A stretch of DNA of 57,072 bases from Candidatus Omnitrophota bacterium (GTDB lineage: Bacteria; Omnitrophota; Gorgyraeia; Zapsychrales; Fredricksoniimonadaceae): assembly GCA_016201795.1 (NCBI GenBank), contig JACQCF010000022.1:1-57072 (forward strand), given 5' to 3'. This document shows, piece after piece, positions 1-57,072 of this stretch. Both the position numbers and the translations under genes were made by a program. A model generated the notes under the pieces. That model did no database searches. It was given only the letters and a program-made list of their open reading frames with translations, and was not told the origin of the DNA. Positions within the stretch are counted from its first letter, which is position 1; each line of letters opens with the position of its first letter.

Positions 1-18
1 ACGAGAGATTTGATTCAT
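1..18 (-). CDS. 5' end of a gene running off the left edge (MNQISR...)
   Basis: Minus-strand ATG at 18-16 with a GGAGG Shine-Dalgarno just upstream (rc of cctcc); only 6 codons visible. Confidence 0.35.
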
Positions 19-164
19 AGTTTTATGCCTCCATTAAAAATAGAATAATCGTTTCTTTGAGGGGAGGCAAGTTCAAAAATCAAAACTCTCTGTAAACACA
101 GAAGATAAGAAGATTAAAAGCTAAAAGTTTTGACAAAAAGGTAACAATACTAAGGAGGAAGGAT

Positions 165-989
165 ATGAAGAATAATATTTTAGTGATTACATGGGTTATG
201 CTGGTAGGTCTTTTATCAGGGCTGGCCCTTTTGGTGGGTATAAATACTACCGTCGGGACGGCCATGACACCACTGATGAGCCGATTAAATCAAATTGAAA
301 TGAATCAAAGAATGATTGCCCAGAAAGTAAACCTGGTGAGAGCTAATACCGAGGTTTTAACTCGATTATCCGCCATTGAAAATCAATTAGCTTCTTTGCA
401 GAATAAAGCATCTGCCGGCGCGCCGGCATTTGCACCGCTGCAACCGCCGCCGGAGGATTTTGATAAAGTTTACGCGATTAATATCGGCTCCTCACCAGTT
501 AACGGCAAGAAAAACGCGCCGGTAACCATTGTAGAGTTCTCGGATTTGCAATGCCCTTTTTGCGCGCGTTTTCATCCGTCGGTCAAGGAAACGTTGAGCG
601 CCTATCCGGATAAGGTGAAACTGGTTATGAAGAATTTTCCTTTGAGTTTTCATCCCAACGCCCGTCCGGCGGCGAAGCTGGCCTTAGCCGCCCATGAACA
701 GGGCAAGTATTATGAGATGGTGGATTTGCTTTTGCAGAATAGGGCGGATGTCTCTGAAGCTAAAGTCAAAGAGTATGCCGGGGGGCTTCATCTTAATTAT
801 GATAAACTCATGAATGACCTGCGAAGCAAAGACGCCGAGTATGAAAGGCGCATCAGTGATGATTTGGCTTTAGGCGATTCCGTGGACGTGCGCGGCACAC
901 CGACGTTTTTTATCAACGGCAAAAAGACCGTGGCCCGCGATTTCAACAACTTCAAAGCTGAAATCGATAAGATTCTAGCCGGCAAATAA
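165..989 (+). CDS. DsbA-family thioredoxin-fold protein with N-terminal membrane anchor and coiled coil
   Basis: EFSDLQCPFC (CxxC) and GTPTFFING motifs; hydrophobic N-terminus; AAGGAGG RBS. Confidence 0.9.
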   Translation: MKNNILVITWVMLVGLLSGLALLVGINTTVGTAMTPLMSRLNQIEMNQRMIAQKVNLVRANTEVLTRLSAIENQLASLQNKASAGAPAFAPLQPPPEDFDKVYAINIGSSPVNGKKNAPVTIVEFSDLQCPFCARFHPSVKETLSAYPDKVKLVMKNFPLSFHPNARPAAKLALAAHEQGKYYEMVDLLLQNRADVSEAKVKEYAGGLHLNYDKLMNDLRSKDAEYERRISDDLALGDSVDVRGTPTFFINGKKTVARDFNNFKAEIDKILAGK

Positions 990-1058
990 TTTCCCTTGGA
1001 AAAAAAAAGGTTTTATTGTATATTATGACCTCTTTAATTCATTCTTTAGGAGGCTCCT

Positions 1059-1307
1059 ATGGGTGGCCGTGTCGGCGGTATTACAAGCAAATATTACTGG
1101 GAAACCCGCGGTATCAAAGTCTCCGGCGGCCAGAGAGTCAAAGCAGGCGCCATCTTAACCCGTCAGGGACAGCAATGGAAACCGGGCCTTAACGTGATCG
1201 GCCGCAATTCCTTAACGGCAGCCATCGACGGTGAAGTCTACTTTACCCGTAAGAAAAACAGCTATAACCGGATTGTCACTTTCGTTAATATCAAACCTTC
1301 TGCTTAG
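1059..1307 (+). CDS. rpmA: Divergent ribosomal protein bL27-like protein
   Basis: RGIKVSGGQRVKAGAILTRQ...WKPGLNV...LTAAIDGEVYF aligns with the bL27 core; strong AGGAGG RBS; N-terminus non-canonical. Confidence 0.75.
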   Translation: MGGRVGGITSKYYWETRGIKVSGGQRVKAGAILTRQGQQWKPGLNVIGRNSLTAAIDGEVYFTRKKNSYNRIVTFVNIKPSA

Positions 1308-1358
1308 ACAAGAGACAAACGACTGTCTTTGGTCTTTAGTCCTTGGTCTTCGGTCCAA
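1306..1358. repeat. Degenerate 7-bp tandem repeats in inverted arrangement
   Basis: agacaag agacaaa followed by tgtcttt ggtcttt agtcctt ggtcttc ggtccaa. Confidence 0.7.
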
Positions 1359-1360
1359 TT

Positions 1361-3211
1361 ATGTGCGGCATCATCGGTTACGTTGGCACTCGGGACGCCA
1401 GCCCCATTCTCATCGAGAGTCTTAAAAAACTTGAATACCGCGGTTACGACTCCAGCGGCATCGGTCTTTTGGACCATCAATCTCATCTGATTGTCCGTAA
1501 ATCCAAAGGCAAAATTAAAAATTTAGAAGAGCTGCTGCGCGCCCGGCCTCTACCGTTTTCAAATATTGGCATTTCTCATACCCGCTGGGCCACCCACGGA
1601 CTGCCTTGCGATGAAAATGCCCATCCGCATACCGACAGCGCCCATCATATCGCCGTGGTGCACAACGGCATTATCGAAAACTACGCCGAACTTAGAGAAA
1701 AGCTTAAAAAGCAGGGCTGCCGTTTCCTCTCGCAGACAGACACCGAGGTGATCGCGCATTTGATTTCCGTTTTGTATAAAGGCGATTTGAAACTAGCGGT
1801 GCAGAAGGCGATGGCCCGGCTGAAAGGCGCTTTTGCCATCGGGGTCATTAGCAAAGACCATCCGGATATGCTCATCGCCGCGCGCGTGGGCTCACCTTTG
1901 ATTATCGGGCTGGGTGACAAAGAAAATTACATTGCCTCCGATGTCCCGGCGATTTTGGACCGCACCCGTCGGGTGATTTATCTTAAAGACGGGCAAATGG
2001 CTGTTTTGAGTAAAGGGAGGGTGGAGGTTTTTACGTTCGACGGTAAGAAGGTGAGATTGAAGGTTGATACGGTTTCTTTTACCGTCGGCTCCGCGCAAAA
2101 AGAGGGCTATGATCATTTCATGCTTAAAGAAATTCACGAACAGCCCGCCGTGATTGCGGCGATGCTCAAAACCTGCCTGCCGGCAGGCAGGGCCGCCCAT
2201 CAAAGCGGCAAACTCAAATTAGAAGGCCTGACAATTTCCGATAAAGCTTTAGCTTCCATAAAGAAGATTACGGTGGTTGCTTGCGGTACTGCGTATCACG
2301 CGGGTCTGGTCGGTAAATATGTCCTTGAGGCTTTGGCGCGTTTAAGCGTTGAGGTCGATACCTCCAGCGAGTTTCGTTACCGCAACGCGATCATCGACAA
2401 ACACACCCTGATGGTAGCGGTCAGCCAGTCGGGCGAGACGGCCGATACCTTAGCCGCGGTGCGCGAGGCCAGGGCCAAGGGCGCTAAAGTTATTTCTATT
2501 TGCAATGTCATCGGCTCATCTTTAACCCGAGAATCCGACGGGGTTTTGTACACGCATGCCGGCCCGGAAATCGGGGTGGCCTCCACAAAAGCTTACACGG
2601 CACAACTAATGATGTTTTATTTGCTGAGTTTGAAGCTGGCTCAGGTACGTCATAGCGTACCTGTGCGTCAACAGAGGAAACTGATCAAAGATTTGCAGAG
2701 CATCCCTAAACTTTACAGAGAGGTTTTGAAGACAAAGACGACGATAGTCAAAATTGCCCAGGCCAATTCCCATTTTGGCTGTTTTCTTTATCTGGGCCGC
2801 AATATCAATTATCCAACCGCCCTCGAGGGGGCTTTGAAACTTAAAGAAATTTCTTATATTCCCGCCGAGGGTTATGCCGCCGGAGAAATGAAACACGGGC
2901 CCATTGCGCTCATTGACGAATACCGCGCCGTTATCTGCATCGCGGTGCGCTCGCACGTGTATGAGAAGATGATTTCCAATATTCAAGAAATCCGTGCGCG
3001 CAAAGGTAATGTGATTGTCGTGGCCACCCGGGGCGACCGCCAAATCGCGCCTCATGCGGATTACGTAATTGAAGTTCCCTTCGTCGATGAATTGTTATCG
3101 CCGCTTCTGACGGTGATTCCGCTGCAGCTCATCGCTTATTACATCGCGGTCAAGCGCGGCAATGATGTGGACCAGCCGCGCAACTTGGCTAAGTCGGTAA
3201 CGGTCGAATGA
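1361..3211 (+). CDS. glmS: Glutamine--fructose-6-phosphate aminotransferase (isomerizing)
   Basis: N-terminal MCGIIG (catalytic Cys after Met removal), HTRWATHG, SQSGET, C-terminal PRNLAKSVTVE; true start is ATG 1361. Confidence 0.97.
   Translation: MCGIIGYVGTRDASPILIESLKKLEYRGYDSSGIGLLDHQSHLIVRKSKGKIKNLEELLRARPLPFSNIGISHTRWATHGLPCDENAHPHTDSAHHIAVVHNGIIENYAELREKLKKQGCRFLSQTDTEVIAHLISVLYKGDLKLAVQKAMARLKGAFAIGVISKDHPDMLIAARVGSPLIIGLGDKENYIASDVPAILDRTRRVIYLKDGQMAVLSKGRVEVFTFDGKKVRLKVDTVSFTVGSAQKEGYDHFMLKEIHEQPAVIAAMLKTCLPAGRAAHQSGKLKLEGLTISDKALASIKKITVVACGTAYHAGLVGKYVLEALARLSVEVDTSSEFRYRNAIIDKHTLMVAVSQSGETADTLAAVREARAKGAKVISICNVIGSSLTRESDGVLYTHAGPEIGVASTKAYTAQLMMFYLLSLKLAQVRHSVPVRQQRKLIKDLQSIPKLYREVLKTKTTIVKIAQANSHFGCFLYLGRNINYPTALEGALKLKEISYIPAEGYAAGEMKHGPIALIDEYRAVICIAVRSHVYEKMISNIQEIRARKGNVIVVATRGDRQIAPHADYVIEVPFVDELLSPLLTVIPLQLIAYYIAVKRGNDVDQPRNLAKSVTVE
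2172..2191. repeat. Perfect 20-bp palindrome inside glmS
   Basis: cctgcctgcc|ggcaggcagg, read in frame as (T)CLPAGR. Confidence 0.85.
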
Positions 3212-3879
3212 TGTTATACGTTGTCTCCACCCCGATAGGCAATCTCAAAGATATCACCTTGCGGGCCCTCCAGACGCTTAAATCCGTTGATCTCATTGCT
3301 ACCGAAGACACACGCCACACCAAAATCCTTCTAGATCATTATGGCATTCAAAAGCCACTGACGAGCTTTTTTGACCACAATCAAAGCCTCAAGGGGCAAT
3401 ATCTTTTGGGGCTTCTTAAAGAAGGCAAATCTGTGGCCCTTGTCAGCGATGCAGGTACCCCAGGCATTTCGGACCCAGGTTATTCATTGATTCAATTAGC
3501 TTATGATCATCATGTACCGGTGACGGTTATCCCCGGGGTGACAGCCTTGATTACAGCGCTGACGCTATCAGGTCTGCCGGCGCATCGGTTTATCTTCGAG
3601 GGATTTCTGCCGCCTAAAACCGTTGGCCGTCGCAAAAAGCTTCAAAGCTTGAAACAAGAAGAGGGCACCGTAATTTTTTACGAGTCTCCCCATAGACTTC
3701 TCAAGACCTTGGAAGATATCAAGCAGGAGCTGTCTGATCCTTGCCTGGTTGTTGCTCGAGAGCTGACCAAGAAGTTTGAAGAAGTCAAAAAAGGCAGGGC
3801 CTCGGATTTGATGGCGCATTTTAGCGCTCATCCGCCCAAGGGTGAGTTTGTGCTTTTGATAAACTTGACATCGGAGTAA
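3208..3879 (+). CDS. rsmI: 16S rRNA C1402 2'-O-methyltransferase
   Basis: LYVVSTPIGNLKDIT, VSDAGTPGISDPG, YESPHR, ARELTK motifs. Confidence 0.95.
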   Translation: MMLYVVSTPIGNLKDITLRALQTLKSVDLIATEDTRHTKILLDHYGIQKPLTSFFDHNQSLKGQYLLGLLKEGKSVALVSDAGTPGISDPGYSLIQLAYDHHVPVTVIPGVTALITALTLSGLPAHRFIFEGFLPPKTVGRRKKLQSLKQEEGTVIFYESPHRLLKTLEDIKQELSDPCLVVARELTKKFEEVKKGRASDLMAHFSAHPPKGEFVLLINLTSE

Positions 3880-3893
3880 TAAGATGTTATATT
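3865..3893 (+). promoter_or_regulatory. Sigma70-type promoter of the pyr leader
   Basis: TTGACA (3865-3870), 17 nt spacer, TG-n-TATATT (3888-3893). Confidence 0.75.
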
Positions 3894-3916
3894 TGCATGA
3901 GTCGAAAGCAACAGTA

Positions 3917-3950
3917 TCTTTTAATTCGGTCCCGTGAGGCCGAGAAGGAT
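3917..3950 (+). promoter_or_regulatory. PyrR binding loop RNA
   Basis: tcttttaattcggtcccgtgaggccgagaagga closely follows the PyrR binding loop consensus (CUUUAA...GUCC-n-GnGAGG...GAGAAG) directly upstream of pyrR. Confidence 0.85.
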
Positions 3951-3976
3951 TCAACTGAATATAAAAAACACTAAAA

Positions 3977-4010
3977 CCCGGTTTCTTCGCGAAAGGATCC
4001 GGGATTTTTT
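3977..4010 (+). terminator. Attenuator terminator of the pyr leader
   Basis: CCCGG...CCGGG stem with inner pairing, followed by A-TTTTTT immediately before the pyrR ATG. Confidence 0.75.
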
Positions 4011-4553
4011 ATGCCTATGAAAAATAAAATCATGGATCATGAAAGCATTCGGCGGGCTATCCAACGCATGGCCCACGAAATTCTTGAAAAGAGCGGGGAA
4101 GAACCTTTGGCCTTAATTGGAATTCGCACCCGCGGGGTGGTTTTGGCTGAGCGTTTAAAGAAAGCCATCAAAGACATTGAAGGCATGGACGTTCCCATGG
4201 GGGTATTGGACATCACCCTTTACCGTGATGATTTAACCTTAGTCGGTGCCAAACCCCTGGTGCGCCAAACGCAGATTGACTTTGATATTACGGATAAACG
4301 TATTGTGCTCGTCGATGACGTGTTCTTTACTGGACGTACCATTCGTGCGGCGCTGGATGCCTTAACGGATTTTGGCCGGCCCGCCAAGATTGAACTGGCG
4401 GTCTTGGTCGACCGCGGCCACCGTGAGCTTCCTATCCGCGCGGATTTTGTGGGTAAGAATGTCCCTACCGCCAAGCATCAAAACGTGAACGTCTTAATGC
4501 AGGAGACGGATAACACCCAAGATGAGGTTATCATCGAGGAGAAAAACGCATGA
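4011..4553 (+). CDS. pyrR: Bifunctional pyr operon regulator / uracil phosphoribosyltransferase
   Basis: [46 protein letters not shown]. Confidence 0.96.
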
Positions 4554-5479
4554 CGAGCTGGAAACGTAAACATCTCTTAGGTTTGGATGAGCTCTCCAAA
4601 GAAGAAATCGAACTGATTTTGGAGACGGCTTCTTCGTTTAAGGAGGTTTCTTTCCGCGACATTAAAAAAGTGCCGGCCCTGCGCGGTAAAACGGTCGTCA
4701 CGCTCTTTTTTGAACCGTCGACTAGAACGCGCATTTCCTTTGAACTGGCGGCCAAGCGTCTCTCCGCGGATACGCTCAATATCGCCGTTCAGGCCTCTTC
4801 GACGACCAAAGGCGAGACGCTTCTTGATACGGCTAAAAATATCGAGGCCATGAATGTGGATGCCATGGTGGTGCGCCACAGTTTATCAGGGGCTCCTTTT
4901 ATCCTGGCCCAGGGACTTCAATGTTCGGTCATCAATGCCGGCGACGGGTGCCGGGAACATCCGACCCAGGCGCTGTTGGATATGTTTACCTTGAAGGAAA
5001 AGCTTGGACACATTGAGGGCTTGAAGGTTGCTCTCGTCGGAGACATTTTGCACTCCCGGGTGGCGCGTTCTAACATCTGGGGGTTGACCAAATTGGGAGC
5101 GAAGGTGACGGTCTGCGGCCCGGCGACTCTGATGCCGCGCGGCATTGAAAGCATGGGCGTTAAGATCAACTATGATTTAAAAGAGGTTCTACGCAATTCT
5201 GATGCCGTCATCGCACTTCGTCTTCAGAAAGAACGCCAGCAGGATAAATTTTTGCCCAGCCTGCGCGAATACTCGAGGCTGTTTGGAATCAATCAAGCCA
5301 AACTTCAAGAGGCCACCTCCCATTTGATTGTCATGCATCCGGGGCCCACCAACCGCGGGGTGGAGCTCTCTGCTGAAGTGGCCGACGGTAAACAATCGGT
5401 CATTTTGGATCAGGTCACCAACGGGGTGGCCGTGCGCATGGCGGTGTTATATTTGGTTTTAGGTGCTAAGGGAGAGTAA
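4550..5479 (+). CDS. pyrB: Aspartate carbamoyltransferase catalytic subunit
   Basis: [29 protein letters not shown]. Confidence 0.97.
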
Positions 5480-5489
5480 AAAATCCTTC

Positions 5490-5570
5490 GTGTCATTGCG
5501 AAGGAGCGAAAGCGACTGAAGCAATCCTTTAAAAGATTGCTTCGCTCCCTACGGTCGCTCGCAATGACAC
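5490..5570. repeat. Palindromic MITE/RPE-like element, copy 1 (intergenic)
   Basis: 12-bp terminal inverted repeat gtgtcattgcga/tcgcaatgacac and inner gaagcaatc/gattgcttc stem. Confidence 0.9.
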
Positions 5571-5588
5571 ACAACGTAAGGAAAATTT

Positions 5589-6866
5589 ATGGGACTACTC
5601 ATTAAGAACGCCACAATTGTCAATGCGGATAAAATAGGGGAGAAACCCCAAGACATTCTTTGCCAGGACGGCAAGATCATCAAGATTTCTCCGTCGATTA
5701 ATGCCGGTAGCCACGAAGTTGTTGATGCCAAAGGCAAAAAGGTTTTGCCGGGACTTATCGACATTCACGTGCATTTGCGCCAGCCCGGCCACGAGGATAA
5801 AGAAACTATTGAAACCGGATCCATGGCCGCGGTGAAAGGCGGGTTTACCACCATCATGTGCATGCCCAACACTCATCCGGTGATCGATAACCCGATGAGT
5901 GTCGAATACATTATCCGCGAGGCCAAGCGCGTAGGCTTATGTAACGTGTATCCGATGGGGGCGATCACCAAGGCCCAAAAGGATGAGGAATTAACCGATA
6001 TGGCGGAGCTTAAAAGCGCCGGCTGCATGGCTTTCTCCGACGACGGAAAAGCGGTGCTCAACAGCCGTCTGTTTCGACTGGCCATGGAATACGCCAAGAT
6101 GCTGGATGTTCTTATTATCGAGCATTGTCAGGACCCGTTGCTGACGGCCGGCGGGGTGATGAATGAAGGGGCCGTATCGACCCGTATCGGTTTAAAAGGC
6201 GACCCTGGTATCGCCGAGACAGTGACCGTGGCGCGCGATATTGAAATTGCTCATTATCTTAATTCAAAAGTGCATTTAGCGCACATGAGCCTGAAACGTT
6301 CCTGTGAACTTATTCGTTTTGCCAAGTCGCAAGGAGTGAAAGTCACGGCAGAGGCCTGTCCGCATCACTTTGCTTTGACGGATGAGGCGTGCGCCAGCTT
6401 CGATACCTCGACCAAAGTCAATCCGCCTTTGCGCGGCCAAGAAGATGTGGAAGCGATTAAAAAGGCCATTGCCGACGGGACGATCGACTGCATCGTCAGC
6501 GACCATGCCCCGCACACCAAAGAGGATAAGGAGGTCGGTTTTGACGACGCGCCCTTTGGTTTGATAGGCCTTGAGACGTCCTTGGGATTGACCATTAAAG
6601 AATTGGTCAAGCCGGGAATTATTGACTTGACCAAAATGGTGGATAAAATGTCCACGGCCCCGGCGCGCATCGTGGGACTGAAATCCAAAGGCATCATCAA
6701 AGAAGGCTTTGACGCGGATTTGACCATTATCGATGAGAATAAAGAATGGACCGTTAGCCAGGCAGGGTTTGTCTCAAGGTCTAAAAATTCCCCGTTTATC
6801 GGATGGAAGCTTCGCGGGCAGGTGGAATATACTATTTGTGGCGGGAAGGTTGTTTATAAAGTTTAA
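5589..6866 (+). CDS. pyrC: Dihydroorotase
   Basis: DIHVHLRQPG, MPNT, EACPHH, SDHAPH metal-binding motifs. Confidence 0.96.
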   Translation: MGLLIKNATIVNADKIGEKPQDILCQDGKIIKISPSINAGSHEVVDAKGKKVLPGLIDIHVHLRQPGHEDKETIETGSMAAVKGGFTTIMCMPNTHPVIDNPMSVEYIIREAKRVGLCNVYPMGAITKAQKDEELTDMAELKSAGCMAFSDDGKAVLNSRLFRLAMEYAKMLDVLIIEHCQDPLLTAGGVMNEGAVSTRIGLKGDPGIAETVTVARDIEIAHYLNSKVHLAHMSLKRSCELIRFAKSQGVKVTAEACPHHFALTDEACASFDTSTKVNPPLRGQEDVEAIKKAIADGTIDCIVSDHAPHTKEDKEVGFDDAPFGLIGLETSLGLTIKELVKPGIIDLTKMVDKMSTAPARIVGLKSKGIIKEGFDADLTIIDENKEWTVSQAGFVSRSKNSPFIGWKLRGQVEYTICGGKVVYKV

Positions 6867-6867
6867 A

Positions 6868-6939
6868 GCGCCTATAGCCCAATGGATAGGGCAGTAGCCT
6901 CCGGAGCTACGGGTGCAGGTTCGATTCCTGCTAGGCGCA
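6868..6939 (+). tRNA. tRNA-Arg(CCG)
   Basis: Acceptor GCGCCTA/TAGGCGC, anticodon arm GTAGC-CTCCGGA-GCTAC, T arm GCAGG-TTCGATT-CCTGC; no encoded CCA. Confidence 0.95.
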
Positions 6940-6970
6940 TATTAATGTTCTCCCGCTTTTCTGGGATATT

Positions 6971-7033
6971 TTTTATGGTAAGCGGGACCCCGCCTACCAT
7001 AAAAGACTATTAGATTGGCGGGGAACTCCCGCC
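6971..7033. repeat. Two intergenic hairpins after tRNA-Arg
   Basis: ttttatggta/taccataaaa 10-bp stem with inner gcgg/ccgc (6971-7004); ggcggg-gaact-cccgcc (7017-7033). Confidence 0.6.
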
Positions 7034-7059
7034 GGGCGCGTTTTTGAGAGGAGATTATT

Positions 7060-7533
7060 TTGCGTAAACAGAAAATCACCATTTCCGTTATCGGTGGAGG
7101 CAGCATTGGAGCAAAGGTGGAGTCTTTGGCGGAAGAGGTCGGGAAAATGATCGCGGAACTGGGTTGCGTTTTAGTCTGCGGCGGTTTGGGTGGTGCGATG
7201 GAGGCCGCCTCCAGAGGGGCTAAAAAAGCCGGTGGCACTACGATCGGCATTTTGCCTGGAAAAGAAAAAGAGGACGCCAATCCTTACATTGATGTTGCGC
7301 TTCCCACCTCCATCGGCTACGCGCGAAACACTATTGTGTCTTGCTCGGCGGATATTATCATTGCTCTTCCCGGAAGCCATGGCACCAACACGGAAATCTG
7401 TTACGGCCTTATCTATGGCCGGCCGGTTATTGACCTTGGCAACTGGGGCGTTGAAGGCATGACCCCGGCTAAGGATATACAAGAAGCCGAGGGTAAGATT
7501 AAGAAAATTATCAAAAAGTTAATCGAACAATAA
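7060..7533 (+). CDS. TIGR00725-family (LOG-like) Rossmann-fold protein
   Basis: ISVIGG, CGGLGGAMEAASRGAK..GG.TIGILPG, GYARN motifs; TTG start. Confidence 0.85.
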   Translation: MRKQKITISVIGGGSIGAKVESLAEEVGKMIAELGCVLVCGGLGGAMEAASRGAKKAGGTTIGILPGKEKEDANPYIDVALPTSIGYARNTIVSCSADIIIALPGSHGTNTEICYGLIYGRPVIDLGNWGVEGMTPAKDIQEAEGKIKKIIKKLIEQ

Positions 7534-7568
7534 AGGCCAAAGGCTAAAAACCATAGACCAAAGACCAC
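7534..7568 (+). repeat. Five degenerate 7-bp tandem repeats
   Basis: aggccaa aggctaa aaaccat agaccaa agaccac. Confidence 0.7.
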
Positions 7569-7574
7569 CCACCC

Positions 7575-8381
7575 ATGCCAGAACTACCCGAAGTTGAAAC
7601 GATCAAACATGATTTAGAAAATTTAATCCTTCATAAAACCTTCCGACATATCGAAGTCCGCGATTCTTTTGTTCTACGTTGTTCCTTAAAAAAATTTATC
7701 CGTCATCTTAAAGGTCAGACTATCAAAGGCATTATCCGTCGGGGCAAAGCGCTGTTAATGTCATTGTCCAATGGCAGGCACCTGGTTGTACAGCTGATGA
7801 TGACCGGCCAGTTGATTGCGGATGGAAAACCAGATAAACACACGCGTGTTGTCTTTGAGTTTACCGACGGGGATGTACTTTTATATAATGATCAGCGCCG
7901 TTTCGGTCAGCTGCGTATCGTCAAAGACCTTAGGCAGATTAAATATTTCAATATCCTGGGGCCTGAGCCGTTTGATCAAAATTTTAATCCGGATTATATC
8001 CGGCAATGTTGCCGCGACCGCCGCCGTCCCGTGAAAAATCTTTTGCTGGACCATACCTTTGTCGCCGGTATCGGCAATATCTATGCCTGCGAGATTCTTT
8101 TTCGCTGCGGCATCAATCCCAAGCGGTTGGTCGGACGTATCAAAGCTCATCAGGCCAAAGATCTTTATGAGAAAACCCTGGAGGTTTTGCAAGAAGCCAT
8201 TGATTACCGCGGCTCTTCCATGCGCAATTACCGTGATGCCTCCGGTCAAAAGGGAGAGTTTAACCGTCGTATTCGAGTTTACGCTAGAGAAGGCCGGGCC
8301 TGTTCTGGTTGTCAGAGCCCTATTAAGCGCATTATTCAGGCGGGCCGAAGCACGTTTTTTTGTCCGAAGTGTCAAAAATAG
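7575..8381 (+). CDS. mutM: Formamidopyrimidine-DNA glycosylase
   Basis: N-terminal MPELPEVE, RRGK, GIGNIYACE, C-terminal zinc finger C..C...GRSTFFCPKCQ. Confidence 0.95.
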   Translation: MPELPEVETIKHDLENLILHKTFRHIEVRDSFVLRCSLKKFIRHLKGQTIKGIIRRGKALLMSLSNGRHLVVQLMMTGQLIADGKPDKHTRVVFEFTDGDVLLYNDQRRFGQLRIVKDLRQIKYFNILGPEPFDQNFNPDYIRQCCRDRRRPVKNLLLDHTFVAGIGNIYACEILFRCGINPKRLVGRIKAHQAKDLYEKTLEVLQEAIDYRGSSMRNYRDASGQKGEFNRRIRVYAREGRACSGCQSPIKRIIQAGRSTFFCPKCQK

Positions 8382-8419
8382 AATTATTAAGAGCTTTATG
8401 TTATACTTGGGCCCTAGAT

Positions 8420-9193
8420 ATGGATCAAATTCAAAATACTTACCGTGTCATCAGTAATGAAAAGCTTTGTCCGCAGTTTTGGCGGCTGAGCTTTGAGGCG
8501 CCGGCGTTGGCCAGGGAAATCCAGCCCGGGCAGTTTGTGCATATCCGTGCTGGCGAGACTTTAGAGCCGTTTTTCCGTCGACCATTTAGCGTTTATCGGG
8601 CCCAAAGATATGTGGAAATTGTGTATGAACCCATTGGTCTGGGCACACGATTGCTGGCGGCCAAACAAAAAAATGATACCATCGATGTTTTAGGGCCTCT
8701 GGGCACGCCGTTTGTCCTGCCGCCGGCGGGGATAAAACAAGTGGCCATGATTGCCGGTGGTATCGGCATTGCGCCGATGCTGATTTTGTCGGATATTTTA
8801 AAGAAGAAAAAATACGAGATGCTTTTGCTTTACGGCGGGCGCACCCGCGGGCATGTCTACCCGATGAAGGAATTCAAGGATAACGGGGTCAAGGTTTATA
8901 TCGCCACCGACGACGGAAGCGCTGGCGTCAAAGGCCGCGTGAGTGTTTTGTTTGATAAAATCAGTCGTGATTCGTCGACGACATTTATTTATACCTGTGG
9001 GCCTTCGGTCATGATGAAGGCGGTGCAGGATTTTGCCGTTAAACATCAGCTTAAAGGCCAGGCCGCGTGCGAGGAAGTGATGGCCTGCGCTTTAGGGGCA
9101 TGTTTGGGCTGTTCCATTCAAACCAAGCACGGCTATAAAACGGTCTGTTACGACGGGCCGGCGTTTGATTTGGAAGACGTGATATTTCATTAA
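8420..9193 (+). CDS. pyrK: Dihydroorotate dehydrogenase electron transfer subunit
   Basis: PGQF, RRPFS, GPLG, AGGIGIAP, TDDGS, CGP, EEVMACALGACLGC...C 2Fe-2S motif; probable start ATG 8420. Confidence 0.93.
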   Translation: MDQIQNTYRVISNEKLCPQFWRLSFEAPALAREIQPGQFVHIRAGETLEPFFRRPFSVYRAQRYVEIVYEPIGLGTRLLAAKQKNDTIDVLGPLGTPFVLPPAGIKQVAMIAGGIGIAPMLILSDILKKKKYEMLLLYGGRTRGHVYPMKEFKDNGVKVYIATDDGSAGVKGRVSVLFDKISRDSSTTFIYTCGPSVMMKAVQDFAVKHQLKGQAACEEVMACALGACLGCSIQTKHGYKTVCYDGPAFDLEDVIFH

Positions 9194-9200
9194 GTATGCG

Positions 9201-9279
9201 TAGCGGGTGGCCGAAGGAGGGGCATCCCCATCGCCCGCAAGAATGAGGACGATGGGGATACCTGAGGACAGGACCCGTA
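9201..9279. repeat. Structured intergenic element between pyrK and pyrD
   Basis: Inner 10-bp stem atccccatcg/cgatggggat, outer gcgggt/acccgt pairing. Confidence 0.6.
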
Positions 9280-9291
9280 TTAGCGGAATAT

Positions 9292-10197
9292 ATGAACATC
9301 TCTGTAAAAATAGCTAACATAACTTTTAAAAATCCTGTGACCGTGGCGTCAGGTACGTTTGGCCACGCCGAGAAATATTATAACCTCGAGGAGGTCAAAA
9401 AACTTGGGAGTATTATCCCTAAGACGGTGACCTTTCACGCGCAGGCGGGTAATCCGCCGGTGCGTATTTGGGAGACGCCCTCGGGCATGATCAATGCGAT
9501 CGGTATCGAAAACTCCGGTATCGACGGCTTTATTCAAACCAAATTACCTAATTTCAAAAAAATCGGTGTGCCTTTGATCATCAGCATCCTCGGGCATGAT
9601 GAAGAACAGTTTGTGGGCATCATCGAGAAATTAAATCAGCAAGAGGGCATTGCAGCGGTGGAGCTCAATCTTTCGTGTCCGAATCTGAAACATAAAACCT
9701 TGGTCGCCCAGGATCCGCAGGCCACCGCACAGTTGGTCAAGAAGGTAAAATCGTTATCCAAGTTTCCCGTGATTGCCAAATTGTCACCGAATGTGACGGA
9801 TATCGGCGAAATTGCCGTGGCTGCCGAAGCCGGCGGGGCAGATGGCTTAAGCCTCATCAATACTTTTACCGCGATGGCCGTCGATATTGAAACGCGTAAG
9901 AGCCGCATTGGCAATTTCACCGGAGGACTTTCCGGCCCGGCGATACGTCCGATGGCGGTGGCCATGGTGCATCAAGTTTATCAAGCAGTTAAAATTCCCA
10001 TTATCGGCATGGGAGGCATCGCCACGGCGCAGGACGCACTGGAGTTTATCATCGCCGGGGCCACCATGGTGGCGGTGGGAACCATGAATTTCGTCAATCC
10101 CCGCGCGCCGCTGGAAGTACTCGAGGGGGTCGTCAGTTATATGAAAGAGCATAAGATCACAGATATCCAGGAATTGATAGGATCACTCAAACAATGA
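9292..10197 (+). CDS. pyrD: Dihydroorotate dehydrogenase B catalytic subunit
   Basis: ASGTFG, NAIGIEN, ELNLSCPN, KLSPN, GGLSGPAIRP. Confidence 0.96.
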   Translation: MNISVKIANITFKNPVTVASGTFGHAEKYYNLEEVKKLGSIIPKTVTFHAQAGNPPVRIWETPSGMINAIGIENSGIDGFIQTKLPNFKKIGVPLIISILGHDEEQFVGIIEKLNQQEGIAAVELNLSCPNLKHKTLVAQDPQATAQLVKKVKSLSKFPVIAKLSPNVTDIGEIAVAAEAGGADGLSLINTFTAMAVDIETRKSRIGNFTGGLSGPAIRPMAVAMVHQVYQAVKIPIIGMGGIATAQDALEFIIAGATMVAVGTMNFVNPRAPLEVLEGVVSYMKEHKITDIQELIGSLKQ

Positions 10198-10943
10198 AAA
10201 AACCCGAACTGATTGTTGCGCTTGATGTGGGTAGCGGAAAAGAAGCTATTCAGCTAGTGGAATTATTGAAGAATGAAGTAGATATTTTTAAGGTGGGAGG
10301 ACAACTATTTTCAATAGAAGGCCCCCATATTATTCGCGATATTCAAGCACGAGGTAAAAGAGTTTTTTTAGATTTAAAATTCCATGATATCCCGAACACA
10401 GTATCTTATTCAACTATGGGAGCAATTGTAAGTACTAGTAGTACTACAATAAATTTTACTACTCAGTTCCCCCCAAAGAACCCAAGCCTAGATATCCCAG
10501 GTTTATTTATGTTTACTGTACATACTCAAGGTGGGGAGGGAATGCTTAAGGCCGCTGTTGAGGCAAGTAGGAAAACCGCCAAAAAACTTAATATTGTCCC
10601 GCCACTTGTTGTTGGAGTAACAGTATTGACGAGCGAAAATGAACCCAATGTAATTAATACAGTATTGACAAAAGCTAAATTGGCCAAGAAATCCGGTCTT
10701 GATGGAGTTGTTGTCTCAGTTCAAGAAGTAAGAGCTATCCGCGATGAGCTTGGAGATGAATTTGTGATTGTGACTCCAGGGATAAGACCGCTCGGTGAAT
10801 CAGCTGGAGATCAAAAGCGAATTGCAACACCTGCCGAGGCGATTGCCGCGGGTAGCAATTATCTCGTGGTTGGCCGGCCTATTGTCCAGGCGACAAATCC
10901 TTATAAGGCCGCCAAAGAAATACTCAAAGAGATGGAAAGTTAA
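10194..10943 (+). CDS. pyrF: Orotidine-5'-phosphate decarboxylase
   Basis: VALD, KVG, DLKFHDIPNT, VTPGIR, DQKR, VVGRPI; carries a ~20-aa insertion. Confidence 0.93.
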   Translation: MKKPELIVALDVGSGKEAIQLVELLKNEVDIFKVGGQLFSIEGPHIIRDIQARGKRVFLDLKFHDIPNTVSYSTMGAIVSTSSTTINFTTQFPPKNPSLDIPGLFMFTVHTQGGEGMLKAAVEASRKTAKKLNIVPPLVVGVTVLTSENEPNVINTVLTKAKLAKKSGLDGVVVSVQEVRAIRDELGDEFVIVTPGIRPLGESAGDQKRIATPAEAIAAGSNYLVVGRPIVQATNPYKAAKEILKEMES

Positions 10944-10947
10944 TATT

Positions 10948-11022
10948 GGGCAAGTAGCTCAGCTTGGTTAGAGCATTTGATTTACATTCAAAAGGTCGAA
11001 GGTTCAAGTCCTTCCTTGCCCA
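10948..11022 (+). tRNA. tRNA-Val(TAC)
   Basis: Acceptor GGGCAAG/CTTGCCC, anticodon arm TTTGA-TTTACAT-TCAAA, T arm GAAGG-TTCAAGT-CCTTC. Confidence 0.95.
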
Positions 11023-11064
11023 TTCTGCTTTGCTCCAAAACTTTCGTTTAGGAGCTTCGCAGAA
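11023..11064. repeat. Post-tRNA hairpin
   Basis: ttctgc/gcagaa and gctcc/ggagc stems separated by a small internal loop. Confidence 0.55.
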
Positions 11065-11140
11065 CAAGTTTTCCCTACCGGAGAGAGAGTTTTTTCTTTA
11101 CAAAATCTTTGAGGCTAAGTAAACTAACGTCTCATTAATG

Positions 11141-11215
11141 GGGGTCGTGGTGTAGCCTGGTTAACATGTCAGCTTGTCAAGCTGAAGATCGCGAGTTCAA
11201 ATCTCGTCGGCCCCG
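11141..11215 (+). tRNA. tRNA-Asp(GTC)
   Basis: Acceptor GGGGTCG/CGGCCCC, anticodon arm TCAGC-TTGTCAA-GCTGA, T arm GCGAG-TTCAAAT-CTCGT. Confidence 0.95.
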
Positions 11216-11231
11216 TTTAGATTTTCGACAC

Positions 11232-12950
11232 TTATGGAACATAAGTGTCAGAAAATCTTAATCCCGAGTCATGCTCAGGATTTTTTGTGACGAGGGACCT
11301 TTTAAAAATAATCACCCCATGATTATTCGCCCAGCCGGGTTCGGCTTGCCAGTTACCCCCGTAATGATAGATGGGTCTGAAATTCTGCAGGATGTACTGA
11401 TAGAGGAGCGGGCAATAGGTTTTGCCGAAAACTCCTAAGCCGATTTCGTGGGAAGCGATGCGGTTGGAAACCAAAATATAATTGACCTTGTTTTTCTCAA
11501 GTTCTCGAATAACGGAGATTTCCTGCTGGGGCGGAATTTTGATGTGATCAAAAAAGATGAGCTGCCTGGTAGGGCTGGGGCGTGCGGTGAGGTAATAATA
11601 CAGGCAGTCATAGGGCAGGGCAAAAAAGAGCTCATCTTTTTGAAGGTTTTGGTTCAAGTAGGCCGTCACGGTATTGACGGTGTTCACCCATGCTTTTTCG
11701 TTGCCCACATAAATTTGTCCGCGGGGCATGTTAAGGAATTTATCAGGAGTACAAGAATTTTTAAGGACGACAAATGCGATGATGGTCCAGATCGTCAAGA
11801 GTCCAATCCAAATGCCGCCAATCGTGTAACGCAGCCATCGAGGCGCAAAGGCCACGGCTGTTGAAATCATCAAGAAACTAAAAAATAAACCAAACGGCAT
11901 AGACCAAAATGTGCGGTACCAAACTCCGCTCACGACAAATTCGTGGAAGTTAAGCACAAAAAAAGACCATAGGATCATCTGCGCCAGCCAAAACTTTCGA
12001 CGGTGTTCATTAAATTTTTTCGAAAAAGAAAGAACGAATCCAGCCACCGTGGAGCCGTGAATGATCGGATGAGTCAGGAAATTTAAAATCACCACCACGC
12101 TTATCCATAAGACCAAAGGGTTAAGGAAAACCGATGGCCGTCTTAAAAGCGGAGGTATTAAATTTTTAAGATTAAGCCAGTGATGATCAAACGTCAGCCA
12201 GTGCTGCATGAGATAATAGGGAATGGTTTCCCAGGGGGTTCTGTGATGCGGCTGATCGTCGCCGAAATAGGCCAGACACTGGTGAACTTCATAGCTGGTT
12301 AAATCTTTAAGTAAAAAGCCATAAAGGGCAAGCCACAGCACGGGCACCATCAGGATGCCGCAGACATAAAAAGATTTTTTTTTGGTCATATCACTGGTGG
12401 CAATGCCCAAAAGAGTGACCATTAAAGCGGTAATACCGAAATTAATTTTAATAAGCCCGATGATAAAACAGCAGGCCAATGCCCAAAATCCCAGCCGCAA
12501 TTTTTTTTCGTCGATATACCTTAAGAGAAGCCAGAAAACCGCCAGGGTCAGGGTGAGTGCGCCGATATGATTGTAGGTGAAGAAGAAGTCCTGCTGCGTC
12601 TGCAAAAAGTAATAGGAAGCTAAAAACGCCCAGGACGCAGGCATGAGGACACCAGCGGCCAAATAAAAGAAGACACCGCCGAGAATATTAAGGATGAATT
12701 TTCCCAGCAAGATGCTGGTGATTTTAAAGCCGAAGATCAAATAAAACAGGCCGTAATAATACGGCATCAGCGGCCCATAGACCCACCAGATATCTTTGTA
12801 AATAAGTTTGCCGTGCAAGACCTGTTCAAACGTGTAAAGATCGCGGCCGTGATCACCCTGGGCAAGATTGTCCTGGAAGCCCAGATGCGGTCCGCCGAAG
12901 AGGATGGCGGCAAAAACAGTTAGCAGGAGAAAGGTTTTTTTAGAAGACAT
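11232..12950 (-). CDS. Polytopic membrane glycosyltransferase (GT-C, ArnT/PMT-like)
   Basis: More than 10 hydrophobic segments; first loop DHGRDLY...G.LIYKDIWWVYGPL typical of GT-C membrane transferases; soluble C-terminal domain. Confidence 0.7.
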   Translation of the reverse strand: MSSKKTFLLLTVFAAILFGGPHLGFQDNLAQGDHGRDLYTFEQVLHGKLIYKDIWWVYGPLMPYYYGLFYLIFGFKITSILLGKFILNILGGVFFYLAAGVLMPASWAFLASYYFLQTQQDFFFTYNHIGALTLTLAVFWLLLRYIDEKKLRLGFWALACCFIIGLIKINFGITALMVTLLGIATSDMTKKKSFYVCGILMVPVLWLALYGFLLKDLTSYEVHQCLAYFGDDQPHHRTPWETIPYYLMQHWLTFDHHWLNLKNLIPPLLRRPSVFLNPLVLWISVVVILNFLTHPIIHGSTVAGFVLSFSKKFNEHRRKFWLAQMILWSFFVLNFHEFVVSGVWYRTFWSMPFGLFFSFLMISTAVAFAPRWLRYTIGGIWIGLLTIWTIIAFVVLKNSCTPDKFLNMPRGQIYVGNEKAWVNTVNTVTAYLNQNLQKDELFFALPYDCLYYYLTARPSPTRQLIFFDHIKIPPQQEISVIRELEKNKVNYILVSNRIASHEIGLGVFGKTYCPLLYQYILQNFRPIYHYGGNWQAEPGWANNHGVIIFKRSLVTKNPEHDSGLRFSDTYVP

Positions 12951-13077
12951 CTGCTGCCTCGGTCATTTTCGACAATAGCATTGATTGCGACATAGTGCTA
13001 CATAATTTTGGGGATTTGTTTTATAATGAGCCCATGTTTTGGGTATTTGCTTTTATTTTTTTACATAGGAGTAAGAT

Positions 13078-13398
13078 ATGGCCACCATCGAAGACTTTAA
13101 GAAATTGGAATTGATTGTCGCGCAGGTTAAAGAAGTTAAAGAACATCCCAACGCGGACCGTTTATACGTGCTTAAGGTCGATACCGGCAAAGAAGAGCGT
13201 CAAGTCGTCGCTGGTATTCGTAAGGCTTACGCACCCGAGCAATTAGTGGGACGGCGCGTTGTCTTGGTAGCTAACATGGAACCTATGGTCATTCGAGGGG
13301 AAACGTCCAATGGGATGTTGTTGGCGGCCTCCGATGCCAACGGCATGGCCTTGCTGATGCCGGATAAGGACGTGGCCTTGGGTACTATGGTCAAATGA
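13078..13398 (+). CDS. Stand-alone tRNA-binding OB-fold protein (MetRS C-terminal / Trbp111 / CsaA family)
   Basis: IEDFKKLELIVAQV...HPNADRLY.LKVDTG...RQVVAGI...N..P..IRG..SNGMLLAA. Confidence 0.9.
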   Translation: MATIEDFKKLELIVAQVKEVKEHPNADRLYVLKVDTGKEERQVVAGIRKAYAPEQLVGRRVVLVANMEPMVIRGETSNGMLLAASDANGMALLMPDKDVALGTMVK

Positions 13399-13877
13399 TG
13401 ATAAACCAATTGAAACAATTCGTTCCCTCCAGTGTCTGTCTTCAATGCGACGGATGTTGCCGTGTTGAGCTGGCTGACTCCCCCTGGCGTCCGAAAGTCG
13501 GACAACAGGAAATACAAGATGGTGTAGATCAAGCAGGCTATGTGAAAACGATCCCCCAAGGCGATCGCCATCAATGCGTGTTCTTTAATAAGACGGACAA
13601 CACCTGCGGTATTTATGGCCAAAGGCCTTTTGAATGCGCTCTTTATCCGTTTGTGCTCTCCAACAGTTCCCGCGGTCTTGAGATGTACATGCATTTGGCC
13701 TGTCCTTATGTGCAACAGCATCAGTTAAGCCAAGAGCTTCAAGAGCACGCCGCCTATTTGAAAGAATTTTTCAGCCGGCCTGAAACAAAAGCCTATTTGA
13801 AAAATAATAATCGTCTTTTGCACGATTATACGTCCCACAACCAAGAGCTACAGTTTTTATTTACCGTCGAGGTCTAA
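13395..13877 (+). CDS. YkgJ-family (CxxCxxCC) cysteine cluster protein
   Basis: CLQCDGCC and C.F.....C.IY..RP..C..YPF. Confidence 0.85.
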   Translation: MMINQLKQFVPSSVCLQCDGCCRVELADSPWRPKVGQQEIQDGVDQAGYVKTIPQGDRHQCVFFNKTDNTCGIYGQRPFECALYPFVLSNSSRGLEMYMHLACPYVQQHQLSQELQEHAAYLKEFFSRPETKAYLKNNNRLLHDYTSHNQELQFLFTVEV

Positions 13878-13880
13878 GCA

Positions 13881-14804
13881 GTGAGAAAGCCCGATGCTTT
13901 GCTGGCCCAGAAGTCTCTTTTTGAAAAATACCTCAATTGTCAAACGCATCAGTTGTCCGCGTTTCATTTTTCTTCCATTTTTCTCTGGCAGGACTTTTTT
14001 GATTTCGAGTTTGAGACTGTTCAAGAGTCTCTGTGCGTTTACGCGCATCAAAAGGACGGATGCTTTTTATATTTGCCGCCGTTAGCCCCGCCAGAGGCGG
14101 GGTTAGCCAAGTTATGGCAACACTCGGTGGTGGAGGATTGTTTTTCCAAAATGAATAAAATCAATCCTCAAGTAGCACGTATTGAAAATATCGAGCAGCG
14201 CCAGTCGGATCTTCTCGATGGTAAATTTAAAACCTATCCCAAAACGCAGGAATATGTGTATCGCAAAGAGGATTTGATTGATCTTAAAGGCCACGCGTAT
14301 AAAAGCCAGAGGCATGATATTCATCATTTTCAATTACAACATCAGGTTTTGTTTCGCCCTTACGAGCCTGGGGATTTCAAAACGTGTTTGGACCTTTATG
14401 AGCGTTGGGCCCAAAGGCGCCATGACAAGCATGATGATCCTATTTATCGCCATATGCTCGAGGAAAACAGACTCGTGCATGAGCTGGCACTTACTTACCG
14501 TGAGGCACTGGGATTGGTGGGATATGTGGTTGAGGCCCACCAAAAGATCGTTGCATATTCTTTCGGATATTCATTGAATTCGCAGACTTTTTGCGTATTA
14601 TTAGAGATAACGGATGTGGCGCTTACAGGTTTAAGTGCTTTTATTTTCAATCATTTTTGTGCAGAGGAGACTTTAAGGCCGTATACATTCATTAACACGA
14701 TGGATGATTTTGGGTTGCCTTATGTGGCCGCTTCCAAGCAGGCGTATCATCCAGTCCAAAAGCCTGTTTCGTATACCATAACTCAAGAGCTTCTTCTTCA
14801 ATGA
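13881..14804 (+). CDS. DUF2156 / MprF-C-terminal-like GNAT-fold protein
   Basis: EYVYRKEDLIDLKGHAYKSQR and INTMDDFGLP..AASKQAYHP resemble DUF2156 motifs (YxYxxxxLxxLxGxxYxxKR; NxxxDxGxxxLxxxKxSYxP). Confidence 0.8.
   Translation: MRKPDALLAQKSLFEKYLNCQTHQLSAFHFSSIFLWQDFFDFEFETVQESLCVYAHQKDGCFLYLPPLAPPEAGLAKLWQHSVVEDCFSKMNKINPQVARIENIEQRQSDLLDGKFKTYPKTQEYVYRKEDLIDLKGHAYKSQRHDIHHFQLQHQVLFRPYEPGDFKTCLDLYERWAQRRHDKHDDPIYRHMLEENRLVHELALTYREALGLVGYVVEAHQKIVAYSFGYSLNSQTFCVLLEITDVALTGLSAFIFNHFCAEETLRPYTFINTMDDFGLPYVAASKQAYHPVQKPVSYTITQELLLQ
14081..14108. repeat. Micro-palindrome flanked by 7-bp direct repeats inside the DUF2156 gene
   Basis: gttagcc-ccgccagaggcggg-gttagcc, period 21 nt, in frame (LAPPEAGLA). 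Confidence 0.8.
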
Positions 14805-15421
14805 AGATCAAAAATACAGAGTTTGTTATCTTTGACGTTGAGACCACCGGCTTATCGGCGCAGGACGGCGACCGCATCATTGAAATTGCCGCTATGAAAA
14901 TCAAAAACGGGAGGGTGGTGGACAAATTTTATTCGCTGGTCAACCCCCAACGTGCCCTGCCGGCGCAAGCCACCCGTGTGAATAATATTACTGAAGAGAT
15001 GATTGCTCCGGCGCCGACGGCGCAAGAGATTTTACCTCAGATGGTGTCTTTTATCTCTGGGGCTTGTGTAGCCGGGCACAATGTGCGTTTTGACCTCGGG
15101 TTTTTATGCTATGAACTGGCTTTGATGGGCCGCCGGCTCAATGATGGAACACCGGCGGTCGACACACTTAAGATGGCCAAGGATCTTTTGCCGTATTTAA
15201 GCAATTATAAACTCAGTTATTTGGCTCGTTCGCTGGGGGTGGCTGTCAGCAAAACTCATCGGGCCATGGCGGATGTGGAGTTGACGGTGCAGGTGCTGAT
15301 GCGCATGATTGAAATGGCCGCCGATCAAAATTTGGATGATGTCTCTAAGTTTCTTGCCCAATTTAGCGTCGATAAACCTTCCTTTAAATTAGTCTCTTCG
15401 GCACAGCCTTCGTTTTTCTAA
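14801..15421 (+). CDS. DnaQ-like DEDDh 3'-5' exonuclease
   Basis: FDVETTG, GHNVRFD, HRAMADV. Confidence 0.9.
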   Translation: MKIKNTEFVIFDVETTGLSAQDGDRIIEIAAMKIKNGRVVDKFYSLVNPQRALPAQATRVNNITEEMIAPAPTAQEILPQMVSFISGACVAGHNVRFDLGFLCYELALMGRRLNDGTPAVDTLKMAKDLLPYLSNYKLSYLARSLGVAVSKTHRAMADVELTVQVLMRMIEMAADQNLDDVSKFLAQFSVDKPSFKLVSSAQPSFF

Positions 15422-15428
15422 TGAGTAG

Positions 15429-15469
15429 CCCTCCCGCCATGGCGGGATCGGGCGAATTAATCCCGAGGG
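15429..15469. repeat. Nested palindromes in the intergenic gap
   Basis: Perfect 16-bp tcccgccatggcggga (15432-15447) interrupts the left arm of a ccctcggg/cccgaggg hairpin. Confidence 0.75.
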
Positions 15470-15510
15470 GTATGTTATAATAACATAGTAGTTTCCGAGG
15501 GATTACCATC

Positions 15511-16815
15511 ATGAATATTTTGACACATACCATATCTTTTAGCGACGATCCCATGAGTCTTTTGGATATTTTTAAAGACGAGCCACATGTTTTTTTCTTG
15601 GACAGCAGTTTGTCTGACACTTGCGACGGGCGTTTTTCGTACTTTGGCTTTGCGCCTTTTGAGACGATCAAGGCCCAAAATTTCGGCCAGCTAAGAAAAG
15701 CTCTGAAGCCTTACCAGGGGCTTAAAAGTCCGTTGTCTTTTCCCGCCGGAGCGGTGGGCTATATCAGCTATGACGGGGCTTTATGGTTCGGTCTCTACGA
15801 GGGCCTTTTGTGCGTGGATCATCACAAACAGACATTAACGATCACTTCAACCGGTTTGCCTTACCGCAACTTGCAACGTCAAAAACAAGCGGCCCGTCAG
15901 AAAATAGATTACATTCTCTATAAATTGCAAAATCGTCGTGAGGGCCTTGGCCGATTAAAACCTTTGCATCAAAAACTGGTCATTAAAAGTAACACCACTC
16001 TTGGGCAGTATGTGGCTTCTGTTAAGAGGGTTTTAAAGCATATTCACGACGGGGATATTTATCAGATCAATTTATCGCATCGGCTTGAAGCCGCCATCAG
16101 GAATTGGCGGCAGTATGTGCATCCGGCCGGGGTGTACCAGCACCTGCGCCGTCTGTCCCCATCGCCCTTGAGTGCTTATTTGGATGATGGACAAACGGTT
16201 ATTTTAAGTTCTTCGCCGGAGCGATTCTTAAAATTAAGGGACGGTGTGGCCCAGGTACGGCCGATGAAGGGGACCAGGCCCCGGGGCAAGGCACCGCGGG
16301 AAGATCAACGAAACAGGCAGGAGCTCATGGATAGCGCCAAAGAAAAGGCTGAACTTTTAATGGTCACTGATTTGGAGCGCAATGATTTAGGCCGGGTCTG
16401 TGGTTATGGCAGTGTCAGGGTCAAGGCCATGCGGACTATAGAAGAGTATACCACTGTGTTTCAGGCCACATCGACGGTGGAAGGCCTCTTGCGCAAAGAT
16501 TGCGATCAGTTTGATTTATTAGAAAGCACATTCCCCAGCGGCTCGGTCACCGGTTGTCCCAAGATAGAAGCCATGAAGATCATCCGCCGTCTGGAAAAAG
16601 CTCCCCGCGGTTTGTACACAGGTGCTTTAGGTTATATCAGCTTCGGCGGGGATATGGATTTTAATGTGCTCATACGCACGTTATTTTTAGAGAAAGATAA
16701 AATTTTTTTTTACGTCGGAAGCGGTATCGTGGCTGATTCGAATCCGCAGGATGAATATGAAGAGACCTTAATTAAGGCCGAAGCTATGATTAAGGCTCTT
16801 AAAATGTCATTGTGA
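15511..16815 (+). CDS. pabB: Aminodeoxychorismate synthase component I
   Basis: GDIYQINLS, SSSPERFL, PMKGTRPRG, ELLMVTDLERND, FPSGSVTGCPK; adjacent to a class IV aminotransferase (trpE-like alternative not excluded). Confidence 0.85.
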   Translation: MNILTHTISFSDDPMSLLDIFKDEPHVFFLDSSLSDTCDGRFSYFGFAPFETIKAQNFGQLRKALKPYQGLKSPLSFPAGAVGYISYDGALWFGLYEGLLCVDHHKQTLTITSTGLPYRNLQRQKQAARQKIDYILYKLQNRREGLGRLKPLHQKLVIKSNTTLGQYVASVKRVLKHIHDGDIYQINLSHRLEAAIRNWRQYVHPAGVYQHLRRLSPSPLSAYLDDGQTVILSSSPERFLKLRDGVAQVRPMKGTRPRGKAPREDQRNRQELMDSAKEKAELLMVTDLERNDLGRVCGYGSVRVKAMRTIEEYTTVFQATSTVEGLLRKDCDQFDLLESTFPSGSVTGCPKIEAMKIIRRLEKAPRGLYTGALGYISFGGDMDFNVLIRTLFLEKDKIFFYVGSGIVADSNPQDEYEETLIKAEAMIKALKMSL

Positions 16816-17585
16816 GTCTGCCTCCGACAGGGAATGTTTTTATGACGAAGCAATCTCCCGTTGTTTTTCTCGATGATCATTTTATTAAACCCGATGATGA
16901 TGTGCTGGCGTCGTTAACGCCGGGGCATCGCCGGCTGCACGGTGTTTTTGAGACCATGAAGTTCGAGGGGGGACGAATTCTTTTTCTTAAGGAGCATTTA
17001 ACGCGGCTTTTTAAGGGTCTTAAGGCGCTTCAACTCTCCCGTACCCCATCGGTGGCAAGAATATCTCGTATCATTCGTTTGAGTAATGGCCGCCACCGTT
17101 TTGTCCGCGCGCGCTTGCGTCTTATGGTTTGGCAAGAAAAGAAGTATATGCATTGGGCGCTGGTGACGAGGCCCTATGAGCTACCCAAGAAGAAAGTTTT
17201 CCGCGTCACTTTCATCAAAACTCAGAGGCTAGCCTCAGCACGTTTAGCTAATGTGAAATCTTTGGACTATGGACTTTTTGCCAGAGCTTTTCAGCAGGCT
17301 CAAAGACAAGGCTTTGATGAAGCCCTGCTGATCAATGCTCGAGGTTATATTTTTGAAGCCAGCCGCGCCAATATTTTCTGGGTTAAAAAAGGAAGGCTTT
17401 ACACACCGCCTTTATCCTCGGGATGTCTGAACGGCATTATGCGTCAGCAGGTGATGAAGTATGCCCGTCAATTAAAAATTCCTTTTGAGCAAAAGAATTT
17501 AACCATCAAGGCCTTTCAAGAAGCGGACACGGTTTTTTTAACCAATTCCCTCATCGGCATTAAACCTGTGAAATCCCGCATTTAG
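16812..17585 (+). CDS. pabC: Class IV aminotransferase, probable 4-amino-4-deoxychorismate lyase
   Basis: GVFETM, HLTRL, KSLDY, EASRANIF, L.GIMR, TNSL; start may be the downstream MTKQ ATG. Confidence 0.75.
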   Translation: MSLPPTGNVFMTKQSPVVFLDDHFIKPDDDVLASLTPGHRRLHGVFETMKFEGGRILFLKEHLTRLFKGLKALQLSRTPSVARISRIIRLSNGRHRFVRARLRLMVWQEKKYMHWALVTRPYELPKKKVFRVTFIKTQRLASARLANVKSLDYGLFARAFQQAQRQGFDEALLINARGYIFEASRANIFWVKKGRLYTPPLSSGCLNGIMRQQVMKYARQLKIPFEQKNLTIKAFQEADTVFLTNSLIGIKPVKSRI

Positions 17586-17653
17586 AATTTCACTCTAAAA
17601 TCCTCGATTGACTCCTTGCTGTTGAATTAACTTCTCGGTATAATATTTGACAT

Positions 17654-18616
17654 ATGCGACGAACAGGGTCTATTTTTATTTTGACCTTTTTGGGCTGGCA
17701 GGTAAGTTCTCTGGCGCAGATGGATTTGTCGGTGGCTGCCAGTTTGTCCCCTGCGGTGGTGGGCCAATCGATTGGACAAAGGACCGCAGAGGCGACATCC
17801 GATGACACGCCTCAGTGGCGATTGACGTTGGGCGTGATTGAAGCCGAGGCCCGGGTATTGATGAGAAAAAATGCCCGGCTGGTGGCGGAAAATGATTTTT
17901 TGACTCGAGAATATAACAAATTACAGGATGAGCTCAGCTGGCGGCAGAAAAAAAACAAAGCCTTGCCAGAATCGTCGAAGAAAAGCAATGGTCCGATGGA
18001 TCAGCAGAGGCGTATCGATGAATTGAGGGATCAAATAAACACCAAAAAAGTTGAGGTTTCCCGACTAAAACAAGAATTGGCCAAACTGCCAAAAAAAGGA
18101 TCTCATAGGCAGCAGCAGGCTTCCTTGGAGCCCGACCAGCAGTTGAATCAGCAGTTAAAGCAAGAGAAAGATCAAGAGGATTTTCTGCAGAAGCAATTGG
18201 CGGATTTAAAACAAGATCAGCCTATCGTAGGGGAAGGCCAGTTTAAATCTTTAAAGGCTCAATTAAAGGCGTTGCAAAAGCAAAAAGAACAGTTACAGAA
18301 GAAAGTTGCCGTCGGTGACAGTCAGACCAAGGGGGGGCTCTATGGTCAGCTGAGTTTAAAGAAGATGGTGCTGGAAGACAAGATTCAGAAATTTGAAGTG
18401 CAGTTAACTCATCTGAGAAAAGCGTCGGCGTTGAAGTTCTCCTGGAGCCAGGAGAGAAAACAATTGATTCACCAGATGACTCAAGCTGATAGCCACAACA
18501 TACGGCTGCACCGGCAAGTTGAACACTTGCGCGAAAATATTGCGCTTTTAAAAAATCAGGTGGCCATCCTGGAGTATCGAAAAGATTCCAACGATGGCTC
18601 TGACCATACAAAATAG
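17654..18616 (+). CDS. Secreted coiled-coil protein of unknown function
   Basis: Signal-peptide-like N-terminus followed by long K/Q/E/L-rich heptad sequence. Confidence 0.7.
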   Translation: MRRTGSIFILTFLGWQVSSLAQMDLSVAASLSPAVVGQSIGQRTAEATSDDTPQWRLTLGVIEAEARVLMRKNARLVAENDFLTREYNKLQDELSWRQKKNKALPESSKKSNGPMDQQRRIDELRDQINTKKVEVSRLKQELAKLPKKGSHRQQQASLEPDQQLNQQLKQEKDQEDFLQKQLADLKQDQPIVGEGQFKSLKAQLKALQKQKEQLQKKVAVGDSQTKGGLYGQLSLKKMVLEDKIQKFEVQLTHLRKASALKFSWSQERKQLIHQMTQADSHNIRLHRQVEHLRENIALLKNQVAILEYRKDSNDGSDHTK

Positions 18617-18627
18617 GAGAGCAGAGT

Positions 18628-18963
18628 ATGCGTAAAACCGCTGTTAATACCGCCGCCGCGGTGAGTGCTTTGATCGAGGTATCCATTACCCCACAAAAAG
18701 ACGTGGGCTTTGACAATATCGCCGAGAGGATTTATCGATTCCCGGAAGTCAAAAGCTGTTATCTGGTTTCCGGCGGATACGACCTGTTGGTGGTCGTCGA
18801 TGGAGATAATATACAAATCATAGCCGAGTTCGTAGCGGCCAAACTCTCATCGATGCAAAATGTCAGACAAACCACCACCCATTTTCTGTTGAAGAAGTAC
18901 AAAGAAGAAGGGCAAATTTTAAAACAGCCTCGGGATGAGAAAAGGCAGAATATTTCGTATTAA
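18628..18963 (+). CDS. Lrp/AsnC ligand-binding domain protein lacking the HTH
   Basis: ALIEV..TPQ...GFD.IAERIY.FPEV...YLVSGGYDL...THF.LKKYK typical of AlaR/YugG-like regulators; AGGAGA RBS. Confidence 0.8.
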   Translation: MRKTAVNTAAAVSALIEVSITPQKDVGFDNIAERIYRFPEVKSCYLVSGGYDLLVVVDGDNIQIIAEFVAAKLSSMQNVRQTTTHFLLKKYKEEGQILKQPRDEKRQNISY

Positions 18964-18972
18964 GGATTTTCA

Positions 18973-20139
18973 ATGCGCATTTCCAAAAAAGTAGACGCTT
19001 TAGCCCCGTCGGGTATCAGGGCTTTTTTTGATTTAGTCTTAGGCATGAAGGATGTTATCTCCTTGGGGGTGGGAGAGCCCGACTTTGTCACACCCTGGCA
19101 TGTGCGTGAGCGCGCCATCCAATCCCTCGAGCAGGGTTTTACCTCATACACCTCCAACAAAGGCATGGTCGAGCTGCGCCAGGAAATTGCGGCGTTTCTC
19201 AAAAACCGTCACGACCTATCCTATGATCCAGAGGAAGAAACGCTCATTACCGTCGGTGTCAGCGAAGGGCTGGATTTGGCCATGCGGGCGATCATTAACA
19301 GCGGTGATAAAATTTTAATTCCCGAACCTTCTTATGTGGCTTACGGGCCGGTGGCGGAATTAGCTGGCGGCATACCCGTATTTTTACCCACGTCCATTGA
19401 AACCGGTTTTAAAATCACTCCTGAGCTCATTGAGTCGGCGATCACTAAACAGGTGAAGGGTCTTTTGCTTAATTACCCTTCCAATCCCACGGGAGTTTCT
19501 TATTCGAGAAAAGAGCTGGAGGCCATTGCCAACGTCGTCAAAAAGCACAATTTGATTCTTATTAGCGACGAGATTTATGATGAGTTAACTTATGATTTCG
19601 ATCATACACCGATGGCCACTTTACCTGACATGAAACAGCGGGTGGTGTATCTTAACGGTCTCTCTAAATCTTACGCCATGACGGGTTTCCGCATCGGATA
19701 TGTCTGCGGCCCTAAAGATATCGTGGGGGCCATGACCAAAATTCATCAGTACACCATATTGTGCGCTCCCATCACAGGACAGATGGCGGCCATTGAAGCG
19801 TTGAAAAACAGCGTTAAAGATATCGCGGCGATGAAAAAAGAGTATGCCAGGCGGCGCGATTTTATCGTGGAAGCGTTAAATCAGATAGGACTCGAGTGTC
19901 ATAAGCCGCAAGGGGCTTTTTATGTGTTTCCTTCTGTGAAATCCACGGGGGAAAGCTCGATGGATTTTGCCAAACATTTGCTGGGGCAGCAAAAAGTGGC
20001 GCTGGTGCCGGGAGTGGCTTTTGGTCGCTGTTGCGCGGATCATGTGCGTATTTCGTACGCCTCCAGTTATGAGAATTTACAGGAGGCGGTGGCCCGTATT
20101 CAAATCTATCTGAAGAATAGAAAGCGGAGGTTATCTTGA
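18973..20139 (+). CDS. Class I/II PLP aminotransferase (AlaT/YugH-like)
   Basis: SLGVGEPDF, NYPSNPTG, SDEIY, NGLSKSYAMTGFRIG. Confidence 0.92.
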   Translation: MRISKKVDALAPSGIRAFFDLVLGMKDVISLGVGEPDFVTPWHVRERAIQSLEQGFTSYTSNKGMVELRQEIAAFLKNRHDLSYDPEEETLITVGVSEGLDLAMRAIINSGDKILIPEPSYVAYGPVAELAGGIPVFLPTSIETGFKITPELIESAITKQVKGLLLNYPSNPTGVSYSRKELEAIANVVKKHNLILISDEIYDELTYDFDHTPMATLPDMKQRVVYLNGLSKSYAMTGFRIGYVCGPKDIVGAMTKIHQYTILCAPITGQMAAIEALKNSVKDIAAMKKEYARRRDFIVEALNQIGLECHKPQGAFYVFPSVKSTGESSMDFAKHLLGQQKVALVPGVAFGRCCADHVRISYASSYENLQEAVARIQIYLKNRKRRLS

Positions 20140-20549
20140 GAAAAGAACATGCGCCTAAAGTATGCCGCAAAAGAGATGACGTTGAATTTGAAATCGCCTT
20201 TTACGAGAATATTCTTAAAGAAACGCCTGATTTTATCGAAGCCCTCATGGCCATAGGGGAGTTGTATACCAGAGCCGGTTTTTGGCAAAAAGGCCTTGAA
20301 GTGGATTTAAAGCTCACCCGCTTGCGTCCCGACGACGCGATTATTTTTTACAATTTAGCCTGTTCTTACGCGCTTTTAAATCAAACGCGCTTAAGTTTAT
20401 CCTCTATCTCGAAGGCTATTGAGTTTGGTTACCATGATTTCAAACATCTGCACCAGGACCCTGATCTGGAAAATTTGCTCAAAGACGAACAGGTGCAGGA
20501 ATTTTTAGCGCAGATCGAAAAAAAAAGAAAAACATCGAAGAAATTTTAA
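20136..20549 (+). CDS. TPR-like helical protein
   Basis: ALMAIGELY, YNLACSYAL, AIEFGY, D.D...L pattern; start uncertain. Confidence 0.7.
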   Translation: MRKEHAPKVCRKRDDVEFEIAFYENILKETPDFIEALMAIGELYTRAGFWQKGLEVDLKLTRLRPDDAIIFYNLACSYALLNQTRLSLSSISKAIEFGYHDFKHLHQDPDLENLLKDEQVQEFLAQIEKKRKTSKKF

Positions 20550-20559
20550 AAACAAGTCT

Positions 20560-23346
20560 ATGTTCCAAAGAACTTTTCTTGGTGCTTTGTTGTTTTGTTG
20601 CGCTGCCTCCTTAGCAGCGGCGGGTGAGCTGCCGCGTTATCAGATTCAAGCCACACTCGACACTGCTTTAAAAACAATCACCGCCACCCAAAGGGTGACC
20701 TTCACCAACAATACCAGCCAGCCGATGAGTGATGTGTATTTTCATGTTTATTCCAACCGCCAGTACACGCCGCTGGAGCGCTCCTTTATGCTGCGTTATG
20801 CCAGTTATTTTAAGGTGGATCCGCCGCCGCATTTTACCGAGAATCATTTTAAAATTTCTCGTCTCCAAGTCGATGCGCTCGATGCGAGTTTTTCTTTTGA
20901 GGGTAAAGATCAAACTCTTTTGAGAATTCCTTTGAAGACGCCGCTGGCTGCCGGAGCCAGCACGACGGTTGCCATGGATTTTACCTTAACGGTGCCGCAT
21001 AGCTTCGGCCGCTTCGGCTGGTATCAGGACATTATGGCCTTGGCCCGCTGGTATCCGATCCTTTCGGTATGGGGGCCGCAGGGCTGGGACCAAAGCCCGT
21101 TTTATCCTTTTCACCGTCCGTTTTTTTCTGATGCTTCCCTCTATACGGTGGATGTCACCGTGCCGGCTGCCAATACCGTGATTCACTCCGGAGATTTAAT
21201 CAATGAAACCATCGACGGAAATAACAAAAAACTTCATATCGAAACACCAAAACCTATCCGTGAGTTTGCGATGGCCATAAGCCCGTCTTATCACGCTTAC
21301 GAAGCAGACAAGGACGGTATTACCTTCAAGGCTTATTATCTAGACGGTAACATCGATCACGCGAAATTGGCGGTTAAAGATGCCCAGGATTTAATGGCCT
21401 ATTACACCAAACGTTTCGGGCCGTATCCCTACAGGACTTTTAGCATCGCGCCGGTTCATTTGGCTTATGGCGGTGAGCAAATGTCGAACATGATTTTTAT
21501 CGACACGCGGGTTTTTGAATTACCCCGATTCCTGGATCGTTATTTTGATTTTCTGGTGGCCCACGAAACCGGCCATCAATGGTTTTACAATCTCATCGGG
21601 GTTGACGATTACACGCAGATGTGGCTGGAGGAAGGTATCAATTCTTATTTTTTAATGGAGTACATTTCCGATAAATATGGTCCTGATGCGAAAATTGTTG
21701 AGCTGCCTCCATGGGCCAAAATTTTAGTGCCAGAGCTTTCCTTTCGACGGGCGCAGGATGTGCGTTATAAAATGTCCACCCGTTTTGGTTTTGAGCAGCC
21801 GGTCATTGACAAACTTTCCAGTTTTAAAGAACCCAGCAGTATTTTTACCTTCACTTACGGCAAAGGCTCCAGGGTTCTGCAGATGCTCAAATACCTCGTC
21901 GGGAATGAGGCGTTTGAACGCATCTTCCGGAAGATTTTTGAGCAATACAGTTTTAAAAATCTGGATATTGAAGATTTCAAGCGTATTGCCCAAGAAGAAA
22001 GTTCTAAAGACCTGACAGGCTTTTTTGAGCAATGGCTTTATACGATCAAGACTCTAGATGTCAGGGTTGAGCGTATCAAAGGCCGTTCGATTTTTGTATC
22101 CCGTCGAGGCATTTCAATGCCGACCGATGTTGATATTCATTATAAAGATGGCAGCCAGGATCATATGATCTGGAGGGGGGTGCGTGAAAAGGATATTTTA
22201 ACAGCCCCCTTGGATAAACCTATTTCTTTGGTGACGCTGGATCCCAACAAAGAGCTTTTGGATATTGATCGTGTCAATAACAGCCTGCCGCGCAAAATTC
22301 ATATGAAATTCGTGCCGCTGTATCATGGGCTGTACGACATTCCGGTCTTTTTACCCGACGATGGCTATAACTGGGTCACCGGGCCTACGATTGCCGACGG
22401 CATAGGTATGAAGACATCTTTTCAAAAGCCTTATGACTACAATGTTTACGCCCAAAGCGGCTATAATCCCAATAACAAGTTTCAAATCACTCGCGAAGGC
22501 ATCGAGATTAAAAATATTTTGCATTCCCAGACGACTTTTGGGGTGGAGGCCATGCAGAGAGTGGATGATGACAATGGCGAAGATGATCTCAACAGTCAAA
22601 AAGTTTATCTGCGTCGGGAATTGTGGCCGGCGCCCTACAGCCTGACGGATATCAATGATCATATGACGTTGTACGCTATTCGTAATCGTACTCCCAGCGG
22701 CTCTTTCTTCTCGTCAGAAAGTATCCGTAACACCTCTTACCTTAAGCACAATGAGGCTATCATCGGGACGGTTTTGCATTTAGACCGCGCCGGGCCGCAT
22801 CCGGATATGCGTCAAGGTTATGTGGCGGATCTTTTGGTGGAAAATTCCGGCCATTGGGCAGGGGCCACGCAGACCTTTACCCGGGCCAGTATCGATACCA
22901 GTTTTTATCATCCGGTTATTGGAGAAAGTAAGATGGCGTATCGGCTTAAATATGGATGGGGATCTTCCGACGACAAGAATTTATTTGAACTGGGAGGGCC
23001 TGAAGGTTTACGCGGCTTTGACCGCAAAACCATTCGGGGAGCCAATGCGCTTTTGGGCAGTACGGAATATCGTTTCCCCTTACTCGATAACCTTCATCTG
23101 AATACTTATGACCATGCGCTGACTTTAAATAAAATCTCCGGCGTGGTGTTTTTTGATGCCGGACGGGCATGGTATGATCATTATGAGGACACGCATTTTC
23201 ACAAAGATGTCGGTGCCGGCCTGCGTTTTCATGTGAGCATTGGCTCATTCTTGGAAAATGTCATGGTACGTTTGGATGTGGCGCATGCCATCGCCGAGAG
23301 CAAACAAGACACTCATGCGTGGATGGGGATCGACCAGGCGTTTTAA
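20560..23346 (+). CDS. M1-family zinc metallopeptidase fused to a C-terminal Omp85-family beta-barrel
   Basis: Signal peptide; HETGHQWF...WLEEG and distal YGKG (M1); C-terminal [35 protein letters not shown] and terminal Phe (Omp85 barrel). Confidence 0.85.
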
Positions 23347-23350
23347 TGAT

Positions 23351-23770
23351 ATGAGACAGTATCGCGAAGAATTGTGGTTTCACACTAAAACCCGTCGGGC
23401 ATACATTAATATCACCGACAAAGTCCAGGCGGCGATTGATAAAAGCGGCATCAAGGAGGGTTTGTGCCTGGTCAATGCCATGCACATCTCCGCCAGCGTT
23501 TACATCAACGATGATGAAAGCGGGCTGCTGCAGGATTATGATGATTGGCTGGAGAAATTGGCGCCCCATGAACCCATCAGCCAGTACCGGCATAACCGCA
23601 CCGGCGAGGATAATGCGGATGCCCATCTGAAACGTCAGATCATGGGCCGAGAAGTGACGGTGGCCATCACCAAAGGCAAATTGGATTTTGGGCCGTGGGA
23701 ACAAATTTTTTACGGTGAATTCGACGGTCGTCGGGATAAGAGAGTTTTGATCAAAATTATAGGGGAGTAA
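23351..23770 (+). CDS. YjbQ/UPF0047-family protein
   Basis: [41 protein letters not shown]; probable start ATG 23351. Confidence 0.9.
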
Positions 23771-23773
23771 TTG

Positions 23774-24676
23774 ATGAGTTTAATTGTTTTAGGAACCGTC
23801 GCTTTAGATCACGTCAAAACACCCTCGGGAACAAAGAAAGATATGCTGGGCGGTTCCGCCGCGCATTTTGCCATGTCCGCCCGCCTTTTTACCCAGGTGC
23901 ATCTGGTGGCCGTCGTCGGCAGAGATTTTCCCTCCAGACATTTGGATTTCTTAAATCGTCAAGGGATTGATTTGACATCGCTGAAAGTGGGAACCGGCAA
24001 AACCTTTCGCTGGAGAGGAGAATATAAAAAAGGAGATTTCAATACCGCTTTGACGTTATCGACCCAACTTGGCGTGCTGGAAAACTATGTGCCCCAGATT
24101 GCCGATTATCAGCGGCATTTGCCTAACGTGTTTTTAGCCAACTTCGATCCTGATCTGCAAATGAAATTGCTGTCGCATTTAAAAAAGCCGGAGCTCATTG
24201 GGCTCGACAGCATGAATTTGTGGATTACGCATAAACTCAAATCGCTTAAGAAACTTATAAAACAGGTGGATTTGTTTGTGGCCAATGATGCTGAGGCACG
24301 TGCCTTAACCGGGGAGTATAATCTGATTATGGCGGCCAAACGCCTGCGTGCAATGGGACCAAGATTGATTGTGGTCAAAAAAGGCGAGCACGGTGTTTTT
24401 TTCTACAGCGACAAATTCATGTTTTCTTTTCCCGCCTACCCGGTAGAAAAAGTTTTGGATCCGACGGGTGCGGGGGACACTTTTGCCGGCGGGCTCATGG
24501 GTTATTTAAGCAAAGTACGCAAAGTCGATGAAAAGAGTTTACGCCAAGCACTGCTTTATGCCACGACCGTTGCTTCTTTTAACGTGCAGGGTTTTGGCAT
24601 GGGGCGTACCGCTTCTTTGACCATGCGTGAGGTACGGGAGCGCATGAAACGTTTAATCAGATTTTTTACGGTGTAA
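23774..24676 (+). CDS. PfkB-family carbohydrate kinase
   Basis: GGSAAHF, N..EA, KKGEHG, DPTGAGDTFAGG. Confidence 0.92.
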   Translation: MSLIVLGTVALDHVKTPSGTKKDMLGGSAAHFAMSARLFTQVHLVAVVGRDFPSRHLDFLNRQGIDLTSLKVGTGKTFRWRGEYKKGDFNTALTLSTQLGVLENYVPQIADYQRHLPNVFLANFDPDLQMKLLSHLKKPELIGLDSMNLWITHKLKSLKKLIKQVDLFVANDAEARALTGEYNLIMAAKRLRAMGPRLIVVKKGEHGVFFYSDKFMFSFPAYPVEKVLDPTGAGDTFAGGLMGYLSKVRKVDEKSLRQALLYATTVASFNVQGFGMGRTASLTMREVRERMKRLIRFFTV

Positions 24677-24690
24677 AAAAAGAGTCATCA

Positions 24691-24954
24691 ATGACGCTCA
24701 TTGAAAAAATTGGACTCGTGGCCTCAGTGTGTTTGCCGTTGTGGAATATTCCTTTAATCATGAATATTGTTCGACGCAAATCTTCGGCGGATTTATCACT
24801 GGTGTGGGTGACAGGCGTGTGGGTATGTTCGCTTCTGATGCTGCCCTCGGGGATCGTATCGAAAGATATTTTATGGAAGATGTTTAGTGTGGTGAATATC
24901 ACATTATTTACAGGGGTGATGATCGTTGCCTTCAAATACCGAAAACGCCCATAG
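24691..24954 (+). CDS. SemiSWEET/PQ-loop-like small membrane protein
   Basis: 87 aa, three hydrophobic helices, P.I....R.KSS.DLS motif. Confidence 0.7.
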   Translation: MTLIEKIGLVASVCLPLWNIPLIMNIVRRKSSADLSLVWVTGVWVCSLLMLPSGIVSKDILWKMFSVVNITLFTGVMIVAFKYRKRP

Positions 24955-25861
24955 GATAACCAAATGCGGGACGGTTGCCATCATCGGCCGACCTAATGTG
25001 GGTAAATCCACGCTTTTAAACGCGCTTTTAGGCGAGAAGATTTCCATTGTCTCGGATGTGCCGCAAACCACCCGGCAGCAAATTCGCGGCATTTATACCG
25101 ACGAGCGCGGGCAGATCATTTTTATTGACACGCCCGGTTTTCATGTAGGCCGCGATTCTTTGGATAAATACATGAACCGTGCCTCCAGGGGAGCTATGGG
25201 GGGCGTGGACTTAATTATTCATTTAGTGGATGCTAATGACCGTATCGGTCAGGAGGAGAGGCAGGTCATCGGTCAGCTCAAAGACTGCGGTAAAACAATC
25301 ATTGTCGGTTTTAATAAGGTGGATTTATCCAAGGGCAAATATATCCCCGACTATATTCAATTGTGGCAAGACATGCGCGGCAAGCCGGTAGGAGAAATGC
25401 CGGACTTGATTTTGTTTCCTCTTTCGGCCCTTAAAGGAACCAATGTGGACAAGCTCATCGGCGTGCTTTTTGAACATTTATCCGAAGGTCCTTTGCTTTA
25501 TCCACAGGATGTGATCACCGATTTGCCTCAGCGCATGGCCATGGCGGATATGATTCGCGAGAAATTTTTTTTGAAGATGAGAGAGGAAGTACCACACAGT
25601 TTGGCGGTCGTGATCGAACACGTTGCTCCCCGTCGAGGGAAGACGTTGCACATTCGAGCCGTAATTTTAGTTGAACGTGATTCACAAAAAGAAATTGTCA
25701 TTGGCAAAGGTGGCGCTGTTCTCAAAGAAGCTGGTACGGCGGCCAGGAAGGATTTGGAAGAGCTCATTGGCGGCAAAGTGTTCCTGGAACTTTTTGTCAA
25801 AATTCAAAATAACTGGCGTCAGGATCAAAGTATTTTAGAAGAAATGGGGTATGTCGTCTAA
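24926..25861 (+). CDS. era: GTPase Era
   Basis: GRPNVGKSTL, QTTR, DTPG, NKVD, EEVPHS, IVIGKGG KH domain. Confidence 0.96.
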   Translation: MPSNTENAHRITKCGTVAIIGRPNVGKSTLLNALLGEKISIVSDVPQTTRQQIRGIYTDERGQIIFIDTPGFHVGRDSLDKYMNRASRGAMGGVDLIIHLVDANDRIGQEERQVIGQLKDCGKTIIVGFNKVDLSKGKYIPDYIQLWQDMRGKPVGEMPDLILFPLSALKGTNVDKLIGVLFEHLSEGPLLYPQDVITDLPQRMAMADMIREKFFLKMREEVPHSLAVVIEHVAPRRGKTLHIRAVILVERDSQKEIVIGKGGAVLKEAGTAARKDLEELIGGKVFLELFVKIQNNWRQDQSILEEMGYVV

Positions 25862-25866
25862 CAGCT

Positions 25867-26526
25867 ATGTTGGATAATAAAAAAATTGCCGAGGTGATTA
25901 AGCGTCTTAAGGTGGCGATGCGCCACTTGCCGGATCCTTCGGTGACGCTGGTTGGAAAAAAATTCAAGAGTCCGTTTTTGGTGTTGATTTCATGTTTGTT
26001 GAGTTTGCGCACCAAAGATACGACGACCTTACCCGTTTGTGAAAAGCTTTTTGCCGGGATTAAGACGATCGACGGTTTCTTGAACACACCGGTCAAAGAA
26101 TTAGAGAAGTTGATTTATCCGGTCGGTTTTTATAAGACCAAGGCCAGACGTATTCATGAAATTTGTTATGATTTAAAGCATCGCTTCGACGGTAAAGTCC
26201 CGGATGATCTGGATCAATTGCTGACGCTTAAAGGAGTAGGACGCAAAACAGCCAATCTGGTTTTGACCGAAGGATTCGGCAAATTGGGCGTTTGCGTGGA
26301 CACGCATGTGCATCGCATCTCCAACAGGTTAGGGTATGTCAAAACCAAAAACCCCCACGAGACGGAATTTGCTTTGCGTAAAAAATTACCTACTCGATAC
26401 TGGATTGAGTATAATGCCCTCTTGGTCACCTGGGGACAGAATGTCTGTAAACCTATTTCGCCGTTGTGTTCGATGTGTCCGGTGAATAGGATTTGCGAAC
26501 GGCATAATGTTGATGTAAGCAGGTAG
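25867..26526 (+). CDS. nth: Endonuclease III
   Basis: HhH L.GVGRKTA, VDTHVHRI, C-terminal C-x6-C-x2-C-x5-C 4Fe-4S motif. Confidence 0.93.
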   Translation: MLDNKKIAEVIKRLKVAMRHLPDPSVTLVGKKFKSPFLVLISCLLSLRTKDTTTLPVCEKLFAGIKTIDGFLNTPVKELEKLIYPVGFYKTKARRIHEICYDLKHRFDGKVPDDLDQLLTLKGVGRKTANLVLTEGFGKLGVCVDTHVHRISNRLGYVKTKNPHETEFALRKKLPTRYWIEYNALLVTWGQNVCKPISPLCSMCPVNRICERHNVDVSR

Positions 26527-26550
26527 GGGCGGGGTCAACCCCGTCCGTAC
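26523..26550. repeat. GTAG-type REP-like hairpin
   Basis: GTAG-gggcgggg-tcaa-ccccgtcc-GTAC; its GTAG contains the nth stop codon. Confidence 0.7.
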
Positions 26551-26562
26551 AGGACAAATGTT

Positions 26563-27852
26563 ATGAAGTTATTTTTATACTTCTCAGAAATCATTGGATT
26601 GGATATCCTCGATGCTCAAGGCGAGTGGGCGGGGACCCTGCATGATATTGCCATGAATCCGCAGGGCGATATTTATCCTAAAGCCACCCAGCTGGTCATC
26701 AGACGCGGCCTTATGACCAAAGAATACGCGCTGGTGCCCTGGAATGATTTAGCCTATATCGAAAATGAAGCCCGTCTTAAACTCAGTACCCCCCAGATTC
26801 AATTTCAAAGAACACCTTTTAAATGCGATTTTACCCTGCGGCGGGATATTTTGGATCAGCAGATTGTAGATACGGATAACCAAAAAGTCGAGCGGGTCAA
26901 TGATATTCATCTGCTGCGGGTGGAAAATCAGCTTTACGCGGCGCACGTGGACGTAGGTTTGCGGGCGCTGGTGCGTCGTCTGGAATGGACGGCTCTGGTG
27001 GATATCCTGGTGAAATTGCTTCGGCCCCGATCGCCGTATCTGACGCAGGAAGAACTGGTCCCGTGGAAAAATACGCAGGTGCTGCCGAAATTGGGACGCA
27101 TGAAAAGTGTGGTGCGTCTCGATGTGACCAAAAGTAAACTCTCCGGTATTCCACCGGCGGCTTTAGCCGAGATCATGCAGGATCTGGATGTTTTTGCGCG
27201 CACTTCTTTATTTAAATCGTTCGAGGGAAATTTACAGCCCAAAGTATTTACGGATATGTCTATGGCGGCCAAGCAGGAGTTGATTGATCAGCTCGATGAA
27301 AGGGATGTAGCGCAGCTAATTTCTAATATCCCCGCAGATGAAGCCACCGACGTCTTGATGAAACTGCCTCGTCACAAAACCCAGCAGTTTATGCGTTTGA
27401 TGGAGACACAGACCAGCAAAAAATTGCGCAAACTTTTAGGATTTGCCGGAAATTCTGCCGGTGGTTTGATGACCACCGAATATCTTTATCTTAAACAAGA
27501 TGCGACGGTCGCCGATGGCTGGCAGAAGATCAAAGATAACGCCAACGCTCAGGTGAGTATTTTCTTTTTGTATATCGTCGATGAAAATCACAAATATTTA
27601 GGCACCACCTCCTTGAGACGTTTTATCAATGAAGATTCATCGACTCCTTTAATGAAAACTTGTTATCATGAACATGTGTATGTTTATACCGATGCCGGCA
27701 TGGAAGAGGTGGCGCTTCTTCTGGAGCGTTATAAGTTTTCTTCTTTGCCGGTGCTTAACCGCGACGATATTTTGCAGGGGGTTATTACCATCGACGACGT
27801 TTTGGAGGAGCTCATTTCTCTGGCCTGGAGCAAATACAAGAAAAAGTTATAA
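26563..27852 (+). CDS. PRC-barrel / MgtE-N / CBS protein (MgtE cytosolic region only)
   Basis: D..LD.QIVD....KV.RVND, AGGLMTTEY, YIVDE, LPVLN...L.G.ITIDD; no transmembrane domain. Confidence 0.8.
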   Translation: MKLFLYFSEIIGLDILDAQGEWAGTLHDIAMNPQGDIYPKATQLVIRRGLMTKEYALVPWNDLAYIENEARLKLSTPQIQFQRTPFKCDFTLRRDILDQQIVDTDNQKVERVNDIHLLRVENQLYAAHVDVGLRALVRRLEWTALVDILVKLLRPRSPYLTQEELVPWKNTQVLPKLGRMKSVVRLDVTKSKLSGIPPAALAEIMQDLDVFARTSLFKSFEGNLQPKVFTDMSMAAKQELIDQLDERDVAQLISNIPADEATDVLMKLPRHKTQQFMRLMETQTSKKLRKLLGFAGNSAGGLMTTEYLYLKQDATVADGWQKIKDNANAQVSIFFLYIVDENHKYLGTTSLRRFINEDSSTPLMKTCYHEHVYVYTDAGMEEVALLLERYKFSSLPVLNRDDILQGVITIDDVLEELISLAWSKYKKKL

Positions 27853-27962
27853 AAATCCATACCTTTGACTATATATCTTATGCTTGACTTTTACTACGGC
27901 ACATGTTAAAAAAACATGTGTTTTTTAATGCAAATTTTATTATTTTTGTTACATTTTAATTG

Positions 27963-28985
27963 ATGGCAAAAACCATAGGCCTAACATATGATTTAAAATC
28001 CGACTGGGTCAAACATGACGACGATCCACCGGATGCCGCCGCCGAGCTCGATGGGCTAGATACCATTAAAACACTTACGAGGGCTTTTGAAAGCGCAGGC
28101 CATCAGGTTGTGCGTATTGGCAATGCCCGCCAGCTGCTGGTCGCCATTGAAAAAGGTCTGAGCGTCGATATGGTGTTTAATATTGCTGAAGGTTATCGCG
28201 GCCGCAACCGCGAAAGCCAGGTGCCCAATATTTTAGAGATGTTTGATATTCCTTTTTGTGGGGCCGATGCGCTCACGTTGGGTATCACCCTTGATAAAGC
28301 CGTGACTAAAAAATGCTGGATAGCCGACGGGGTGCCTACACCCAAGTTTTTCGAAGCCACCCTGTGGGATGATTTAAAGAAACTCAATACCATCGGTTAT
28401 CCTTTGATGGTCAAAACTTCCCAGGAAGGCACCTCCAAAGGCATTACCAAAAATTCCCGTGTCGAGGATTTAGAACAGCTCCAAAGAGAAGTGGAGAGAA
28501 TTTCTACCTTCTATAAACAGGCGGCATTGTGCGAACAATTTATCAGAGGAACAGAATTTACGGTGGCCGTCATCGGCAACGAAGAACCCATTGCCTTGGC
28601 GGTGGTACAATACGCCATGGACGGTGATACGAATATCGGCAATAAGTTTTATACCTATGAGCATGTTGTTAACAAAAGCGTACAGTATCTTTGTCCGGCG
28701 CCGATTGAGGACGGCCTTACTCAAAAACTGCAGCAGATAGCCGTTGCCGCTTACAAGTCCGTTGAATGCCGTGATTTCGGTCGGGTGGATTTTCGCGTGG
28801 ATGAGAAGGGTCGGCCCTTTGCGTTGGAAATTAATCCCTTGCCGAATTTAGGCATGCTGGAAGTCTTCCCCATGTGTGCCAAAGCCCGTGGGATAACATA
28901 CAATCAGTTAATGAACCAAATCCTTGACCATGCTCTGGAGCGCTACGGGCTTCTGGAGCCACAGGAGGTCCTTTCCCGATCATGA
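27963..28985 (+). CDS. D-Ala--D-Ala-ligase-like ATP-grasp enzyme
   Basis: FNIAEG..GRNRESQVP..LE, LDK..TK, EGTSKGI, EQFI.G.EFTV, RVDFR, LEINPLP. Confidence 0.88.
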   Translation: MAKTIGLTYDLKSDWVKHDDDPPDAAAELDGLDTIKTLTRAFESAGHQVVRIGNARQLLVAIEKGLSVDMVFNIAEGYRGRNRESQVPNILEMFDIPFCGADALTLGITLDKAVTKKCWIADGVPTPKFFEATLWDDLKKLNTIGYPLMVKTSQEGTSKGITKNSRVEDLEQLQREVERISTFYKQAALCEQFIRGTEFTVAVIGNEEPIALAVVQYAMDGDTNIGNKFYTYEHVVNKSVQYLCPAPIEDGLTQKLQQIAVAAYKSVECRDFGRVDFRVDEKGRPFALEINPLPNLGMLEVFPMCAKARGITYNQLMNQILDHALERYGLLEPQEVLSRS

Positions 28986-30169
28986 AGACCAGCGCGCTCT
29001 CTATAGATCAAACGTTTTCTGATCAATTCTCACGCCCTAACATACCTTTGTCAGCACAAGAAGAACGCATTTTAGCCTTTTATCCGGGGGCGACTCATGC
29101 CGATTGGGAAGACTGGCGCTGGCAAATCCGCAACCGCATCCGCACCTTAGAGTCGATTCTCAAAATCATGACATTGACCCCTCAAGAAGAGCGCGGGGTT
29201 ATTGGTGCCGGGGATAAATTGACGATGTCGATTCCGCCGTATTTTGCGGCCTTGATTGACTCCGACGATGTTGGCTGTCCGATTCGTTTGCAGTCGGTGC
29301 CACAGGAATATGAGTTTGAAACCGCCCCTGAGGAAATGCGTGATCCGTGCGGGGAAGACAAAGATTCCGTCGTGCACGGGCTGGTGCACCGTTATCCGGA
29401 CCGTGTTTTGTTTCTGGTCAATGAAATGTGCGCCATGTACTGCCGTTATTGCACGCGTTCGCGCATGGTCGGCGACGGCAATCATACGCTTAATACCTCC
29501 ACTTATGATGCAGCGCTCAATTACATTCGCCAACACAAAGAAGTTCGCGACGTGCTTATTTCCGGCGGAGACCCGCTGACCTTGGGCGACCGCATGCTGG
29601 AGTACATTATTTCCTCGGTCAAAGCCATTGCGCACGTGGAATTCGTGCGCATCGGCACGCGCATTCCGGTGACTTTGCCCCAGCGCGTCACTCCGGAACT
29701 GTTGGCCATGTTTAAGAAATATTCGCCGATTTGGATGAGCATTCATTTTAACCACGCCAAAGAAGTAACCCCCAGGGTCAAGCACGCCTGTAACATGATC
29801 GCCGATGCCGGTATCCCCATGGGTTCTCAGACCGTGCTCTTGCGCGGGGTCAATGATAGCTCAGAGGTGATGAAGAAACTTTTCCATGAACTTTTGAAAA
29901 TCCGCGTGAGGCCCTATTACATTTATCAATGCGACCCTATCATCGGTAGCCGGCATTTCCGCACCAGCGTTGAGACGGGTATTAACATCATGCAAAACTT
30001 GCGCGGCCACACCACCGGCTACGCGGTGCCTACCTATGTCATCGACGGCCCCGGCGGCGGCGGAAAAATCCCCATCGGGCCCGAATACGTCGTCTCCCAC
30101 GCCAACGGCCGCTATGTATTGAAGAATTTCGCCGGCGAGCTCTACACCTACGTAGACCCCACCTATTAA
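28982..30169 (+). CDS. KamA-family radical SAM protein (lysine 2,3-aminomutase-like)
   Basis: HRYPDRVL, CAMYCRYCTR, SGGDPL, NQ/SQTVLLRGVND, GGGGKIP PLP-lysine motif. Confidence 0.92.
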   Translation: MKTSALSIDQTFSDQFSRPNIPLSAQEERILAFYPGATHADWEDWRWQIRNRIRTLESILKIMTLTPQEERGVIGAGDKLTMSIPPYFAALIDSDDVGCPIRLQSVPQEYEFETAPEEMRDPCGEDKDSVVHGLVHRYPDRVLFLVNEMCAMYCRYCTRSRMVGDGNHTLNTSTYDAALNYIRQHKEVRDVLISGGDPLTLGDRMLEYIISSVKAIAHVEFVRIGTRIPVTLPQRVTPELLAMFKKYSPIWMSIHFNHAKEVTPRVKHACNMIADAGIPMGSQTVLLRGVNDSSEVMKKLFHELLKIRVRPYYIYQCDPIIGSRHFRTSVETGINIMQNLRGHTTGYAVPTYVIDGPGGGGKIPIGPEYVVSHANGRYVLKNFAGELYTYVDPTY

Positions 30170-30171
30170 GC

Positions 30172-30202
30172 TCAACCCTTAAGCCCAGAGTCGAAAGGTT
30201 GA
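30172..30202. repeat. Short palindromic repeat (CCTGAGC...GTCGAAGG-like family)
   Basis: tcaaccctt-aagcccagagtcga-aaggttga; shares the agtcgaa(a)gg core with 38407-38434. Confidence 0.6.
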
Positions 30203-30226
30203 CAATTCAAACATCTGCACTATAAT
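30199..30226 (+). promoter_or_regulatory. Consensus sigma70 promoter upstream of rpsU-purH
   Basis: TTGACA (30199-30204), 16 nt, TATAAT (30221-30226). Confidence 0.8.
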
Positions 30227-30271
30227 AAATCCGCTTTAGAAACCTTTTTATCTTAGAGAGTTGGGATTTTC

Positions 30272-30433
30272 ATGTTGGAAGTCAAAGTCAACGATAAAAA
30301 CAGTTTTGAAAAGGCCATGCGCCAGTTCAAGAAGCAGTGCCAGAAGGACGGCTTTTTGGTGGAGATCAAAGAACGCCGTTTCTATTCTAAACCTTCCGAC
30401 CGCAAGCGTAAAAAAGGCGGAAAAAAGTTTTAG
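30272..30433 (+). CDS. rpsU: Ribosomal protein bS21 (53 aa, below the ORF-track cutoff)
   Basis: Hand translation MLEVKVNDKNSFEKAMRQFKKQCQKDGFLVEIKERRFYSKPSDRKRKKGGKKF*. Confidence 0.92.
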   Translation: MLEVKVNDKNSFEKAMRQFKKQCQKDGFLVEIKERRFYSKPSDRKRKKGGKKF

Positions 30434-30436
30434 CAT

Positions 30437-31996
30437 GTGATCAAAATTAAACGCGCCCTCATCTCGGTTTCCGATAAAACAGGATTAGCGGAGTTTGCCA
30501 GAGGTCTTCATCAATTAGGAGTGGAGATCATCTCCACCGGTGGCACCGCTTCTCTCTTACGTTCTTCTCATATTGCCGTTAAGGAAGTTTCCGATTATAC
30601 CGGTTTCCCCGAAATGTTAGACGGCCGCGTCAAGACCCTGCATCCGAAGATTCACGGCGGGCTTTTGGCTGTCCGTGATAATCCCGAACATATCAAACAA
30701 CTTAAAAACCAAGGCATTGGTCTTATTGATATGGTGGTGGTCAATCTTTATCCGTTTGAGAAAACCGTTGAAAAGAAAAACGTCAGTCTCGAGGATGCGA
30801 TTGAACATATTGATGTTGGCGGTCCCTCGATGTTGCGCTCGGCCGCCAAGAATTATAAAAGTGTGGCCGTGATTTGCAACCCTGCCCGTTACACGGACGT
30901 CTTAAAAGAACTGAAAAATAACAGCGGCATTCTCTCTGATAAAGTTTTAGTCCATTTAGCCATGGAAGTCTTTGAGCGTACCGGCCAATACGACGGAGCT
31001 ATCCATCGTTTTTTCAATAATCGCTTCCGGGCTGACAATTCCTTCTCGGGTTTTCCCAAAGAGATCCATTTTACTTTTAGCAAAGTTCAGGATTTACGTT
31101 ATGGGGAAAATCCTCATCAACTGGCGGCCTTTTACAGCGACGGTAAAAAGCAAGAAGGCTTGCCTGCGCTCAAACAATTACACGGCAAAGATCTTTCTTT
31201 CAATAATCTTTTGGATGTGCAGGCGGCACTGGACATCGTGCGTGAATTCGATAAGCCCACCGCGGTGGTGATCAAACATAGCAATCCCACCGGTGTGGCC
31301 CAGGATAAAACTTTACAAGCCGCTTACAAAAAAGCTTTTAGCTGTGACAGCCTCTCGGCTTTTGGAGGGATCATCGGGCTTAACCGCCCCCTCGATGCCA
31401 AAACCGCCCGGGCGATTGTCCAAAGCGGTTTCATGGAATGCGTCATTGCCCCTGAATTTGATGAAGAAGCGGTGAAGATTCTTTCACAAAAGAAAAATTT
31501 GCGTCTTCTGGAATTAGATATTTATGGTTTACCCGAGGAGAAATACGATTTTAAGAAAGTCTGCGGCGGGCTTTTACTGCAGGATAAAGACCACCGCCAG
31601 CTTAAAGAAGAAGAGCTTAAAGTCGTCACCACCCTCAAGCCCACCAAAGCCCAAAGAGACGCCATGCTGTTTGGCTGGAAGCTGATTAAACATATCAAAA
31701 GCAATGCCATTGTCTTAGTTAAGGGCACGCAAACCTTGGGCATCGGTGCCGGGGCGACCAGCCGTGTGGATGCAGCTCTTCATGCGATTGCAAAAGCCGG
31801 CCGCAAAGCTCGTGGGGCGGTGCTTGTCTCCGACGCGTTTTTGCCCAAACAAGACACCGTGACCTATGCCGCCAAGGCAGGGATTAAGGCGATTATTCAA
31901 ACCGGCGGGTCCATGATGGATGAGCAGGTGATTAAAGAAGCCAATAAACGCAACATGGTCATGGTTATCACCGGGCTGCGCCATTTCAAACATTGA
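30437..31996 (+). CDS. purH: AICAR transformylase / IMP cyclohydrolase
   Basis: RALISVSDK, STGGT, GRVKTLHP, LRYGENPHQ, KHSNPTG, HIKSNAIV, RHFKH. Confidence 0.97.
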   Translation: MIKIKRALISVSDKTGLAEFARGLHQLGVEIISTGGTASLLRSSHIAVKEVSDYTGFPEMLDGRVKTLHPKIHGGLLAVRDNPEHIKQLKNQGIGLIDMVVVNLYPFEKTVEKKNVSLEDAIEHIDVGGPSMLRSAAKNYKSVAVICNPARYTDVLKELKNNSGILSDKVLVHLAMEVFERTGQYDGAIHRFFNNRFRADNSFSGFPKEIHFTFSKVQDLRYGENPHQLAAFYSDGKKQEGLPALKQLHGKDLSFNNLLDVQAALDIVREFDKPTAVVIKHSNPTGVAQDKTLQAAYKKAFSCDSLSAFGGIIGLNRPLDAKTARAIVQSGFMECVIAPEFDEEAVKILSQKKNLRLLELDIYGLPEEKYDFKKVCGGLLLQDKDHRQLKEEELKVVTTLKPTKAQRDAMLFGWKLIKHIKSNAIVLVKGTQTLGIGAGATSRVDAALHAIAKAGRKARGAVLVSDAFLPKQDTVTYAAKAGIKAIIQTGGSMMDEQVIKEANKRNMVMVITGLRHFKH

Positions 31997-33282
31997 TGAC
32001 AAACGTCAGTCCTCACGAATATCTTCATTCGCTGACGAATTTTGAATCCACTCTGCATAAAGTCACCGCCGGTGATTTTCATTTAGGCAGGGTCTTTGAG
32101 CTTTTGTCTGCTTTAGGAGCTCCTCAACAAAAATTAAAAGTCATTCATGTCGCCGGTACCAAGGGCAAAGGCTCCACCTGCGCGATGATCGCCAGTATCC
32201 TGCAACAGGCGGGTTTGAAGGTGGGGCTTTACACCTCGCCGCATCTGCACCGGGTCAATGAGCGCATACGTATTTTGGATCAGAGCCATCTGCACAGCGC
32301 GGATGATTTCGCCGGCTCTATCAGCGACGATCAATTGGCCAGGACGATTGGCATCGTTCGTCCGGCGGTGGCGGCGATTGAAAACAAAGGAGTTTTCTTG
32401 ACGTATTTTGAAGTCTTAACCGCCATCGCCGCGGTCTATTTTGTCAAAGAGAACGTTGATTTTGTCGTCCTGGAAACCGGTTTAGGAGGACGTTTGGATG
32501 CCACCAATGCTTTTGACTCTCAGATCGCTGTCATTACGCCGATCAGTTTGGACCACACCAAAATTTTAGGTAACGGCTTAAAACAAATTGCCTCTGAAAA
32601 AGCCGGGATCATTAAGAATTCCCGTCAGAAAGTTGTCATCGCCCCTCAAGAAGTGGCGGTCATGGAAGTTCTCAAAGGCCGTTGTGGTGAATTTGGCATT
32701 GAACCGCAGGTGATTCATCCGACTCAATATCAGCATTTGAAACCCGCTTTAAAAGGGGATCATCAAATGATCAACGCGGCGTGCGCTTTAGGCGTGGTCG
32801 ACTATTTAAAACAGCAAGGAGTACCTATTGGCCAGGAGGAGTTGCAAGAAGGCTTAAAAAAAGTGCGCTGGCTGGGTAGGTTTGAAGTGGTCAAAGAAAA
32901 GCCGACCGTGGTGGTGGATGGCGCGCATAATCCAGCCTCCAGCACGGCTTTGGCTAAAACAGTTTTGGATGAATATCCCCGTCGTCGGGTCATTTTGGTG
33001 CTGGGACTTTCGGTGGATAAAGATATCAAAGCTGTCTGTGAGCCGTTAAAGCTCATCAGCGAAAAAATCATCTTAACTAAAGCCAATCATCCAAGGAGCC
33101 ATGTCTTTAACCGTCAAGAGGCGCATGATATTTTTGCAGGCAAGGAATGGTTTTTAACCGAGAATGTGGCGGATGCGTTGTCGTTAGCGCTTGCCAAAGC
33201 TCAAAAAGAAGATGTGATTGTGGTGACGGGGTCATTGTTTGTGGCGGGGGAGGCACGGGCGTGTATCAATTCAAAGGCTTAG
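31996..33282 (+). CDS. folC: Folylpolyglutamate synthase / dihydrofolate synthase
   Basis: HVAGTKGKGST, YTSPHL, ETGLGGRLDATN, EKAGII, DGAHN, TGSLF. Confidence 0.95.
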   Translation: MTNVSPHEYLHSLTNFESTLHKVTAGDFHLGRVFELLSALGAPQQKLKVIHVAGTKGKGSTCAMIASILQQAGLKVGLYTSPHLHRVNERIRILDQSHLHSADDFAGSISDDQLARTIGIVRPAVAAIENKGVFLTYFEVLTAIAAVYFVKENVDFVVLETGLGGRLDATNAFDSQIAVITPISLDHTKILGNGLKQIASEKAGIIKNSRQKVVIAPQEVAVMEVLKGRCGEFGIEPQVIHPTQYQHLKPALKGDHQMINAACALGVVDYLKQQGVPIGQEELQEGLKKVRWLGRFEVVKEKPTVVVDGAHNPASSTALAKTVLDEYPRRRVILVLGLSVDKDIKAVCEPLKLISEKIILTKANHPRSHVFNRQEAHDIFAGKEWFLTENVADALSLALAKAQKEDVIVVTGSLFVAGEARACINSKA

Positions 33283-34664
33283 ACGATACGATTGCTGCTA
33301 TAGCAACGCCGGCGGGCAACGGCGGCATCGGCGTTGTGCGCCTCTCAGGACCTCAAGCCCTTAGTATTTCCGACGACGTTTTTAGTCCCAAAGGAAAGGT
33401 CAAGCCCTCCCAGGCCAAAGGTTTTACGGTTCATTACGGCTGGATCGTTAACACCAACGACGAGGAACAGGCGATGAACGGCGAGATTATCGACGAAGTT
33501 TTGCTGACGGTCATGCGTGCGCCAAAAAGCTATACAGGAGAGGATGTGGTGGAAATTGGCTGCCACGGAGGATGGGCGGTGGTGCGCGCGGTATTGGATA
33601 TTGTTTTAAAGGCCGGCGCTCGTCTGGCGGAGCCCGGAGAATTTACTAAACGCGCGTTTTTAAATGGCCGCATGGATTTAGCCCAGGCGGAAGCGGTACT
33701 GGATATTATCCGCGCCAAGACCGAGGCCTTTGTGCGGGTTAGCCAACATCAATTAAAAGGCCAGTTATCCGACGAGATTGAGAGCATTCGTAAAGTCTTG
33801 ATGAGTGTTTATACGACACTGGAAGCTTTAATTAATTTCCCTGAGGATGATATCGACGCCCAGACCCACGATGATGTTTGCCAGCGCCTGGAAGAACAAA
33901 ATAAGCGCATTCAAACGCTTTTGGCCAACAGTCCAAACGGCCGTTTGCTCAAAGAAGGCATTCGTGTAGTGTTTTGCGGCAAACCCAACGTGGGAAAATC
34001 TTCACTGCTCAATGTGCTTCTTAAAACACCAAGGGCCATCGTCACCGACATTGCCGGTACCACCCGCGACGTTCTTGAGGAGGAAGCGCAGATTAAAGGC
34101 ATACCGTTGCAGCTAGTCGATACCGCCGGTATTTTGAGCCCAAGGGATTTGATTGAACAGGAGGCCGTCAAACGCAGCCACTTGTATATCCAAAGCGCGG
34201 ATTTGGTGCTTTTGGTTTTAGATCATAGCTTGCCCTTGGAAGATCAAGACCGGATTTTAATCGAGCAGTTAAAAGACCGTCCGGTGGTGGTGGTCGTCAA
34301 CAAATGTGATTTACCATCAAGGCTGGAGCTAGCCCATCTGCCTTTTGAAAAAGTGGTGAAAGTCTGCGCCCTGCAACAGCAGGGGATTGATCAACTGGAG
34401 CACGCCATCGTTGAGTCTGTCTGGCAGGGCGAGGTTTCCAACAGCCATGGGATTTTGATCAGCAATTTGCGGCACATTCAGGCGCTCAAGCAGGCAGTGG
34501 TGGAGTTGGAGGCGGCTTGGGGTTTGATGGGCGAGGGCTTATCGTTGGAGTTTATCAGTGAGCATATTAAAGCGGCCGTCAATTGTCTGGATGCGGTTTT
34601 AGGCCGCAACATCGACGAGGATTTGTTAGAAAGCATTTTCAGTGAGTTTTGTATAGGTAAATGA
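33261..34664 (+). CDS. mnmE: tRNA modification GTPase
   Basis: DTIAAIATP, SYTGED, AEPGEFTKRAFLNG, GKPNVGKSSL, GTTRD, C-terminal FCIGK; probable GTG start 33261. Confidence 0.96.
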   Translation: MYQFKGLDDTIAAIATPAGNGGIGVVRLSGPQALSISDDVFSPKGKVKPSQAKGFTVHYGWIVNTNDEEQAMNGEIIDEVLLTVMRAPKSYTGEDVVEIGCHGGWAVVRAVLDIVLKAGARLAEPGEFTKRAFLNGRMDLAQAEAVLDIIRAKTEAFVRVSQHQLKGQLSDEIESIRKVLMSVYTTLEALINFPEDDIDAQTHDDVCQRLEEQNKRIQTLLANSPNGRLLKEGIRVVFCGKPNVGKSSLLNVLLKTPRAIVTDIAGTTRDVLEEEAQIKGIPLQLVDTAGILSPRDLIEQEAVKRSHLYIQSADLVLLVLDHSLPLEDQDRILIEQLKDRPVVVVVNKCDLPSRLELAHLPFEKVVKVCALQQQGIDQLEHAIVESVWQGEVSNSHGILISNLRHIQALKQAVVELEAAWGLMGEGLSLEFISEHIKAAVNCLDAVLGRNIDEDLLESIFSEFCIGK

Positions 34665-35713
34665 GCCATTCGGAATTTCATAACCGCGGGGCGTTAGTGA
34701 ACCCCGCCAATCGGTTTGAGAAAATTTCCTTTGAGCGTGATGAGGAGATTTCCGACGAGGAATATCCTGCACCCAAAACCGAATTTTACAAAGACACTGC
34801 GAAATCCATCATTTCGTATAACGACAGCCCGGATGTGGGTTTCGAGACCAGTTTAAATCCTTACCGCGGCTGCGAGCACGGTTGCGTGTATTGCTACGCC
34901 CGTCCCACGCACGAGTATTTTGGTTTATCATCGGGAGTTGATTTTGAGTCGAAGATTTTTGTCAAAACCGATGCGGCCGAGCTTTTGAAAAAGGAGCTGG
35001 CCAGCCCTAAATGGAAACCGCAGGTCATTGTCATGAGCGGGGTGACGGACTGCTATCAACCATTTGAGCGAAAATTTGAAATCACCCGTCAATGTCTTGA
35101 GGTGTTGTTGGATTTTAGAAATCCCGTGGGGATTATTACCAAAAATAAGCTGGTGACACGCGATATGGATATTTTTAAACAAATGGCCCAGTATGATGGG
35201 GCATGCGTGACTGTTTCGGTCACTACACTTGATCCTGTGCTCGCCCGCGCCATGGAGCCCAGGGCTTCCACGCCGCAGAATCGTCTGGATGCCATTGAGA
35301 CTCTGGCCAAAGCCGGCGTGCCGGTCACCGTTAATGTGGCCCCTATTGTGCCGGGTTTAACCGACCATGAGATCCCTTCTATAATAAAGAAGGCCACTCA
35401 AGCGGGGGCCAGCGGGGCAGGGTATGTGATCTTGCGCCTGCCGTATGCCGTCAAAGACCTTTTTGAGCGCTGGCTGACGGAATATTTTCCTGACCGCAAG
35501 GAGAAGGTCTTAAATCGTATCAAAGAACTTCGCGGCGGCGTGCTTTACGATTCCGGCTTTGGAAAGCGCATGAAAGGCCAGGGGCTTTTTGCCGAGCACA
35601 TTGCTGACCTTTTCGACCTTGCCTGCCGCCGTGAAGGCCTGGATAAAAAGCGTGTTGTCTTATCAGCTAGTTCTTTTCAAAATCCATACCAAAAACAGAT
35701 GACATTGTTTTAA
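34661..35713 (+). CDS. PA0069/Rv2578c-family radical SAM protein
   Basis: GRG-like N-terminus, NPYRGCEHGCVYCYAR, DCYQP, EPRA. Confidence 0.88.
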   Translation: MSHSEFHNRGALVNPANRFEKISFERDEEISDEEYPAPKTEFYKDTAKSIISYNDSPDVGFETSLNPYRGCEHGCVYCYARPTHEYFGLSSGVDFESKIFVKTDAAELLKKELASPKWKPQVIVMSGVTDCYQPFERKFEITRQCLEVLLDFRNPVGIITKNKLVTRDMDIFKQMAQYDGACVTVSVTTLDPVLARAMEPRASTPQNRLDAIETLAKAGVPVTVNVAPIVPGLTDHEIPSIIKKATQAGASGAGYVILRLPYAVKDLFERWLTEYFPDRKEKVLNRIKELRGGVLYDSGFGKRMKGQGLFAEHIADLFDLACRREGLDKKRVVLSASSFQNPYQKQMTLF

Positions 35714-35737
35714 TCTCTTCCCGTCATTTTTTAAATA

Positions 35738-35746
35738 TGTTATACT
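35738..35746 (+). promoter_or_regulatory. Extended -10 element 6 nt before ATG (probable leaderless transcript)
   Basis: TG-T-TATACT then 6 nt then ATG 35753; no SD. Confidence 0.55.
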
Positions 35747-35752
35747 TGCCCC

Positions 35753-37000
35753 ATGTTATTTCGTGAAAAATTCATCCTCAGCGTCATGATCATCGTCGCT
35801 TATGTATTGATGGTTGACCAGACCACGCCCTGGGGGAATCGTTTTTGGGAAGCGTATATTGGTAACGGTGCCCGCTATGCGGTGATGCAAAAAGGCAAGG
35901 TGGGTTATATCAACGGACGCGGTCGTCTGATTATTCCCATCTCTTATAACGACGGTGCGCGTTATTCTCACCAGGGGCTGATTTTGGTTAAATCAGGCAA
36001 CCTCTGGGGGTTTATAGATCACGACGGGCAAATGGTCATTGCGGCCCAATACAGTTGGGCCAAAGACTTTTCTGATGGGTTGGCCGTGGTGTCCCGCAAA
36101 TACCCCAAAAAATTCCTTCCCTTTTACGGCTTTATTAATGAAAAAGGCGATGAGGTGATCCCTCTGCAATACATGCAAGCCAGAAGTTTCACCTCGGACG
36201 GTCTGGCGGCGGTTAAAAAGGATTTACGGTGGGGTTATATTAATACTCACGGCGATTTGTTGATTACCCCTGTTTATGAAGAGACCGGTGATTTCCATCA
36301 AAACATGGCCGCCGTTAAACAAAATGGGAAATGGGGCTATATCAATTTTGCCGGCCGCATGATGATTTCACTGCAGTTTGATGAGGCAGGTGATTTCTCC
36401 GACGGGATTGCCCCTGTCAAACACAACGGCCTTTGGGGATATATCGGCCTTGATGGGCGCTTTGTTGTACTACCTTCCTATAGAGAAGCTCACGCTTTGT
36501 CCGAGGGCCTGGGCCTGGTCAAAGGCTACAATCAAATTGGATTTGTGGATAAGAAAGGGGAGATTGTTTTTCACAGAGCGGATTGGTTTGAAGCCAGGGA
36601 TTTCTATGACGGTTTGGCGGCGGTTAAGGTAAGCTCTAAAGTCAAAAGGCGCTCTGTCGGCCGATGGGGTTATATGGACACCCAAGGCCGTTTTGTCATT
36701 GCCCCGCAATTCGATTGGGCCTGGGAATTTAACGGCGGCCTGGCGCGCGTGGGGTTTGAGAAAAACGATATCCGACGGGGCTATGTCAATAAAGGTGGGC
36801 ATATGATCTGGGATCCGGCCGACTGGCAGCAGAGCACGTATTTTCGTCAAAGTGTTTTGATGGCGATAGGGTTAGGGTTTTTGTTTTATGTGTTTTATCT
36901 TCTGAATTATTTACGCCAGCGAAAACATTCAAAAAGCACAACCCCCACCAGCCAGACATCCCCCGCTAAGCCTAGCGGGAATTCATCTGCTGTTGCATGA
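35753..37000 (+). CDS. WG (KWG) repeat protein with hydrophobic segments at both ends
   Basis: Repeated K.GKWGYI/GFID..G...I...Y..A..F..GLA units. Confidence 0.88.
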   Translation: MLFREKFILSVMIIVAYVLMVDQTTPWGNRFWEAYIGNGARYAVMQKGKVGYINGRGRLIIPISYNDGARYSHQGLILVKSGNLWGFIDHDGQMVIAAQYSWAKDFSDGLAVVSRKYPKKFLPFYGFINEKGDEVIPLQYMQARSFTSDGLAAVKKDLRWGYINTHGDLLITPVYEETGDFHQNMAAVKQNGKWGYINFAGRMMISLQFDEAGDFSDGIAPVKHNGLWGYIGLDGRFVVLPSYREAHALSEGLGLVKGYNQIGFVDKKGEIVFHRADWFEARDFYDGLAAVKVSSKVKRRSVGRWGYMDTQGRFVIAPQFDWAWEFNGGLARVGFEKNDIRRGYVNKGGHMIWDPADWQQSTYFRQSVLMAIGLGFLFYVFYLLNYLRQRKHSKSTTPTSQTSPAKPSGNSSAVA

Positions 37001-37634
37001 GCTGTTTATAAACCATCACTATCTTTTTAATCATTTGAGGGTCTTGGGTTAAAGCCATGATTTTGGGATTGGACATCAGGGCCGTGAAGTCCTTTTGGCG
37101 TATGGCTTGGGTGATCTGCGGGTCATGGATAATGTCTTGAACGCGTTTGTCCTTAGCGAGGGCTCGAAGATCGTCCTGGGGGGAAGGTTTATCCAGCCCG
37201 GCCATATCCCAAGGTTTAATCAAATGGTAGATTTTTGATTGATGGATGTCTTTGTACATCGCTTGCAGGGGGCCGTTGATCGACGGTATCAGGGCTAAAA
37301 GCAGCAGGGTAATAATGATCATAATCAGGCCCCAGGCCAAGGTCAACAAAGCCCCGCCAATACGGCTGGCCGGGCTTAATTTTCCTTCAGGGTTGGTCAT
37401 CTGCTTCCAGGAACGCAGCAGCCATCGAAATATCCACGCCAGAATAAAAGGACCTAAAAGGCCGATCAACAGGCTGATAAGAATACCTTTGGTGAGAATA
37501 TAATAGACGACACTGACGACGGTGGCGATGATTAGAGCCAGAGGCCCCAGCATCGATCCCAGGAATCCACGGCTGGCACCGCGCCAGATAAGAAACCCGC
37601 TGCAGATAAGTACGATGATGTCTGTCCAGTTCAT
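36972..37634 (-). CDS. CvpA-family membrane protein
   Basis: NWTDIIV......WRG..RGF, R.GG.L...AWG; probable start MNWTD at 37634. Confidence 0.78.
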   Translation of the reverse strand: MNWTDIIVLICSGFLIWRGASRGFLGSMLGPLALIIATVVSVVYYILTKGILISLLIGLLGPFILAWIFRWLLRSWKQMTNPEGKLSPASRIGGALLTLAWGLIMIIITLLLLALIPSINGPLQAMYKDIHQSKIYHLIKPWDMAGLDKPSPQDDLRALAKDKRVQDIIHDPQITQAIRQKDFTALMSNPKIMALTQDPQMIKKIVMVYKQLMQQQMNSR

Positions 37635-37639
37635 AAAAA

Positions 37640-37843
37640 TTAGCGTTCTGCCGCCCATCTTATGTAGGTAAGATAATAAACGATCAAAAACAGACAGTAA
37701 AAAAAGGGAACGGCAATCACGAGTTTAATTGGCCAGGGAAAATGCAGTTTGAGTTTGCTTTTAGCCCGTTTTTCTTTGATTTTATTGTATTCTTCCAAGC
37801 TTAGCTGGCGGGCTTTTTTGGTTTGCGTTGTTGGTGGAGACAT
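37640..37843 (-). CDS. Small basic protein with a C-terminal membrane helix
   Basis: 67-aa ORF from ATG 37843, preceded by an extended -10 element. Confidence 0.6.
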   Translation of the reverse strand: MSPPTTQTKKARQLSLEEYNKIKEKRAKSKLKLHFPWPIKLVIAVPFFYCLFLIVYYLTYIRWAAER

Positions 37844-37849
37844 AGAGGC

Positions 37850-37858
37850 AGTATAACA
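37850..37858 (-). promoter_or_regulatory. Extended -10 element 6 nt before ATG (probable leaderless transcript)
   Basis: Minus strand TG-T-TATACT-gcctct-ATG. Confidence 0.55.
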
Positions 37859-38061
37859 TGGCGTCAAATTTTATCAACGGCTATCAAAGATTATTAATCT
37901 CAGGTTATATTATTATTTCACAAAGAGCATAACTATATGATTCTCAGAAGGTTAAGTAATTTAAAAATTTTTTGTTTTTTGTTGATTTTTATAGCAATGT
38001 TTCTATAATAAAAGTAATTAAAGAATTGGTCATTAATCGTTATTATACAAAGGAACAGCCT

Positions 38062-38394
38062 ATGTCAACCATAGCTGACAAACGTGCGGAACCCCGCCGC
38101 AATTGTTTTGTTCCTATTGAAGGTAAAACGGACTCATCGTTCGACCAAACCCAGACCGTGGACATTAGCCGTCACGGCATAGGTTTTCTCTCTTCTTATC
38201 CGCACAGTATGAATGAAAAAATCGCCATTGAAATTCAGCTCAAAGCCGATACCGATCCGGTGTTGGTCATCGGTATTGTCAAATGGGTGCGTAAACTTTC
38301 TGATTCCGAACAGTACCGGGTGGGGCTTACTTTTAGTGAAGTGTTGTCGGGCTCTCCCACACGGCTGGATCGGTATTTTGAAACCCGCGTGTAA
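38062..38394 (+). CDS. Stand-alone PilZ domain protein
   Basis: RAEPR (RxxxR), DISRHG (DxSxxG), V.WVR, VGLTF; probable start ATG 38062. Confidence 0.85.
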   Translation: MSTIADKRAEPRRNCFVPIEGKTDSSFDQTQTVDISRHGIGFLSSYPHSMNEKIAIEIQLKADTDPVLVIGIVKWVRKLSDSEQYRVGLTFSEVLSGSPTRLDRYFETRV

Positions 38395-38406
38395 TGTTTG
38401 CCTGTT

Positions 38407-38434
38407 TCATCCTGAGCGAGGCCGAGTCGAAGGA
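38407..38434. repeat. Short repeat of the CCTGAGC...GTCGAAGG family
   Basis: tcatcctgagcgaggccgagtcgaagga between the two PilZ genes. Confidence 0.6.
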
Positions 38435-38452
38435 CTACCTTATAAAAAGTCT

Positions 38453-38779
38453 ATGGACACTGAACGCCGCATCTTCGAGCGTTTTTGGGCACGTTTTCCA
38501 GCCAAATTTAAGGACACCCGCGGGGATTTTGGCCGTGACGTGTTTTTAAGGAATGCGTCGGCCTCGGGGGCACATATCGTCACCCGCGATCGAATGTTGT
38601 TGGATGACCGTGTGGCTTTGGAAGTGGAAGTACCCGATGGCGGTTTACCGATGCTTCTTAGCGGCCGGGTGGTCTGGAGCAGACCGGCCCATAACGCCGG
38701 GTGGGATATTGGTTTACGATTTGACCAGATCAATTTTATGAGAATTCAGCGCCTTTTTAAATTTACCCTCGCTTCCTGA
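38453..38779 (+). CDS. Stand-alone PilZ domain protein
   Basis: RRIFER, NASASG, GRVVWS, GLRF; probable start ATG 38453. Confidence 0.85.
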   Translation: MDTERRIFERFWARFPAKFKDTRGDFGRDVFLRNASASGAHIVTRDRMLLDDRVALEVEVPDGGLPMLLSGRVVWSRPAHNAGWDIGLRFDQINFMRIQRLFKFTLAS

Positions 38780-38831
38780 ACTAACGCTTGTCTATTTACT
38801 TATCCCTCATCTTCTGTTATCTTAGGCGACA

Positions 38832-41610
38832 ATGAATTCTAAGACCTTTTATCAATATCACAGCGACGGAGTGACTTTCAGTTCCCCGCAGGCCGCAGGC
38901 ATTAAAATTATTTACGCGCCCCTATGCGGCGCGGATGCCAACGGCATTAAATCCGCCATCAGCCCCTCTTTAAGCGGGGATATCAAAATTGACAAATACC
39001 ATTACCTCACCAAACCCGTCTCGAGGGAAGATTTGCGTTATCCTGTACGGGAATTTTTTGTCTTTATTAAAGGTAAAGGGGGTTTTTTCATTGGCTCAAG
39101 AAAGTACGCCGGATTCAAGCAAGGTGACCATCGGGCCTTTGTGGCATAAGCTGGAACGCACGCACAAGGACGCTGGCATTGAACTGGGCGCAGTGAATTT
39201 TGTGCCTTGCAGCAATGAAACCGTTGAGCTCATGAAGGTGAGTGTCAAAAATATTTCCCGGCGTTCCATCAGATTTACTCCGACGGCAGCCATTCCTATT
39301 TTTGGGCGCTCTTTGGCCAACAAGCATGACCATGAACATGTCACGGCTTTATTAAATCGCCTGGAACAGGTCAAGGACGGCGTGCTCCTCAAACCCACGA
39401 TGGCCTTTAACGAAGAAGGGCATAAGGACGCCAGCACGGTTTATTTTGTTTTTGGCCGTCAGGACAAGACCACGGCTTTGGCGGGGACTTTTCCGACGAC
39501 AGAAAGTTTCTATGGCGAGGGTGGCTCTCTGATGAGTCCTGAGGCGGTTATGAAAAATCTTGAGCCTGCGATCTTGCCCCCATCAGAGCTCCAGGGCAAA
39601 GAAGCCATCGGGGCTTTGCGTTTTAAAGAAATCACCTTAAAGCCGCATACAAGCGCGGATTATATCATCGCCGTTGGTATGGCTTCCCACCATCAGCAGG
39701 CTAAAGATATCTTCAGCCGTTTTGACAGCCTTGAGGCTTTTGAGCGCGCCCTTTCGGCCAACAAGAAGTTCTGGCTGGATAAAATATCATCGATCCAATT
39801 TAGAAGCCACGATGAGGATTTCAACTGCTGGATGCGCTGGGTGACGCTGCAGCCTATTCTTCGTCGGATTTTTGGCTGTTCGTTTTTGCCGGATCATGAT
39901 TACGGCAAAGGCGGCAAAGGCTGGCGGGATCTCTGGCAGGATTTGCTTTCTTTAATTCTCATTGAACCGCATCTGGTGCAGGAACATCTGCTCAACAATT
40001 GCGCCGGCATTCGCATCGACGGTAGCAACGCCACCATTATCGGCACCAGGCCCACAGAATTTATGGCGGATCGCAATGCTATCACCCGCGTATGGATGGA
40101 TCACGGCGCCTGGCCTCTGTTAACGGTTTTGCTTTACATCGACCAGACCGGCGATTTCGATCTTCTACTACAGAAGCAGACTTATTTTAAAGACCCGCAG
40201 CTCTCCCGCACCATGGATAAGGACCTGGGATGGATCAGTCAGTACGGCAATCATCTGTTGGATAAAAAAGGCCAAGTCTATGAAGGCACACTCCTCGAGC
40301 ATCTTCTGGTGCAGAATCTGGTGCAATTTTTTAATGTGGGCGAGCATAATATCACCCGTCTGGAAAGCGCCGACTGGAATGACGGGCTGGATATGGCTTT
40401 TGCCCGCGGCGAGAGCGTGGCGTTTATGTCCTTTTACGGCGGCAATCTTTTGAAGCTGGCGGATTTGATGGAGACTTTAGGCAAACTGAAAGGGCAAACC
40501 ACCATCCGTTTGGCCAAAGAGCTTTTGATTTTGCTGGATACCTTAAACGCTGGGCCAGTCAATTACGATCACGCCAAAGACAAACGTGATCATCTTTTCG
40601 GTAAATATTTTCATAGCGTCCAGCCGGTTTTAAGCGGGGAGGTGGTGGAGGCGGCTATCAGCGAGGTGGCTCGCGATTTGCGCCAGAAAGGCCACTGGAT
40701 GTTCGGTCAAATCCGCCATCAGGAAAAAATCACCGTCGAGCATGACGGCCAAAAATATCAATGGTTTAACGGCTACTATGACAATAAAGGCGAACGCGTC
40801 GATGGTATCAAGGACAATGTGGTGCGCATGACCTTGACCGGCCAGGTCTTTGCCCTCATGAGCGGCATGGCCGATTCCAAAGAAATCGAAACCGTGATTA
40901 TAAGCGTCGATCATTTTTTAAAAGACAAGAAGCTCGGCGGCTATCGGCTCAATACGGATTTTGGGCTCAAGCATTATTTGGATTTAGGCCGCGCGTTTAG
41001 TTTTGCTTTCGGTACCAAGGAAAACGGTGCGTTTTTTAATCACATGACGGTTATGTACGCTTACGCGCTCTACACGCGCGGCTTTGGCCGTCAGGGTTAT
41101 GAAGTTTTACAGTCGATTTACCGCATGGCCCTCGATACTTGGCGCAGTAAAATTTATCCCGGGATTCCGGAATATTTCGACTCCGATGGGCGCGGGATGT
41201 ATCATTATTTGACCGGCTCCGCCAGCTGGCTGGTGTTAACCGGACTGACTCAAGCCTTTGGCGTACGCGGTCTAGACGGTGATTTGCTGTTAGCCCCGCA
41301 GTTAGTCAAAGAAGAATTCAATAGCAAAGCCCTTGCCAGTGTCATCTGTCCGTTTGCCGGGCGGCGCGTGACGGTGGAATATCATAATCCCAAAAAACTT
41401 GATGCCGGCCAGTACAGCATACAGCAAGTAAGTCTTAACGGGTGTCCGATCGTCGGTAAATTGCTTAACAAAGCCTCTGTCAAAATTGAACGCTCCTTGA
41501 TTACCGCCACCCCAGAGGCGCACATCCGCGTGGTGCTGGATGCTTACAAAGTCAATCCCGCCAAAGGCAGAACTCAAGATAAGATGGACCTCGTCATGGT
41601 GGGAGGTTAA
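38832..41610 (+). pseudogene. GH94-like glycoside phosphorylase interrupted by a single frameshift near 39078-39088
   Basis: ORF 38832 and ORF 38989 join across G5T6; RDLWQD, DHG.WP, ADWNDGLD, ENG..F.H, YLTGSASW motifs; real pseudogene, slippage or assembly error cannot be told apart. Confidence 0.7.
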
Positions 41611-41620
41611 AGGATAAACC

Positions 41621-42697
41621 ATGGAAATAGGCATTGTGGGACTGCCCAATGTGGGTAAATCATCGCTGTTTAACGCCTTAACAGGCGCGGGGGTCGCGGC
41701 GGAAAATTTTCCCTTCACCACCATTGAGCCCAATATTGGTGTTGTTCCTTTGCCCGATGAGCGTTTAAACCGTCTGGCGAAGGAATGGGATTCCGCCAAG
41801 ATGACGCCGGCAGGCATTCGTTTTGTGGATATTGCCGGTATTGTCAAAGGTGCCAGCGAAGGCCAGGGGCTGGGCAATAAATTCCTTTCGCATATCCGTT
41901 CGGTGGATGCCATTGCGCATGTGGTGCGCTGTTTTAAGGATGATAATGTCGTCAATGTGATGAATGACTTGAATCCTCAGTCGGCGGTTGATATTATTGA
42001 AACCGAGCTTTTGCTCGCCGATATTCAGCAATGCCAAAAGGCGTTGGATCGTTGGTCCAAGCCTGCCAAAGGCGGAGATAAAGAAGCGATGGCCAAATGC
42101 AATATCCTCAATGATGCGATGAAAGCATTTAATGAGGGGATGGCGGCCCGCCGTTTCAAAGACGTGGACACAGCTTGGCTCAATGAATTTCAGTTTTTAA
42201 CCGCCAAACCGTTATTGTATGTGGCTAATACCGACGAGAGTAATGTAGACGAGGCCCTGTTAAACCCTTTGCGGGAGCGGGCGGCCAAAGAAGGCGCGGC
42301 GCTGGTGAGTTTGTGCACTAAACTTGAGGCGGAAATTGTGCAATTACCAGCCCAGGAGCGCGCGGCCTATTATGAAGCGGCGGGTATTGCCTTGCCGGGG
42401 TTGAGCCGTTTGGCGCAGGCAGGCAAAGCATTATTGCAGTTAGTTTGTTTTTTTACCGCAGGGCCGCAGGAGACGCGCGCGTGGCTTATTCCTCAAGGCA
42501 CCCCGGCGTTAAAAGCCGCCGGTAAAATTCATACGGACATTGAACGCGGGTTTATCCGTGCGGAAATTTATCGTTTTGTTGATTTAGAAAAATTAGGCAG
42601 CTATAAGGCCGTCCAAGGAAAAAACCTCGTCACCCTGGAAGGAAAAGAATACGTGATTAAAGACGGAGATGTGGCGTATTTCAGATTCAGCGTGTAG
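41621..42697 (+). CDS. ychF: Ribosome-binding ATPase YchF
   Basis: GIVGLPNVGKS, FTTIEPN, DIAG, GEGLGN-like GQGLGNKFL, AGKIHTD, EGKEY. Confidence 0.96.
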   Translation: MEIGIVGLPNVGKSSLFNALTGAGVAAENFPFTTIEPNIGVVPLPDERLNRLAKEWDSAKMTPAGIRFVDIAGIVKGASEGQGLGNKFLSHIRSVDAIAHVVRCFKDDNVVNVMNDLNPQSAVDIIETELLLADIQQCQKALDRWSKPAKGGDKEAMAKCNILNDAMKAFNEGMAARRFKDVDTAWLNEFQFLTAKPLLYVANTDESNVDEALLNPLRERAAKEGAALVSLCTKLEAEIVQLPAQERAAYYEAAGIALPGLSRLAQAGKALLQLVCFFTAGPQETRAWLIPQGTPALKAAGKIHTDIERGFIRAEIYRFVDLEKLGSYKAVQGKNLVTLEGKEYVIKDGDVAYFRFSV

Positions 42698-42700
42698 TTG

Positions 42701-42816
42701 GTGTCATTGCGAACACAGACATAGTGTCATTACGAGGAACGAAGTGACGAAGTAATCTTTTTAACATATCAAAAGATTGCTTCGCTTAAAACGAACAGCG
42801 ACGCTCGCAATGACAC
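42701..42816. repeat. Palindromic MITE/RPE-like element, copy 2 (intergenic, duplicated left end)
   Basis: gtgtcattgcgaa (42701) and gtgtcattacgag (42724), inner gaagtaatc/gattgcttc, right end tcgcaatgacac. Confidence 0.88.
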
Positions 42817-42825
42817 AAATATACT

Positions 42826-43959
42826 ATGATAGATCTACTACTCAAACAACTCAATGATCTCGAAGAGAGACTAAATACCCTTAAAGGTTACCTTGACCTT
42901 TCTGCCAGGGAAAAGGCCATTGCCGACATTCAAGCGCAAATGGCCCAGCCAGGGTTCTGGGATGGTCAGGAACTCTCCCATAAACTTATGCAGGAGCTTA
43001 AAGGTTTAAAAAATATCGTCGAGCCTTGCCGTGATTGCACCAGGCGCATCGCGGAATCAAAAGAGTTTGTCTCTTTAGCCGAAGGGGATGAAAGCATACA
43101 GGCGCAACTGGAAGAAGAGATCAAAGCGTTAACGGGTACCATCGATCAGCTGGAATTGCAGGCGATGTTATCCGGCCCCTTTGATAAGAATAACGCGCTT
43201 TTAAGTATCAATGCCGGCGCCGGCGGCACCGAAAGCTGCGACTGGGCCAATATGCTCATGCGTATGTACGCTCGTTTTGCGGATGAAAAAGGTTATGCCT
43301 GCGAGATCATCGATATCTTGCCCGGCGATGAGGCCGGTATCAAAAATGTCACCCTGCGTATTGCCGGCGATAAGGCTTACGGTTATTTAAAATCCGAAAA
43401 AGGGGTGCACCGGCTGGTGCGCATTTCTCCTTTTGATGCCAATAAGCGCCGTCATACGTCCTTTGCCTCCGTCGAGCTTATCCCCGAGATCGAAGACGAT
43501 ACACCACTGGACATTGACCCCGGCGGGCTGCGCATTGATGTTTACCGCGCCTCCGGCCCCGGCGGGCAGGGAGTCAACACCACGGATTCCGCCGTGCGCA
43601 TCACGCATTTACCGACGGGTATCGTGGTACAATGCCAGAACCAGCGCTCGCAATTGCAAAATAAAGCGCAGGCCATGCGTGTGTTACGTGCTAAACTATA
43701 TGAACTCAAAGCAAGACAGCAGGAAGAAAAATTAAACAAAGAAGCCGGGGATAAACAAAAAATCGAATGGGGCAGTCAAATCCGTTCCTACGTGCTGCAT
43801 CCGTATTTGATGGTTAAAGATCACCGTACGGGAGTGGAAACCGGCAATGCCCAAAAAGTCTTAGACGGCGATATTGATATGTTTATTCAAGGATACCTCA
43901 AAACTAAACCCCAAGAGCGGGATAAGCGTTTAAAAAATCGAGGTCAGGACGATGTTTGA
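42826..43959 (+). CDS. prfB: Peptide chain release factor 2
   Basis: [13 protein letters not shown] tripeptide, [14 protein letters not shown]; continuous reading frame. Confidence 0.96.
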
Positions 43960-46900
43960 CTTTCTTTTGCGTAATTCCGCCGTAAGCTCAGCGCAAAGTT
44001 TTATTGACCGGCTGAAGCCCAAAGTGCAGATTAACATTCATCCGGAGGCGCCGCTTCCTTCCATCGGGCTGGTCAAAAAATTGGCTCTTCGCGCTGCGGC
44101 AATTTGCGCTTTAGAAGGACAGATCAGCAGTCTTTCCGACGATCAGCTCAAAGCCAAAACCGCGCAGTTTAAAGCCGTCATCGATAAAGCCATTGCCTTT
44201 AAAAAAAGTGAGTATGAAAAAGAGCTGGGTAACTATCGCTCGGCATCCTCTGCCCAGGAACGCGAAAACAGCGCTCTGGAAATTAAACGTTTGGGCAAAG
44301 AGCTTTTTGAGGCTAAACGAAAAGCTCTCGATGAAATTTTAAACGAAGCCTTTGGGGTTGTGCGCGAGACGGGCAAAAGAACTCTTAACATGCGCCATTT
44401 CGATGGACAGTTGGTCGGCGGTATGATTTTGCATCAGGGCGGTATCGCGGAAATGACCACCGGTGAAGGCAAAACTTTGGTCGCCACCCTGCCGGCGTAT
44501 CTGAATGCCTTAACGGGCGACGGTGTGCATGTCATTACCGTCAACGATTATTTGGCCAACCGCGATCGTCACTGGATGGGGCCGATTTATGAATTCTTAG
44601 GACTTACCGTCGGATGCATCCAGCACGACGTAGGTCCTCGTGAACGCCAGGCGGCGTATGGGGCTGACATCACGTACGGCACCAACAATGAATTCGGGTT
44701 CGATTATCTGCGCGATAACATGGTCTCTTTAAAAGAAGAGATGGTGCAGCGCGGCCATCATTTTGCCATCGTTGACGAAGTTGACAGTATTCTCGTTGAC
44801 GAAGCCCGTACCCCTTTGATTATTTCAGGTCCGGCGGAAGAATCGACGGACAAATATTACAAAGCCTATCAAATTTCTAGAGAACTCAAAGGACGACGGG
44901 TCACCGAGGCCCAGGAAATCGAAGCCAAACATCGCCAAGAAAATTTAGGCGAAGGTTATGATTATCTGGCGGATGAAAAGGCCAAGTCCATTTCTCTGAC
45001 GGAATCCGGCGAGGAAAAAGCGTCGGGCATGTTCGGAGTGGCGCATTTGCATGATATCGAAACGGCTGAATACCGTCATCATGTCCTGTGCGCTTTGCGC
45101 GCCAAAGAATTTTTCAAGAGGGATGTGGACTACGTGGTCAAAGACGGCAAGGTTATTATCGTAGATGAATTCACCGGACGCATGATGCCCGGCCGGCGCT
45201 GGTCGGACGGTTTGCATCAGGCGGTGGAGGCCAAAGAAGGCATTAAAATCGAGCGTGAGAACCAGACACTGGCCACCATCACTTTCCAGAATTATTTTCG
45301 CATGTACAACAAGCTCGCCGGGATGACCGGTACCGCCTACACCGAGGCTAATGAATTCAAACAAATTTATAATCTCGACTGCGCGGTGGTTCCCACCAAC
45401 CAGCCGCTGATTCGCAAAAATTATCCCGACTGCATTTATAAAACCGCAGGGGAGAAATACAATGCCGTGGTGGCTGAAATTACCGATTGCCATACACGCG
45501 GTCAGCCGGTTTTGGTCGGTACTATCTCTATTGAAAAATCCGAACTTATATCGTCGCTGTTAAAGCAAAAAGGTATCCCGCATCAGGTCCTGAACGCCAA
45601 ATTCCATGAAATGGAAGCACATATCATTACCCAGGCCGGCCGTTTTAAAGCGGTGACCATTGCTACCAACATGGCGGGGCGCGGTACGGACATTGTTTTA
45701 GGGGGCAACGCCCAGTATTTAGCCAGAGCTTTGGTTTTGGAGAGAAACAAAGACGCTACGGTCGAAGAACGCGAGGAATTGGTTAAAACCTTTATCGATC
45801 AGTTTCGCCAGCAGACCAAAAAGGAACACGATCAGGTCATTGCGGTCGGCGGTTTGCGGGTCATCGGTACCGAGCGGCATGAATCGCGGCGTATCGATAA
45901 TCAGTTGCGCGGACGCTGCGGCCGTCAGGGAGATCCCGGTGAGTCGCGCTTCTATGTCTCTTTACAGGACGATCTCATGCGGCTTTTTGCCTCGGACCGC
46001 ATCATGTTTGTCATGAACAAACTCGGCATGGAAGAAGGCCAGGTCATTGAATCGCGCATGGTCACGGGGGCGCTGGAGGTGGCGCAGAAGCGCGTGGAAA
46101 ATTACAACTTTGAAATCCGCAAACAATTGCTCGACTATGACAACGTGATGAACAAACAGCGCGAGGTCATTTACAGCCTGCGCCGTTCCATCCTCGAGGG
46201 AGAAAACCTTAAAGATATCGTGCAGGATGCGGTTTTAGCGTATGGGGATGAAATCATTGACGCGCATTTTGCCTTGGCTAAGGAGGGCAACGCTTCTTTC
46301 GATACTCTGGCCGTGGAGTTTTTATCTAAATTCAGTTTGGACTTAAATCCCGTCAAAGAGCAACTGAAAGATTTAACGGCCGCGGAGGTTAAATCCATCG
46401 TCGCTGACCAGTTGATGAAAGCTTATGAGATCAAGGAAGTCCGGATGACGCCGGAGCTTTTGCGCCGCATGGAGCGCATGGTGCTGCTGCATACTATAGA
46501 CAGCAAATGGAAAGATCATTTGTATGTCATGGATCAGGTCAAAGACGGTATCGGCCTGCGCGCGCTGGGACAGAGAGACCCTCTGGTGGAATACAAAAAG
46601 GAAGGGTTTGCTCTTTTTAAAATTATGTACACCAGTATCAATCAGGAGATGGCTTCCCTGATGTTTAAGCTTGAGCCTATGACGCAGCCCCAGAGGCCCC
46701 GTTCGGTCTTTAGCAGTATTCCTCAGCAGGAAGTGCATCAGGAGTTTTCCGGCCCCGTCTTTGGCGGTGCAGGCCTACCTGCCGGACAGGCAGGCATTCA
46801 AACCCCTTTGGGAAGCCCAGAACAAAGCCCCGTGTTTGCGTCGAGGGAGCCATTGCAGCCAAGCGTTCAGGCATCTAAGGTGGTACCTTTAGCGTCGGTG

Positions 46901-46981
46901 CGCAGCGGTCCCAAAGTCGGCCGCAACGATCCCTGCCCCTGCGGCAGCGGCAAGAAGTTCAAAAAATGTTGTGGTCAATAG
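43952..46981 (+). CDS. secA: Preprotein translocase subunit SecA
   Basis: [39 protein letters not shown]-terminal [18 protein letters not shown]. Confidence 0.97.
46769..46795. repeat. Micro-palindrome flanked by 6-bp direct repeats inside secA
   Basis: gcaggc-ctacctgccggacag-gcaggc, period 21 nt, in frame (AGLPAGQAG); variant of the glmS palindrome. Confidence 0.75.
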
Positions 46982-47125
46982 CCAGTCTCATTAATTTACT
47001 TCCAATTCCCCTTGATTAAACGTTCATTTCTGCTATTTTTAAGATAAAAGTTAAAGCTTGATTTATATAAAGAACAGTTTAATAATTTTAATTGGAAAAC
47101 CAGTATAACTATCAGGGTTCGATCC

Positions 47126-47971
47126 ATGGGTTATTACAAGCTTTTGGGATTAGACAAAGAACCGTTCTCGACCAGTCCGGATCCGGAATTTTTTTATCAA
47201 TCCAAAGAACATCGAGCCGCCCTTTACCGCCTGAGAGTCGCCGTTGATTTAAAACGGGGCTTAAGCCTTGTTTTAGGGGATGTGGGCACAGGCAAAACAA
47301 CCTTAAGCCGCAAATTATCCCAATTGTTGATGCAGGAGCAGGATTTGATCATGGCGGTGATACTCAACCCGGTGTATGAATCCGAGGCGCAATTTTTGGC
47401 GGATTTAATGGAGAGATTCCACATTCCTTTTCACGGCGAAGGCACAGCAGCGGCGAGCGTTTTGGATTATATGAAAGTCATTGAGAAATTTCTTTTCGAA
47501 AAAGGGGTGGAGGAAAATAAAACCATCGTGCTTTTGATAGACGAATCCCAAAAAATGACTGTCGGCTGCCTGGAGGTGCTGCGCTCTTTGTTGAATTATG
47601 AAACCAATGAATACAAAATCTTACAGTTGATTTTGATGGCCCAGAAAGAACTGCTTCCGCGTATCAGCCAGATTAAAAATCTTTGGGATAGAATCGCTTT
47701 GAAATATGTCCTCAATCCCCTGGAAGAAAATGAAGTGAAAGATTTGATCACCTTCCGCCTCACCCAGGCCGGGTATGTGTCTCGCAGCCCTTTGTTTAGC
47801 GACAGCGCGATACGCACCATTTATAACCGCACGCAGGGGTATCCCAGAAAAATCGCCATGCTCTGCCACGATGCTCTGGAATATCTGGTGATGTATAAAA
47901 GACAAATGGTGGACAAAGAGGTGATACAGGCGTTAATTCAGAAGGAAATTCAACCGACGGTTTTGATATGA
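47126..47971 (+). CDS. ExeA/GspA-like AAA ATPase
   Basis: L..EPFS.SPDP.FFY, GDVGTGKTT, LLIDE, G.PR.I; no peptidoglycan-binding tail. Confidence 0.88.
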   Translation: MGYYKLLGLDKEPFSTSPDPEFFYQSKEHRAALYRLRVAVDLKRGLSLVLGDVGTGKTTLSRKLSQLLMQEQDLIMAVILNPVYESEAQFLADLMERFHIPFHGEGTAAASVLDYMKVIEKFLFEKGVEENKTIVLLIDESQKMTVGCLEVLRSLLNYETNEYKILQLILMAQKELLPRISQIKNLWDRIALKYVLNPLEENEVKDLITFRLTQAGYVSRSPLFSDSAIRTIYNRTQGYPRKIAMLCHDALEYLVMYKRQMVDKEVIQALIQKEIQPTVLI

Positions 47972-48615
47972 TTTCCCCCGAAGAAAGGTTATTTGATGCC
48001 ATTCAGGAAGGCAAGAAATACCCTGCGGGGAAAAAAATAAATCCTGCGCAGGGCTTAAAGAGTTTTTTAGAGGGCTTGACCTTCAAGTGGCGGCCAAGTG
48101 ATTTGGCCGCGGGCGGGCAGAGGATCAATCTGGCAGCCGTCACTAAAATTCTTTTTATTATTTTGGTCGCGCTTATAATGCTGGTATTTTATAATGTTAC
48201 CAGACAGAGGCCGAGTTTATCAAAATTAACTGCTGGCGTTTCTACGGGTGGCGCTCAGTTGCCCGGCCCTAAACCCATCGAGGAGTTTAATCCGGTGACC
48301 GTTTATTTAGACGAGGCAAAAAAAAGAGATCTCTTTCATCCGATTCCGCCTCCTGCACCGCCTACGCCGGTGGTGTCCCTTAAGGAGAAAGTCAAGCCGG
48401 CGGCGACTGCGGTTGACCTTCGCGCGCTCATCAAAAATTTAACTTTGTCCGGTATCTATCAGGGTCAGGATGTTGAGGTGATGGTTGAGGATAAAACCAC
48501 CAAGAAAACATATTTTTTAAAACAGGGGGATGAAGTCAAGGGAATGAAAGTCAAGGCCATCCTCAAAGACAGAGTCATCCTGCAGTTAGGCACACAGGAA
48601 ATCGAGCTTTTATGA
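47968..48615 (+). CDS. GspC/PilP-like inner-membrane assembly protein
   Basis: Single TM, Pro-rich linker, RDLF, L.L.GI.....VMVED......FLKQGD.V.G..V..I. Confidence 0.65.
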   Translation: MISPEERLFDAIQEGKKYPAGKKINPAQGLKSFLEGLTFKWRPSDLAAGGQRINLAAVTKILFIILVALIMLVFYNVTRQRPSLSKLTAGVSTGGAQLPGPKPIEEFNPVTVYLDEAKKRDLFHPIPPPAPPTPVVSLKEKVKPAATAVDLRALIKNLTLSGIYQGQDVEVMVEDKTTKKTYFLKQGDEVKGMKVKAILKDRVILQLGTQEIELL

Positions 48616-50234
48616 AAAGCGTGTCAAATAAATCATGTGTCATTGCGAACGCAGTGAAGCAATCTTTTAAAAGATCGCCACGTCCCCTTCGGGGACTCGC
48701 GATGACGCTTATTTTTTGTCTGTTTTTCTTAAGTGGTCTTTCGTTTGGTTTTGCCCAACAGAAACCGCAGCCGATACCCATTCAGGAAGGCCTCACTCAG
48801 CGCATCGCTTTGGATTTGCGCGACATGGATATTATCGACGCGTTAAAATTTTTGGCTATGAAGGCCGGGATTAATATCATCGCCGCCAAAGACGTGTCCG
48901 GGCGGGTGTCGCTTTTCTTAAAAGGGGTGACCACACAGGATGCCCTGACCATCATCCTTCAGGCCAACAGCCTGGCCTATGAAATCCGCCGGGATGTGCT
49001 TTACGTGATGACCGAGAAAGAATACAAAGCGATTCATGGCAGTAATTTCAGCGACACGCGCAAAGTGAAGATTTTAAATTTAAAATATGCCAAACCCGAA
49101 GCGGTGTTTAAGGCGGTGGATACGCTCAAAAGCGACATCGGCAAAGTGATGGTGGATGAAGAATCCGGCGCCGTGATTTTAATGGACACCCCCGAGAGAA
49201 TAAGCGAAATGGAAAAAGCCGTTGCTGATTTAGACCAGGTAACCCTGACCAAGACATTTATTCTGCAGTACGCCAAGGCCAAAGACCTGGAACCTATTCT
49301 GGCCAAAAGGCTGGATGCCAAGAAAACCGGAACCGTGGCGGTGGATGAGCGCAGCGACCAGTTAATCGTGACCGCGTTCCCCGACCGCATGCAGGAAATC
49401 GAAGATCTCATCAGAAGCATGGACAAAAAGACCAAACAGGTCTTGATCGAAGCCCGCATTCTCAAGGTTATCCTCAATGATAATTTCAGCATGGGAGTGG
49501 ATTGGAACAGGGTCTGGACCGAAGCCAAGCTCAAAGGCCTGAATTTTACGGGAGTTTTCCCGCTGGCACCTGCGCCCACCAATTTTCTTAGAATCGGCGC
49601 GGGCAATGACGCGGCCACCGGCTTCAATTACTCTGCTGTTGTCCAGATACTGAAAGAATTCGGCGAGACACACAACCTTTCCTCGCCGAGCATTGCGGTT
49701 ATCAACGGCCAGGAGGCCAAGATGCTGGTGGGTACCACCCAGCCCTACGTGACGACCACGGTCGCCGCCGGCACCGTAACCGCCACCACCGCCGCCCAGG
49801 TGTCTTTTGTGGATGTGGGTGTGCAGTTGACCTTGACGCCGTTTATCAATAATGACGGTTATGTGACCATAAAAATCAAGCCGGAGATTTCCACTGTTGA
49901 CCAACCTTTTACCTATTCACTCGCCCCAGGGGTAAACAACACGGTTCCTATAGTGTCGAAAACCACGGCGGAGACGACCGTCATGATTAAAGACGGCAGG
50001 ACCGTTATTATCGGCGGTTTAAGAAAAGATGACAAAGTAAAGACGGTCAATAAAGTACCTGTGTTGGGAGATATTCCTTTTTTGGGCGTGGCGTTTAGAA
50101 ATACGGTCAATACCATGGAAAAAACGGAAGTGGTGGTTTTTATCACGCCGCATATCATCAGCGGTGGTGATGACAGTGGTGCAACGGTCGATGCGAGTCA
50201 GCTTAAGCCTAGAGGCATGAGATCCTATGAGTAA
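48612..50234 (+). CDS. Secretin (GspD/PilQ family)
   Basis: N0-like domain, two Secretin_N repeats, QVLIEARI, P......GQEA, DVGVQL.LTP, GGL, KVP.LGDIP.LG..F. Confidence 0.92.
   Translation: MKSVSNKSCVIANAVKQSFKRSPRPLRGLAMTLIFCLFFLSGLSFGFAQQKPQPIPIQEGLTQRIALDLRDMDIIDALKFLAMKAGINIIAAKDVSGRVSLFLKGVTTQDALTIILQANSLAYEIRRDVLYVMTEKEYKAIHGSNFSDTRKVKILNLKYAKPEAVFKAVDTLKSDIGKVMVDEESGAVILMDTPERISEMEKAVADLDQVTLTKTFILQYAKAKDLEPILAKRLDAKKTGTVAVDERSDQLIVTAFPDRMQEIEDLIRSMDKKTKQVLIEARILKVILNDNFSMGVDWNRVWTEAKLKGLNFTGVFPLAPAPTNFLRIGAGNDAATGFNYSAVVQILKEFGETHNLSSPSIAVINGQEAKMLVGTTQPYVTTTVAAGTVTATTAAQVSFVDVGVQLTLTPFINNDGYVTIKIKPEISTVDQPFTYSLAPGVNNTVPIVSKTTAETTVMIKDGRTVIIGGLRKDDKVKTVNKVPVLGDIPFLGVAFRNTVNTMEKTEVVVFITPHIISGGDDSGATVDASQLKPRGMRSYE
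48638..48706. repeat. Palindromic MITE/RPE-like element, copy 3, inside the secretin 5' end
   Basis: tgtcattgcga...gaagcaatc...gatcgccac...tcgcgatgac; read as VIANAVKQSFKRSPRPLRGLAMT. Confidence 0.85.
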
Positions 50235-50808
50235 GTTCTCCTTATGTCATTGCGAGCGATCCCGCCAAGGCGGGAGAGCGAAGCAATCTTTTAGACCTGA
50301 AAAGATTGCTTCGTCGTCGCTGAAAAACACTCCTTCTCGCAATGACACCAAACTATTATTTTTTTTAGTATTTTTTGTTGGCTGGGCAGCACTGGGGGCA
50401 GGCGCGGCTTTGGCCCAAGATGAGCAAAATTCTGATGACAAGTCTGAAATAGTTTCCTGTCAACTGCTGACGACCGAAAACGCCCAGTTAAAAGACACCA
50501 TTAACCAGCTTGGCCGCGAGCGCAACGGCCTGCAAAGCAGACTCAAAGAGCTTGCCGACACGCACTATAATCTGGGCGTCATTTTACAGGAGCAGTATAA
50601 GTTTGATGAAGCCCAGAAAGAGTATGAGAAAGTGCTGGAACTGCGCCCGGATGACGCGGATGCGCATTACAATCTGGCTTTGATTTTCGATACGGCCAAA
50701 AATGACCGGAACATGGCCCTGTACCACTATGAAAAATACCTGGAAATAAACCCGCGGGCCGCTGAAGCCCAGGGGGTAAGACAGTCTATCGCAAGGCTGA
50801 GCAAGTAG
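50227..50808 (+). CDS. Secreted coiled-coil / TPR protein
   Basis: Hydrophobic signal region, HYNLG......A...Y..VLEL.P.DA.AHYNLA TPR repeats. Confidence 0.85.
   Translation: MSKFSLCHCERSRQGGRAKQSFRPEKIASSSLKNTPSRNDTKLLFFLVFFVGWAALGAGAALAQDEQNSDDKSEIVSCQLLTTENAQLKDTINQLGRERNGLQSRLKELADTHYNLGVILQEQYKFDEAQKEYEKVLELRPDDADAHYNLALIFDTAKNDRNMALYHYEKYLEINPRAAEAQGVRQSIARLSK
50245..50347. repeat. Palindromic MITE/RPE-like element, copy 4, inside the TPR gene 5' end, with a nested 16-bp palindrome
   Basis: tgtcattgcga...tcgcaatgaca; nested tcccgccaaggcggga flanked by gagcga direct repeats; read as CHCERSRQGGRAKQS...SRND. Confidence 0.88.
50743..50800 (+). repeat. 58-bp direct repeat, copy 1 (3' end of the TPR gene)
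   Basis: 57/58 identical to 51266-51323. Confidence 0.92.
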
Positions 50809-50809
50809 A

Positions 50810-51052
50810 ATGGAAAAATATAAGTATACAGCTTATTTTGAAAATGAAGTTTTACGAAAAAGGCCGTATTTAAAAAAAGAATGGTGTGTTCTGGTTATTG
50901 AAAACCCTATTCGTATTGAAAGGCAGGATAATAACCGATATCGTTTTTGGGGCAAAGTTGAAGGGAGCGCAGATCGATTTCTTCGTGTTGTGACTCTTGA
51001 TGATAAAGTAACAATTCACAATGCTTTTTTAGACAGGGGGTTTAAACCATGA
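50810..51052 (+). CDS. Small putative toxin (BrnT/RelE-like fold) paired with DUF2283
   Basis: 80 aa, R.FWG....LRVV.L.D..TIHNAF.DR motif; ATGA overlap with the DUF2283 gene. Confidence 0.6.
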   Translation: MEKYKYTAYFENEVLRKRPYLKKEWCVLVIENPIRIERQDNNRYRFWGKVEGSADRFLRVVTLDDKVTIHNAFLDRGFKP

Positions 51053-51267
51053 AAATAAATTATTATTCAGATACAGATTCAATTTACATTGACCTTTCTT
51101 CCCGTCCAAGCGTTGAAACCCGAGAAATATCTTCAGGGGTAAACTTGGATTATGATAGCAATGGGGAAATAGTGGGGATTGATATTGACAATGCTAGCCG
51201 TAAAATGGATCTGAAGGATTTGTTTTTAAGCCACATCCCCGCGCAGGTGCATATTTTATCTGCATGA
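51049..51267 (+). CDS. DUF2283-family protein, putative antitoxin
   Basis: MKI.Y..DTDS.YI.LS.....ETREI..GV.LDYD..G..VGIDI..AS. Confidence 0.85.
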   Translation: MKINYYSDTDSIYIDLSSRPSVETREISSGVNLDYDSNGEIVGIDIDNASRKMDLKDLFLSHIPAQVHILSA

Positions 51268-51323
51268 AATAAACCCGCGGGCCGCTGAAGCCCAGGGGGT
51301 AAGACAGTCTATCGCAAGACTGA
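51266..51323 (+). repeat. 58-bp direct repeat, copy 2
   Basis: 57/58 identical to 50743-50800. Confidence 0.92.
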
Positions 51324-51353
51324 CTGGCTTTGGCGCTCAGAAATGAGGCAAGT

Positions 51354-52403
51354 GTGAATTCGTTTATACGAGACAGTATTGACTTGCCGCTTGGCACGGT
51401 ATGGTTAATGAATGCTATTTCAGAATACAAGGGCAAACAGGATCTATATGCGCGGCAATCACCACAGATTTTAAAAAATTTGCTAGAAATCGCCCTTATA
51501 GAAAGCGTAGAATCATCTAACCGTATTGAAGGTGTTACGGTCGATAAGGATCGTCTGAAACCTTTGATCATTGGCAATACCAAGCCGCGTGATCGTTCTG
51601 AGGAGGAAGTGGCCGGCTATCGTAAAGCTCTCGATTGGATTCACAAGAAGTATGAAAGCTTGCGGATCACACCTGATACTATTAAACAGCTTCATCGGTT
51701 TTGCCGCGGAGAATCTTGGGACGCGGGCAAGTTCAAAGAAAAAGACAATGATATTATCCGTAAACATCCAGACGGCCGCGTTGAAGTCGTTTTTAAACCG
51801 GTCAGCGCGCAAAAAACTCCAGAGATGATCGAACAGTTATGTTTGACATATGAAAACGGTTTGGCTCAGTTAAAATATCCGCCTCTTTATGCGGTTGCCT
51901 GTCTGGTTCTTGATTTTTTAAGCATTCACCCCTTTAGGGATGGTAACGGCAGGGTATCACGCCTGTTGACGTTGCTTGCTTTGTACCAACAGGGCTTTGT
52001 GGTTGGCAAATATATCAGTCTTGAGCGAATTATTGAACAGTCAAAGGAAAGCTACTATGAAACACTCAATAAAAGTTCTCAAAGATGGCATGAAGCCGAA
52101 CATAATGGGATGGCGTGGTTTAATTATTTTTTAGGGACAGTTTTGAGTGCATATAAAGAATTTGAAGAACGCGCTGGCAACCTTAAGCCAACCCGGGGCA
52201 TAAAAACGGAAATTGTGGAGTCGGCGATTAATAGACAATTTAGTGAATTTAGTATGTCCGACATTGAAAAAGAATGCCCGAATGTAAGCCGTCCTATGAT
52301 CCGTGTGGTACTGGAGGATTTAAGGGCCAAAGGGAAAGTAGAGGTTTTAGGCATTGGCCGCAGTGCCCGCTGGCGTAAACGTGATAATAGCCGTAAAACG
52401 TGA
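51354..52403 (+). CDS. Fic-domain protein with N-terminal inhibitory motif and C-terminal winged helix
   Basis: HPFRDGNGRVSR, SSNRIEG; probable GTG start 51354 after GAGG (track starts at TTG 51330). Confidence 0.92.
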   Translation: MNSFIRDSIDLPLGTVWLMNAISEYKGKQDLYARQSPQILKNLLEIALIESVESSNRIEGVTVDKDRLKPLIIGNTKPRDRSEEEVAGYRKALDWIHKKYESLRITPDTIKQLHRFCRGESWDAGKFKEKDNDIIRKHPDGRVEVVFKPVSAQKTPEMIEQLCLTYENGLAQLKYPPLYAVACLVLDFLSIHPFRDGNGRVSRLLTLLALYQQGFVVGKYISLERIIEQSKESYYETLNKSSQRWHEAEHNGMAWFNYFLGTVLSAYKEFEERAGNLKPTRGIKTEIVESAINRQFSEFSMSDIEKECPNVSRPMIRVVLEDLRAKGKVEVLGIGRSARWRKRDNSRKT

Positions 52404-52420
52404 TAATAAACGTGATAATA
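52377..52420 (+). repeat. Three copies of AAACGTGATAATA across the Fic stop codon
   Basis: Copies at 52377, 52396 and 52408. Confidence 0.8.
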
Positions 52421-52648
52421 GCAGCGTTTTACTTAGGGTACTTTATATGTCCAGGCGAAATTAATACCATTGACTCATAATTAGATATTACCCGTTAGGC
52501 TGGGAAGATTGAAGAACTACAAGAACTGGCAAAACCGTGAAAAACGTGTATACTCATTAATGAAGCCTCCGCTATACCATAATATAGACCCAGGCGGGAG
52601 TGTGAGGCTGACAACCGGCAGTTTAAAAGGCAAGGGGATTTAAATTAT

Positions 52649-54421
52649 ATGTCCATTATACCCACGCCTCAAGTCTTCAGGACGTTCGTTCTGGCGCTAG
52701 CCCTAGTTGCGGGCCTCTCTGTTCCGGCGCTGGCCAATAATATCTCTGTTAGCAATATTAGTCTTTTCCAGGATCCCACTACACATACTGTAGCGGTTCA
52801 ATTTAATATTTCCTGGGAAAATTCCTGGCGAGACGCTACTAATTACGATGCGGCATGGGTGTTTCTTAAATATTATAATTACATGGCTAAAACATGGAAC
52901 CATGCCACCCTTAAATGCACAGGCTCCACTGATTCGTCAGCCAGTAATTCTAATTCTTCTCTTACCTCTAGTTCATGCGGTTTTTCACCAGGGACAGGGA
53001 CGGTTATAGATATTAATATTCCCTCGGATAATAACGGGGTGGGGGCATTTTTGCAGAGGCACTCTGCATCTACAGGAGGAACCCTTTCGACCACAAAAGT
53101 GAAGCTGGTTTGGGATTATGGCCATGATTTATTAGTTGGAGACCCCGATACATATGCAGCTAACGCTAACATACAAGTGATGGCCATTGAAATGGTTTAT
53201 ATACCTGCAGGCGATTTTAAATTGGGTTCTGGCGCTGCTAGTGGAAGTTCTAATACCGCTTCCACTACCACTAATCCTACGGAGGATAGATCGTTTTACG
53301 ATACTGTCGCTTCCGCTTCCATTTCCCCCTCCGTTTCCACTACTCCTTATTCAGTGACCTCAAGCACTGCCGCAGATAGCTTAGTCTTTACTAGCCCAAA
53401 CAATTTTTTTAGTAGTAAGCTAAATGCTGGTGGTCCAATAGCATCAGGAACATCGGCAGCTAATGGCACCCTGGTTCAAGGATTTCCAATAGGATATAAA
53501 GCTTTTTACATGATGAAATATGAAATCACCCAAGGACAATACAAAGATTTTCTCAATACATTGACCAGAACCCAGCAGGCATCCAGGGTGGCTTGTGTGG
53601 GGGACAATCAATTTTCTATGACTTTACAAGCCTGTAGCACCACTACACCATCAAACAGAAACGGTATCCGTACCACAGATCCAAATGGTTCTCCGAACCC
53701 ATATGTTTTTATTTGTGACTTGCATACTGATGGGGATAATACCAAAAATGGCCGGTGGATTGCGGCTAATTTTTTAAGTTGGTTAGATCTTGAATCCTAT
53801 ACGTCCTGGGCTGGCTTAAGACCCATGAGTGAATTTGAATATGAAAAGGCAGCTAGAGGCCCTAGTACTCCAGTTAAACTTGAGTACGCTTGGGGTACAA
53901 TACAGATTGTTCAGGCTACTTTGAATGCCGGTCTAGCTGGGACTAAAGACGAAATATCAGATGCGGCTGGAACGTCGCTGGTGGGGGTGAGTAACTACGA
54001 CACTACCGTAAATGGTCCCATGCGTTCAGGTTTCGCTGCTGTTGGTTCTAGGGTTCCTTCAGGAGGGTCCTATTGGGGAGTTATGGATCTTTCCGGTAAT
54101 GTCGCGGAAAGAGTTGTGCCAGTTCAACAGGGAGGCATCAACCCTGGTTTCGGACGAGGTTTTAAAGATGTGAATGGAAACGGGGCATTTATATCAAGCG
54201 ATTCAGAAGCGATGACGTATTTCTGGCCAGCGACAAACAACATCGCTAGTAACGGCTGGCGGGGTGGTGCTTGGGATGGAAACCCACAAGTTACTTCAGA
54301 CACCGCCACTACCTATAATTATTTTTTGCGGACTTCATCTCGTACAGGGGTAAGCAACGCTAGTGATATGTCTCCTCGAGCGGCAGGTTATGGCGGTCGC
54401 GCTGTGAGAACTGCTCCATAA
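52649..54421 (+). CDS. Secreted FGE/SUMF1-fold (CLec-like) protein
   Basis: Signal peptide; MVYIP.G.F.LG, FYMMKYEITQGQY..FLN, LRPMSE.EYEKAARG, G..DLSGNV.E, RGG.W. Confidence 0.85.
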   Translation: MSIIPTPQVFRTFVLALALVAGLSVPALANNISVSNISLFQDPTTHTVAVQFNISWENSWRDATNYDAAWVFLKYYNYMAKTWNHATLKCTGSTDSSASNSNSSLTSSSCGFSPGTGTVIDINIPSDNNGVGAFLQRHSASTGGTLSTTKVKLVWDYGHDLLVGDPDTYAANANIQVMAIEMVYIPAGDFKLGSGAASGSSNTASTTTNPTEDRSFYDTVASASISPSVSTTPYSVTSSTAADSLVFTSPNNFFSSKLNAGGPIASGTSAANGTLVQGFPIGYKAFYMMKYEITQGQYKDFLNTLTRTQQASRVACVGDNQFSMTLQACSTTTPSNRNGIRTTDPNGSPNPYVFICDLHTDGDNTKNGRWIAANFLSWLDLESYTSWAGLRPMSEFEYEKAARGPSTPVKLEYAWGTIQIVQATLNAGLAGTKDEISDAAGTSLVGVSNYDTTVNGPMRSGFAAVGSRVPSGGSYWGVMDLSGNVAERVVPVQQGGINPGFGRGFKDVNGNGAFISSDSEAMTYFWPATNNIASNGWRGGAWDGNPQVTSDTATTYNYFLRTSSRTGVSNASDMSPRAAGYGGRAVRTAP

Positions 54422-54432
54422 TAGGTGAGGGT

Positions 54433-57072
54433 ATGTATAAAAAAACGTCAATTTTAATACTAGGGTTTAGCCTGATGTGCTGTGTGCAGGCATGGGCGGC
54501 AATTTTTGGTGGCGGCAGCGGCAGCGGCTGGGATGGAGACAATGGATCTATTCAGAGCTCAACGCCTCCCAATAAGCTTGCTTTTACTACTTTTCCCAGC
54601 GGAACTTTATATCCGGGAACTCAATTTAACATAACAACAACTGTAGAAGACATCAATGGAAGCGCCAATTCCAGCACGCAGGCTTATAATTTACCTATAG
54701 CCTTAAGCGCTACTGATAGCGGTGCAGTTACTATTTTTGATACAAATAACCTTTCTTTACCTGCTGACACAAGTACCTCAAGTGCGTCTGTCACATACAG
54801 CAATGGGGCTGTAAATTACACTAATATTTATATTGAGAAACAGGGGAGTTTTACATTGTCTGCTACAGAGACCTCTGGCAATCACTATCTTGCTTCGGCA
54901 ACACAACTGAATTTTACTATACAAAATCCAATTGCAATTACTCCTCCTCCTGCTGGGTTTTTCGTGTCAGGGATCAATGATCCAACCCAAGGAATTACCT
55001 GGTCTGACTGCAGAAACGATGCCAGTACGTGTCCTAATACGATGCCTTGCGGTGTGGGTGGTTCAACTTGTTCTGTCCAAGCACATCCTTATACCTATGT
55101 TGTTTCTTCCCAGGGTTCTTCTAATAATGTGAATGCAGCAGGCGTTACCGGAGGGACACCGTTCTATGCGTGGGCACCGCCCTATGCAGCAAGTACCTAT
55201 AACATAACACTTAAAGTAGCTGATACAGGCTCTGGAGATCAGAGCACTTATCAAGCGACATCGAATTCTATTCCCGTATATACGCCGTCGCTTAACATTT
55301 CTGATCCAAGCCCAACCACTTTTAATGCCGGCTCAACCTTCAGCCTTAACGTTACTGTCAAGTATAATAATGGCAGCAATCCGCTTCCTACAGCAACAGG
55401 GGCGCAAGACAGCATTACCTTGCAATTATGTGACTCTAAAGGCCAAAACTGCGGCAGCACGAGTTTTTCTGGGCCAACAACACCAATAGCAATGAACGCT
55501 TCGGCAGGAGTGGCCTCATTTACCGGTTTGTCTATTACTAACCCAGGTTCTTTTAAGATATGTGCCGCAGACGGCAATACCAGTATTGCCGCCGCTTGTA
55601 CTTCTCCACTAACAGTGATTTCGCATTTTTCAAACGTGTCAGTGCCAAGCACTATTTATGTAGGGGATTCTGCGACCATTACTTGGAAAAGCGATGCAAC
55701 GGTGTCTGGTACAAAGTTGAAACTTTTTACGAATGGAACCCTTATTAATTCCCCCATCGCAACAGGCATAACCTCTACGTCTTCCTCCACCTATTCATGG
55801 ACGGCGACAGATAATATTGCTTCCACGGCCTATATACAGGTTTGTCAATCAGATGATACACAGTGCGTCCAGTCAAACACTTTTAAAATTCTTCCTAAGA
55901 TAACCATGTCATCACCTACAAGCAGTACATCGTGGGTTGCTCTTGATCCGGCTCAAAACATTACCTGGACATATACGGGAACCGTTAATAGCTGGCAATT
56001 GGCGTATGCAACATCGACAAACGGGGGAAACACCTGGAGTGTATTCACCACATTTACTCCTTCGGCATCACCGACGTGCTCTTCTAACAGTTGTACTTTG
56101 AACTGGTCGAATGTTCCAGATATTATTCATGCCGTATTTTCGGGCAATGAACAGAAATATAATAATATTAAAGTCAAGATCCAAATCGCTGATGGTCAGC
56201 ACACATCATTTAACCCATTGGTCTCCCAAGCTTCCAGTGGTTTTATTGTCAAATACTATCCTATCACATGGAAGGTTTTGGATCCCACAGGTTCTGGCAT
56301 TACTTCTGGATTGGGGGTTTTAGAATCTCCAGGAAGTTGGATTGTTGACCCCGAAATTCCTAACAATGGTTTGAGTTCAGGATTTGTTCGTTATTATCCA
56401 TATTCTTTAGGGTATCAAACAACGTGGAGAACCACAACTTCAAGTCAATATAATGGAAACACATATCCTACCAGCGGCACTTGGAATGCGGATTCTGATA
56501 ATAAGACAAACACGGTAACCTTATATCCCAAATCTGCTACCTTTATTCCTTATTCTAATTTTACTTACGATTCTTCAGCCAACAATAATAGCGGGGCAGC
56601 TACGATTAATTGCTGGCTTCAGAGTTCAACGGGGTTGAACAAGGTAACGGATTATATTGCAGGAGATGCATGTACGGTAACAATTAAAAATGCTATTAAT
56701 TCAAGTAGCGATCAGATTCTTACGTCCAGTAGTCCTAACAGTGATGGCGTATTTACAATCAATTGGGATTTAAGTAACGTTAATAAAAACTCCACTTACT
56801 ATGCCCTAACTAGAATTACTCACAATAGTACTTCCTTTTATAGCAATACAAGCTATGACCTGGCTGGCCCTAGTATATTGAATTCCGTCCAGGGGGTTGC
56901 AGGCGTCAACTGGACCCAAGTGGGAAATCTCGGCAGCGCCGTTGATCAAATAAACACTAAAGTCGCTACCATCTCCGATCAAGCATCTGCCAACCAAAAT
57001 CAGACGATAGGGGCTCTTAATACTGTTGATACTCATGTACAGACCGTTGGTTCAAACGTTGATTCTCTGACC
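54433..57072 (+). CDS. Large secreted Ser/Thr-rich beta-sandwich protein, partial (880 codons open to the window end)
   Basis: Hand translation from ATG 54433 (MYKKTSILILGFSLMCCVQAWA...) finds no stop to 57072; absent from the track for that reason; GGTGAGG RBS. Confidence 0.88.
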   Translation, partial: MYKKTSILILGFSLMCCVQAWAAIFGGGSGSGWDGDNGSIQSSTPPNKLAFTTFPSGTLYPGTQFNITTTVEDINGSANSSTQAYNLPIALSATDSGAVTIFDTNNLSLPADTSTSSASVTYSNGAVNYTNIYIEKQGSFTLSATETSGNHYLASATQLNFTIQNPIAITPPPAGFFVSGINDPTQGITWSDCRNDASTCPNTMPCGVGGSTCSVQAHPYTYVVSSQGSSNNVNAAGVTGGTPFYAWAPPYAASTYNITLKVADTGSGDQSTYQATSNSIPVYTPSLNISDPSPTTFNAGSTFSLNVTVKYNNGSNPLPTATGAQDSITLQLCDSKGQNCGSTSFSGPTTPIAMNASAGVASFTGLSITNPGSFKICAADGNTSIAAACTSPLTVISHFSNVSVPSTIYVGDSATITWKSDATVSGTKLKLFTNGTLINSPIATGITSTSSSTYSWTATDNIASTAYIQVCQSDDTQCVQSNTFKILPKITMSSPTSSTSWVALDPAQNITWTYTGTVNSWQLAYATSTNGGNTWSVFTTFTPSASPTCSSNSCTLNWSNVPDIIHAVFSGNEQKYNNIKVKIQIADGQHTSFNPLVSQASSGFIVKYYPITWKVLDPTGSGITSGLGVLESPGSWIVDPEIPNNGLSSGFVRYYPYSLGYQTTWRTTTSSQYNGNTYPTSGTWNADSDNKTNTVTLYPKSATFIPYSNFTYDSSANNNSGAATINCWLQSSTGLNKVTDYIAGDACTVTIKNAINSSSDQILTSSSPNSDGVFTINWDLSNVNKNSTYYALTRITHNSTSFYSNTSYDLAGPSILNSVQGVAGVNWTQVGNLGSAVDQINTKVATISDQASANQNQTIGALNTVDTHVQTVGSNVDSLT

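Follow-up and report, generated by a model that had tools for sequence, protein, structure and literature searches.

Why does a gene for an essential enzyme carry a perfect 20-bp palindrome that is translated in frame, and why does an imperfect relative of this palindrome lie in a second such gene of the same organism? The question arises from a 57,072-nucleotide stretch of DNA of a Candidatus Omnitrophota bacterium from groundwater, which as a whole is called the window below. In glmS (1361–3211, forward strand), which encodes glutamine--fructose-6-phosphate aminotransferase, positions 2172–2191 form the perfect 20-bp palindrome CCTGCCTGCCGGCAGGCAGG, here named P. The element, which has no assigned strand, can be written as CCTGCCTG-CCGG-CAGGCAGG, and as single-stranded DNA it is predicted to fold into a hairpin with an 8-bp stem and a CCGG loop (-8 kcal/mol). 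The glmS frame across P is ACC TGC CTG CCG GCA GGC AGG (T C L P A G R), and the copy thus encodes (T)CLPAGR.

Comparison with relatives showed that the glmS copy was gained. The host protein consists of 616 residues and its relatives of 609, and the 7 residues at the P site are missing in 43 of the 45 aligned Omnitrophota GlmS sequences; E. coli GlmS is also gapped in this segment, as the first-pass annotation had stated. Since the Omnitrophota relatives lack exactly those 7 residues, the copy is a derived insertion, and the alignment for empty sites proposed in that annotation succeeded for this gene. Taking the 20-mer out gives back the ancestral AAA-AGC-CGC-C, and the rejoined flanks read AAAAGCCGCC. 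On the 3' side of P, a footprint (2192–2203, forward strand) contains GCCGCC, which corresponds to the ancestral AGC-CGC-C with the register shifted by one base, and CATCAA (6 nt) where relatives carry TGCCC or TGCCG (5 nt). P and the footprint together amount to a net gain of 21 nt, or 7 codons. A second parse of the junction, given by MAFFT, places a 21-nt insert, GGCAGGCAGGGCCGCCCATCA, at 2182–2202, after CTGCCG; in this parse, the insertion re-uses a target resembling the left arm of P. In the AF2 model of GlmS, the added residues lie in a coil following the helix 253–272, with pLDDT below 50 at residues 277–282, and the proposal that the palindrome enters permissive loops held good for this protein. 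As judged from these alignments, the glmS palindrome is a real, recent, and frame-preserving insertion of a tiny hairpin repeat.

The palindrome might instead have arisen by chance, by a local template-switch (quasi-palindrome) mutation, or as an assembly artefact. Perfect palindromes of at least 20 bp occurred in 16 of 200 mononucleotide shuffles of the window (about 8%), and the palindrome alone is therefore not rare. A second copy within 2 edits in 57 kb, in contrast, has a chance probability of about 1e-4 or less by our own estimate. Exact copies of P were found at more than 150 other loci and none for two control palindromes, and among viral sequences P matched 35 stretches, compared to 0 for each of the two controls of the same composition. 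This distribution refutes the chance explanation, and the preservation of the reading frame in glmS and the presence of two exact copies on a sister contig also speak against it. In addition, Logan contigs from three runs, representing three different samples of one study, carry the glmS copy without differences, indicating that it is not an assembly artefact of a single data set; only the filled allele was seen when the empty glmS allele was looked for in Logan contigs. We regard an origin of this kind as having practically no probability.

The relative in secA (43952–46981, forward strand) lies in the hypervariable linker preceding the SEC-C zinc motif. In this copy (46774–46794, no assigned strand), CCTACCTGCCGGACAGGCAGG, one base of P is substituted and the loop is longer by one base; it can be written as CCTaCCTG-CCGGa-CAGGCAGG and is in frame in the C-terminal linker (CTA CCT GCC GGA CAG GCA GG), where it encodes LPAGQAG. 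Both copies noted in the first pass were thus located. The secA variant is identical at 20 of 21 positions to the 21-mer CCTGCCTGCCGGACAGGCAGG, which occurs exactly in at least 7 other genomes, and at the DNA level its match to this recurrent 21-mer is strong. Two SecA relatives (L160 and L161) carry no palindrome and show no clean gap; the linker is too variable for an empty site to be shown, and a permissive location is only plausible for SecA.

The peptide LPAG is shared by the GlmS and SecA insertions, and the same annotation had regarded it as a recurrent addition. It does recur, being read in two of the three frames of P (LPAGRQ 17, CLPAGR 9, and ACRQAG 10 occurrences among the peptides counted). 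However, LPAG begins with the sixth base of the element in glmS and with the second in secA, and because the registers differ, the common peptide is an outcome of the period-4 DNA (CCTG CCTG CC) rather than of protein homology. These registers bear on the idea that the palindrome is a selected cis element or protein motif of glmS and secA, such as a translation-regulating RNA hairpin or a useful LPAG loop, and not selfish DNA. The hairpin is stable, and some copies supply a Shine-Dalgarno-like AGG-GAGG, as at rpmA in the nearest relative (L121), both of which would suit such a role. In contrast, the compared GlmS orthologues lack the insert, the peptide arises in two different registers, and the same 20-mer is found in unrelated genes, intergenic DNA, and tRNA loops of unrelated phyla and phages. 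Selection for such a function is very improbable as the explanation.

The wider distribution of P argues for mobility. In species-representative genomes (contigs of one genome per species), P was found in more than 120 stretches, and the phyla concerned include Patescibacteria, Omnitrophota, Bacteroidota, Planctomycetota, Proteobacteria, Nitrospirota, and Chloroflexota; at least 8 phylum-level groups are represented in addition to phages. The CCGG loop is kept across the family. Some loci have more than one copy: a second near-copy was found in 12 of 120 genome stretches, none longer than 8 kb, and one 29.5-kb viral contig carries at least 6 copies. The nearest relative, a 3.4-kb contig with 82% nucleotide identity to the window, has two exact copies, one within the rpmA ribosome-binding site as a clean 20-nt gain without duplication (TTTAG^GAGG) and the other directly 3' of the glmS stop codon. 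Neither site is occupied in the window or in outgroups. Precise 21-nt gains were observed among homologous genes (L188 vs L196, L175 vs L196, L096 vs L018, and L163 vs L151) and in RsmI of L059 (+7 aa), and related phage genes provide many clean cases of the presence or absence of 7 codons. The gains at rpmA, in L188, L175, and L096, and in the variable loop of a phage tRNA-Met (L149), where an exact P is found, are clean gains of 20 or 21 nt without target duplication, and such precision is general for the P insertions, with a net gain within genes of usually 21 nt. The glmS copy is very probably a derived insertion of P, a dispersed and recently active hairpin family. The initial suggestion of a tiny mobile palindrome was hence borne out by the nearest relative, the phage genes, and the range of phyla. 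The cross-phylum and phage distribution, the predominance of intergenic copies, and the association with a GIY-YIG gene at tRNA genes described below were not foreseen in it.

How can such an element be tolerated within genes? Most copies of P are intergenic. Of the 20-mers, 14% (genome) and 52% (viral) fall within long ORFs, and of the 21-mers 30% and 71%, compared to 56% and 71% of random sites, respectively. Most of the intragenic copies seen add a multiple of three bases, which constitutes a filter on the frame. To judge from the sequences, the frame is kept either by the 21-nt variant, which has an extra loop base, or by the 20-mer together with a nearby one-base compensation, as in glmS. 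A one-step insertion of 20 nt into an essential gene would demand immediate repair of the frame. P contains no stop codon in any of the six frames, and the peptides read from it (L-P-A-G-R/Q, C-L-P-A-G-R, and P-A-C-R-Q-A) consist of small or flexible residues, which explains its tolerance in loops and linkers.

Preferences at the insertion sites were modest. Adenine precedes P (position -1) in 44% of cases. The tips of other hairpins were targeted slightly more often than expected (22% vs 16%, p = 0.04), and we do not claim hairpin-tip targeting as a rule because the effect is weak. Nesting of P in GTCAT-type (SRM-like) hairpins was limited to a few clear cases, and a crude test detected no enrichment. 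Over-representation of P was seen close to tRNA genes, at distances of up to 100 nt (4.9% vs 0.8%). Insertion of P into working tRNA D-loops was considered and rejected: after removal of P, ARAGORN called only the L149 tRNA as good and intact; its single call in L035 was an 86-nt tRNA-Val that spans the junction and is poorly paired, and the remaining tRNA D-loop matches are 5' fragments of tRNAs.

These tRNA fragments belong to a recurrent gene arrangement. A Pfam match in L070 gave the first pointer to a linkage between P and a GIY-YIG gene; in L044, L156, and L070, a GIY-YIG ORF begins about 20–50 nt 3' of P. The linked nuclease is a bare PF01541 domain of 75–90 aa. Its closest solved structures are UPF0213 BH0048 and EF2693, followed by Slx1, and no matches were found in NCBIfam. 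We then collected 68 non-redundant metagenome loci by protein alone, using the single-domain GIY-YIG nuclease of about 79 aa (UPF0213/Slx1-like). In 27 of the 68 loci (40%), P or a near-copy ends 10–69 nt upstream of the nuclease start codon (15 exact copies and 12 with at most 3 edits). A duplicated tRNA 5' end is present in at least 16 nuclease loci, with the nuclease-linked P placed in the D-arm of the duplicated fragment, and the order of the cassette is the tRNA 5' fragment with P in its D-arm, the nuclease ORF, and the intact tRNA. The presence of P is clustered on the nuclease tree, requiring 13 changes compared to 23 with shuffled labels (0 of 500 shuffles were as low). P and the nuclease gene are therefore physically linked in this clade. 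The clustering on the tree could be plain co-inheritance of neighbours, and the P beside the gene may not be the recognition site of the enzyme but a passenger, or a 'plug' in the tRNA D-arm as a favoured target.

For about 98% of the P copies located by sequence, the flanking stretch examined contained no nuclease gene, and no P-type nuclease gene was found in the 57-kb window. All-against-all clustering of ORFs flanking P yielded only phage structural genes common to related viral contigs, a clustering that included many spurious frames from high-GC phage DNA, and searching viral contigs with an alignment of the nuclease added no contig to the one already known. We interpret the copies in glmS and secA as orphan copies of the nuclease's cognate hairpin. 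We favour, as the probable explanation, that the glmS palindrome is an orphan member of a GC-rich 20/21-nt hairpin family that accompanies, and is spread by, a clade of GIY-YIG proteins of about 75–90 aa. For the single statement that the GIY-YIG nuclease is what spreads P, our confidence falls slightly short of even.

The precise ends of the insertions bear on whether P moves as a unit at all. Solo copies may be repair scars, formed by templated short-patch synthesis or gene conversion off an existing P, aided by microhomology, after breaks made by the nuclease or another source, so that the spread would be a by-product of repair. The glmS target (GCCGCCTGCC) does resemble the left arm of P, the junctions at rpmA and the tRNA-Met site are ambiguous by 1–3 nt (AGG/G), partial copies of the target lie beside some insertions (for example, rsmI in L121), and one site in homologous phage genes is occupied by two different 21-nt variants. 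However, several junctions show no microhomology at all, including glmS in the first of its two parses and GCCGA^CGGCG in L188, and at most sites the ends are exact and the donor flanks were not carried along. We consider repair scars unlikely, though the strongest of the alternatives.

A different enzyme might also be responsible: P may belong to the REP type and be moved in single-stranded form by an HUH tyrosine transposase (IS200/IS605-like or RAYT) whose gene lies elsewhere, with the GIY-YIG neighbourhood being coincidental or a common preferred target. P resembles REPs in being a hairpin, in causing no target duplication, and in occurring mostly outside genes with some in-frame intragenic copies (PMC3733652). 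In contrast, the end tags GTAG and CGTC, by which the two REP superfamilies are defined, show no enrichment beside P: within 6 nt, GTAG was present in 2.6% and CGTC in 3.6% of cases, compared to 1.6% and 2.5% for random sites. The GIY-YIG gene was the sole recurrent gene linked to P in 1.2–1.9 Mb of flanks. Moreover, the search that started from the protein placed P before 40% of one GIY-YIG clade, and a REP sequence identical across phyla would, in our reading, be atypical. Mobilization by such a transposase therefore seems improbable.

The kind of element represented by P is already known from REPs, RPEs, and the SRM repeats of Ssn nucleases, and P differs from each of its possible counterparts. 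It has neither the terminal inverted repeats nor the fixed-length target-site duplication of classical transposons and MITEs. The SDRs of Nostocaceae are reportedly palindromic repeats of about 20–30 nt that behave as mobile elements and nest in other repeats; they are said to be confined to cyanobacteria, with sequences differing from P. We know of no mobilising enzyme and of no nuclease-gene partner described for SDRs. SegB is a free-standing GIY-YIG homing endonuclease in the T4 tRNA gene cluster, inherited by cutting DNA of the tRNA region. The P-linked nuclease gene is likewise lodged among tRNA genes, and SegB differs from it in being larger, in having a DNA-binding part, and in having neither a hairpin repeat nor a duplicated tRNA 5' fragment. 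Among Rickettsia palindromic elements, RPE-1 is roughly 100–150 bp long and restricted to Rickettsia. The P insertions in GlmS, phage genes, and RsmI (each +7 aa) are, like RPEs, in frame and absent from orthologues. RPEs are selfish palindromic DNA that lies in frame in protein genes and adds a peptide segment (PMC3733652), as P does; P, however, is found in many phyla and in phages, and with its 20–21 nt it adds 7 residues. REPs with their RAYT genes (Di Nocera et al. 2013, PMC3733652; Bertels and Rainey 2011, PMC3116915) are palindromic repeats of 20–40 nt, mostly extragenic like P, and some copies are tolerated in frame within known genes (PMC3733652). P differs from them by the absence of a GTAG/CGTC tag, by its identity across phyla, and by its linked gene, which is a GIY-YIG nuclease, no HUH gene having been found linked in the flanks. 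The GC clusters of yeast mitochondria (Wu and Hao 2015, PMC4478555) are also GC-rich palindromic mini-elements that proliferate, merge, and cross species; unlike P, they are organellar, have putative target-site duplications and no known partner gene, and are longer in the case of GC42 (42 nt).

A closer parallel is provided by the Ssn nucleases, single-domain GIY-YIG enzymes that cut single-stranded DNA beside their own dispersed hairpin repeats (Chenal et al. 2025, Nat Commun, PMC11893778). In the Ssn/SRM system (NTS/dRS3 of Neisseria), as in that of P, a single-domain GIY-YIG gene is physically tied to a short hairpin repeat, which is also found in many dispersed orphan copies across many phyla; of the genomes rich in SRM, 81% encode SsnA. 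In contrast to SRM, P is a perfect palindrome of 20–21 nt, contains no GTC, and does not match the SRM motif HGTCWYN(0-2)YYVSBRH...RNCYNB. P lies only upstream of the nuclease gene, whereas Ssn repeats lie on both sides, and its nuclease resides in a tRNA 5'-duplication cassette, whereas the Ssn paper (PMC11893778) makes no mention of tRNA. By structure matches, the closest solved relatives of the P-linked nuclease are UPF0213 and Slx1. A search of the literature with the exact sequence yielded nothing relevant, and a P family with a tRNA-nested nuclease partner was not found in the literature searched.

That the nuclease is the mover of P, and the way in which it may act, are our inference. 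The enzyme, specific for a DNA structure or for single strands, would introduce nicks into exposed loops and into its own hairpin, and the nick would then receive the hairpin by copying or ligation in the course of repair or replication. P, whose insertions are precise and leave no target duplication, would in this manner reach intergenic DNA, other hairpins, tRNA loops, and coding regions. Solo copies of P would relate to the cassette as REPs do to RAYT genes, or as SRM/NTS repeats do to ssnA. A more far-reaching proposal, which we put forward tentatively and regard as rather doubtful, is that P and its GIY-YIG partner of 75–90 residues form a minimal mobile system of an undescribed type. In this system, a nuclease specific for a DNA structure or for single strands, having neither a DNA-binding domain nor transposase chemistry, would duplicate the 5' end of a tRNA and so lodge its gene there, install a 20-nt hairpin in exposed DNA loops, and seed identical insertions of 20/21 nt, including in-frame insertions of 7 codons in essential genes, across phyla and phages. 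If this is true, P would be among the smallest mobile DNA units with an identified driver.

A selfish hairpin of 20 nt can add seven residues to essential enzymes (GlmS, SecA, FtsK, and RsmI) without killing them. Such insertions are a direct source of variation in loops and linkers, and at the same time a trap for annotation and alignment. How tiny palindromic repeats spread has, in our assessment, long been unclear, and this spread is now tied to a testable candidate, the 79-aa GIY-YIG nuclease at tRNA genes. Since P is identical in different phyla and in phages, one can test directly whether it spreads horizontally or is kept under extreme constraint by the enzyme. If the nuclease recognizes the single-stranded form of P, the toolbox of single-stranded DNA nucleases opened by the Ssn family would gain a new specificity.

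The window contains a perfect 20-bp palindrome, CCTGCCTGCCGGCAGGCAGG (hereafter P), at positions 2172–2191 in the glmS ORF (from the likely start ATG at 1361, MCGIIG, to 3211), and an imperfect relative, CCTACCTGCCGGACAGGCAGG, at 46774–46794 in the C-terminal linker of secA; both are present as the first-pass annotation had described them. The glmS copy is translated in frame as ACC TGC CTG CCG GCA GGC AGG (T-C-L-P-A-G-R). The secA copy, which has one substitution relative to P and an additional base next to the central CCGG, is translated as CTA CCT GCC GGA CAG GCA GG (L-P-A-G-Q-A-G). The LPAG peptide, which the annotation had expected to recur, is found in both copies, and because their reading registers are unlike, it is a property of the period-4 DNA, which gives LPAG in two of the three frames and PACRQA in the third. 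No stop codon occurs across the six frames of P. As single-stranded DNA, P forms a hairpin of an 8-bp stem and a CCGG loop (-8 kcal/mol). The glmS copy is unaltered in Logan contigs from three runs (different samples, one study). A 20-bp palindrome on its own is unremarkable, being present in 8% of shuffled windows; the weight rests on the near-copy and the wide distribution of P, not on the palindrome by itself.

When one genome per prokaryotic species was scanned with a pattern for both the 20- and 21-nt forms, P was present in at least 120 genome stretches. The matches listed come from Patescibacteria (many lineages), Omnitrophota, Bacteroidota, Planctomycetota, Gamma- and Deltaproteobacteria, Nitrospirota, and Chloroflexota, and include the cultured Bacteroidota Winogradskyella, Flagellimonas, Longitalea, and Flavivirga. 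The exact 20-mer also occurs in 35 IMG/VR stretches, and one 29.5-kb contig has at least six copies. Two control palindromes of the same composition (one with a TG to GT swap, the other with the arm order swapped) gave no matches. The sequences flanking P are unrelated from locus to locus, and a second copy (up to three edits) is present in 12 of the 120 genome stretches listed, each up to 8 kb long. With the stems held fixed and the loop left free, CCGG was by far the commonest loop, followed by CCGG with an extra base before or after it, namely the 21-nt forms. These results show that P is a dispersed repeat common to several phyla and phages. Short tandem-repeat arrays of GGTGAGA / TCTAACC heptamers flank P copies in two of the compared stretches (L125, 10596–11273, and likewise L154); these heptamers pair only via G-T wobbles, and the arrays suggest an RNA-level structure on one strand.

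The organism names attached to GlmS homologues place the window in Omnitrophota. The origin of the glmS copy was examined by aligning 45 GlmS homologues (72–100% identity). Exactly seven residues are missing at the P site in 43 of them (MLKSRLP-------KGKLKLEGL vs MLKTCLPAGRAAHQSGKLKLEGL), the closest relative (90%) has an unlike 5-residue extra there, and the P-bearing segment is gapped in E. coli GlmS too, which bears out the earlier remark that this segment is shorter in that species. The DNA of an empty site (outgroup L124) reads AAG AGC CGC CTG CCC AGC GGT AAG, and that of the window AAA A[P]GC CGC C CAT CAA AGC GGC AAA. Taking the 20-mer out of the window sequence restores AAA-AGC-CGC-C; downstream of P, CATCAA (6 nt) stands in place of TGCCC (5 nt), restoring the frame. 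The event looks like a 20-nt insertion with a nearby +1 compensation, and the ancestral Ser-Arg codons after P are now translated as Ala-Ala. In a second possible parse, a 21-nt insert would lie behind CTGCCG, with the target's own GCCGCCTGCC as the left arm. The alignments show that the glmS copy of P is a derived insertion. In the AlphaFold2 model of the window GlmS (mean pLDDT 79), T271–R277 span the end of helix 253–272 and the coil behind it, and the pLDDT is below 50 at 277–282; the P-encoded residues are thus predicted to sit in a tolerant loop where the isomerase domain begins.

The proposal of insertion into permissive loops therefore stands for GlmS on the model. The C-terminal linker of SecA is hypervariable, in length as well as in sequence; no palindrome was found in the linker of the relatives compared, and a clean empty site cannot be drawn from them. 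The secA copy is 20/21 identical to the 21-mer CCTGCCTGCCGGACAGGCAGG, which is exact in at least seven other genomes and encodes LPAGQAG in three of them; on this DNA match we accept it as a member of the P family.

Further gains were found in L121, the groundwater contig of the closest GlmS relative, which shares 82% nucleotide identity with the window over 3.3 kb and has two exact P copies. One lies in the rpmA ribosome-binding site (window TTTAGGAGGCT vs L121 TTTAG[P]GAGGCG) and is a clean 20-nt gain without target duplication. The other lies immediately 3' of the glmS stop, where an additional 30 nt comprise P and a tandem copy of about 10 nt of the rsmI start. This copy (TGCTATATT ATGCTTTTTATT; L121, 3093–3122) recreates an ATG behind P, and the duplication seems to compensate for an insertion by which the overlapping stop and start were split. 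Neither L121 copy is present in the outgroups L122–L124, so that two sister lineages show three polarised gains over 3.3 kb.

Other small inverted repeats, and segments absent from relatives, were observed in the window. A 16-nt perfect palindrome, TGCCGGCGCGCCGGCA (413–428), within a DsbA-like ORF (165–989) adjoins a 9-nt indel relative to L121 and may be another in-frame mini-hairpin. An intergenic 126-nt doublet of GTCATTGCGA / GTCATTACGAGG-type hairpins (an SRM/CGTC-like repeat; 42697–42822), upstream of prfB-secA, is missing from the relative L160. Segments of 82 nt (9196–9277, holding GGGGCATCCCC / GATGGGGAT-type inverted repeats) and 42 nt (7533–7574) are missing from the syntenic relative L123.

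The flank preference of P is modest (A at -1 in 44%, A rare at +1); an A..T pair lengthens the palindrome in 25%, and only 22% of junctions lie within another hairpin's loop, vs 16% of control sites. The share of sites in frames open for at least 60 codons on each side was 56% (genome loci) and 71% (viral loci) for random sites, 14% and 52% for the 20-mer, and 30% and 71% for the 21-mer, showing that P copies in genes pass a frame filter. Clean 7-codon differences separate P-bearing genes from empty homologues, as in L188 (GCCGA[21-mer]CGGCG) vs the empty L196 (GCCGACGGCG), with the same pattern in L175 vs L196, L096 vs L018, and L163 vs L151; RsmI of a Yanofskybacteria genome (L059) has seven more residues than Omnitrophota RsmI. 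One site carries unlike 21-nt variants in L188 and L189 and is empty in L196, which points to repeated insertion there or conversion between copies. At this codon position (L188, ~690–720), one phage has CCTGCCTG-A-CCGG-CAGGCAGG, another CCTGCCTG-CCGG-A-CAGGCAGG, and a third neither. The host proteins include FtsK, a GDP-mannose-dehydratase-like enzyme, RsmI, a PMT-type glycosyltransferase, DUF499, and Bro-N. P also lies exactly within the variable loop of a phage tRNA-Met, which is a canonical 72-nt tRNA when P is removed and is still called by ARAGORN, with a long extra arm, when P is retained. The sequence comparisons show that P was gained recently and at precise sites. The L121 gains, the 7-codon differences, and the spread over phyla and phages agree with the annotation's idea of a tiny mobile palindrome, and its reading of P is overall supported and extended.

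A Pfam match in L070 placed the start of a GIY-YIG domain 51 nt past P, and all P flanks were then searched for small GIY-YIG ORFs. Such an ORF begins about 20 nt past P in L044 (a curated complete WWE3 genome) and L156 (a viral contig), and lies within 65–150 nt of P in L012 and L046. In L044 and L156, a tRNA 5' fragment with its D-arm broken by P is followed by the ORF and then by the same tRNA sequence anew. The restarted sequence is a complete tRNA-Lys in L044 and, in L156, an uninterrupted copy of at least the tRNA 5' part, without an ARAGORN tRNA call. For an unbiased test, metagenome contigs were searched with an alignment of three nuclease proteins, and the upstream DNA was inspected at the resulting 68 non-redundant loci (38–100% protein identity). 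Exact P was present upstream in 15 and P with up to three edits in 12; in these 27 loci it ends 10–69 nt (mostly 10–35 nt) before the start codon. Others have P with a nested hairpin (L299, L303) or an unlike GC-rich hairpin at the same place. In at least 16 loci, the 16 nt left of P recur just past the ORF, where an intact tRNA begins. These genes sit at tRNAs for Leu, Lys, Asn, Phe, Met, Arg, His, Gln, and Gly. The direct repeat of L262 spans about 54 nt (the 23 nt preceding tRNA-Leu and tRNA positions 1–31), and only its left copy has P. The position of P within the D-arm varies by locus, so P has entered it repeatedly.

P presence is clustered on the nuclease tree (13 changes vs 23 for shuffled labels; 0/500 shuffles as low), and non-P clades have other hairpins instead; simple co-inheritance could also account for the clustering. 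P copies found by sequence show a six-fold enrichment close to tRNA genes (within 100 nt), and more than 90% lie elsewhere. The nuclease consists solely of a GIY-YIG catalytic domain (PF01541) and has no NCBIfam name; its nearest structures are UPF0213 (1ZG2 and 1YWL), followed by the structure-specific nuclease Slx1. These results show that P and the minimal GIY-YIG nuclease genes of one clade, located at tRNA genes, are physically coupled. Three variants of this arrangement were also seen. Ahead of the GIY-YIG ORFs in L299 (~1120–1180) and L303/L304 (~1120–1190), P is split by another hairpin (CCTGCCTGCCGG-[insert]-CAGGCAGG), giving nested mini-insertions. In L070 (3861–4178), L301, L307/L309, and L318/L322, which form one clade on the tree, P and the GIY-YIG domain are fused in frame within larger ORFs, the L070 host carrying a type I restriction S-subunit domain. 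In other clades of this GIY-YIG family (L279/L280, L287, L311, L312, L300, L306, and L327), the upstream tRNA fragment has a different GC-rich hairpin (CCCGCCTCGAC... or CCCGCCCGAAC...) inserted in its D-arm, which suggests clade-specific hairpin partners.

We infer that P has been spread by its coupled nuclease, which would probably target single-stranded or extruded loops, with repair or replication then copying or ligating the hairpin in. Among systems with experimental grounding, the nearest parallel is the Ssn family, single-domain GIY-YIG enzymes that cut ssDNA next to their own hairpin repeats, which have hundreds of orphan copies; the Ssn authors themselves raised the comparison with RAYT/REP (PMC11893778). 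P differs in that it does not satisfy the SRM motif as published, and the order of its cassette (tRNA fragment-hairpin-ORF-tRNA) is absent from that paper (PMC11893778); it may therefore work like an Ssn/SRM or RAYT/REP pair while being a member of neither. P shows no enrichment for GTAG or CGTC, the tags of the REP superfamilies. In-frame palindromic insertions are already known from intragenic REPs and RPEs (PMC3733652) and from yeast mitochondrial GC clusters (PMC4478555). P gives the spread of small hairpins a concrete, testable enzyme candidate, the GIY-YIG nuclease.

Follow-up and report, generated by a model that had tools for sequence, protein, structure and literature searches.

The question raised by this locus is how a hairpin came to lie between two identical 7-bp repeats inside a protein-coding gene. 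The sequence analyzed, here called the window, is a 57,072-nucleotide stretch of Candidatus Omnitrophota DNA, and this one 57-kb window represents the source genome. According to the ORF list and its translation, the host gene at 13,881 to 14,804 on the forward strand encodes a 307-residue DUF2156 / LPG_synthase_C-domain protein; PF09924 was present in all 120 homologs listed for it, and the named ones belong to Candidatus Omnitrophota. An earlier note on this DNA had described the site as gttagcc-ccgccagaggcggg-gttagcc, with a period of 21, inside the DUF2156 reading frame, and this description matches the letters exactly. The 7-bp direct repeat GTTAGCC has its left copy at 14,081 to 14,087 and its right copy at 14,102 to 14,108, and the inserted hairpin core CCGCC-AGA-GGCGGG lies between them at 14,088 to 14,101. 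Together with its neighboring bases the core forms CCCCGCC-AGA-GGCGGGG (14,086 to 14,102), a unit of a family designated F1, and the DNA fold of the hairpin is -9.3 kcal/mol.

The core is without counterpart in 25 orthologs. All 25, which align at 43-84% identity, show a gap at this position, so that the proposed addition of exactly seven codons was borne out. An empty site with one copy of the repeat was found in L001, the closest DNA ortholog of the gene and the one used for this comparison, which reads TTGCCGCC-GTTGGCC-ACC where the window reads GTTAGCC-CCGCCAGAGGCGGG-GTTAGCC. Judged by these alignments, the site is a genuine lineage-specific in-frame insertion that consists of the hairpin and a 7-base target copy, 21 bases in total. 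In the AlphaFold model of the protein (mean pLDDT 91.5), residues 71-80 are the internal block of lowest confidence (68) and lie between the strand at 60-63 and the helix at 81-94, and the insert position is accordingly modeled as a tolerated surface loop. A different 15-nt hairpin, TCCCCCATAGGGGGA, was independently inserted at the same DUF2156 position in L098/P0057. The search for a template of the loop-containing core GCCAGAGGC, local or ectopic, gave unrelated matches only, and the intrinsic terminator test at this site was negative: the hairpin is internal to the ORF, GTTAGCCAAG comes next, and there is no T run. The sequence GCCGCC is located directly upstream of the first GTTAGCC. Arm-like sequence of this kind is already present beside some insertion sites, and local de novo generation fits it too.

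The earlier note had also proposed that the palindrome cores recur at non-homologous loci, and this was supported in the window, in 0.85 Mb of Omnitrophota DNA and in viral contigs. The motif CCGCC-N2-4-GGCGG occurs three times in the window versus 0.29 expected, a count that none of 100 shuffles reached. In the Omnitrophota set, 15 copies of F1 (CCCCGCC-N3-GGCGGGG) were found versus 1 with the arms swapped, and the stems are identical at the 15 loci; 1.3 Mb of other bacteria contained 3 copies, this control set being the non-Omnitrophota genomes of a GTDB genome scan with GlmS, in which the relatives had at most 58% identity among the matches listed. The second F1 copy in the window, TCCCGCCATGGCGGGA at 15,432 to 15,447, contains the core reported at 15,434 and lies in the spacer that follows the RNase T gene, with neither a flanking repeat nor a T run. 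At its place L001 and L003 carry another hairpin (ACTTATG..CATAAGT), and in a distant relative, L129, the RNase T gene is likewise followed by an F1 hairpin. The third copy, TCCCGCC-AA-GGCGGGA at 50,260 to 50,275, lies inside the left arm of a MITE-like element, also without a T run. The swapped-arm copy announced at 7,017 exists as GGCGGG-GAACT-CCCGCC (7,017 to 7,033, with a 5-nt loop), downstream of a tRNA-Arg gene. The loops vary among F1 copies (AGA, AA, AT, TTT, AAC, GTT), which simple copying would not predict unless the stems are maintained while the loops drift. A terminator-like T-rich or A-rich run was found beside 25 of the 126 F1 copies in viral contigs. Since about 20% of these hairpins look like ordinary terminators, part of the F1 family may consist of convergent stable hairpins.

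The CCTGCC-GGCAGG core that had been suggested for scanning proved to be a real dispersed element, the perfect 20-mer CCTGCCTGCCGGCAGGCAGG, designated F2. Its copy in the window, at 2,172 to 2,191, lies within the GlmS gene (1,361 to 3,211) at an insertion of seven codons, a further in-frame hairpin case beyond the instances cited previously. The window GlmS has 616 residues versus 609 in most of the 120 orthologs listed, with the extra residues at the palindrome, and the DNA of L168 has the site without the extra 21 nt. In L167, the closest relative at this site and, like L001, from sample ERZ978390, the repeat is direct (CGCCTG...CGCCTG, +15 nt) instead of inverted as in the window. The one-arm-like sequence CGCCTGCC was probably present at the GlmS site beforehand, as judged from L167, the one relative in which it was seen and which itself has an insertion there. 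At another GlmS site, 'LPAGRQ' insertions occur in P0261, P0264 and P0270. F2 is also present at a gene junction in L092 and absent from that junction in the window, L088 and L089, and at least 14 of its 20 nt in L092 are not derivable from the empty-site sequence of these three relatives. The exact 20-mer was found in 35 viral-contig stretches, several of them multi-copy, and its locations include tRNA variable loops. The contigs that bear F2 range from 38 to 68% G+C, and the F2 flanks show a purine/pyrimidine preference at -1 and +1 and nothing else. In the F2-rich viral contigs the copies lie mostly outside the longest ORFs.

The mini-hairpins occupy non-homologous sites, and relatives differ in having or lacking them. 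The places in which they persist can accommodate an additional hairpin or loop: loops and linkers of proteins, ends of genes, arms of MITEs and variable loops of tRNAs. F1, F2 and other C/G-rich mini-hairpins appear to be dispersed non-autonomous palindromes in Omnitrophota.

Flanking repeats were analyzed with a hairpin scan (stem of at least 5, loop of at most 4). Two perfect hairpins with an immediate 6-nt direct repeat were found in the window versus 0.04 expected from dinucleotide shuffles, and none of 100 shuffles reached 2; the pattern is therefore beyond chance. Both of these hairpins share the CCCGCC/GGCGGG stem. The constant 6-7 bp target-site duplication that had been claimed for these elements did not hold, because most F1 and F2 copies are without a flanking repeat, the repeat at the TPR gene is native to its surroundings, and no empty site can be defined for SecA. 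Adjacent repeats of at least 7 nt flank 3 of 45 F2 copies (exact repeats of 7, 8 and 14 nt, the first two in L187 and L171), all three in locally tandem-repetitive DNA, and the other 42 copies have at most 3 nt. Among the 126 F1 copies in viral contigs, 124 have adjacent repeats of at most 4 nt; the two with at least 6 nt are not clean, one being a palindromic stem extension and the other lying in a GCTCG-repeat context that resembles a MITE arm. A 10-nt 'repeat' round an F1 hairpin in L294 was rejected because GGTTATAACC is itself palindromic and merely lengthens the stem. The other dated insertions, in L003 (30 nt), L098 (15 nt) and L092 (20 nt), have repeats of 0-3 nt, and at the 30-bp insertion of L003 no target duplication longer than 3 nt was found at period 30.

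Insertion in multiples of three likewise failed as a property of the elements. The units measure 15, 16, 17 and 20 nt, and in L092, where alone the junction of an F2 copy is clear, the 20-mer comes with a compensating +1, so frame preservation looks like selection and not design. When about 30 kb of conserved genes were compared with relatives, few single-lineage insertions were found, and most of them coincide with palindromes or MITE pieces. No transposase, RAYT included, was found when 10 ORFs of the window were scanned against Pfam. Rfam 15, applied to the whole window at the gathering score, returned three tRNAs only and no family match for the hairpins.

Two further sites had been grouped with the DUF2156 insertion. 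At the SecA site (46,769 to 46,795, in the C-terminal linker), the gcaggc repeat and its period of 21 are present, but the palindrome is imperfect: CCTGCC-GGACA-GGCAGG is a degenerate F2-like hairpin with a CCTGCC/GGCAGG stem and a 5-nt loop. The seven added codons could not be verified because the linker is rich in G, A, P and Q and differs in length in every ortholog. SecA was dropped as an insertion with an empty site, since the ortholog alignment of this hypervariable linker defines none, and the simplest reading of this low-complexity, length-variable linker is nothing special: chance similarity, low-complexity coding sequence or an assembly artefact. At the third site (50,254 to 50,281), the gagcga repeat with a period of 22 does lie within a larger element as stated, but it is not a target duplication. 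The element, TGTCATTGCGAG...CTCGCAATGACA, is a MITE-like inverted repeat of 103 bp (50,245 to 50,347; DNA fold -33.6 kcal/mol, z = -8.3) in the 5' part of a TPR ORF (50,227 to 50,808). Its arm minus the 17 nt TCCCGCCAAGGCGGGAG is exactly the arm of L108, L109 and L124, and the filler-free arm occurs as CATTGCGAGCGAAGCGAAGCAATC. In the same arm at 5,535 to 5,566 of the window, two GAGCGA copies enclose another filler, of 7 nt. This comparison of arms ruled out GAGCGA as a target-site duplication. The MITE family measures 80-115 bp here, and comparison of the TPR protein with the representative library gave generic TPR proteins only and no ortholog.

The perfect 7-bp repeat at the DUF2156 site, single in the ortholog and with a chance probability of about 6e-5, speaks in favor of a classical miniature transposon, that is, a 14-16-nt element with 6-7-bp TIRs, DDE-type cut-and-paste and a fixed 6-7-bp duplication. 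The 7- and 8-nt repeats in L187 and L171 and the excess of repeat-flanked hairpins over shuffles also agree with such an element. We consider it improbable, however, because the TPR-site repeat is native to the MITE arm, adjacent repeats are short at nearly all F2 copies and viral-contig F1 copies and at the dated insertions, the longer repeats, of 7, 8 and 14 nt, have no fixed length and lie in locally tandem-repetitive DNA, and the ORFs scanned contain no transposase. No transposase is known to bind ends as short as the 6-7-bp arms, which also counts against it. Compared with DDE-type MITEs, no fixed-length duplication was found, the arms are 6-10 bp, and no larger element with the same termini was seen in 0.85 Mb of related DNA. 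Nearly precise excision of Tn10 leaves a target copy, a short palindrome and a target copy. The DUF2156 site has this architecture, which would fit a scar: a larger IS or MITE ending in CCCGCC...GGCGGG would have inserted with a 7-bp duplication and been excised near-precisely by slippage across its inverted ends, leaving its terminal hairpin; in-frame survivors would then have been selected. The same roughly 0.85 Mb of Omnitrophota DNA showed no larger element with CCCGCC termini, however, the abundant MITE ends in TGTCATTGCGAG and not in CCCGCC, and the hairpin stands alone at many loci without flanking repeats, so that an excision scar is very unlikely.

The sequence could instead have arisen in place, by slippage or template switching (quasi-palindrome formation) or by convergence from GC-rich codon strings (CCG-CCG, CTG-CCT-GCC). 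Given the GCCGCC that precedes the left GTTAGCC copy, a 12-nt tandem duplication with 9 nt added also describes the product; the direct-repeat variant of L167 at the GlmS site and the varied length of flanking repeats in tandem-repeat contexts are consistent with this origin as well. De novo formation is nevertheless rather unlikely, given that the identical F2 20-mer occurs at many unrelated loci, that most of the L092 copy cannot be derived from its empty site, and that the F1 stems are identical with an arm-order bias of 15:1. Moreover, fold-back synthesis would give inverted adjacent sequence, and the flanks of the DUF2156 site differ. That there is nothing special to explain, the similarities being due to chance, low-complexity coding sequence or assembly artefact, is hardly credible overall and already disfavored for the DUF2156 site. 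The SecA linker does conform to it, and all of the sequences come from metagenome assemblies, but the shuffle controls and the clean seven-codon gap in 25 orthologs argue against it, and the insertions keep frame and recur in independent ENA, JGI, NCBI and Logan assemblies.

The best explanation of the DUF2156 site is a recent 21-bp in-frame insertion of one F1 copy together with a 7-bp duplication of the target GTTAGCC. More generally, several families of 15-22-base palindromes lie inside genes in Omnitrophota, and their behavior is unlike that of classical transposons with fixed duplications. We think it probable that they are small dispersed palindromes of REP or SDR type, inserted as hairpins by a trans-acting route, with a one-off 7-bp duplication at the DUF2156 copy. 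The hairpins may be copied in as single strands. The agent could be an enzyme that acts in trans, of the type seen in REP/RAYT or IS200/IS605 systems; alternatively, the replication fork may switch template to an ectopic copy. Selection would then retain only frame-restoring outcomes. The 7-bp repeat would be a by-product of this single insertion, caused by a staggered break or by upstream re-priming after a template switch, and is presumably not a constant signature of the family.

Several known systems resemble these dispersed palindromes. The CCCCGCC-N3-GGCGGGG stem-loop is a common stem of intrinsic (rho-independent) terminators, but the copies at the DUF2156 site, at 15,434 and in the MITE are without T runs. 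The SDR4-6 repeats of Nostocaceae are reportedly 21-27 nt long, proposed to be mobile, nested in larger repeats and occasionally located in genes, and we know of no enzyme for them; in contrast to SDRs as so described, the elements here belong to another phylum, have other sequences and are as short as 15-20 nt. Rickettsia palindromic elements are about 100-150 bp long. Like them, the mini-hairpins are palindromic, in frame and tolerated as extra surface segments, but those elements are confined to Rickettsia and much longer, whereas the DUF2156 insert is 21 bp in an Omnitrophota host and does not belong with them; the 80-115 bp MITE family (e.g., 50,245 to 50,347) alone resembles them in size. 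As far as they are described in PMC3184786 and PMC3733652, the Rickettsia elements (Ogata et al. 2000) lie in frame in functional protein genes as tolerated surface segments. REPs are non-coding GC-rich stem-loops of 20-40 nt, dispersed in many copies, some wholly inside housekeeping ORFs and read in frame (Di Nocera et al. 2013, PMC3733652), or 21-65 bp in another survey (PMC3184786), and REPs and REPINs are mobilized by RAYT (Y1/HUH) transposases (PMC3733652; Bertels & Rainey 2011, PMC3116915). F1 and F2 are similarly short, GC-rich, dispersed stem-loops with intragenic cases, and several families per genome are possible. Their units are 15-22 nt, compared with 20-40 nt in REPs, and F2, unlike the imperfect REPs, is perfectly palindromic. 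The REP end tag GTAG/CGTC is not conserved in the F1 flanks, which read TTAG (at the DUF2156 site), CCCT, CGAT, CCTG (in L124 and L102) and others, with GTAG 3 nt upstream of the 15,434 copy; target duplication is not expected of REP insertion, in contrast to the 7 bp at the DUF2156 site. The GC clusters of yeast mitochondria (GC42) are mostly intergenic, GC-rich hairpins 30-50 bp in length, and their 2-3-nt flank is constant (AG or ACT; Wu & Hao 2015, PMC4478555). The likeness to them lies in an AT-richer genome, sporadic presence or absence, short flanking repeats, loops that vary more than stems, and merging or nesting; the mitochondrial location, greater length, constant flank and mostly intergenic position of GC clusters set them apart. 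Full-text literature searches gave no relevant paper for the core sequences and nothing on palindromic repeats in Omnitrophota.

If mobile, the mini-palindromes would be no larger than the smallest mobile DNA known (REPs, 20-40 nt or 21-65 bp; SDRs, about 21-27 nt). They would also account for a class of short, lineage-specific insertions in loops of the conserved proteins GlmS, SecA and DUF2156, and for unusual additional arms of tRNA genes. A bolder, tentative possibility is that perfect palindromes of 15-22 nt such as CCTGCCTGCCGGCAGGCAGG are the smallest self-propagating DNA units known. A widely distributed activity would then paste them as hairpins into loops of proteins, junctions between genes, arms of MITEs and the variable loops of tRNAs in unrelated bacteria and in phages, and they would generally supply housekeeping proteins with loop insertions of 5-10 residues. 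The presence/absence pairs provide concrete junctions for testing the insertion mechanism. Annotation is affected as well: the insertions can move apparent start codons, as was seen here for the PilQ and TPR genes, and spurious 'novel' peptide segments arise (PPEAG, LPAGRQ, PLTPSLIKRG).

The sequence GTTAGCC-CCGCCAGAGGCGGG-GTTAGCC at 14081-14108 (site 1) lies inside ORF 13881..14804, whose product carries PF09924 (LPG_synthase_C/DUF2156) and whose best homologues are labeled Candidatus Omnitrophota wherever they are named. The core and its neighbouring bases form a 7-bp stem with a 3-nt loop, CCCCGCC-AGA-GGCGGGG (predicted DNA folding energy, -9.3 kcal/mol), and the local translation is LYLPPLA-PPEAGLA-KLWQ. 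Site 1 is a genuine insertion, as exactly these seven residues are absent from 25 of 25 aligned DUF2156 orthologues (43-84% identity). The DNA was fetched for the two closest orthologues. The earlier note had proposed mobile palindromes of 14-16 nt that create target-site-like duplications of 6-7 bp and preserve the reading frame, a model that calls for empty sites with one copy of the repeat. Such a site was found in L001, a related locus, which reads TTGCCGCC-GTTGGCC-ACC at this position and thus has a single 7-mer with one substitution compared to the 28-mer in the window. In the AlphaFold model (mean pLDDT 91.5), residues 71-80 are located between a strand (60-63) and a helix (81-94), and, as these residues have the lowest internal confidence (68), they appear to form a tolerated loop.

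Hairpins were also found in the DUF2156 genes of relatives. The L003 gene (81% identical) carries its own 30-bp in-frame insertion at a different place, which includes CCCCCTCTTTA-A-TAAAGAGGGGG and whose flanking repeats do not exceed 3 nt. In L098/P0057 (47% identical), a 15-nt hairpin, TCCCCCATAGGGGGA, is located exactly at the window's insertion position, directly after LYLPPL, and no flanking repeat was found around it.

The recurrence of the CCGCC/GGCGG core, which had been noticed previously, was borne out: the window holds three copies of CCGCC-N2-4-GGCGG (14088, 15434 and 50262) against 0.29 expected, and 0 of 100 shuffles reached three. Perfect hairpins directly flanked by a 6-nt direct repeat occur twice in the window against 0.04 expected, a count that no shuffle reached, and both share the stem CCCGCC/GGCGGG. 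In 0.85 Mb of Omnitrophota loci there were 15 copies of CCCGCC-N0-4-GGCGGG compared to one of the swapped-arm control, and three copies were present in 1.3 Mb of other bacteria. The commonest form of this hairpin family (F1) is CCCCGCC-NNN-GGCGGGG, with variable loops. The F1 copy at 15432-15447 is 3′ of the RNase T gene; this spot is taken by a different hairpin in L001 and L003 and, as in the window, by an F1 hairpin in the distant L129. The F1 17-mer pattern is common in viral contigs, where approximately one-fifth of the copies resemble ordinary terminators, and part of the family may therefore consist of convergent stable stems.

The clearest evidence for dispersal comes from F2, a perfect 20-nt palindrome, CCTGCCTGCCGGCAGGCAGG, found at 2172-2191 inside GlmS. 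GlmS has 616 aa in the window and 609 aa in most of at least 120 orthologues among the matches listed, and the seven extra residues map exactly onto the palindrome. The site is uninterrupted in L168 DNA, and in L167, the closest relative, it holds a different, direct-repeat variant of +15 nt. L092 carries the 20-mer between an aminotransferase gene and the gene that follows, a place where the window, L088 and L089 lack it. This junction is longer by a net 21 nt, which is best explained by the 20-mer and one compensating nucleotide; the same may apply to the GlmS case. F2 also lies at the beginning of a different gene in L003/L093, and its in-frame reading, LPAGRQ, identifies insertions at a different site of GlmS in the homologues P0261, P0264 and P0270. 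The exact 20-mer was absent from the 1.3-Mb control set of other bacteria and occurred in 35 stretches of IMG/VR contigs (38-68% G+C; several copies on some contigs). Some of these "viral" contigs could be cellular DNA that was misclassified. Some copies lie within tRNA genes: in L170 (8616) and L193 (2284) it is the variable loop that holds F2, with the context ...CCACGAGG-F2-TCGCCGGTTCGAATCC..., and in L200 (515) the D arm, with ...TAGCTCAGTTGGTA-F2-GAGC...

One 29.5-kb viral contig (L189, L196, L197) has six F2 copies, several within longer repeats (...CCGTAG-F2-GGGCGGCACAA... and ...CCCCATCCTCGCGGTTT-F2-CGAGGGTGGGTC...). The F2-like strings TCTGCCTCCGACAGG and CGCCTGTCTGCCTCCCGCCTGCC, possibly decayed copies of F2, contain the 9-mer TCTGCCTCC, which is found where the class IV aminotransferase gene of the window begins (16812-16860) and in the L167 GlmS linker (~2070-2100).

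The hairpin flanked by GAGCGA in the TPR gene is part of a MITE-like element at 50245-50347, whose family has the layout TGTCATTGCGAG ... GAAGCAATC ... GATTGCTTC ... CTCGCAATGACA, with TGTCATTGCGAG and CTCGCAATGACA as its ends. Further copies are at ~5491-5570, 42702-42815 and 48637-48705, with a half copy at ~16805-16858; they occupy short spacers and 5′ ends of genes, and no target duplication was discernible for the copies in the window. The filler-free arm is CATTGCGAGCGAAGCGAAGCAATC (L108, L109, L124), and the 50245-50347 copy matches it exactly once the 17 nt TCCCGCCAAGGCGGGAG are removed. Other arms contain GAGCGA-CCGTAGG-GAGCGA (5535-5566), a 21-nt insert at the same position, CCTG+CCCCGCCAAAGGCGGGG (L124), or a different mini-hairpin, GTCCCCTTCGGGGAC (48637-48705). 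The position is therefore a variable slot, often occupied by GC hairpins, and the 6-bp GAGCGA repeat, native to the arm, is not the target-site duplication for which it had been taken.

MITE copies overlap the annotated starts of the pilQ/secretin ORF 48612..50234 (48612-48705) and the TPR ORF (50227-50347). Since translation from the ATG at 48701, within the end of the MITE, yields a normal signal peptide (MTLIFCLFFLSG...), the listed secretin start is probably too far upstream. The TPR gene has no alternative start ahead of its signal peptide, so its MITE may be translated.

At 46769-46795 in SecA, the gcaggc repeat was confirmed, but the hairpin is imperfect, with an F2-like stem and a 5-nt loop. 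It lies in a G/A/P/Q-rich linker whose length differs in every orthologue, so that an empty site is not definable and the case speaks neither for nor against mobile palindromes.

Only four perfect hairpins with 6-nt flanks were found in 813 kb of Omnitrophota DNA; three are F1, one of which (L141) belongs to a tandem repeat. Adjacent exact repeats of 7, 8 and 14 nt flank three of 45 distinct F2 copies, all within locally tandem-repetitive DNA, and in the remaining 42 the repeat does not exceed 3 nt. Among F1 copies in viral contigs, two of 126 have a flanking repeat of at least 6 nt, one being a palindromic stem extension and the other lying between GCTCG-type repeats, MITE-arm-like. Flanking repeats are therefore above chance, yet exceptional and not fixed in length. 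The proposed 6-7 bp duplication thus does not generalize, but that at site 1 is real, and we read it as the by-product of one single event.

All coding insertions were multiples of three (+21, +21, net +21, +30, +15, +18 and +15), but the palindrome units measure 15, 16, 17 and 20 nt, and the non-coding MITE-arm inserts 17 and 21 nt. From these unit lengths and the compensating +1 in L092, we infer that the frame is kept through selection on intact genes, not by element design. Approximately 30 kb of the window's conserved genes were compared with relatives; single-lineage insertions of at least 2 residues were few, and most coincide with palindromes or fragments of MITEs. This does not apply to the 8-residue VQASKVVP in SecA, to a 2-residue insert in ORF 38989-41610 (873 residues), whose orthologue in L004 is a GH94-family gene, or to indels in ORF 17654-18616, which is poorly conserved. 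VQASKVVP (residues ~972-979; ~46865-46888) is unique against the 19 closest orthologues aligned; its DNA contains a weak hairpin, AAGGT-GGT-ACCTT, and matches none of the repeat families seen.

The palindromes are dispersed, and present or absent at corresponding sites. Small palindromes of the REP/SDR kind, copied to new sites and kept wherever an additional hairpin or loop does no harm, fit best, an interpretation that rests on one 57-kb contig of this genome and on relatives at 65-90% identity, a distance that makes some ancestral junctions uncertain. Insertion could be the work of an HUH-type enzyme acting on a single-stranded hairpin or, alternatively, of template switching to an ectopic palindrome copy; no enzyme for it was identified, and no transposase was found among the 10 window ORFs scanned against Pfam. 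A DDE-type mini-transposon conflicts with both the flanking-repeat statistics and the MITE-arm comparison. Purely local de novo formation is at odds with the occurrence of one identical F2 20-mer at unrelated loci and with L092, in which no local template exists for most of the palindrome. It may account for part of the pattern, given that arm-like sequences are already found near some insertion sites. For an excision scar of a larger element, no parent was seen in ~0.85 Mb of Omnitrophota DNA.

Dispersed palindromes have precedents, as in-frame REPs inside genes are documented (PMC3733652). In contrast to REPs, which have GTAG or CGTC tags and a link to RAYT genes (PMC3733652), F1 flanks show no consistent tag of either type, and no RAYT gene was found among the 10 scanned ORFs. 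Cyanobacterial SDRs, as cited in PMC3116915 and PMC5861425, are the nearest known system in size, and RPEs greatly exceed the palindromes in length. The GC clusters of yeast mitochondria are similar in their short flanking repeats, unresolved mechanism, and loops more variable than stems (PMC4478555). No description of such repeats in Omnitrophota, and no paper containing the F1 or F2 core sequences, was found in the literature.

Another recurrent hairpin, ACTTATG...CATAAGT, follows tRNA-Asp at 11227-11249 and fills the post-RNase T spacer, occupied by F1 in the window, in L001 (~1860-1887) and L003 (~2365-2395), with compensatory stem changes between the two. The motif (GAA)TTAATCCCGAG is repeated just 3′ of intergenic hairpins (window 15450-15470 and 11255-11268; L006 ~12299-12306). 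ORF 11232-12950 (- strand; 572 residues) has no Pfam match and is conserved in L087, L088 and L089 (~65% identity). A tRNA-like gene in L142 (45-95 and 378-461), homologous to the window tRNA-Asp (11141-11215), was called by ARAGORN as tRNA-Asn gtt of 84 nt; its anticodon arm is an F1 hairpin, 6 nt longer than normal. The 5′ part of this gene is duplicated, with one copy on each side of a small ORF that, by its sequence, looks like a GIY-YIG nuclease.

Follow-up and report, generated by a model that had tools for sequence, protein, structure and literature searches.

A conserved Omnitrophota protein family joins an M1 peptidase module to a POTRA-less Omp85 barrel

Results

A fusion gene with two recognisable halves

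The window analysed here, a stretch of 57,072 nucleotides of Candidatus Omnitrophota DNA, carries on its forward strand a gene that joins an M1 peptidase to an Omp85 barrel, and directly ahead of it the gene of a small TPR protein (Table 1). A sequence-only reading of this DNA had recognised a signal peptide, an M1 module and an Omp85 C-terminus in one open reading frame, and the matches in Pfam, NCBIfam and the PDB agree with it, as does an AlphaFold2 (AF2) model of the single chain (pLDDT 84.9, pTM 0.87), which shows 16 barrel strands, no POTRA and no M1 domain IV. In Pfam, both domains score above their cut-offs: 84 bits against 27.7 for Peptidase_M1 (PF01433; residues 329-492, E=1.3e-23) and 44.8 bits against 24 for Omp85 (PF01103; residues 687-897, E=1.5e-11). 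The NCBIfam matches are partial ones to PepN and LTA4H and, at the C-terminus, matches to Omp85_fam and BamA, and a PDB sequence search returns M1 aminopeptidases with E-values down to 2e-13. The motifs lie where they had been located, with HETGH starting at nt 21562 (H335) and F809-F820 covering nt 22984-23019, and WLEEG, YGKG, GGEQMSN, EYRFPL, FFDAG, GAGLRF, RLDVA and the terminal F928 were all found. Nearly all of these motifs are invariant among 32 homologues of 47-80% identity. The protein is thus confirmed as a fusion of a signal peptide, a catalytically complete M1 module, a 42-aa linker and a POTRA-less Omp85 barrel.

Table 1. Features of the fusion gene and its upstream neighbour, with positions in the window
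Feature	Residues	Positions	Strand	Basis or remark
Small TPR protein gene, 137 aa, without signal peptide, 10 nt upstream of the fusion gene		20136..20549	+	First gene of the ancestral cassette
M1 peptidase-Omp85 fusion gene, 928 aa		20560..23346	+	ATG start, stop codon included; ORF list, Pfam Peptidase_M1 and Omp85
Sec signal peptide	1-22	20560..20625	+	Direct sequence reading; cleavage site inferred
M1 domain I, N-terminal beta domain	26-260	20635..21339	+	AF2 secondary structure, Foldseek
M1 catalytic thermolysin-like domain II	265-493	21352..22038	+	PF01433, PDB sequence matches, AF2 pLDDT mostly >90
GGEQMSN, family-specific substitute for the GxMEN exopeptidase motif	304-310	21469..21489	+	Homologue conservation
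Zinc site HETGH and WLEEG (HExxH-x18-E)	335-339, 355-359	21562..21636	+	Invariant residues
YGKG with the M1 catalytic tyrosine	433-436	21856..21867	+	Homologue conservation, PDB sequence alignment
All-beta sandwich, equivalent to M1 domain III, not POTRA	499-560	22054..22239	+	AF2
Conserved linker (DPxxxLLDIDRxNNxxPR...VPLYxGLYDIPxFLPDD)	561-602	22240..22365	+	Conservation, AF2
16-stranded Omp85-type beta-barrel, ends in Phe	603-928	22366..23343	+	Two AF2 models, Foldseek, profile matches
Loop 6 with Omp85 signature GLRGF (816-820)	802-829	22963..23046	+	Between predicted strands 11 and 12
FFDAG, FxDxG motif on strand 13	864-868	23149..23163	+	Homologue conservation

The N-terminus varies in sequence yet is hydrophobic in all homologues, and AF2 models the signal peptide as a helix at residues 2-20 with low pLDDT. 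No canonical lipobox is seen on reading of the signal sequence (LLFC/C has Phe at -1), ruling out anchoring as a lipoprotein. Across the homologue family the mature protein has 0-4 cysteines per ~910 residues, none of them conserved.

An M1 module without its lid domain

When the full-length model was used in Foldseek, about 580-640 columns aligned to ERAP1, IRAP, ERAP2 and tricorn factor F3, corresponding to M1 domains I-III and to the first ~590 residues or so of the fusion. The best 50 matches of this search were all M1 proteins, and the barrel was therefore modelled separately. The zinc site is intact and has the HExxH-x18-E arrangement of M1 (gluzincin) enzymes, formed by H335, E336, H339 and E358; these residues, together with W355, E357 and G359, are invariant in the 32 homologues. 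So are Y433, G434, K435 and G436, which supply the YxKG motif of M1 and align with the Y-x-K-G of puromycin-sensitive aminopeptidase.

The sequence-only reading held that the GAMEN exopeptidase motif is replaced by GGEQMSN, which proved to be the case, with the refinement that two alignments of the substitute compete. HMMER pairs E306 with the GAMEN glutamate, and does so only through opening a gap; an ungapped alignment with closer relatives (GGNE[ST]SN) places Q307 at the glutamate position and E306 one residue earlier. G305, E306, Q307, M308 and N310 are all invariant in the 32 homologues, and the substitute is specific to the family. It is uncertain from these alignments whether the amine-binding glutamate of GxMEN is retained or replaced by glutamine. 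Because of this possible replacement, aminopeptidase activity of the fusion is itself not certain.

Residues 499-560 hold six predicted strands and no helix in the AF2 model, and with a mean conservation of 0.48 they form the least conserved folded part of the protein. The helical domain IV of the four-domain M1 fold is absent in the model, and it is the barrel that comes after domain III. Many shorter M1 relatives likewise have no domain IV.

Between this sandwich and the barrel lies the 42-aa linker, which is as conserved as the catalytic domain (mean conservation 0.73), free of indels, and still recognisable in relatives of ~27% identity. Its pLDDT is ~90 in the full-length model and drops to 45-82 when the peptidase is left out.

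A 16-stranded barrel of the BamA/TamA class

The claim of a fusion had been staked on the C-terminal region folding as a 16-stranded Omp85 barrel, and 16 strands are predicted in both AF2 models, that of the full-length protein and that of the barrel only. With the barrel model, Foldseek returned TamA (8us1, 4n74, 4c00), Fusobacterium nucleatum BamA (9ccg), BamA, CdiB, FhaC and Sam50 with probability 1.00. The best structural matches are TamA and BamA, with TMt 0.64-0.67 to barrel-only TamA, and a profile of the barrel also matches 9ccg (E=5e-8) and TamA. Identity as a TpsB (FhaC/ShlB) transporter, a type with two POTRA domains and an N-terminal plug helix besides its barrel, was considered and rejected: ShlB/TpsB (PF03865) stays below its cut-off (E=0.0022, 18 bits, cut-off 22.7), and FhaC and CdiB rank lower than TamA and BamA in the fold search. 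This assigns the barrel to the BamA/TamA and not the TpsB class.

The Omp85 sequence signatures are in their expected places. The loop that joins strands 11 and 12 carries L817-R818-G819-F820, and in it G812, G813, G816, L817, R818 and G819 are at least 90% conserved among the 32 homologues, and the FxDxG motif lies on strand 13, with F864 and G868 invariant and D866 nearly so. A glycine in strand 16 is conserved, as is the terminal phenylalanine. The absence of a POTRA domain, first judged by eye, was borne out, as no POTRA family of Pfam or NCBIfam matches the protein and the AF2 model has no beta-alpha-alpha-beta-beta unit between the catalytic domain and the barrel, a region taken up by the beta sandwich and the short linker.

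Conservation is unevenly spread over the two faces of the barrel. Among the periplasmic turns, T1, T3, T4 and T7 stand out as long, highly conserved (0.78-0.95) or both. On the outer side, all loops except L6 are short, and of these all except L5 (0.82) are more variable, with indels in L1, L4 and L8. The difference in mean conservation is modest, 0.69 for the periplasmic turns vs 0.60 for the extracellular loops.

A family spread over a phylum

Far from being a one-off, the fusion shows conservation throughout the uncultured phylum Omnitrophota. More than 120 full-length homologues among those listed share the Peptidase_M1 and Omp85 domain pair; homologues form more than 300 clusters and come from at least 93 species genomes, nearly all of them Omnitrophota. 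Full-length fusions diverge to 27-34% identity, and cluster look-ups of the distant ones gave one related protein from Latescibacterota. A profile built from 17 distant members matched at least 20 proteins and showed members of the same M1 clade joined to ABC-2 transporter permeases as well. About 25 further clusters contain ~900-aa relatives whose C-terminal regions are not matched by the barrel profile; when five of these were compared with Pfam, one gave a weak Omp85 match. Judging by sequence, these regions are probably divergent barrels. In these divergent relatives the last residue is aromatic, and a motif resembling LR(G/A/T)F is often retained.

The sequence-only reading had put the protein forward as a candidate new outer-membrane protease, knowing of no description of its architecture. 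Our literature search, which covered subscription journals only in small part, likewise found no paper describing an M1 peptidase-Omp85 fusion. Databases do contain this large conserved family, where its members go by the generic names "M1 family aminopeptidase" or "BamA/TamA family protein".

The gene neighbourhood

The genes flanking the fusion (AsnC, aminotransferase, YjbQ, PfkB, Era, endonuclease III and MgtE) make up a conserved housekeeping block that is uninformative as a functional clue. What survives a change of context is a cassette: in relatives of ~30% identity with different flanks the order is TPR-M48-PilZ-fusion, with 4-nt gene overlaps. Its M48 protein is a Ste24-type integral membrane protein. 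The PilZ protein combines PilZ with one transmembrane segment, a coiled coil and a large C-terminal domain, and is on these grounds predicted to span the periplasm. The TPR gene, whose TPR matches are weak, is kept in those distant relatives and lies directly or closely upstream of the fusion in 41 of 83 related loci. Of the cassette, the lineage of the window has kept just the first and last genes, those of the TPR protein and the fusion. Neither M48 nor PilZ genes occur in the 57-kb window, and many Omnitrophota loci lack them too, so that a functional link to them is not obligatory.

Discussion

The closest parallels to this protein are PlpD and FplA, in which an N-terminal hydrolase is also fused to a C-terminal 16-stranded, BamA/TamA-related barrel in a single Sec-signalled chain, and by analogy with which the enzyme of the fusion is probably periplasmic and docked under the barrel. 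The enzymes themselves are different, a ~540-aa three-domain M1 zinc peptidase here and a patatin phospholipase in PlpD and FplA, and the substrate of the fusion is presumably a peptide, not a lipid. Where PlpD and FplA have a single POTRA, the fusion has a beta-sandwich and the conserved 42-aa linker. With Peptidase_M1 in place of patatin and no POTRA, the protein is not a member of the PL-Omp85/type Vd group. The 'Omp85-Metallo' subfamily, in which PF00149 lies N-terminal to the barrel, is conserved only at genus level (Heinz & Lithgow 2014, PMC4104836). It likewise puts a metal-dependent hydrolase ahead of an Omp85 barrel, and the question of a periplasmic or an exported enzyme is common to both, but the fusion has Peptidase_M1 instead of PF00149, which finds no match in it in Pfam, and spans a phylum; it was rejected as an Omp85-Metallo protein. 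Barrels without POTRA or any other N-terminal domain are known as noNterm Omp85 (Heinz & Lithgow 2014; Leptospira LIC12252/54/58, PMC11358297). The fusion shares their POTRA-less barrel but falls outside this group, as ~580 folded residues of enzyme and linker precede barrel strand 1.

Each half of the protein can also be set against its own family. The fusion has in common with PepN, ERAP1/IRAP, tricorn factor F3 and LTA4H the fold of domains I-III, the HExxH-x18-E zinc site and the catalytic tyrosine in YxKG; it differs from them in having a barrel after domain III and no domain IV, in the invariant GGEQMSN at the place of GxMEN, and in being exported, those enzymes being cytosolic. With the TamA and BamA barrels it shares 16 strands, the (V/L)RG(F/Y) of L6, the strand-13 FxDxG and the C-terminal phenylalanine. 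Unlike TamA and BamA, it has no POTRA and its loops are shorter (the barrel has 326 residues), with T3 and T4 unusually long and conserved.

Taken as a whole, the best explanation, for which we would put the chances at about even, is an outer-membrane-anchored, periplasm-facing M1 peptidase for the turnover of envelope proteins and peptides. According to this model, the protein would be exported by Sec and its barrel inserted into the outer membrane, and the peptidase module, joined to it by a rigid linker, would remain in the periplasm, docked beneath the barrel in the manner of PlpD, the one enzyme-Omp85 fusion studied so far. Its substrates, met on the inner side of the outer membrane, would be peptides or the ends of unfolded polypeptides, and its role most likely envelope protein and peptide turnover, ancestrally together with the Ste24-type M48 protease and the PilZ (c-di-GMP-binding) membrane protein. 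The module should be attached at the periplasmic face because, by Omp85 topology with loop 6 between strands 11 and 12, strand 1 starts there. Together with the conserved linker, the conserved turns and the PlpD precedent, this topology leads us to infer a periplasmic orientation. The near-absence of cysteine counts against it, since passengers that traverse the outer membrane in an unfolded state typically share this trait. A periplasmic enzyme beneath a pore was one of two arrangements offered by the sequence-only reading; its periplasmic side comes closer to the reading favoured here; an open pore finds no support.

The other arrangement on offer was a self-exporting, type Vd-like protease, which we regard as a rather doubtful reading. 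The barrel, probably with BAM, would then export the M1 module, and a surface ecto-aminopeptidase would digest environmental peptides for uptake. Aquatic bacteria commonly show cell-associated aminopeptidase activity, and secreted M1 enzymes exist; one of them, the cold-active aminopeptidase 3cia, is among the PDB sequence matches of the fusion. The scarcity of cysteine would be usual for an autotransporter passenger, at 42 aa the linker could span a barrel, and an enzyme N-terminal to an Omp85 barrel is what the original type Vd model described (PMC6555100). That precedent, however, has been overturned: the patatin domain of PlpD was shown experimentally to stay in the periplasm, FplA was undetected on the cell surface, and it was argued that export of a globular domain by a folded Omp85 barrel is improbable (Hanson et al. 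2024, PMC11116518). The fusion has no POTRA, and AF2 predicts no helical or extended segment within the barrel. Its passenger would be a three-domain globular alpha/beta enzyme of 540 residues, unlike the beta-helical passengers that fold vectorially. The very high conservation throughout, extending to the linker and the periplasmic turns, and the short extracellular loops would be unusual for an exposed surface enzyme.

Another reading, in our view unlikely, treats the whole protein as a substrate-handling Omp85 machine, in which the barrel would bind or thread polypeptides via its seam or lumen and the peptidase, replacing POTRA and domain IV, would degrade them. The clients might be extracellular peptides, to be imported and digested, or stalled OMP intermediates, in a quality control resembling that of BepA at BAM. 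E. coli BepA is an M48-TPR quality-control protease, and like the fusion it places a zinc metallopeptidase at the periplasmic face of an Omp85 protein, although as a separate soluble protein of another peptidase family, the fusion's peptidase being covalently on the barrel. M48 and TPR genes occur in the ancestral cassette, but the M48 neighbour is of the integral-membrane Ste24 type and the TPR protein has no signal peptide, which makes this parallel a loose one. In favour of such a machine are also the retention of the functional Omp85 motifs (LRGF in L6, FFDAG on strand 13, the strand-16 glycine and the terminal phenylalanine) in a barrel of the BamA/TamA rather than the TpsB class, the placing of the barrel after domain III, exactly where the lid domain IV would be expected, and the fusion of the same M1 clade to ABC-2 permeases, which suggests that coupling to membrane transport recurs. 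Set against this, M1 enzymes are normally exopeptidases of oligopeptides, and no sign of opening or conduction by the barrel is seen; a working lateral gate seems to be missing from PlpD-type barrels (PMC11116518). It is very improbable that the fusion is the BamA of its lineage, an essential OMP insertase with POTRA replaced by a peptidase. Some members bear the NCBI name "BamA/TamA family outer membrane protein", the family is phylum-wide and syntenic, and a search of the 57-kb window and of the regions flanking 83 related loci found no second Omp85 or canonical bamA gene, but a window of this size is far too small to infer the absence of bamA from. To our knowledge, at least one POTRA is required for BamA function in every bacterium studied (PMC4104836), and the fusion has none, let alone several; its TIGR03303 score is only 28.9 bits vs a cut-off of 297, and its barrel is small and TamA-like. 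A mis-assembled or frame-fused gene pair can be practically dismissed: the full-length architecture recurs in more than 300 independent clusters, drawn from many assemblies with megabase contigs among them, and the linker is free of indels.

With the position of the barrel in mind, one may speculate, as a long shot, that the barrel fills the place of M1 domain IV, so that its lumen or seam would be continuous with the catalytic cleft in a single chamber. Such a protein would work as a trans-outer-membrane "thread and trim" device: the polypeptides held or passed by the barrel, be they imported peptides or stalled intermediates of membrane proteins, would go from it straight to the zinc site. 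Ancestrally, it could have been one end of a c-di-GMP-controlled system, a PilZ-controlled, envelope-spanning proteolytic system that would include the inner-membrane Ste24-type protease.

Omp85 proteins were long held to do two things only, to insert outer membrane proteins or to translocate partner proteins. PlpD recently extended this scaffold to the carrying of a periplasmic enzyme, and the M1 fusion family would be a second, independent enzyme-carrying Omp85, with peptide hydrolysis as its chemistry, no POTRA, and a much wider and more conserved distribution. The more than 300 clusters, the at least 93 species genomes and the conserved synteny suggest a core rather than an accessory function. 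The family spans a candidate phylum of very small, possibly host-dependent bacteria and has relatives elsewhere. It offers a defined target for studying how the Omp85 scaffold is repurposed, and it bears on M1 catalysis without a lid and on the turnover of outer-membrane proteins and peptides in uncultured diderms. Should the enzyme instead lie on the cell surface, the family would come into question as a source of the cell-bound aminopeptidase activity that has been measured in aquatic and groundwater communities. If the thread-and-trim speculation is true, the family would constitute a new functional class of Omp85 proteins and, in Omnitrophota and related uncultured phyla, a core machine of the envelope.

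Architecture of the fusion protein

The fusion is encoded by one uninterrupted, ATG-initiated ORF. In Pfam, Peptidase_M1 (residues 329-492, E=1.3e-23) and Omp85 (residues 687-897, E=1.5e-11) both score above their curated cut-offs, and the TpsB-type model ShlB scores below its own. In NCBIfam, residues 195-499 match aminopeptidase N and LTA4H in part, and the C-terminus matches Omp85_fam and BamA; all PDB sequence matches are M1 aminopeptidases. The joining of M1 and Omp85 in a single ORF, proposed in the sequence-only reading, is borne out by these searches far beyond chance, and every motif named there was found where it had been placed (H335 starts at nt 21562; F809-F820 are nt 22984-23019).

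Coordinates of the fusion gene, of the parts of its product and of the cassette in relatives
Feature	Location	Strand	Source
Fusion ORF, 928 aa	20560..23346	+	ORF list
Signal-peptide helix	residues 2-20		AlphaFold2 model
N-terminal beta domain	residues 26-260		AlphaFold2 model
Catalytic domain	residues 265-493		AlphaFold2 model
Six-stranded beta sandwich	residues 499-560		AlphaFold2 model
Linker, short, structured	residues 561-602		AlphaFold2 model
16 long beta strands	residues 603-925		AlphaFold2 model
Cassette upstream of fusion	L001 4461-10835
Cassette upstream of fusion	L003 6438-10838
Cassette upstream of fusion	L084 2439-8745
Cassette upstream of fusion	L085 2452-8760

The full-length protein was modelled with AlphaFold2 from an alignment of 32 homologues, 47-80% identical to it (mean pLDDT 84.9, pTM 0.87). 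In Foldseek its first 580-640 columns align with ERAP1, IRAP, ERAP2 and tricorn factor F3, corresponding to M1 domains I-III; the helical domain IV is missing, the barrel coming straight after domain III. Modelled separately (pLDDT 74, pTM 0.71), residues 561-928 match best the fold of TamA of P. aeruginosa and E. coli; with barrel-only chains TMt is 0.64-0.67. Next come F. nucleatum BamA, many BamA structures, and then CdiB, FhaC and Sam50, with probability 1.00 throughout. The barrel sequence profile likewise matches F. nucleatum BamA (E=5e-8) and TamA. Strands 11 and 12 are connected by a long loop in which the Omp85 L6 signature GLRGF is found; FFDAG lies on strand 13, and Phe is the last residue of the chain. 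By prediction, then, the C-terminus is a 16-stranded Omp85 barrel, the fold on which the earlier proposal had been made to depend. No POTRA domain was found in the fusion by HMM (Pfam, NCBIfam) or by predicted secondary structure. The protein fits the catalytic definition of family M1, but without domain IV and the canonical GxMEN motif, and it fits the Omp85 definition by barrel and motifs but not by POTRA.

Active site

Zinc binding and catalysis look intact from the alignment, since H335, E336, H339, E358 (HExxH-x18-E) and Y433 (YGKG) are invariant among the 32 homologues. The GxMEN position is occupied in the same alignment by an invariant G-G-E-Q-M-S-N. HMMER pairs E306 with the GAMEN glutamate only by inserting a one-residue gap; closer clades have GGNE[ST]SN, and in an ungapped alignment it is Q307 that falls on the glutamate, E306 coming one residue before it. 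In studied M1 enzymes, a Glu-to-Gln change at this glutamate cripples aminopeptidase activity. Because the choice between E306 and Q307 depends on the alignment, the fusion is a putative aminopeptidase. In P0172, a distant M1-barrel relative, HExxH is lost (LLLARQLARAWW) and the architecture retained; this protein may be a pseudo-peptidase, and the loss hints at a binding or structural role of the M1 module.

Distribution of the family

A homology search with the fusion gave 304 clusters, of which the 120 listed carry PF01433 and PF01103 throughout and range from 910 to 1088 aa; where a name is given, it is "M1 family aminopeptidase" or else "BamA/TamA family outer membrane protein", from Candidatus Omnitrophota. 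A one-genome-per-species scan yielded 93 encoding loci, of which 80 were kept; the carriers are nearly all Omnitrophota MAGs, with identity as low as 38%, and some records are labelled "uncultured Planctomycetales" and one "Deltaproteobacteria". Locus L074 (1276-4125), on a contig labelled "Deltaproteobacteria bacterium" and visibly richer in G+C, encodes a full-length homologue (949 aa, 38% identity, motif YGGENSSS); the gene immediately upstream is endonuclease III-like, as it is in deeper Omnitrophota loci. The homologue is either from a mislabelled bin or a non-Omnitrophota member of the family.

When 1.84 billion representatives were searched exhaustively with phmmer, 960 proteins matched at E<=1e-30. 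Among the best 150 of these, at least 27 clusters are full-length fusions by the barrel profile, down to 27-34% identity, and about 25 more (830-1040 aa) share the M1 module, the linker and an aromatic last residue, their C-terminal parts being too divergent for the barrel profile to detect. One group of the latter is Candidatus Latescibacterota, with a partial member labelled BamA/TamA family by NCBI. Shorter relatives, ~500 aa in length, consist of an exported M1 module by itself and lack domain IV. In P0306, P0307 and P0309 (~1200 aa), short M1 modules of the same clade are joined to or inserted in ABC-2 type transporter permeases; fusion of this module to a membrane transport scaffold has therefore happened more than once. 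From these counts and this divergence, the fusion belongs to a large, old, uncharacterised family.

Genomic context

The fusion gene lies 10 nt downstream of a small TPR gene and 5 nt upstream of a YjbQ gene. The order AsnC-aminotransferase-TPR-[fusion]-YjbQ-PfkB-Era is retained in relatives at 48-52% identity; this block is housekeeping and uninformative on function. The informative part of the surroundings is a cassette of a TPR protein, an M48 peptidase with a five-helix Ste24-type N-domain, a ~670-aa membrane protein and the fusion. In the membrane protein, which is alpha-rich, PilZ is combined with a single transmembrane segment, a long coiled coil and a weakly GH76-like C-terminal domain. 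Upstream of the fusion in Omnitrophota loci, TPR occurs in 41/83, M48 in 23/83 and the PilZ protein in 33/83, and relatives of ~30% identity keep the entire cassette with 4-nt gene overlaps within wholly different outer flanks. No M48 or PilZ gene was found anywhere in the 57-kb window, including the TPR-fusion interval (20549 to 20560); only TPR and the fusion are left in this lineage, the other two having been lost or relocated.

Otherwise the window is ordinary diderm chromosome, with genes for the synthesis of pyrimidines and purines and for GlmS, SecA, RF, Era, MnmE, a secretin and others. Nearly every gene is on the + strand, and over most of the window cumulative GC skew climbs steadily. 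The sole minus-strand ORF among those >=250 aa (11232-12950 (-), 572 aa) has no Pfam match at E<=1e-5. The 320-aa product of 17654-18616 (+), which has a signal peptide and a long coiled coil rich in Gln/Lys/Glu, belongs to no Pfam family, and at the syntenic position L003, a relative's locus, encodes a 339-aa product, also without Pfam match. The stretch 47126-50234 (+) holds an AAA_22 ATPase gene and, separated from it by a gap, a downstream secretin gene (STN + Secretin_N + Secretin), which confirms that the envelope is diderm and has an outer-membrane channel like those of type II/type IV pilus systems. At 27960-30169 (+), a D-Ala-D-Ala-ligase-like ATP-grasp gene runs into the beginning of a lysine-2,3-aminomutase-like radical SAM gene, a pairing that suggests a beta-lysine or EF-P-modification type pathway. 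Amid housekeeping genes, 35753-37000 (+) encodes a protein of WG-containing beta repeats (E=9e-80, five stretches) and 38989-41610 (+) a GH94-like glycoside phosphorylase of 873 aa. At 51330-54421 (+), a 357-aa Fic/DOC domain protein lies near one of 590 aa that carries an FGE-sulfatase (formylglycine-generating enzyme-like) domain.

Topology and role

The closest known systems in function are PlpD and FplA, the basis of the type Vd model, in which an enzyme is likewise fused to a BamA/TamA-class barrel. The fusion has no patatin domain and no POTRA, ruling it out as a member of their family. The "Omp85-Metallo" class of Heinz and Lithgow was also rejected, its domain being PF00149 (PMC4104836) and not M1. 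Hanson et al. (Nat Commun 2024) found that the PlpD patatin domain is confined to the periplasm, noted that FplA had not been found at the cell surface, and argued that export of a folded globular domain by a folded Omp85 barrel is unlikely (PMC11116518). With its precedent so undercut, self-export by type Vd analogy is not borne out; of the earlier interpretation, the architecture stands. Surface display of the M1 module, which the near-absence of cysteine in the mature protein would also fit, is less likely.

Four points favour a periplasm-facing peptidase. As L6 lies between strands 11 and 12, in standard Omp85 topology, strand 1 starts, and the enzyme is attached, at the periplasmic face. 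In conservation the 42-aa linker equals the catalytic domain (0.73, without indels), and it is well modelled (pLDDT ~90) only beside the peptidase, which suggests that in the model the interface is fixed and the linker not a flexible tether. Conservation is 0.78-0.95 in the periplasmic turns T1, T3 (13 aa), T4 (9 aa) and T7, whereas the extracellular loops are short except L6 and include the most variable barrel parts (L4, L7, L8), although L5 is conserved (0.82) and the contrast is modest. Finally, the ancestral PilZ partner is predicted to extend into the periplasm with its long coiled coil and with a large domain. A machine that threads substrates, its barrel feeding them to the peptidase, appears improbable. 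A POTRA-less replacement for BamA, on which the 57-kb window bears little since a canonical bamA could lie anywhere beyond it, appears highly improbable. We give about even chances to an outer-membrane-anchored, periplasm-facing zinc peptidase with a suggested role in the turnover of envelope proteins or peptides.

No publication on an M1-Omp85 architecture was found in literature searches; as far as found, the fusion stands in databases under generic names, undescribed and unstudied. The sequence-only interpretation is upheld in part, for the architecture and not for self-export. The fusion is less exceptional than it first seemed: its family is large and was in the catalogues before, and the secretion analogy has weakened. 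The family is real, conserved and uncharacterised, and is directly testable with assays already made for PlpD.

Follow-up and report, generated by a model that had tools for sequence, protein, structure and literature searches.

Two neighbouring genes of a secretion operon in an Omnitrophota contig, encoding a secretin and a TPR protein, each carry a copy of a palindromic repeat that is in frame and free of stops, between a conserved start codon and the hydrophobic core of a predicted signal peptide (Table 1; the window is the whole analysed stretch of 57,072 nt). We consider it likely that these copies are ORF-less inverted pairs of the SRM/NTS class, which settle after stop codons and survive in frame in signal-peptide n-regions. 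As elsewhere in the class, such repeats would settle between genes of one strand, a few bases past the stop codon. Because the genes of the secretion operon overlap, this spot already lies within the opening codons of the gene that follows, and the survivors would be only those insertions that kept the frame without a stop. Their survival would be due to the site being a signal-peptide n-region, where 24–35 extra basic residues would leave the h-region and the cleavage site undisturbed and depart with the signal peptide. The element-encoded peptide would presumably be neutral cargo.

Table 1 Repeat copies and features of the secretin and TPR genes, in window coordinates
Feature	Position	Strand	Remarks
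Copy A, full inverted dimer	5490-5570		intergenic; neighbours: aspartate/ornithine carbamoyltransferase and dihydroorotase-like genes
Solo left unit, fifth copy	16804-16858	+	TGTCATTGTGAG...GACGAAGCAATCTCC
Copy B, full element	42701-42816		intergenic; left end duplicated (42702 and 42725)
Secretin gene	48612-50234	+	STN, Secretin_N and Secretin domains; flanked by copies C and D
Secretin conserved start codon	48612-48614	+	ATGA overlap with stop of GspC-like gene
Copy C	48637-48708	+	72 nt = 24 codons; secretin residues 9-32, CVIANAVKQSFKRSPRPLRGLAMT
Alternative in-frame ATG (MTLIF...)	48702-48704	+	within right terminal repeat of copy C
Secretin signal-peptide h/c region	48708-48755	+	LIFCLFFLSGLSFGFA, then QQ; by inspection
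TPR gene	50227-50808	+	MshN/PilF-like; intact to conserved C-terminus
TPR conserved start codon	50227-50229	+	in ATGAGTAA, 8-nt overlap with secretin stop
Copy D	50244-50348	+	105 nt = 35 codons; TPR residues about 6-41, CHCERSRQGGRAKQSFRPEKIASSSLKNTPSRND
TPR signal-peptide h/c region	50353-50415	+	LLFFLVFFVGWAALGAGAALA, then QD; by inspection

The 11-mer TGTCATTGCGA, allowing at most one mismatch, matched the two strands of the window nine times, compared with a mean of 1.26 in shuffled sequences, none of 100 of which reached nine. Four full copies (A–D, 70–115 bp) are palindromic, with terminal inverted repeats of 11–13 nt, (G)TGTCATTGCGA...TCGCAATGACA(C), and an inner inverted repeat, GAAGCAATC...GATTGCTTC. 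Each folds into a long hairpin, with RNA free energies of -33 to -49 kcal/mol and z-scores of -5.1 to -7.9 (copy A, -42 kcal/mol, z -7.5; copy C, -33 kcal/mol, z -5.1; copy D, -48.7 kcal/mol, z -7.9). Two A-to-G changes in the right arm of copy C give G-U pairs in the sense RNA. An earlier, sequence-only reading of the window had described this element, with two intergenic copies and two in frame in the secretin and TPR ORFs. That description held, and the solo half-unit, which an nhmmer profile did not detect, is added to it.

All five copies lie at co-directional gene junctions. The full copies start 4–22 nt after a stop, with copy A 11 nt and copy B 4 nt past the upstream one, while the solo unit itself supplies a stop. 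Copy B is situated between the genes for a YchF-type GTPase and a peptide chain release factor, and contains stops in all six frames. The solo unit lies between a chorismate-binding (pabB-like) gene and a class IV aminotransferase (pabC-like) gene; a C-to-T change in its head forms the TGA stop (16813–16815) of the former, and the latter starts (MTKQS...) at ATG 16842 inside the unit. No target-site duplication was seen around the four full copies, and no defined target was found. We rejected an intrinsic terminator reading since the hairpins are not followed by a T-run. Rfam searches returned three tRNAs only across the window at gathering thresholds, and chance-level matches only in eight repeat-bearing loci at permissive thresholds. 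Literature searches with the repeat sequence and its peptides gave primer coincidences only.

Copy C has no stops in the secretin frame (VIANAVKQS...GLAMT), and on the + strand of copy D only the TPR frame (CHCERS...SRND) is stop-free. Removal of the 72 nt of copy C restores MKSVSNKS joined to FIFCLFFLSGLSFGFAQQ, and removal of the 105 nt of copy D restores MSKFSF joined to KLLFFLVFFVGWAALGAGAALAQD. A random family member, inserted in random phase and orientation, would keep the frame without a stop with P = 0.127, or about 0.016 for two copies, which points to selection for read-through.

Sec-type signal peptides have a basic n-region, an h-region of 10–20 residues and small residues at -3 and -1. 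By inspection and hydropathy, both proteins have signal peptides of this type. The inserts add 24 (secretin) and 35 (TPR) basic residues, net about +7 each, directly before h-regions that are intact and are followed by AxA-type cleavage sites, between GFA and QQ and between ALA and QD, respectively. The hydropathy maxima past the elements are 2.67 and 2.70.

These genes were compared with orthologous operons. The syntenic operons L001, L002 and L143 carry neither insert and retain the overlapping starts (ATGA and ATGAnTAA-type). The TPR start overlaps the secretin stop by 8 nt in each, as ATGAGTAA in L001, ATGAATGA in L002 and ATGATTAA in L143, and the secretin start overlap, ATGA or GTGA, is found in these three as well as in L141, L156, L125 and L131. 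Alignments place gaps of 24–35 residues exactly between residue about 6–8 and the h-region. The overlapping-start architecture shared by the three empty-site operons supports the upstream ATGs (48612 and 50227) as the probable ancestral starts, and a gene call, P0121 (193 aa), uses 50227. Frame-keeping, stop-free inserts of 72 and 105 nt sit in conserved genes and are missing from the orthologs, as is the case for Rickettsia palindromic elements (RPEs). We also tried to derive a target site from L125 and L131, whose secretins are 94% identical with one empty and one filled; there the whole leader has been replaced and is not alignable.

These comparisons bear on a rival explanation, in which the inserts arose recently and do harm, or come from misassembly, one or both genes being impaired and the frames open by luck. 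The same insertions occur in no closely related genome, the nearest relatives (74% identity) being empty, and a metagenome scan for strain-level relatives found nothing above 65% identity and no polymorphic empty allele. The TPR region also shows signs of disturbance, namely a duplicated stretch of 58 bp and the insertion of a two-gene cassette, and repeats are a classic cause of metagenome misassembly. We nevertheless regard this explanation as quite improbable. Two independent frame-keeping, stop-free inserts are improbable by chance, and apart from the inserts both genes run undamaged to their conserved ends. Copy C shows clear divergence, with a degenerate inner repeat and two terminal-repeat changes, and so is not brand new. 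Similar insertions also persist in several other lineages.

The position of translation initiation was considered for each gene. In the TPR frame, the sequence from copy D to the hydrophobic core holds no ATG, GTG or TTG; the sequence-only reading had noted the missing ATG, and its observation that both upstream ATGs overlap the preceding stop was likewise borne out. Judging from this frame, any exported TPR product must carry element-encoded residues, and translation must run through at least part of copy D. The secretin differs in having the alternative ATG noted in that reading at the right end of the element. The gene call of the sequence collection, P0001 (510 aa), begins at this codon, which is paired in the outer stem of copy C in the predicted RNA fold, and initiation there is possible. 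Shine-Dalgarno signals in this genome are weak and inconsistent, and therefore do not discriminate between the two secretin starts. We infer that long precursors of both proteins are made and exported, by a logic that is firm for the TPR protein and open for the secretin. The very stable hairpins, 18–25 nt past the starts, could impede translation.

Alternatively, the functional starts of both genes may lie downstream, with the elements acting as untranslated intercistronic hairpins or short upstream ORFs, the secretin starting at 48702 and the TPR protein at an unrecognised start or in a homopolymer-corrected frame. In addition to the P0001 gene call, each dimer of the class ends in ATGAC(G/A) and so provides an outward ATG. 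In several related secretins the h-region directly follows ...LAMT, and at L157 the terminal ATG of an NTS-type dimer yields a good leader, MTCFAGATKKVIFFF. One additional T in the T8 run at 50359–50366 would allow ATG 50342 to read MTPNYYFFLVFF..., and Di Nocera et al. caution that many repeats at the N-termini of ORFs are extragenic (PMC3733652). Against this, MTLIFCLFF... has no positive n-region, unlike all close orthologs, and its ATG lies deep within a stem with a free energy of -33 kcal/mol. The TPR gene offers no in-frame ATG, GTG or TTG, and stop-free inserts that keep the frame (P about 0.016) would be needless if untranslated. The L156 secretin ORF is also kept despite the loss of the internal ATG. 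On balance, downstream starts appear rather unlikely, and we favour read-through from the upstream ATGs.

In the secretins of L141 and L156, a shared half-element now constitutes the h-region (MKFLFR-DCFAASLLAMT-LCGVGFAQQ versus RNCFAAFLLALTL). L156 has lost the internal ATG of the half-element and retains the conserved ATGA start. These sequences support the view that the half-element evolves as coding sequence, and in this sister lineage the repeat would be turning into the signal peptide itself. L141/L156 is the nearest parallel to the YPAL/RU-2 MITE fusion in YPO1552, in which repeat codons also form part of a predicted signal peptide (Delihas, reviewed in PMC2229807). YPO1552 is a putative new gene derived from a hydrophobic repeat ORF, whereas in the window basic peptides join signal peptides that already existed, are conserved and belong to genes of known secretion machinery.

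We compared the element to known repeat families. It appears to be an inverted pair of CGTC/TGTC-tagged REP-like hairpins from a known superfamily and not new in kind. Units of this class carry a CGTC (or TGTC/CCTC) tag at one end and have a stem of 8–9 bp with A-T/T-A first pairs and a loop of 4–5 nt; they mostly form inverted dimers near ORF 3' ends, between genes that are convergent or on one strand. The superfamily includes RPE-4, RPE-6 and the Neisseria dRS3/NTS repeats (Di Nocera, De Gregorio and Rocco 2013, PMC3733652). The sequence-only reading's parallel with Rickettsia palindromic elements was apt. The element family and its GIY-YIG partner had gone unrecognised there. A scan with the family pattern located at least 120 loci in many phyla. 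TGTC is present in every window copy, and of 137 copies from other genomes, 86 have C and 43 have T in front of GTCAT. A C or T thus precedes the element in 129 of the 137, and a G or A follows it in 134. The first base after the palindrome is C in 129 of 130 collected units, 62 of which carry the class consensus tail CCA, whereas the window copies have CCT or CTT. The four dimers and one solo unit of the window all lie at co-directional junctions, near the 3' ends of upstream ORFs. The unit stem, ATTGC/GCAAT, is 5 bp rather than 8–9 bp, with an interior of 10–25 nt and sometimes an inner GC hairpin; an 8-bp pairing, ATTGCGAG/CTCGCAAT, joins the two units of one dimer.

The element thus shares with CGTC-tagged repeats the CGTC/TGTC tag, the AT stem start, a C after the palindrome (with CCA in part of the collected units) and a predominance of outward-tagged inverted dimers, which end in ATGAC(G/A) and lie just past ORF 3' ends between same-strand genes. 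Both also show occasional in-frame genic copies with an N-terminal excess, and have no transposase association. As far as the published intragenic table goes (VIPAKAGI, VIAGLDPAIH and VIPWLDHGI), the element differs from CGTC families 1–4 in its ATTGC...GCAAT stem, 10–25 nt interior and often a second GC-rich hairpin. It also extends to phyla beyond the Di Nocera list: Omnitrophota, Patescibacteria, Chloroflexota, Planctomycetota, Nitrospirota and Cyanobacteria. As in Rickettsia palindromic elements (Ogata et al. 2000, via PMC2229807), an in-frame, stop-free palindrome occupies a permissive part of a protein whose orthologs have no insert. In contrast to these, the element belongs to another sequence family (relative to RPE-1) and another phylum, and its site would be a cleaved n-region and not a surface loop of the mature protein. 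A classical MITE, derived from a DDE-transposase insertion sequence, was rejected, there being no duplication at the four copies and the sole ORF inside full-length versions being a GIY-YIG nuclease.

This nuclease gene, of roughly 95 codons, lies in the loop of the element in related genomes. L145 has a left unit, 7 nt, the GIY-YIG ORF from ATG to TGA and a right unit. In L146 the ORF is exactly between the left and right units, with the right unit directly after the stop codon, and in L131 the ORF adjoins the units, again with the right unit directly past the stop. The protein matches Pfam PF01541 and, weakly, TIGR01453; an NCBIfam search assigned it to no family. Repeats on both sides of a small single-domain GIY-YIG gene are confined to the related genomes, the window holding no GIY-YIG or ssn gene. 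A look-up of P0207 gave ten places that are one locus in many samples, and these therefore add no diversity. The gene for a 23S-rRNA-IVS protein in L001 was considered as cargo and rejected, as it is not flanked by the repeat.

Ssn proteins are GIY-YIG single-strand DNA nucleases with NTS/SRM hairpins and an NTS-ssnA-NTS layout (Chenal et al. 2025, PMC11893778). The repeats described here have the SRM/NTS orientation: the HGTC head precedes the palindrome, and a conserved C comes directly after it. They share with the Ssn system the HGTC head, the palindrome starting with AT and followed by C, hundreds of dispersed copies, the GIY-YIG gene flanked on both sides (L145, L146) and the clustering of repeats around particular genes. 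Unlike those of the Ssn system, the units miss the published SRM pattern, HGTCWYN(0-2)YYVSBRHN(0-5)WNVSBRGN(0-2)RNCYNB, which matched none of 138 collected elements and nothing in the window, while the NTS consensus used as a positive control matched; the window also has no ssn gene. An Ssn-type nuclease presumably spreads the repeats. The CGTC/SRM class and its GIY-YIG partner are thereby extended to a new stem family, which abounds in many phyla and escapes the search pattern published for SRM.

The sequence-only reading had proposed that n-regions are a tolerant sink for the element, and had suggested that its RNA hairpin might also adjust translation or the timing of export. The basic inserts before intact h-regions and the probable ancestral starts are in keeping with tolerance. 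The apparent bias towards signal peptides may instead be a bias for positions after stops, combined with overlapping genes, a possibility we raise because all five window copies lie at junctions and one contributes the N-terminal five codons of a gene for a cytoplasmic enzyme. A census of coding context for 153 elements across phyla, using simple ORF logic, was discarded as too noisy, with spurious long ORFs at high GC. The in-frame repeats in two signal peptides are a new example of a known habit of repeats, that of settling where extra residues are tolerated. With conserved starts and empty orthologs as controls, the case is clean and comparatively well controlled: a selfish hairpin repeat persists in essential-looking envelope genes via a disposable signal-peptide part. 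When repeat-rich genomes of uncultured phyla are annotated, the terminal ATG of a repeat is easily mistaken for the start of an exported protein.

The most intriguing additional observation is that repeats recur, in different lineages, at both junctions of the secretin gene. Dimers occupy both junctions at three loci, the window and L142 carrying the ATTGCGAG type and L157 the NTS type. Overall, 11 of 37 secretin junctions are occupied, compared to 9 of 145 other junctions (odds ratio 6.4, p = 3e-4; p = 0.011 in a conservative count), in a test that is rough, since homology to the secretin was the basis for choosing the loci and the lineages lack independence. Copies C and D might accordingly be a functional pair that brackets the secretin gene as repeat-gene-repeat, comparable to the NTS-gene-NTS of Neisseria, and that acts in Ssn-dependent control of recombination or transformation or in punctuation of the operon mRNA, with the coding position a by-product. 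Chenal et al. report that NTS cluster around particular genes and that the NTS-gene-NTS layout affects transformation (PMC11893778). Many orthologs have neither copy, though, synteny of the operon gives no hint that its genes are mobile, and there is no ssn gene in the window; we hold it hardly probable that such bracketing explains copies C and D, as against survival in frame after stops.

A broader reading, by analogy, seems distinctly doubtful. N-terminal leaders of exported and membrane proteins would be a systematic refuge for Ssn-associated repeats in gene-dense genomes with overlapping genes, the repeats being recurrently recruited into signal peptides, as in the h-region of L141/L156, and the secretin-bracketing pairs, from two repeat families in several Omnitrophota lineages, would form a functional repeat-gene-repeat module. 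If true, the bracketing module would link the targets of a single-strand nuclease to a gene of pilus/DNA-uptake-type machinery.

The 11-mer TGTCATTGCGA, with one mismatch allowed, matches the window nine times, against a mean of 1.26 matches in shuffled sequence, where nine were reached in 0 of 100 shuffles. The nine matches combine into four full elements, copies A to D, which share an outer inverted repeat, (G)TGTCATTGCGA / TCGCAATGACA(C), and an inner one, GAAGCAATC / GATTGCTTC, and have a variable loop and a one-sided variable segment that often carries its own GC-rich hairpin. As RNA, the four copies fold into long hairpins of -33 to -49 kcal/mol (z-scores of -5.1 to -7.9 against shuffles), and as DNA copies C and D fold at -17 and -34 kcal/mol, respectively. 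The count against shuffles and the folding bear out the palindromic element in four full copies that the sequence-only reading had described. No Rfam family covers it in scans of the window and the repeat-bearing loci. By the names that homologous proteins bear, the contig belongs to Omnitrophota.

Coordinates of the repeats and associated genes (L-numbers are loci from other genomes compared with the window)
Feature	Coordinates	Location	Upstream stop codon to element start
Copy A	5490-5570	carbamoyltransferase / dihydroorotase-like	11 nt
Copy B	42701-42816	YchF / release factor	4 nt
Copy C	48637-48708	GspC-like / secretin, in secretin ORF	22 nt
Copy D	50244-50348	secretin / TPR, in TPR ORF	10 nt
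Solo unit	16804-16858	chorismate-binding enzyme / class IV aminotransferase	supplies the stop itself
Secretin bracketed by dimers	window 48637-50348; L142:8038-9816; L157:1995-3723		
Left half-unit	L125:~1060-1130; L131:4275-4331; L134:164-213	linker of mature secretin	
GIY-YIG gene (95-96 aa)	L145:1456-1827; L146:1392-1824; L131:9011-9418; L107:2357-2761		
Tandem 7-8 nt repeats	L142:8001-8260; L127:2425-2700; L131:4038-4080 and 15400-15600	beside elements	

Copies C and D lie in an operon encoding, in order, an ExeA-like ATPase (AAA_22), a GspC-like protein, a secretin (STN, Secretin_N and Secretin domains) and a TPR protein. As noted earlier, both ORFs start within the preceding stop region, the secretin at ATG 48612, in an ATGA shared with the upstream stop, and the TPR protein at ATG 50227, inside ATGAGTAA, which gives an 8-nt overlap with the secretin stop. 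Syntenic operons from three other genomes (L001, L002 and L143), with secretins 72–74% identical to that of the window, keep both overlaps (ATGA, and ATGAGTAA / ATGAATGA / ATGATTAA) and contain no element; they are the empty-site orthologs whose search had been proposed as a check. In protein alignments, the window proteins carry additional blocks of 24 (secretin) and 35 (TPR) residues, placed exactly between about residue 6–8 and the hydrophobic core of the signal peptide (h-region). The inserts of 72 nt (C) and 105 nt (D) are both divisible by three, and the leaders with these excised, MKSVSNKS-FIFCLFFLSGLSFGFAQQ and MSKFSF-KLLFFLVFFVGWAALGAGAALAQD, read as ordinary, ortholog-like signal peptides.

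The TPR frame has no ATG, GTG or TTG from the element to the h-region, which extends the earlier observation that no alternative in-frame ATG precedes the core; near-cognate codons (ATT, CTG) occur only inside copy D, and the collection's gene call starts the gene at 50227. Any exported product must thus include element-encoded residues. This logic is tight, with one escape: were the T8 run at 50359–50366 miscounted, one more T would put ATG 50342 in frame. For the secretin, an alternative start may lie at the in-frame ATG 48702, which is supplied by the right terminal repeat of copy C, as had been pointed out, and is used by the collection's gene call (P0001, 510 aa). Three observations speak against such a start: its leader, MTLIFCLFF..., lacks the basic n-region that all close orthologs have, this ATG is base-paired in the outer stem of copy C, and the frame upstream of it is open. 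The original proposal that the element is translated in both n-regions is largely right for the TPR gene and plausible for the secretin. Shine-Dalgarno signals do not discriminate between the starts, as this genome has weak, inconsistent ones.

Each of copies C and D is stop-free in only one plus-strand frame, the frame in use. Based on 138 family members, a random insertion would be both frame-preserving and stop-free with a probability of 0.127, and two such insertions with a probability of about 0.016. The frame-preserving, stop-free copies fit the outcome expected of a selective filter for read-through. We infer that the C and D leaders are translated and exported, and the hairpins may have a regulatory role.

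Between the start codon and the h-region, L142 carries a full element with an extra right end and L131 a full element, and their starts overlap the upstream stop as TAATG (ATG and TAA, by 1 nt) and GTGA (a GTG start), respectively; a secretin 94% identical to that of L131 has instead a plain leader, MSEQRIALIFCLLISILCSLSYA (L125). The downstream TPR gene of L126/L127 has a conserved MRKY start, then the element, then the h-region, and their GspC-like gene has one in the cytoplasmic tail that precedes the membrane anchor. In L125, L131 and L134, a left half-unit (VIASPEGTxQ / VIARSPEGATKQ) lies in frame after the signal peptide, so repeat-derived residues persist beyond the cleaved leader too. 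The most telling case is the L141/L156 pair, where the repeat has been recruited into the signal peptide, a right half-unit having become the h-region. The L141 leader reads MKFLFR-DCFAASLLAMT-LCGVGFAQQ after a conserved ATGA start, and the L156 ortholog of this copy, diverged to RNCFAAFLLALTL, has lost the internal ATG yet keeps the ORF, so that the repeat-derived codons must be translated in this lineage. Tandem 7–8 nt repeats (GTGGCGA x4, GGTTAGCG-like, TATCCCC x4 and TATACGC x3) also occur beside elements, and those of L142 and L127 themselves encode some of the h/c region of the signal peptide (IFYPLSPIPYPLTYA, YTLYAIRCPLSYA).

All five window copies, including the solo unit, lie at same-strand gene junctions, and their placement after a stop codon is the usual position of REP-like repeats. 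In the solo unit, a C-to-T change at its head creates the TGA that ends the chorismate-binding enzyme gene, and the aminotransferase ATG and first five codons (MTKQS) come from the unit; the N-terminus of a cytoplasmic enzyme can therefore absorb a few repeat codons as well. We propose that the repeat would settle just after a stop, a spot which, with overlapping genes, is already inside the next gene, and that the n-region would be the one place able to carry a basic addition of 24–35 residues that is later cut off. In both genes the addition has a net charge of about +7. The apparent preference for signal peptides is probably the joint result of settling after stops, overlap between genes and purifying selection, and need not mean that signal peptides themselves are the target.

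Scanned for the 10-nt element ends alone, a set with one genome for each species gave at least 120 loci. The matches listed include Alpha- and Gammaproteobacteria (many Bradyrhizobium and sphingomonads), Bacteroidota, Cyanobacteria, Chloroflexota, Patescibacteria, Planctomycetota, Nitrospirota and Deltaproteobacteria-type lineages, and among them the internal modules are conserved across phyla. The preceding base is C in 86/137 and T in 43/137 elements, and the following base G in 92/137 and A in 42/137; in 129 of 130 units the base directly after the inner GCAAT is C, and 62 of the 130 have a CCA tail. Repeats tagged with CGTC/TGTC have the tag at one of their ends, a stem that begins with AT and a CCA tail, and are mostly inverted dimers close behind ORF 3' ends, with some intragenic copies and no transposase association (Di Nocera et al. 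2013, PMC3733652). Our element carries the signature of these REP-like repeats. Its unit stem is only 5 bp, with a sequence unlike the families in the intragenic table of that paper, and on these grounds we treat it as a distinct, though related, stem family. The CGTC-tagged superfamily includes Neisseria dRS3 and Rickettsia RPE-4 and RPE-6 (PMC3733652), so the likeness to Rickettsia palindromic elements (RPE) is closer than first recognized. The feature falls in known kinds: CGTC/SRM hairpin repeats, RPE-like in-frame insertions and repeat-derived signal-peptide parts, the last already noted for a Yersinia MITE (PMC2229807).

Left ends are doubled in copy B (42702–42735, 23 nt spacing) and fourfold in tandem at a Sphingobacterium locus (L075:2729–2790, 16–18 nt spacing), a pattern suggestive of abortive or nested events that recurred at the tagged end. 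A GC-rich hairpin, GCCCTCCCGCCATGGCGGGATCG, at 15428–15450, just 3' of an ORF ending at 15421, and the inner hairpin of copy D (50257–50279) are complementary at 91%; the variable inner hairpins may be shared modules.

In L145, the loop of a full-length element is the exact site of a 96-aa GIY-YIG ORF, and the element is inserted between the genes for ATP synthase alpha and gamma (CGTCATTGCGA...GAAGCAATC, 7 nt, ATG...TGA, GATTGCTTCG...CTCGCAATGACG). The right unit is immediately 3' of the GIY-YIG stop codon in L146 and L131, and a frameshifted copy, 76% identical, adjoins an element in the cyanobacterial L107. The GIY-YIG protein belongs to a huge family: a homology search gave E below 1e-10 for 7981 of 8000 scored candidates; the best-matching homologs are 70–85% identical and come from several phyla, and many homologs are on contigs under 2 kb, which are typical of repeats. 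In these related genomes, the order unit–GIY-YIG–unit corresponds to NTS-ssnA-NTS, the arrangement described for the Ssn nucleases, a family of site-specific enzymes acting on single-strand DNA, and their hairpin repeats (NTS/SRM; Chenal et al. 2025, PMC11893778). The degenerate SRM pattern published there fits 0 of 138 units. The window has no GIY-YIG gene, and the best reading of its short elements is as inverted pairs of Ssn-type units that lack the ORF.

Dimers stand at both secretin junctions in the window, L142 and L157 (NTS-type repeats in L157), thus in three lineages with two different repeat families, which echoes the NTS-gene-NTS clusters described in Neisseria (PMC11893778). Over 19 non-redundant loci, 11/37 secretin junctions are occupied versus 9/145 others (odds ratio 6.4, p = 3e-4; p = 0.011 without the window and with one sister pair merged); with loci collected through secretin homology and lineages related to one another, the test is rough and we take the excess as a lead, not a result.

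Finally, a 58-bp direct repeat, 98% identical (50743–50800 and 51266–51323), copies the 3' end of the TPR gene and flanks a two-gene cassette (50810–51267) of an 80-aa ORF and a 72-aa DUF2283 protein, after which comes a Fic-domain gene. The cassette looks like an inserted toxin-antitoxin-like module.
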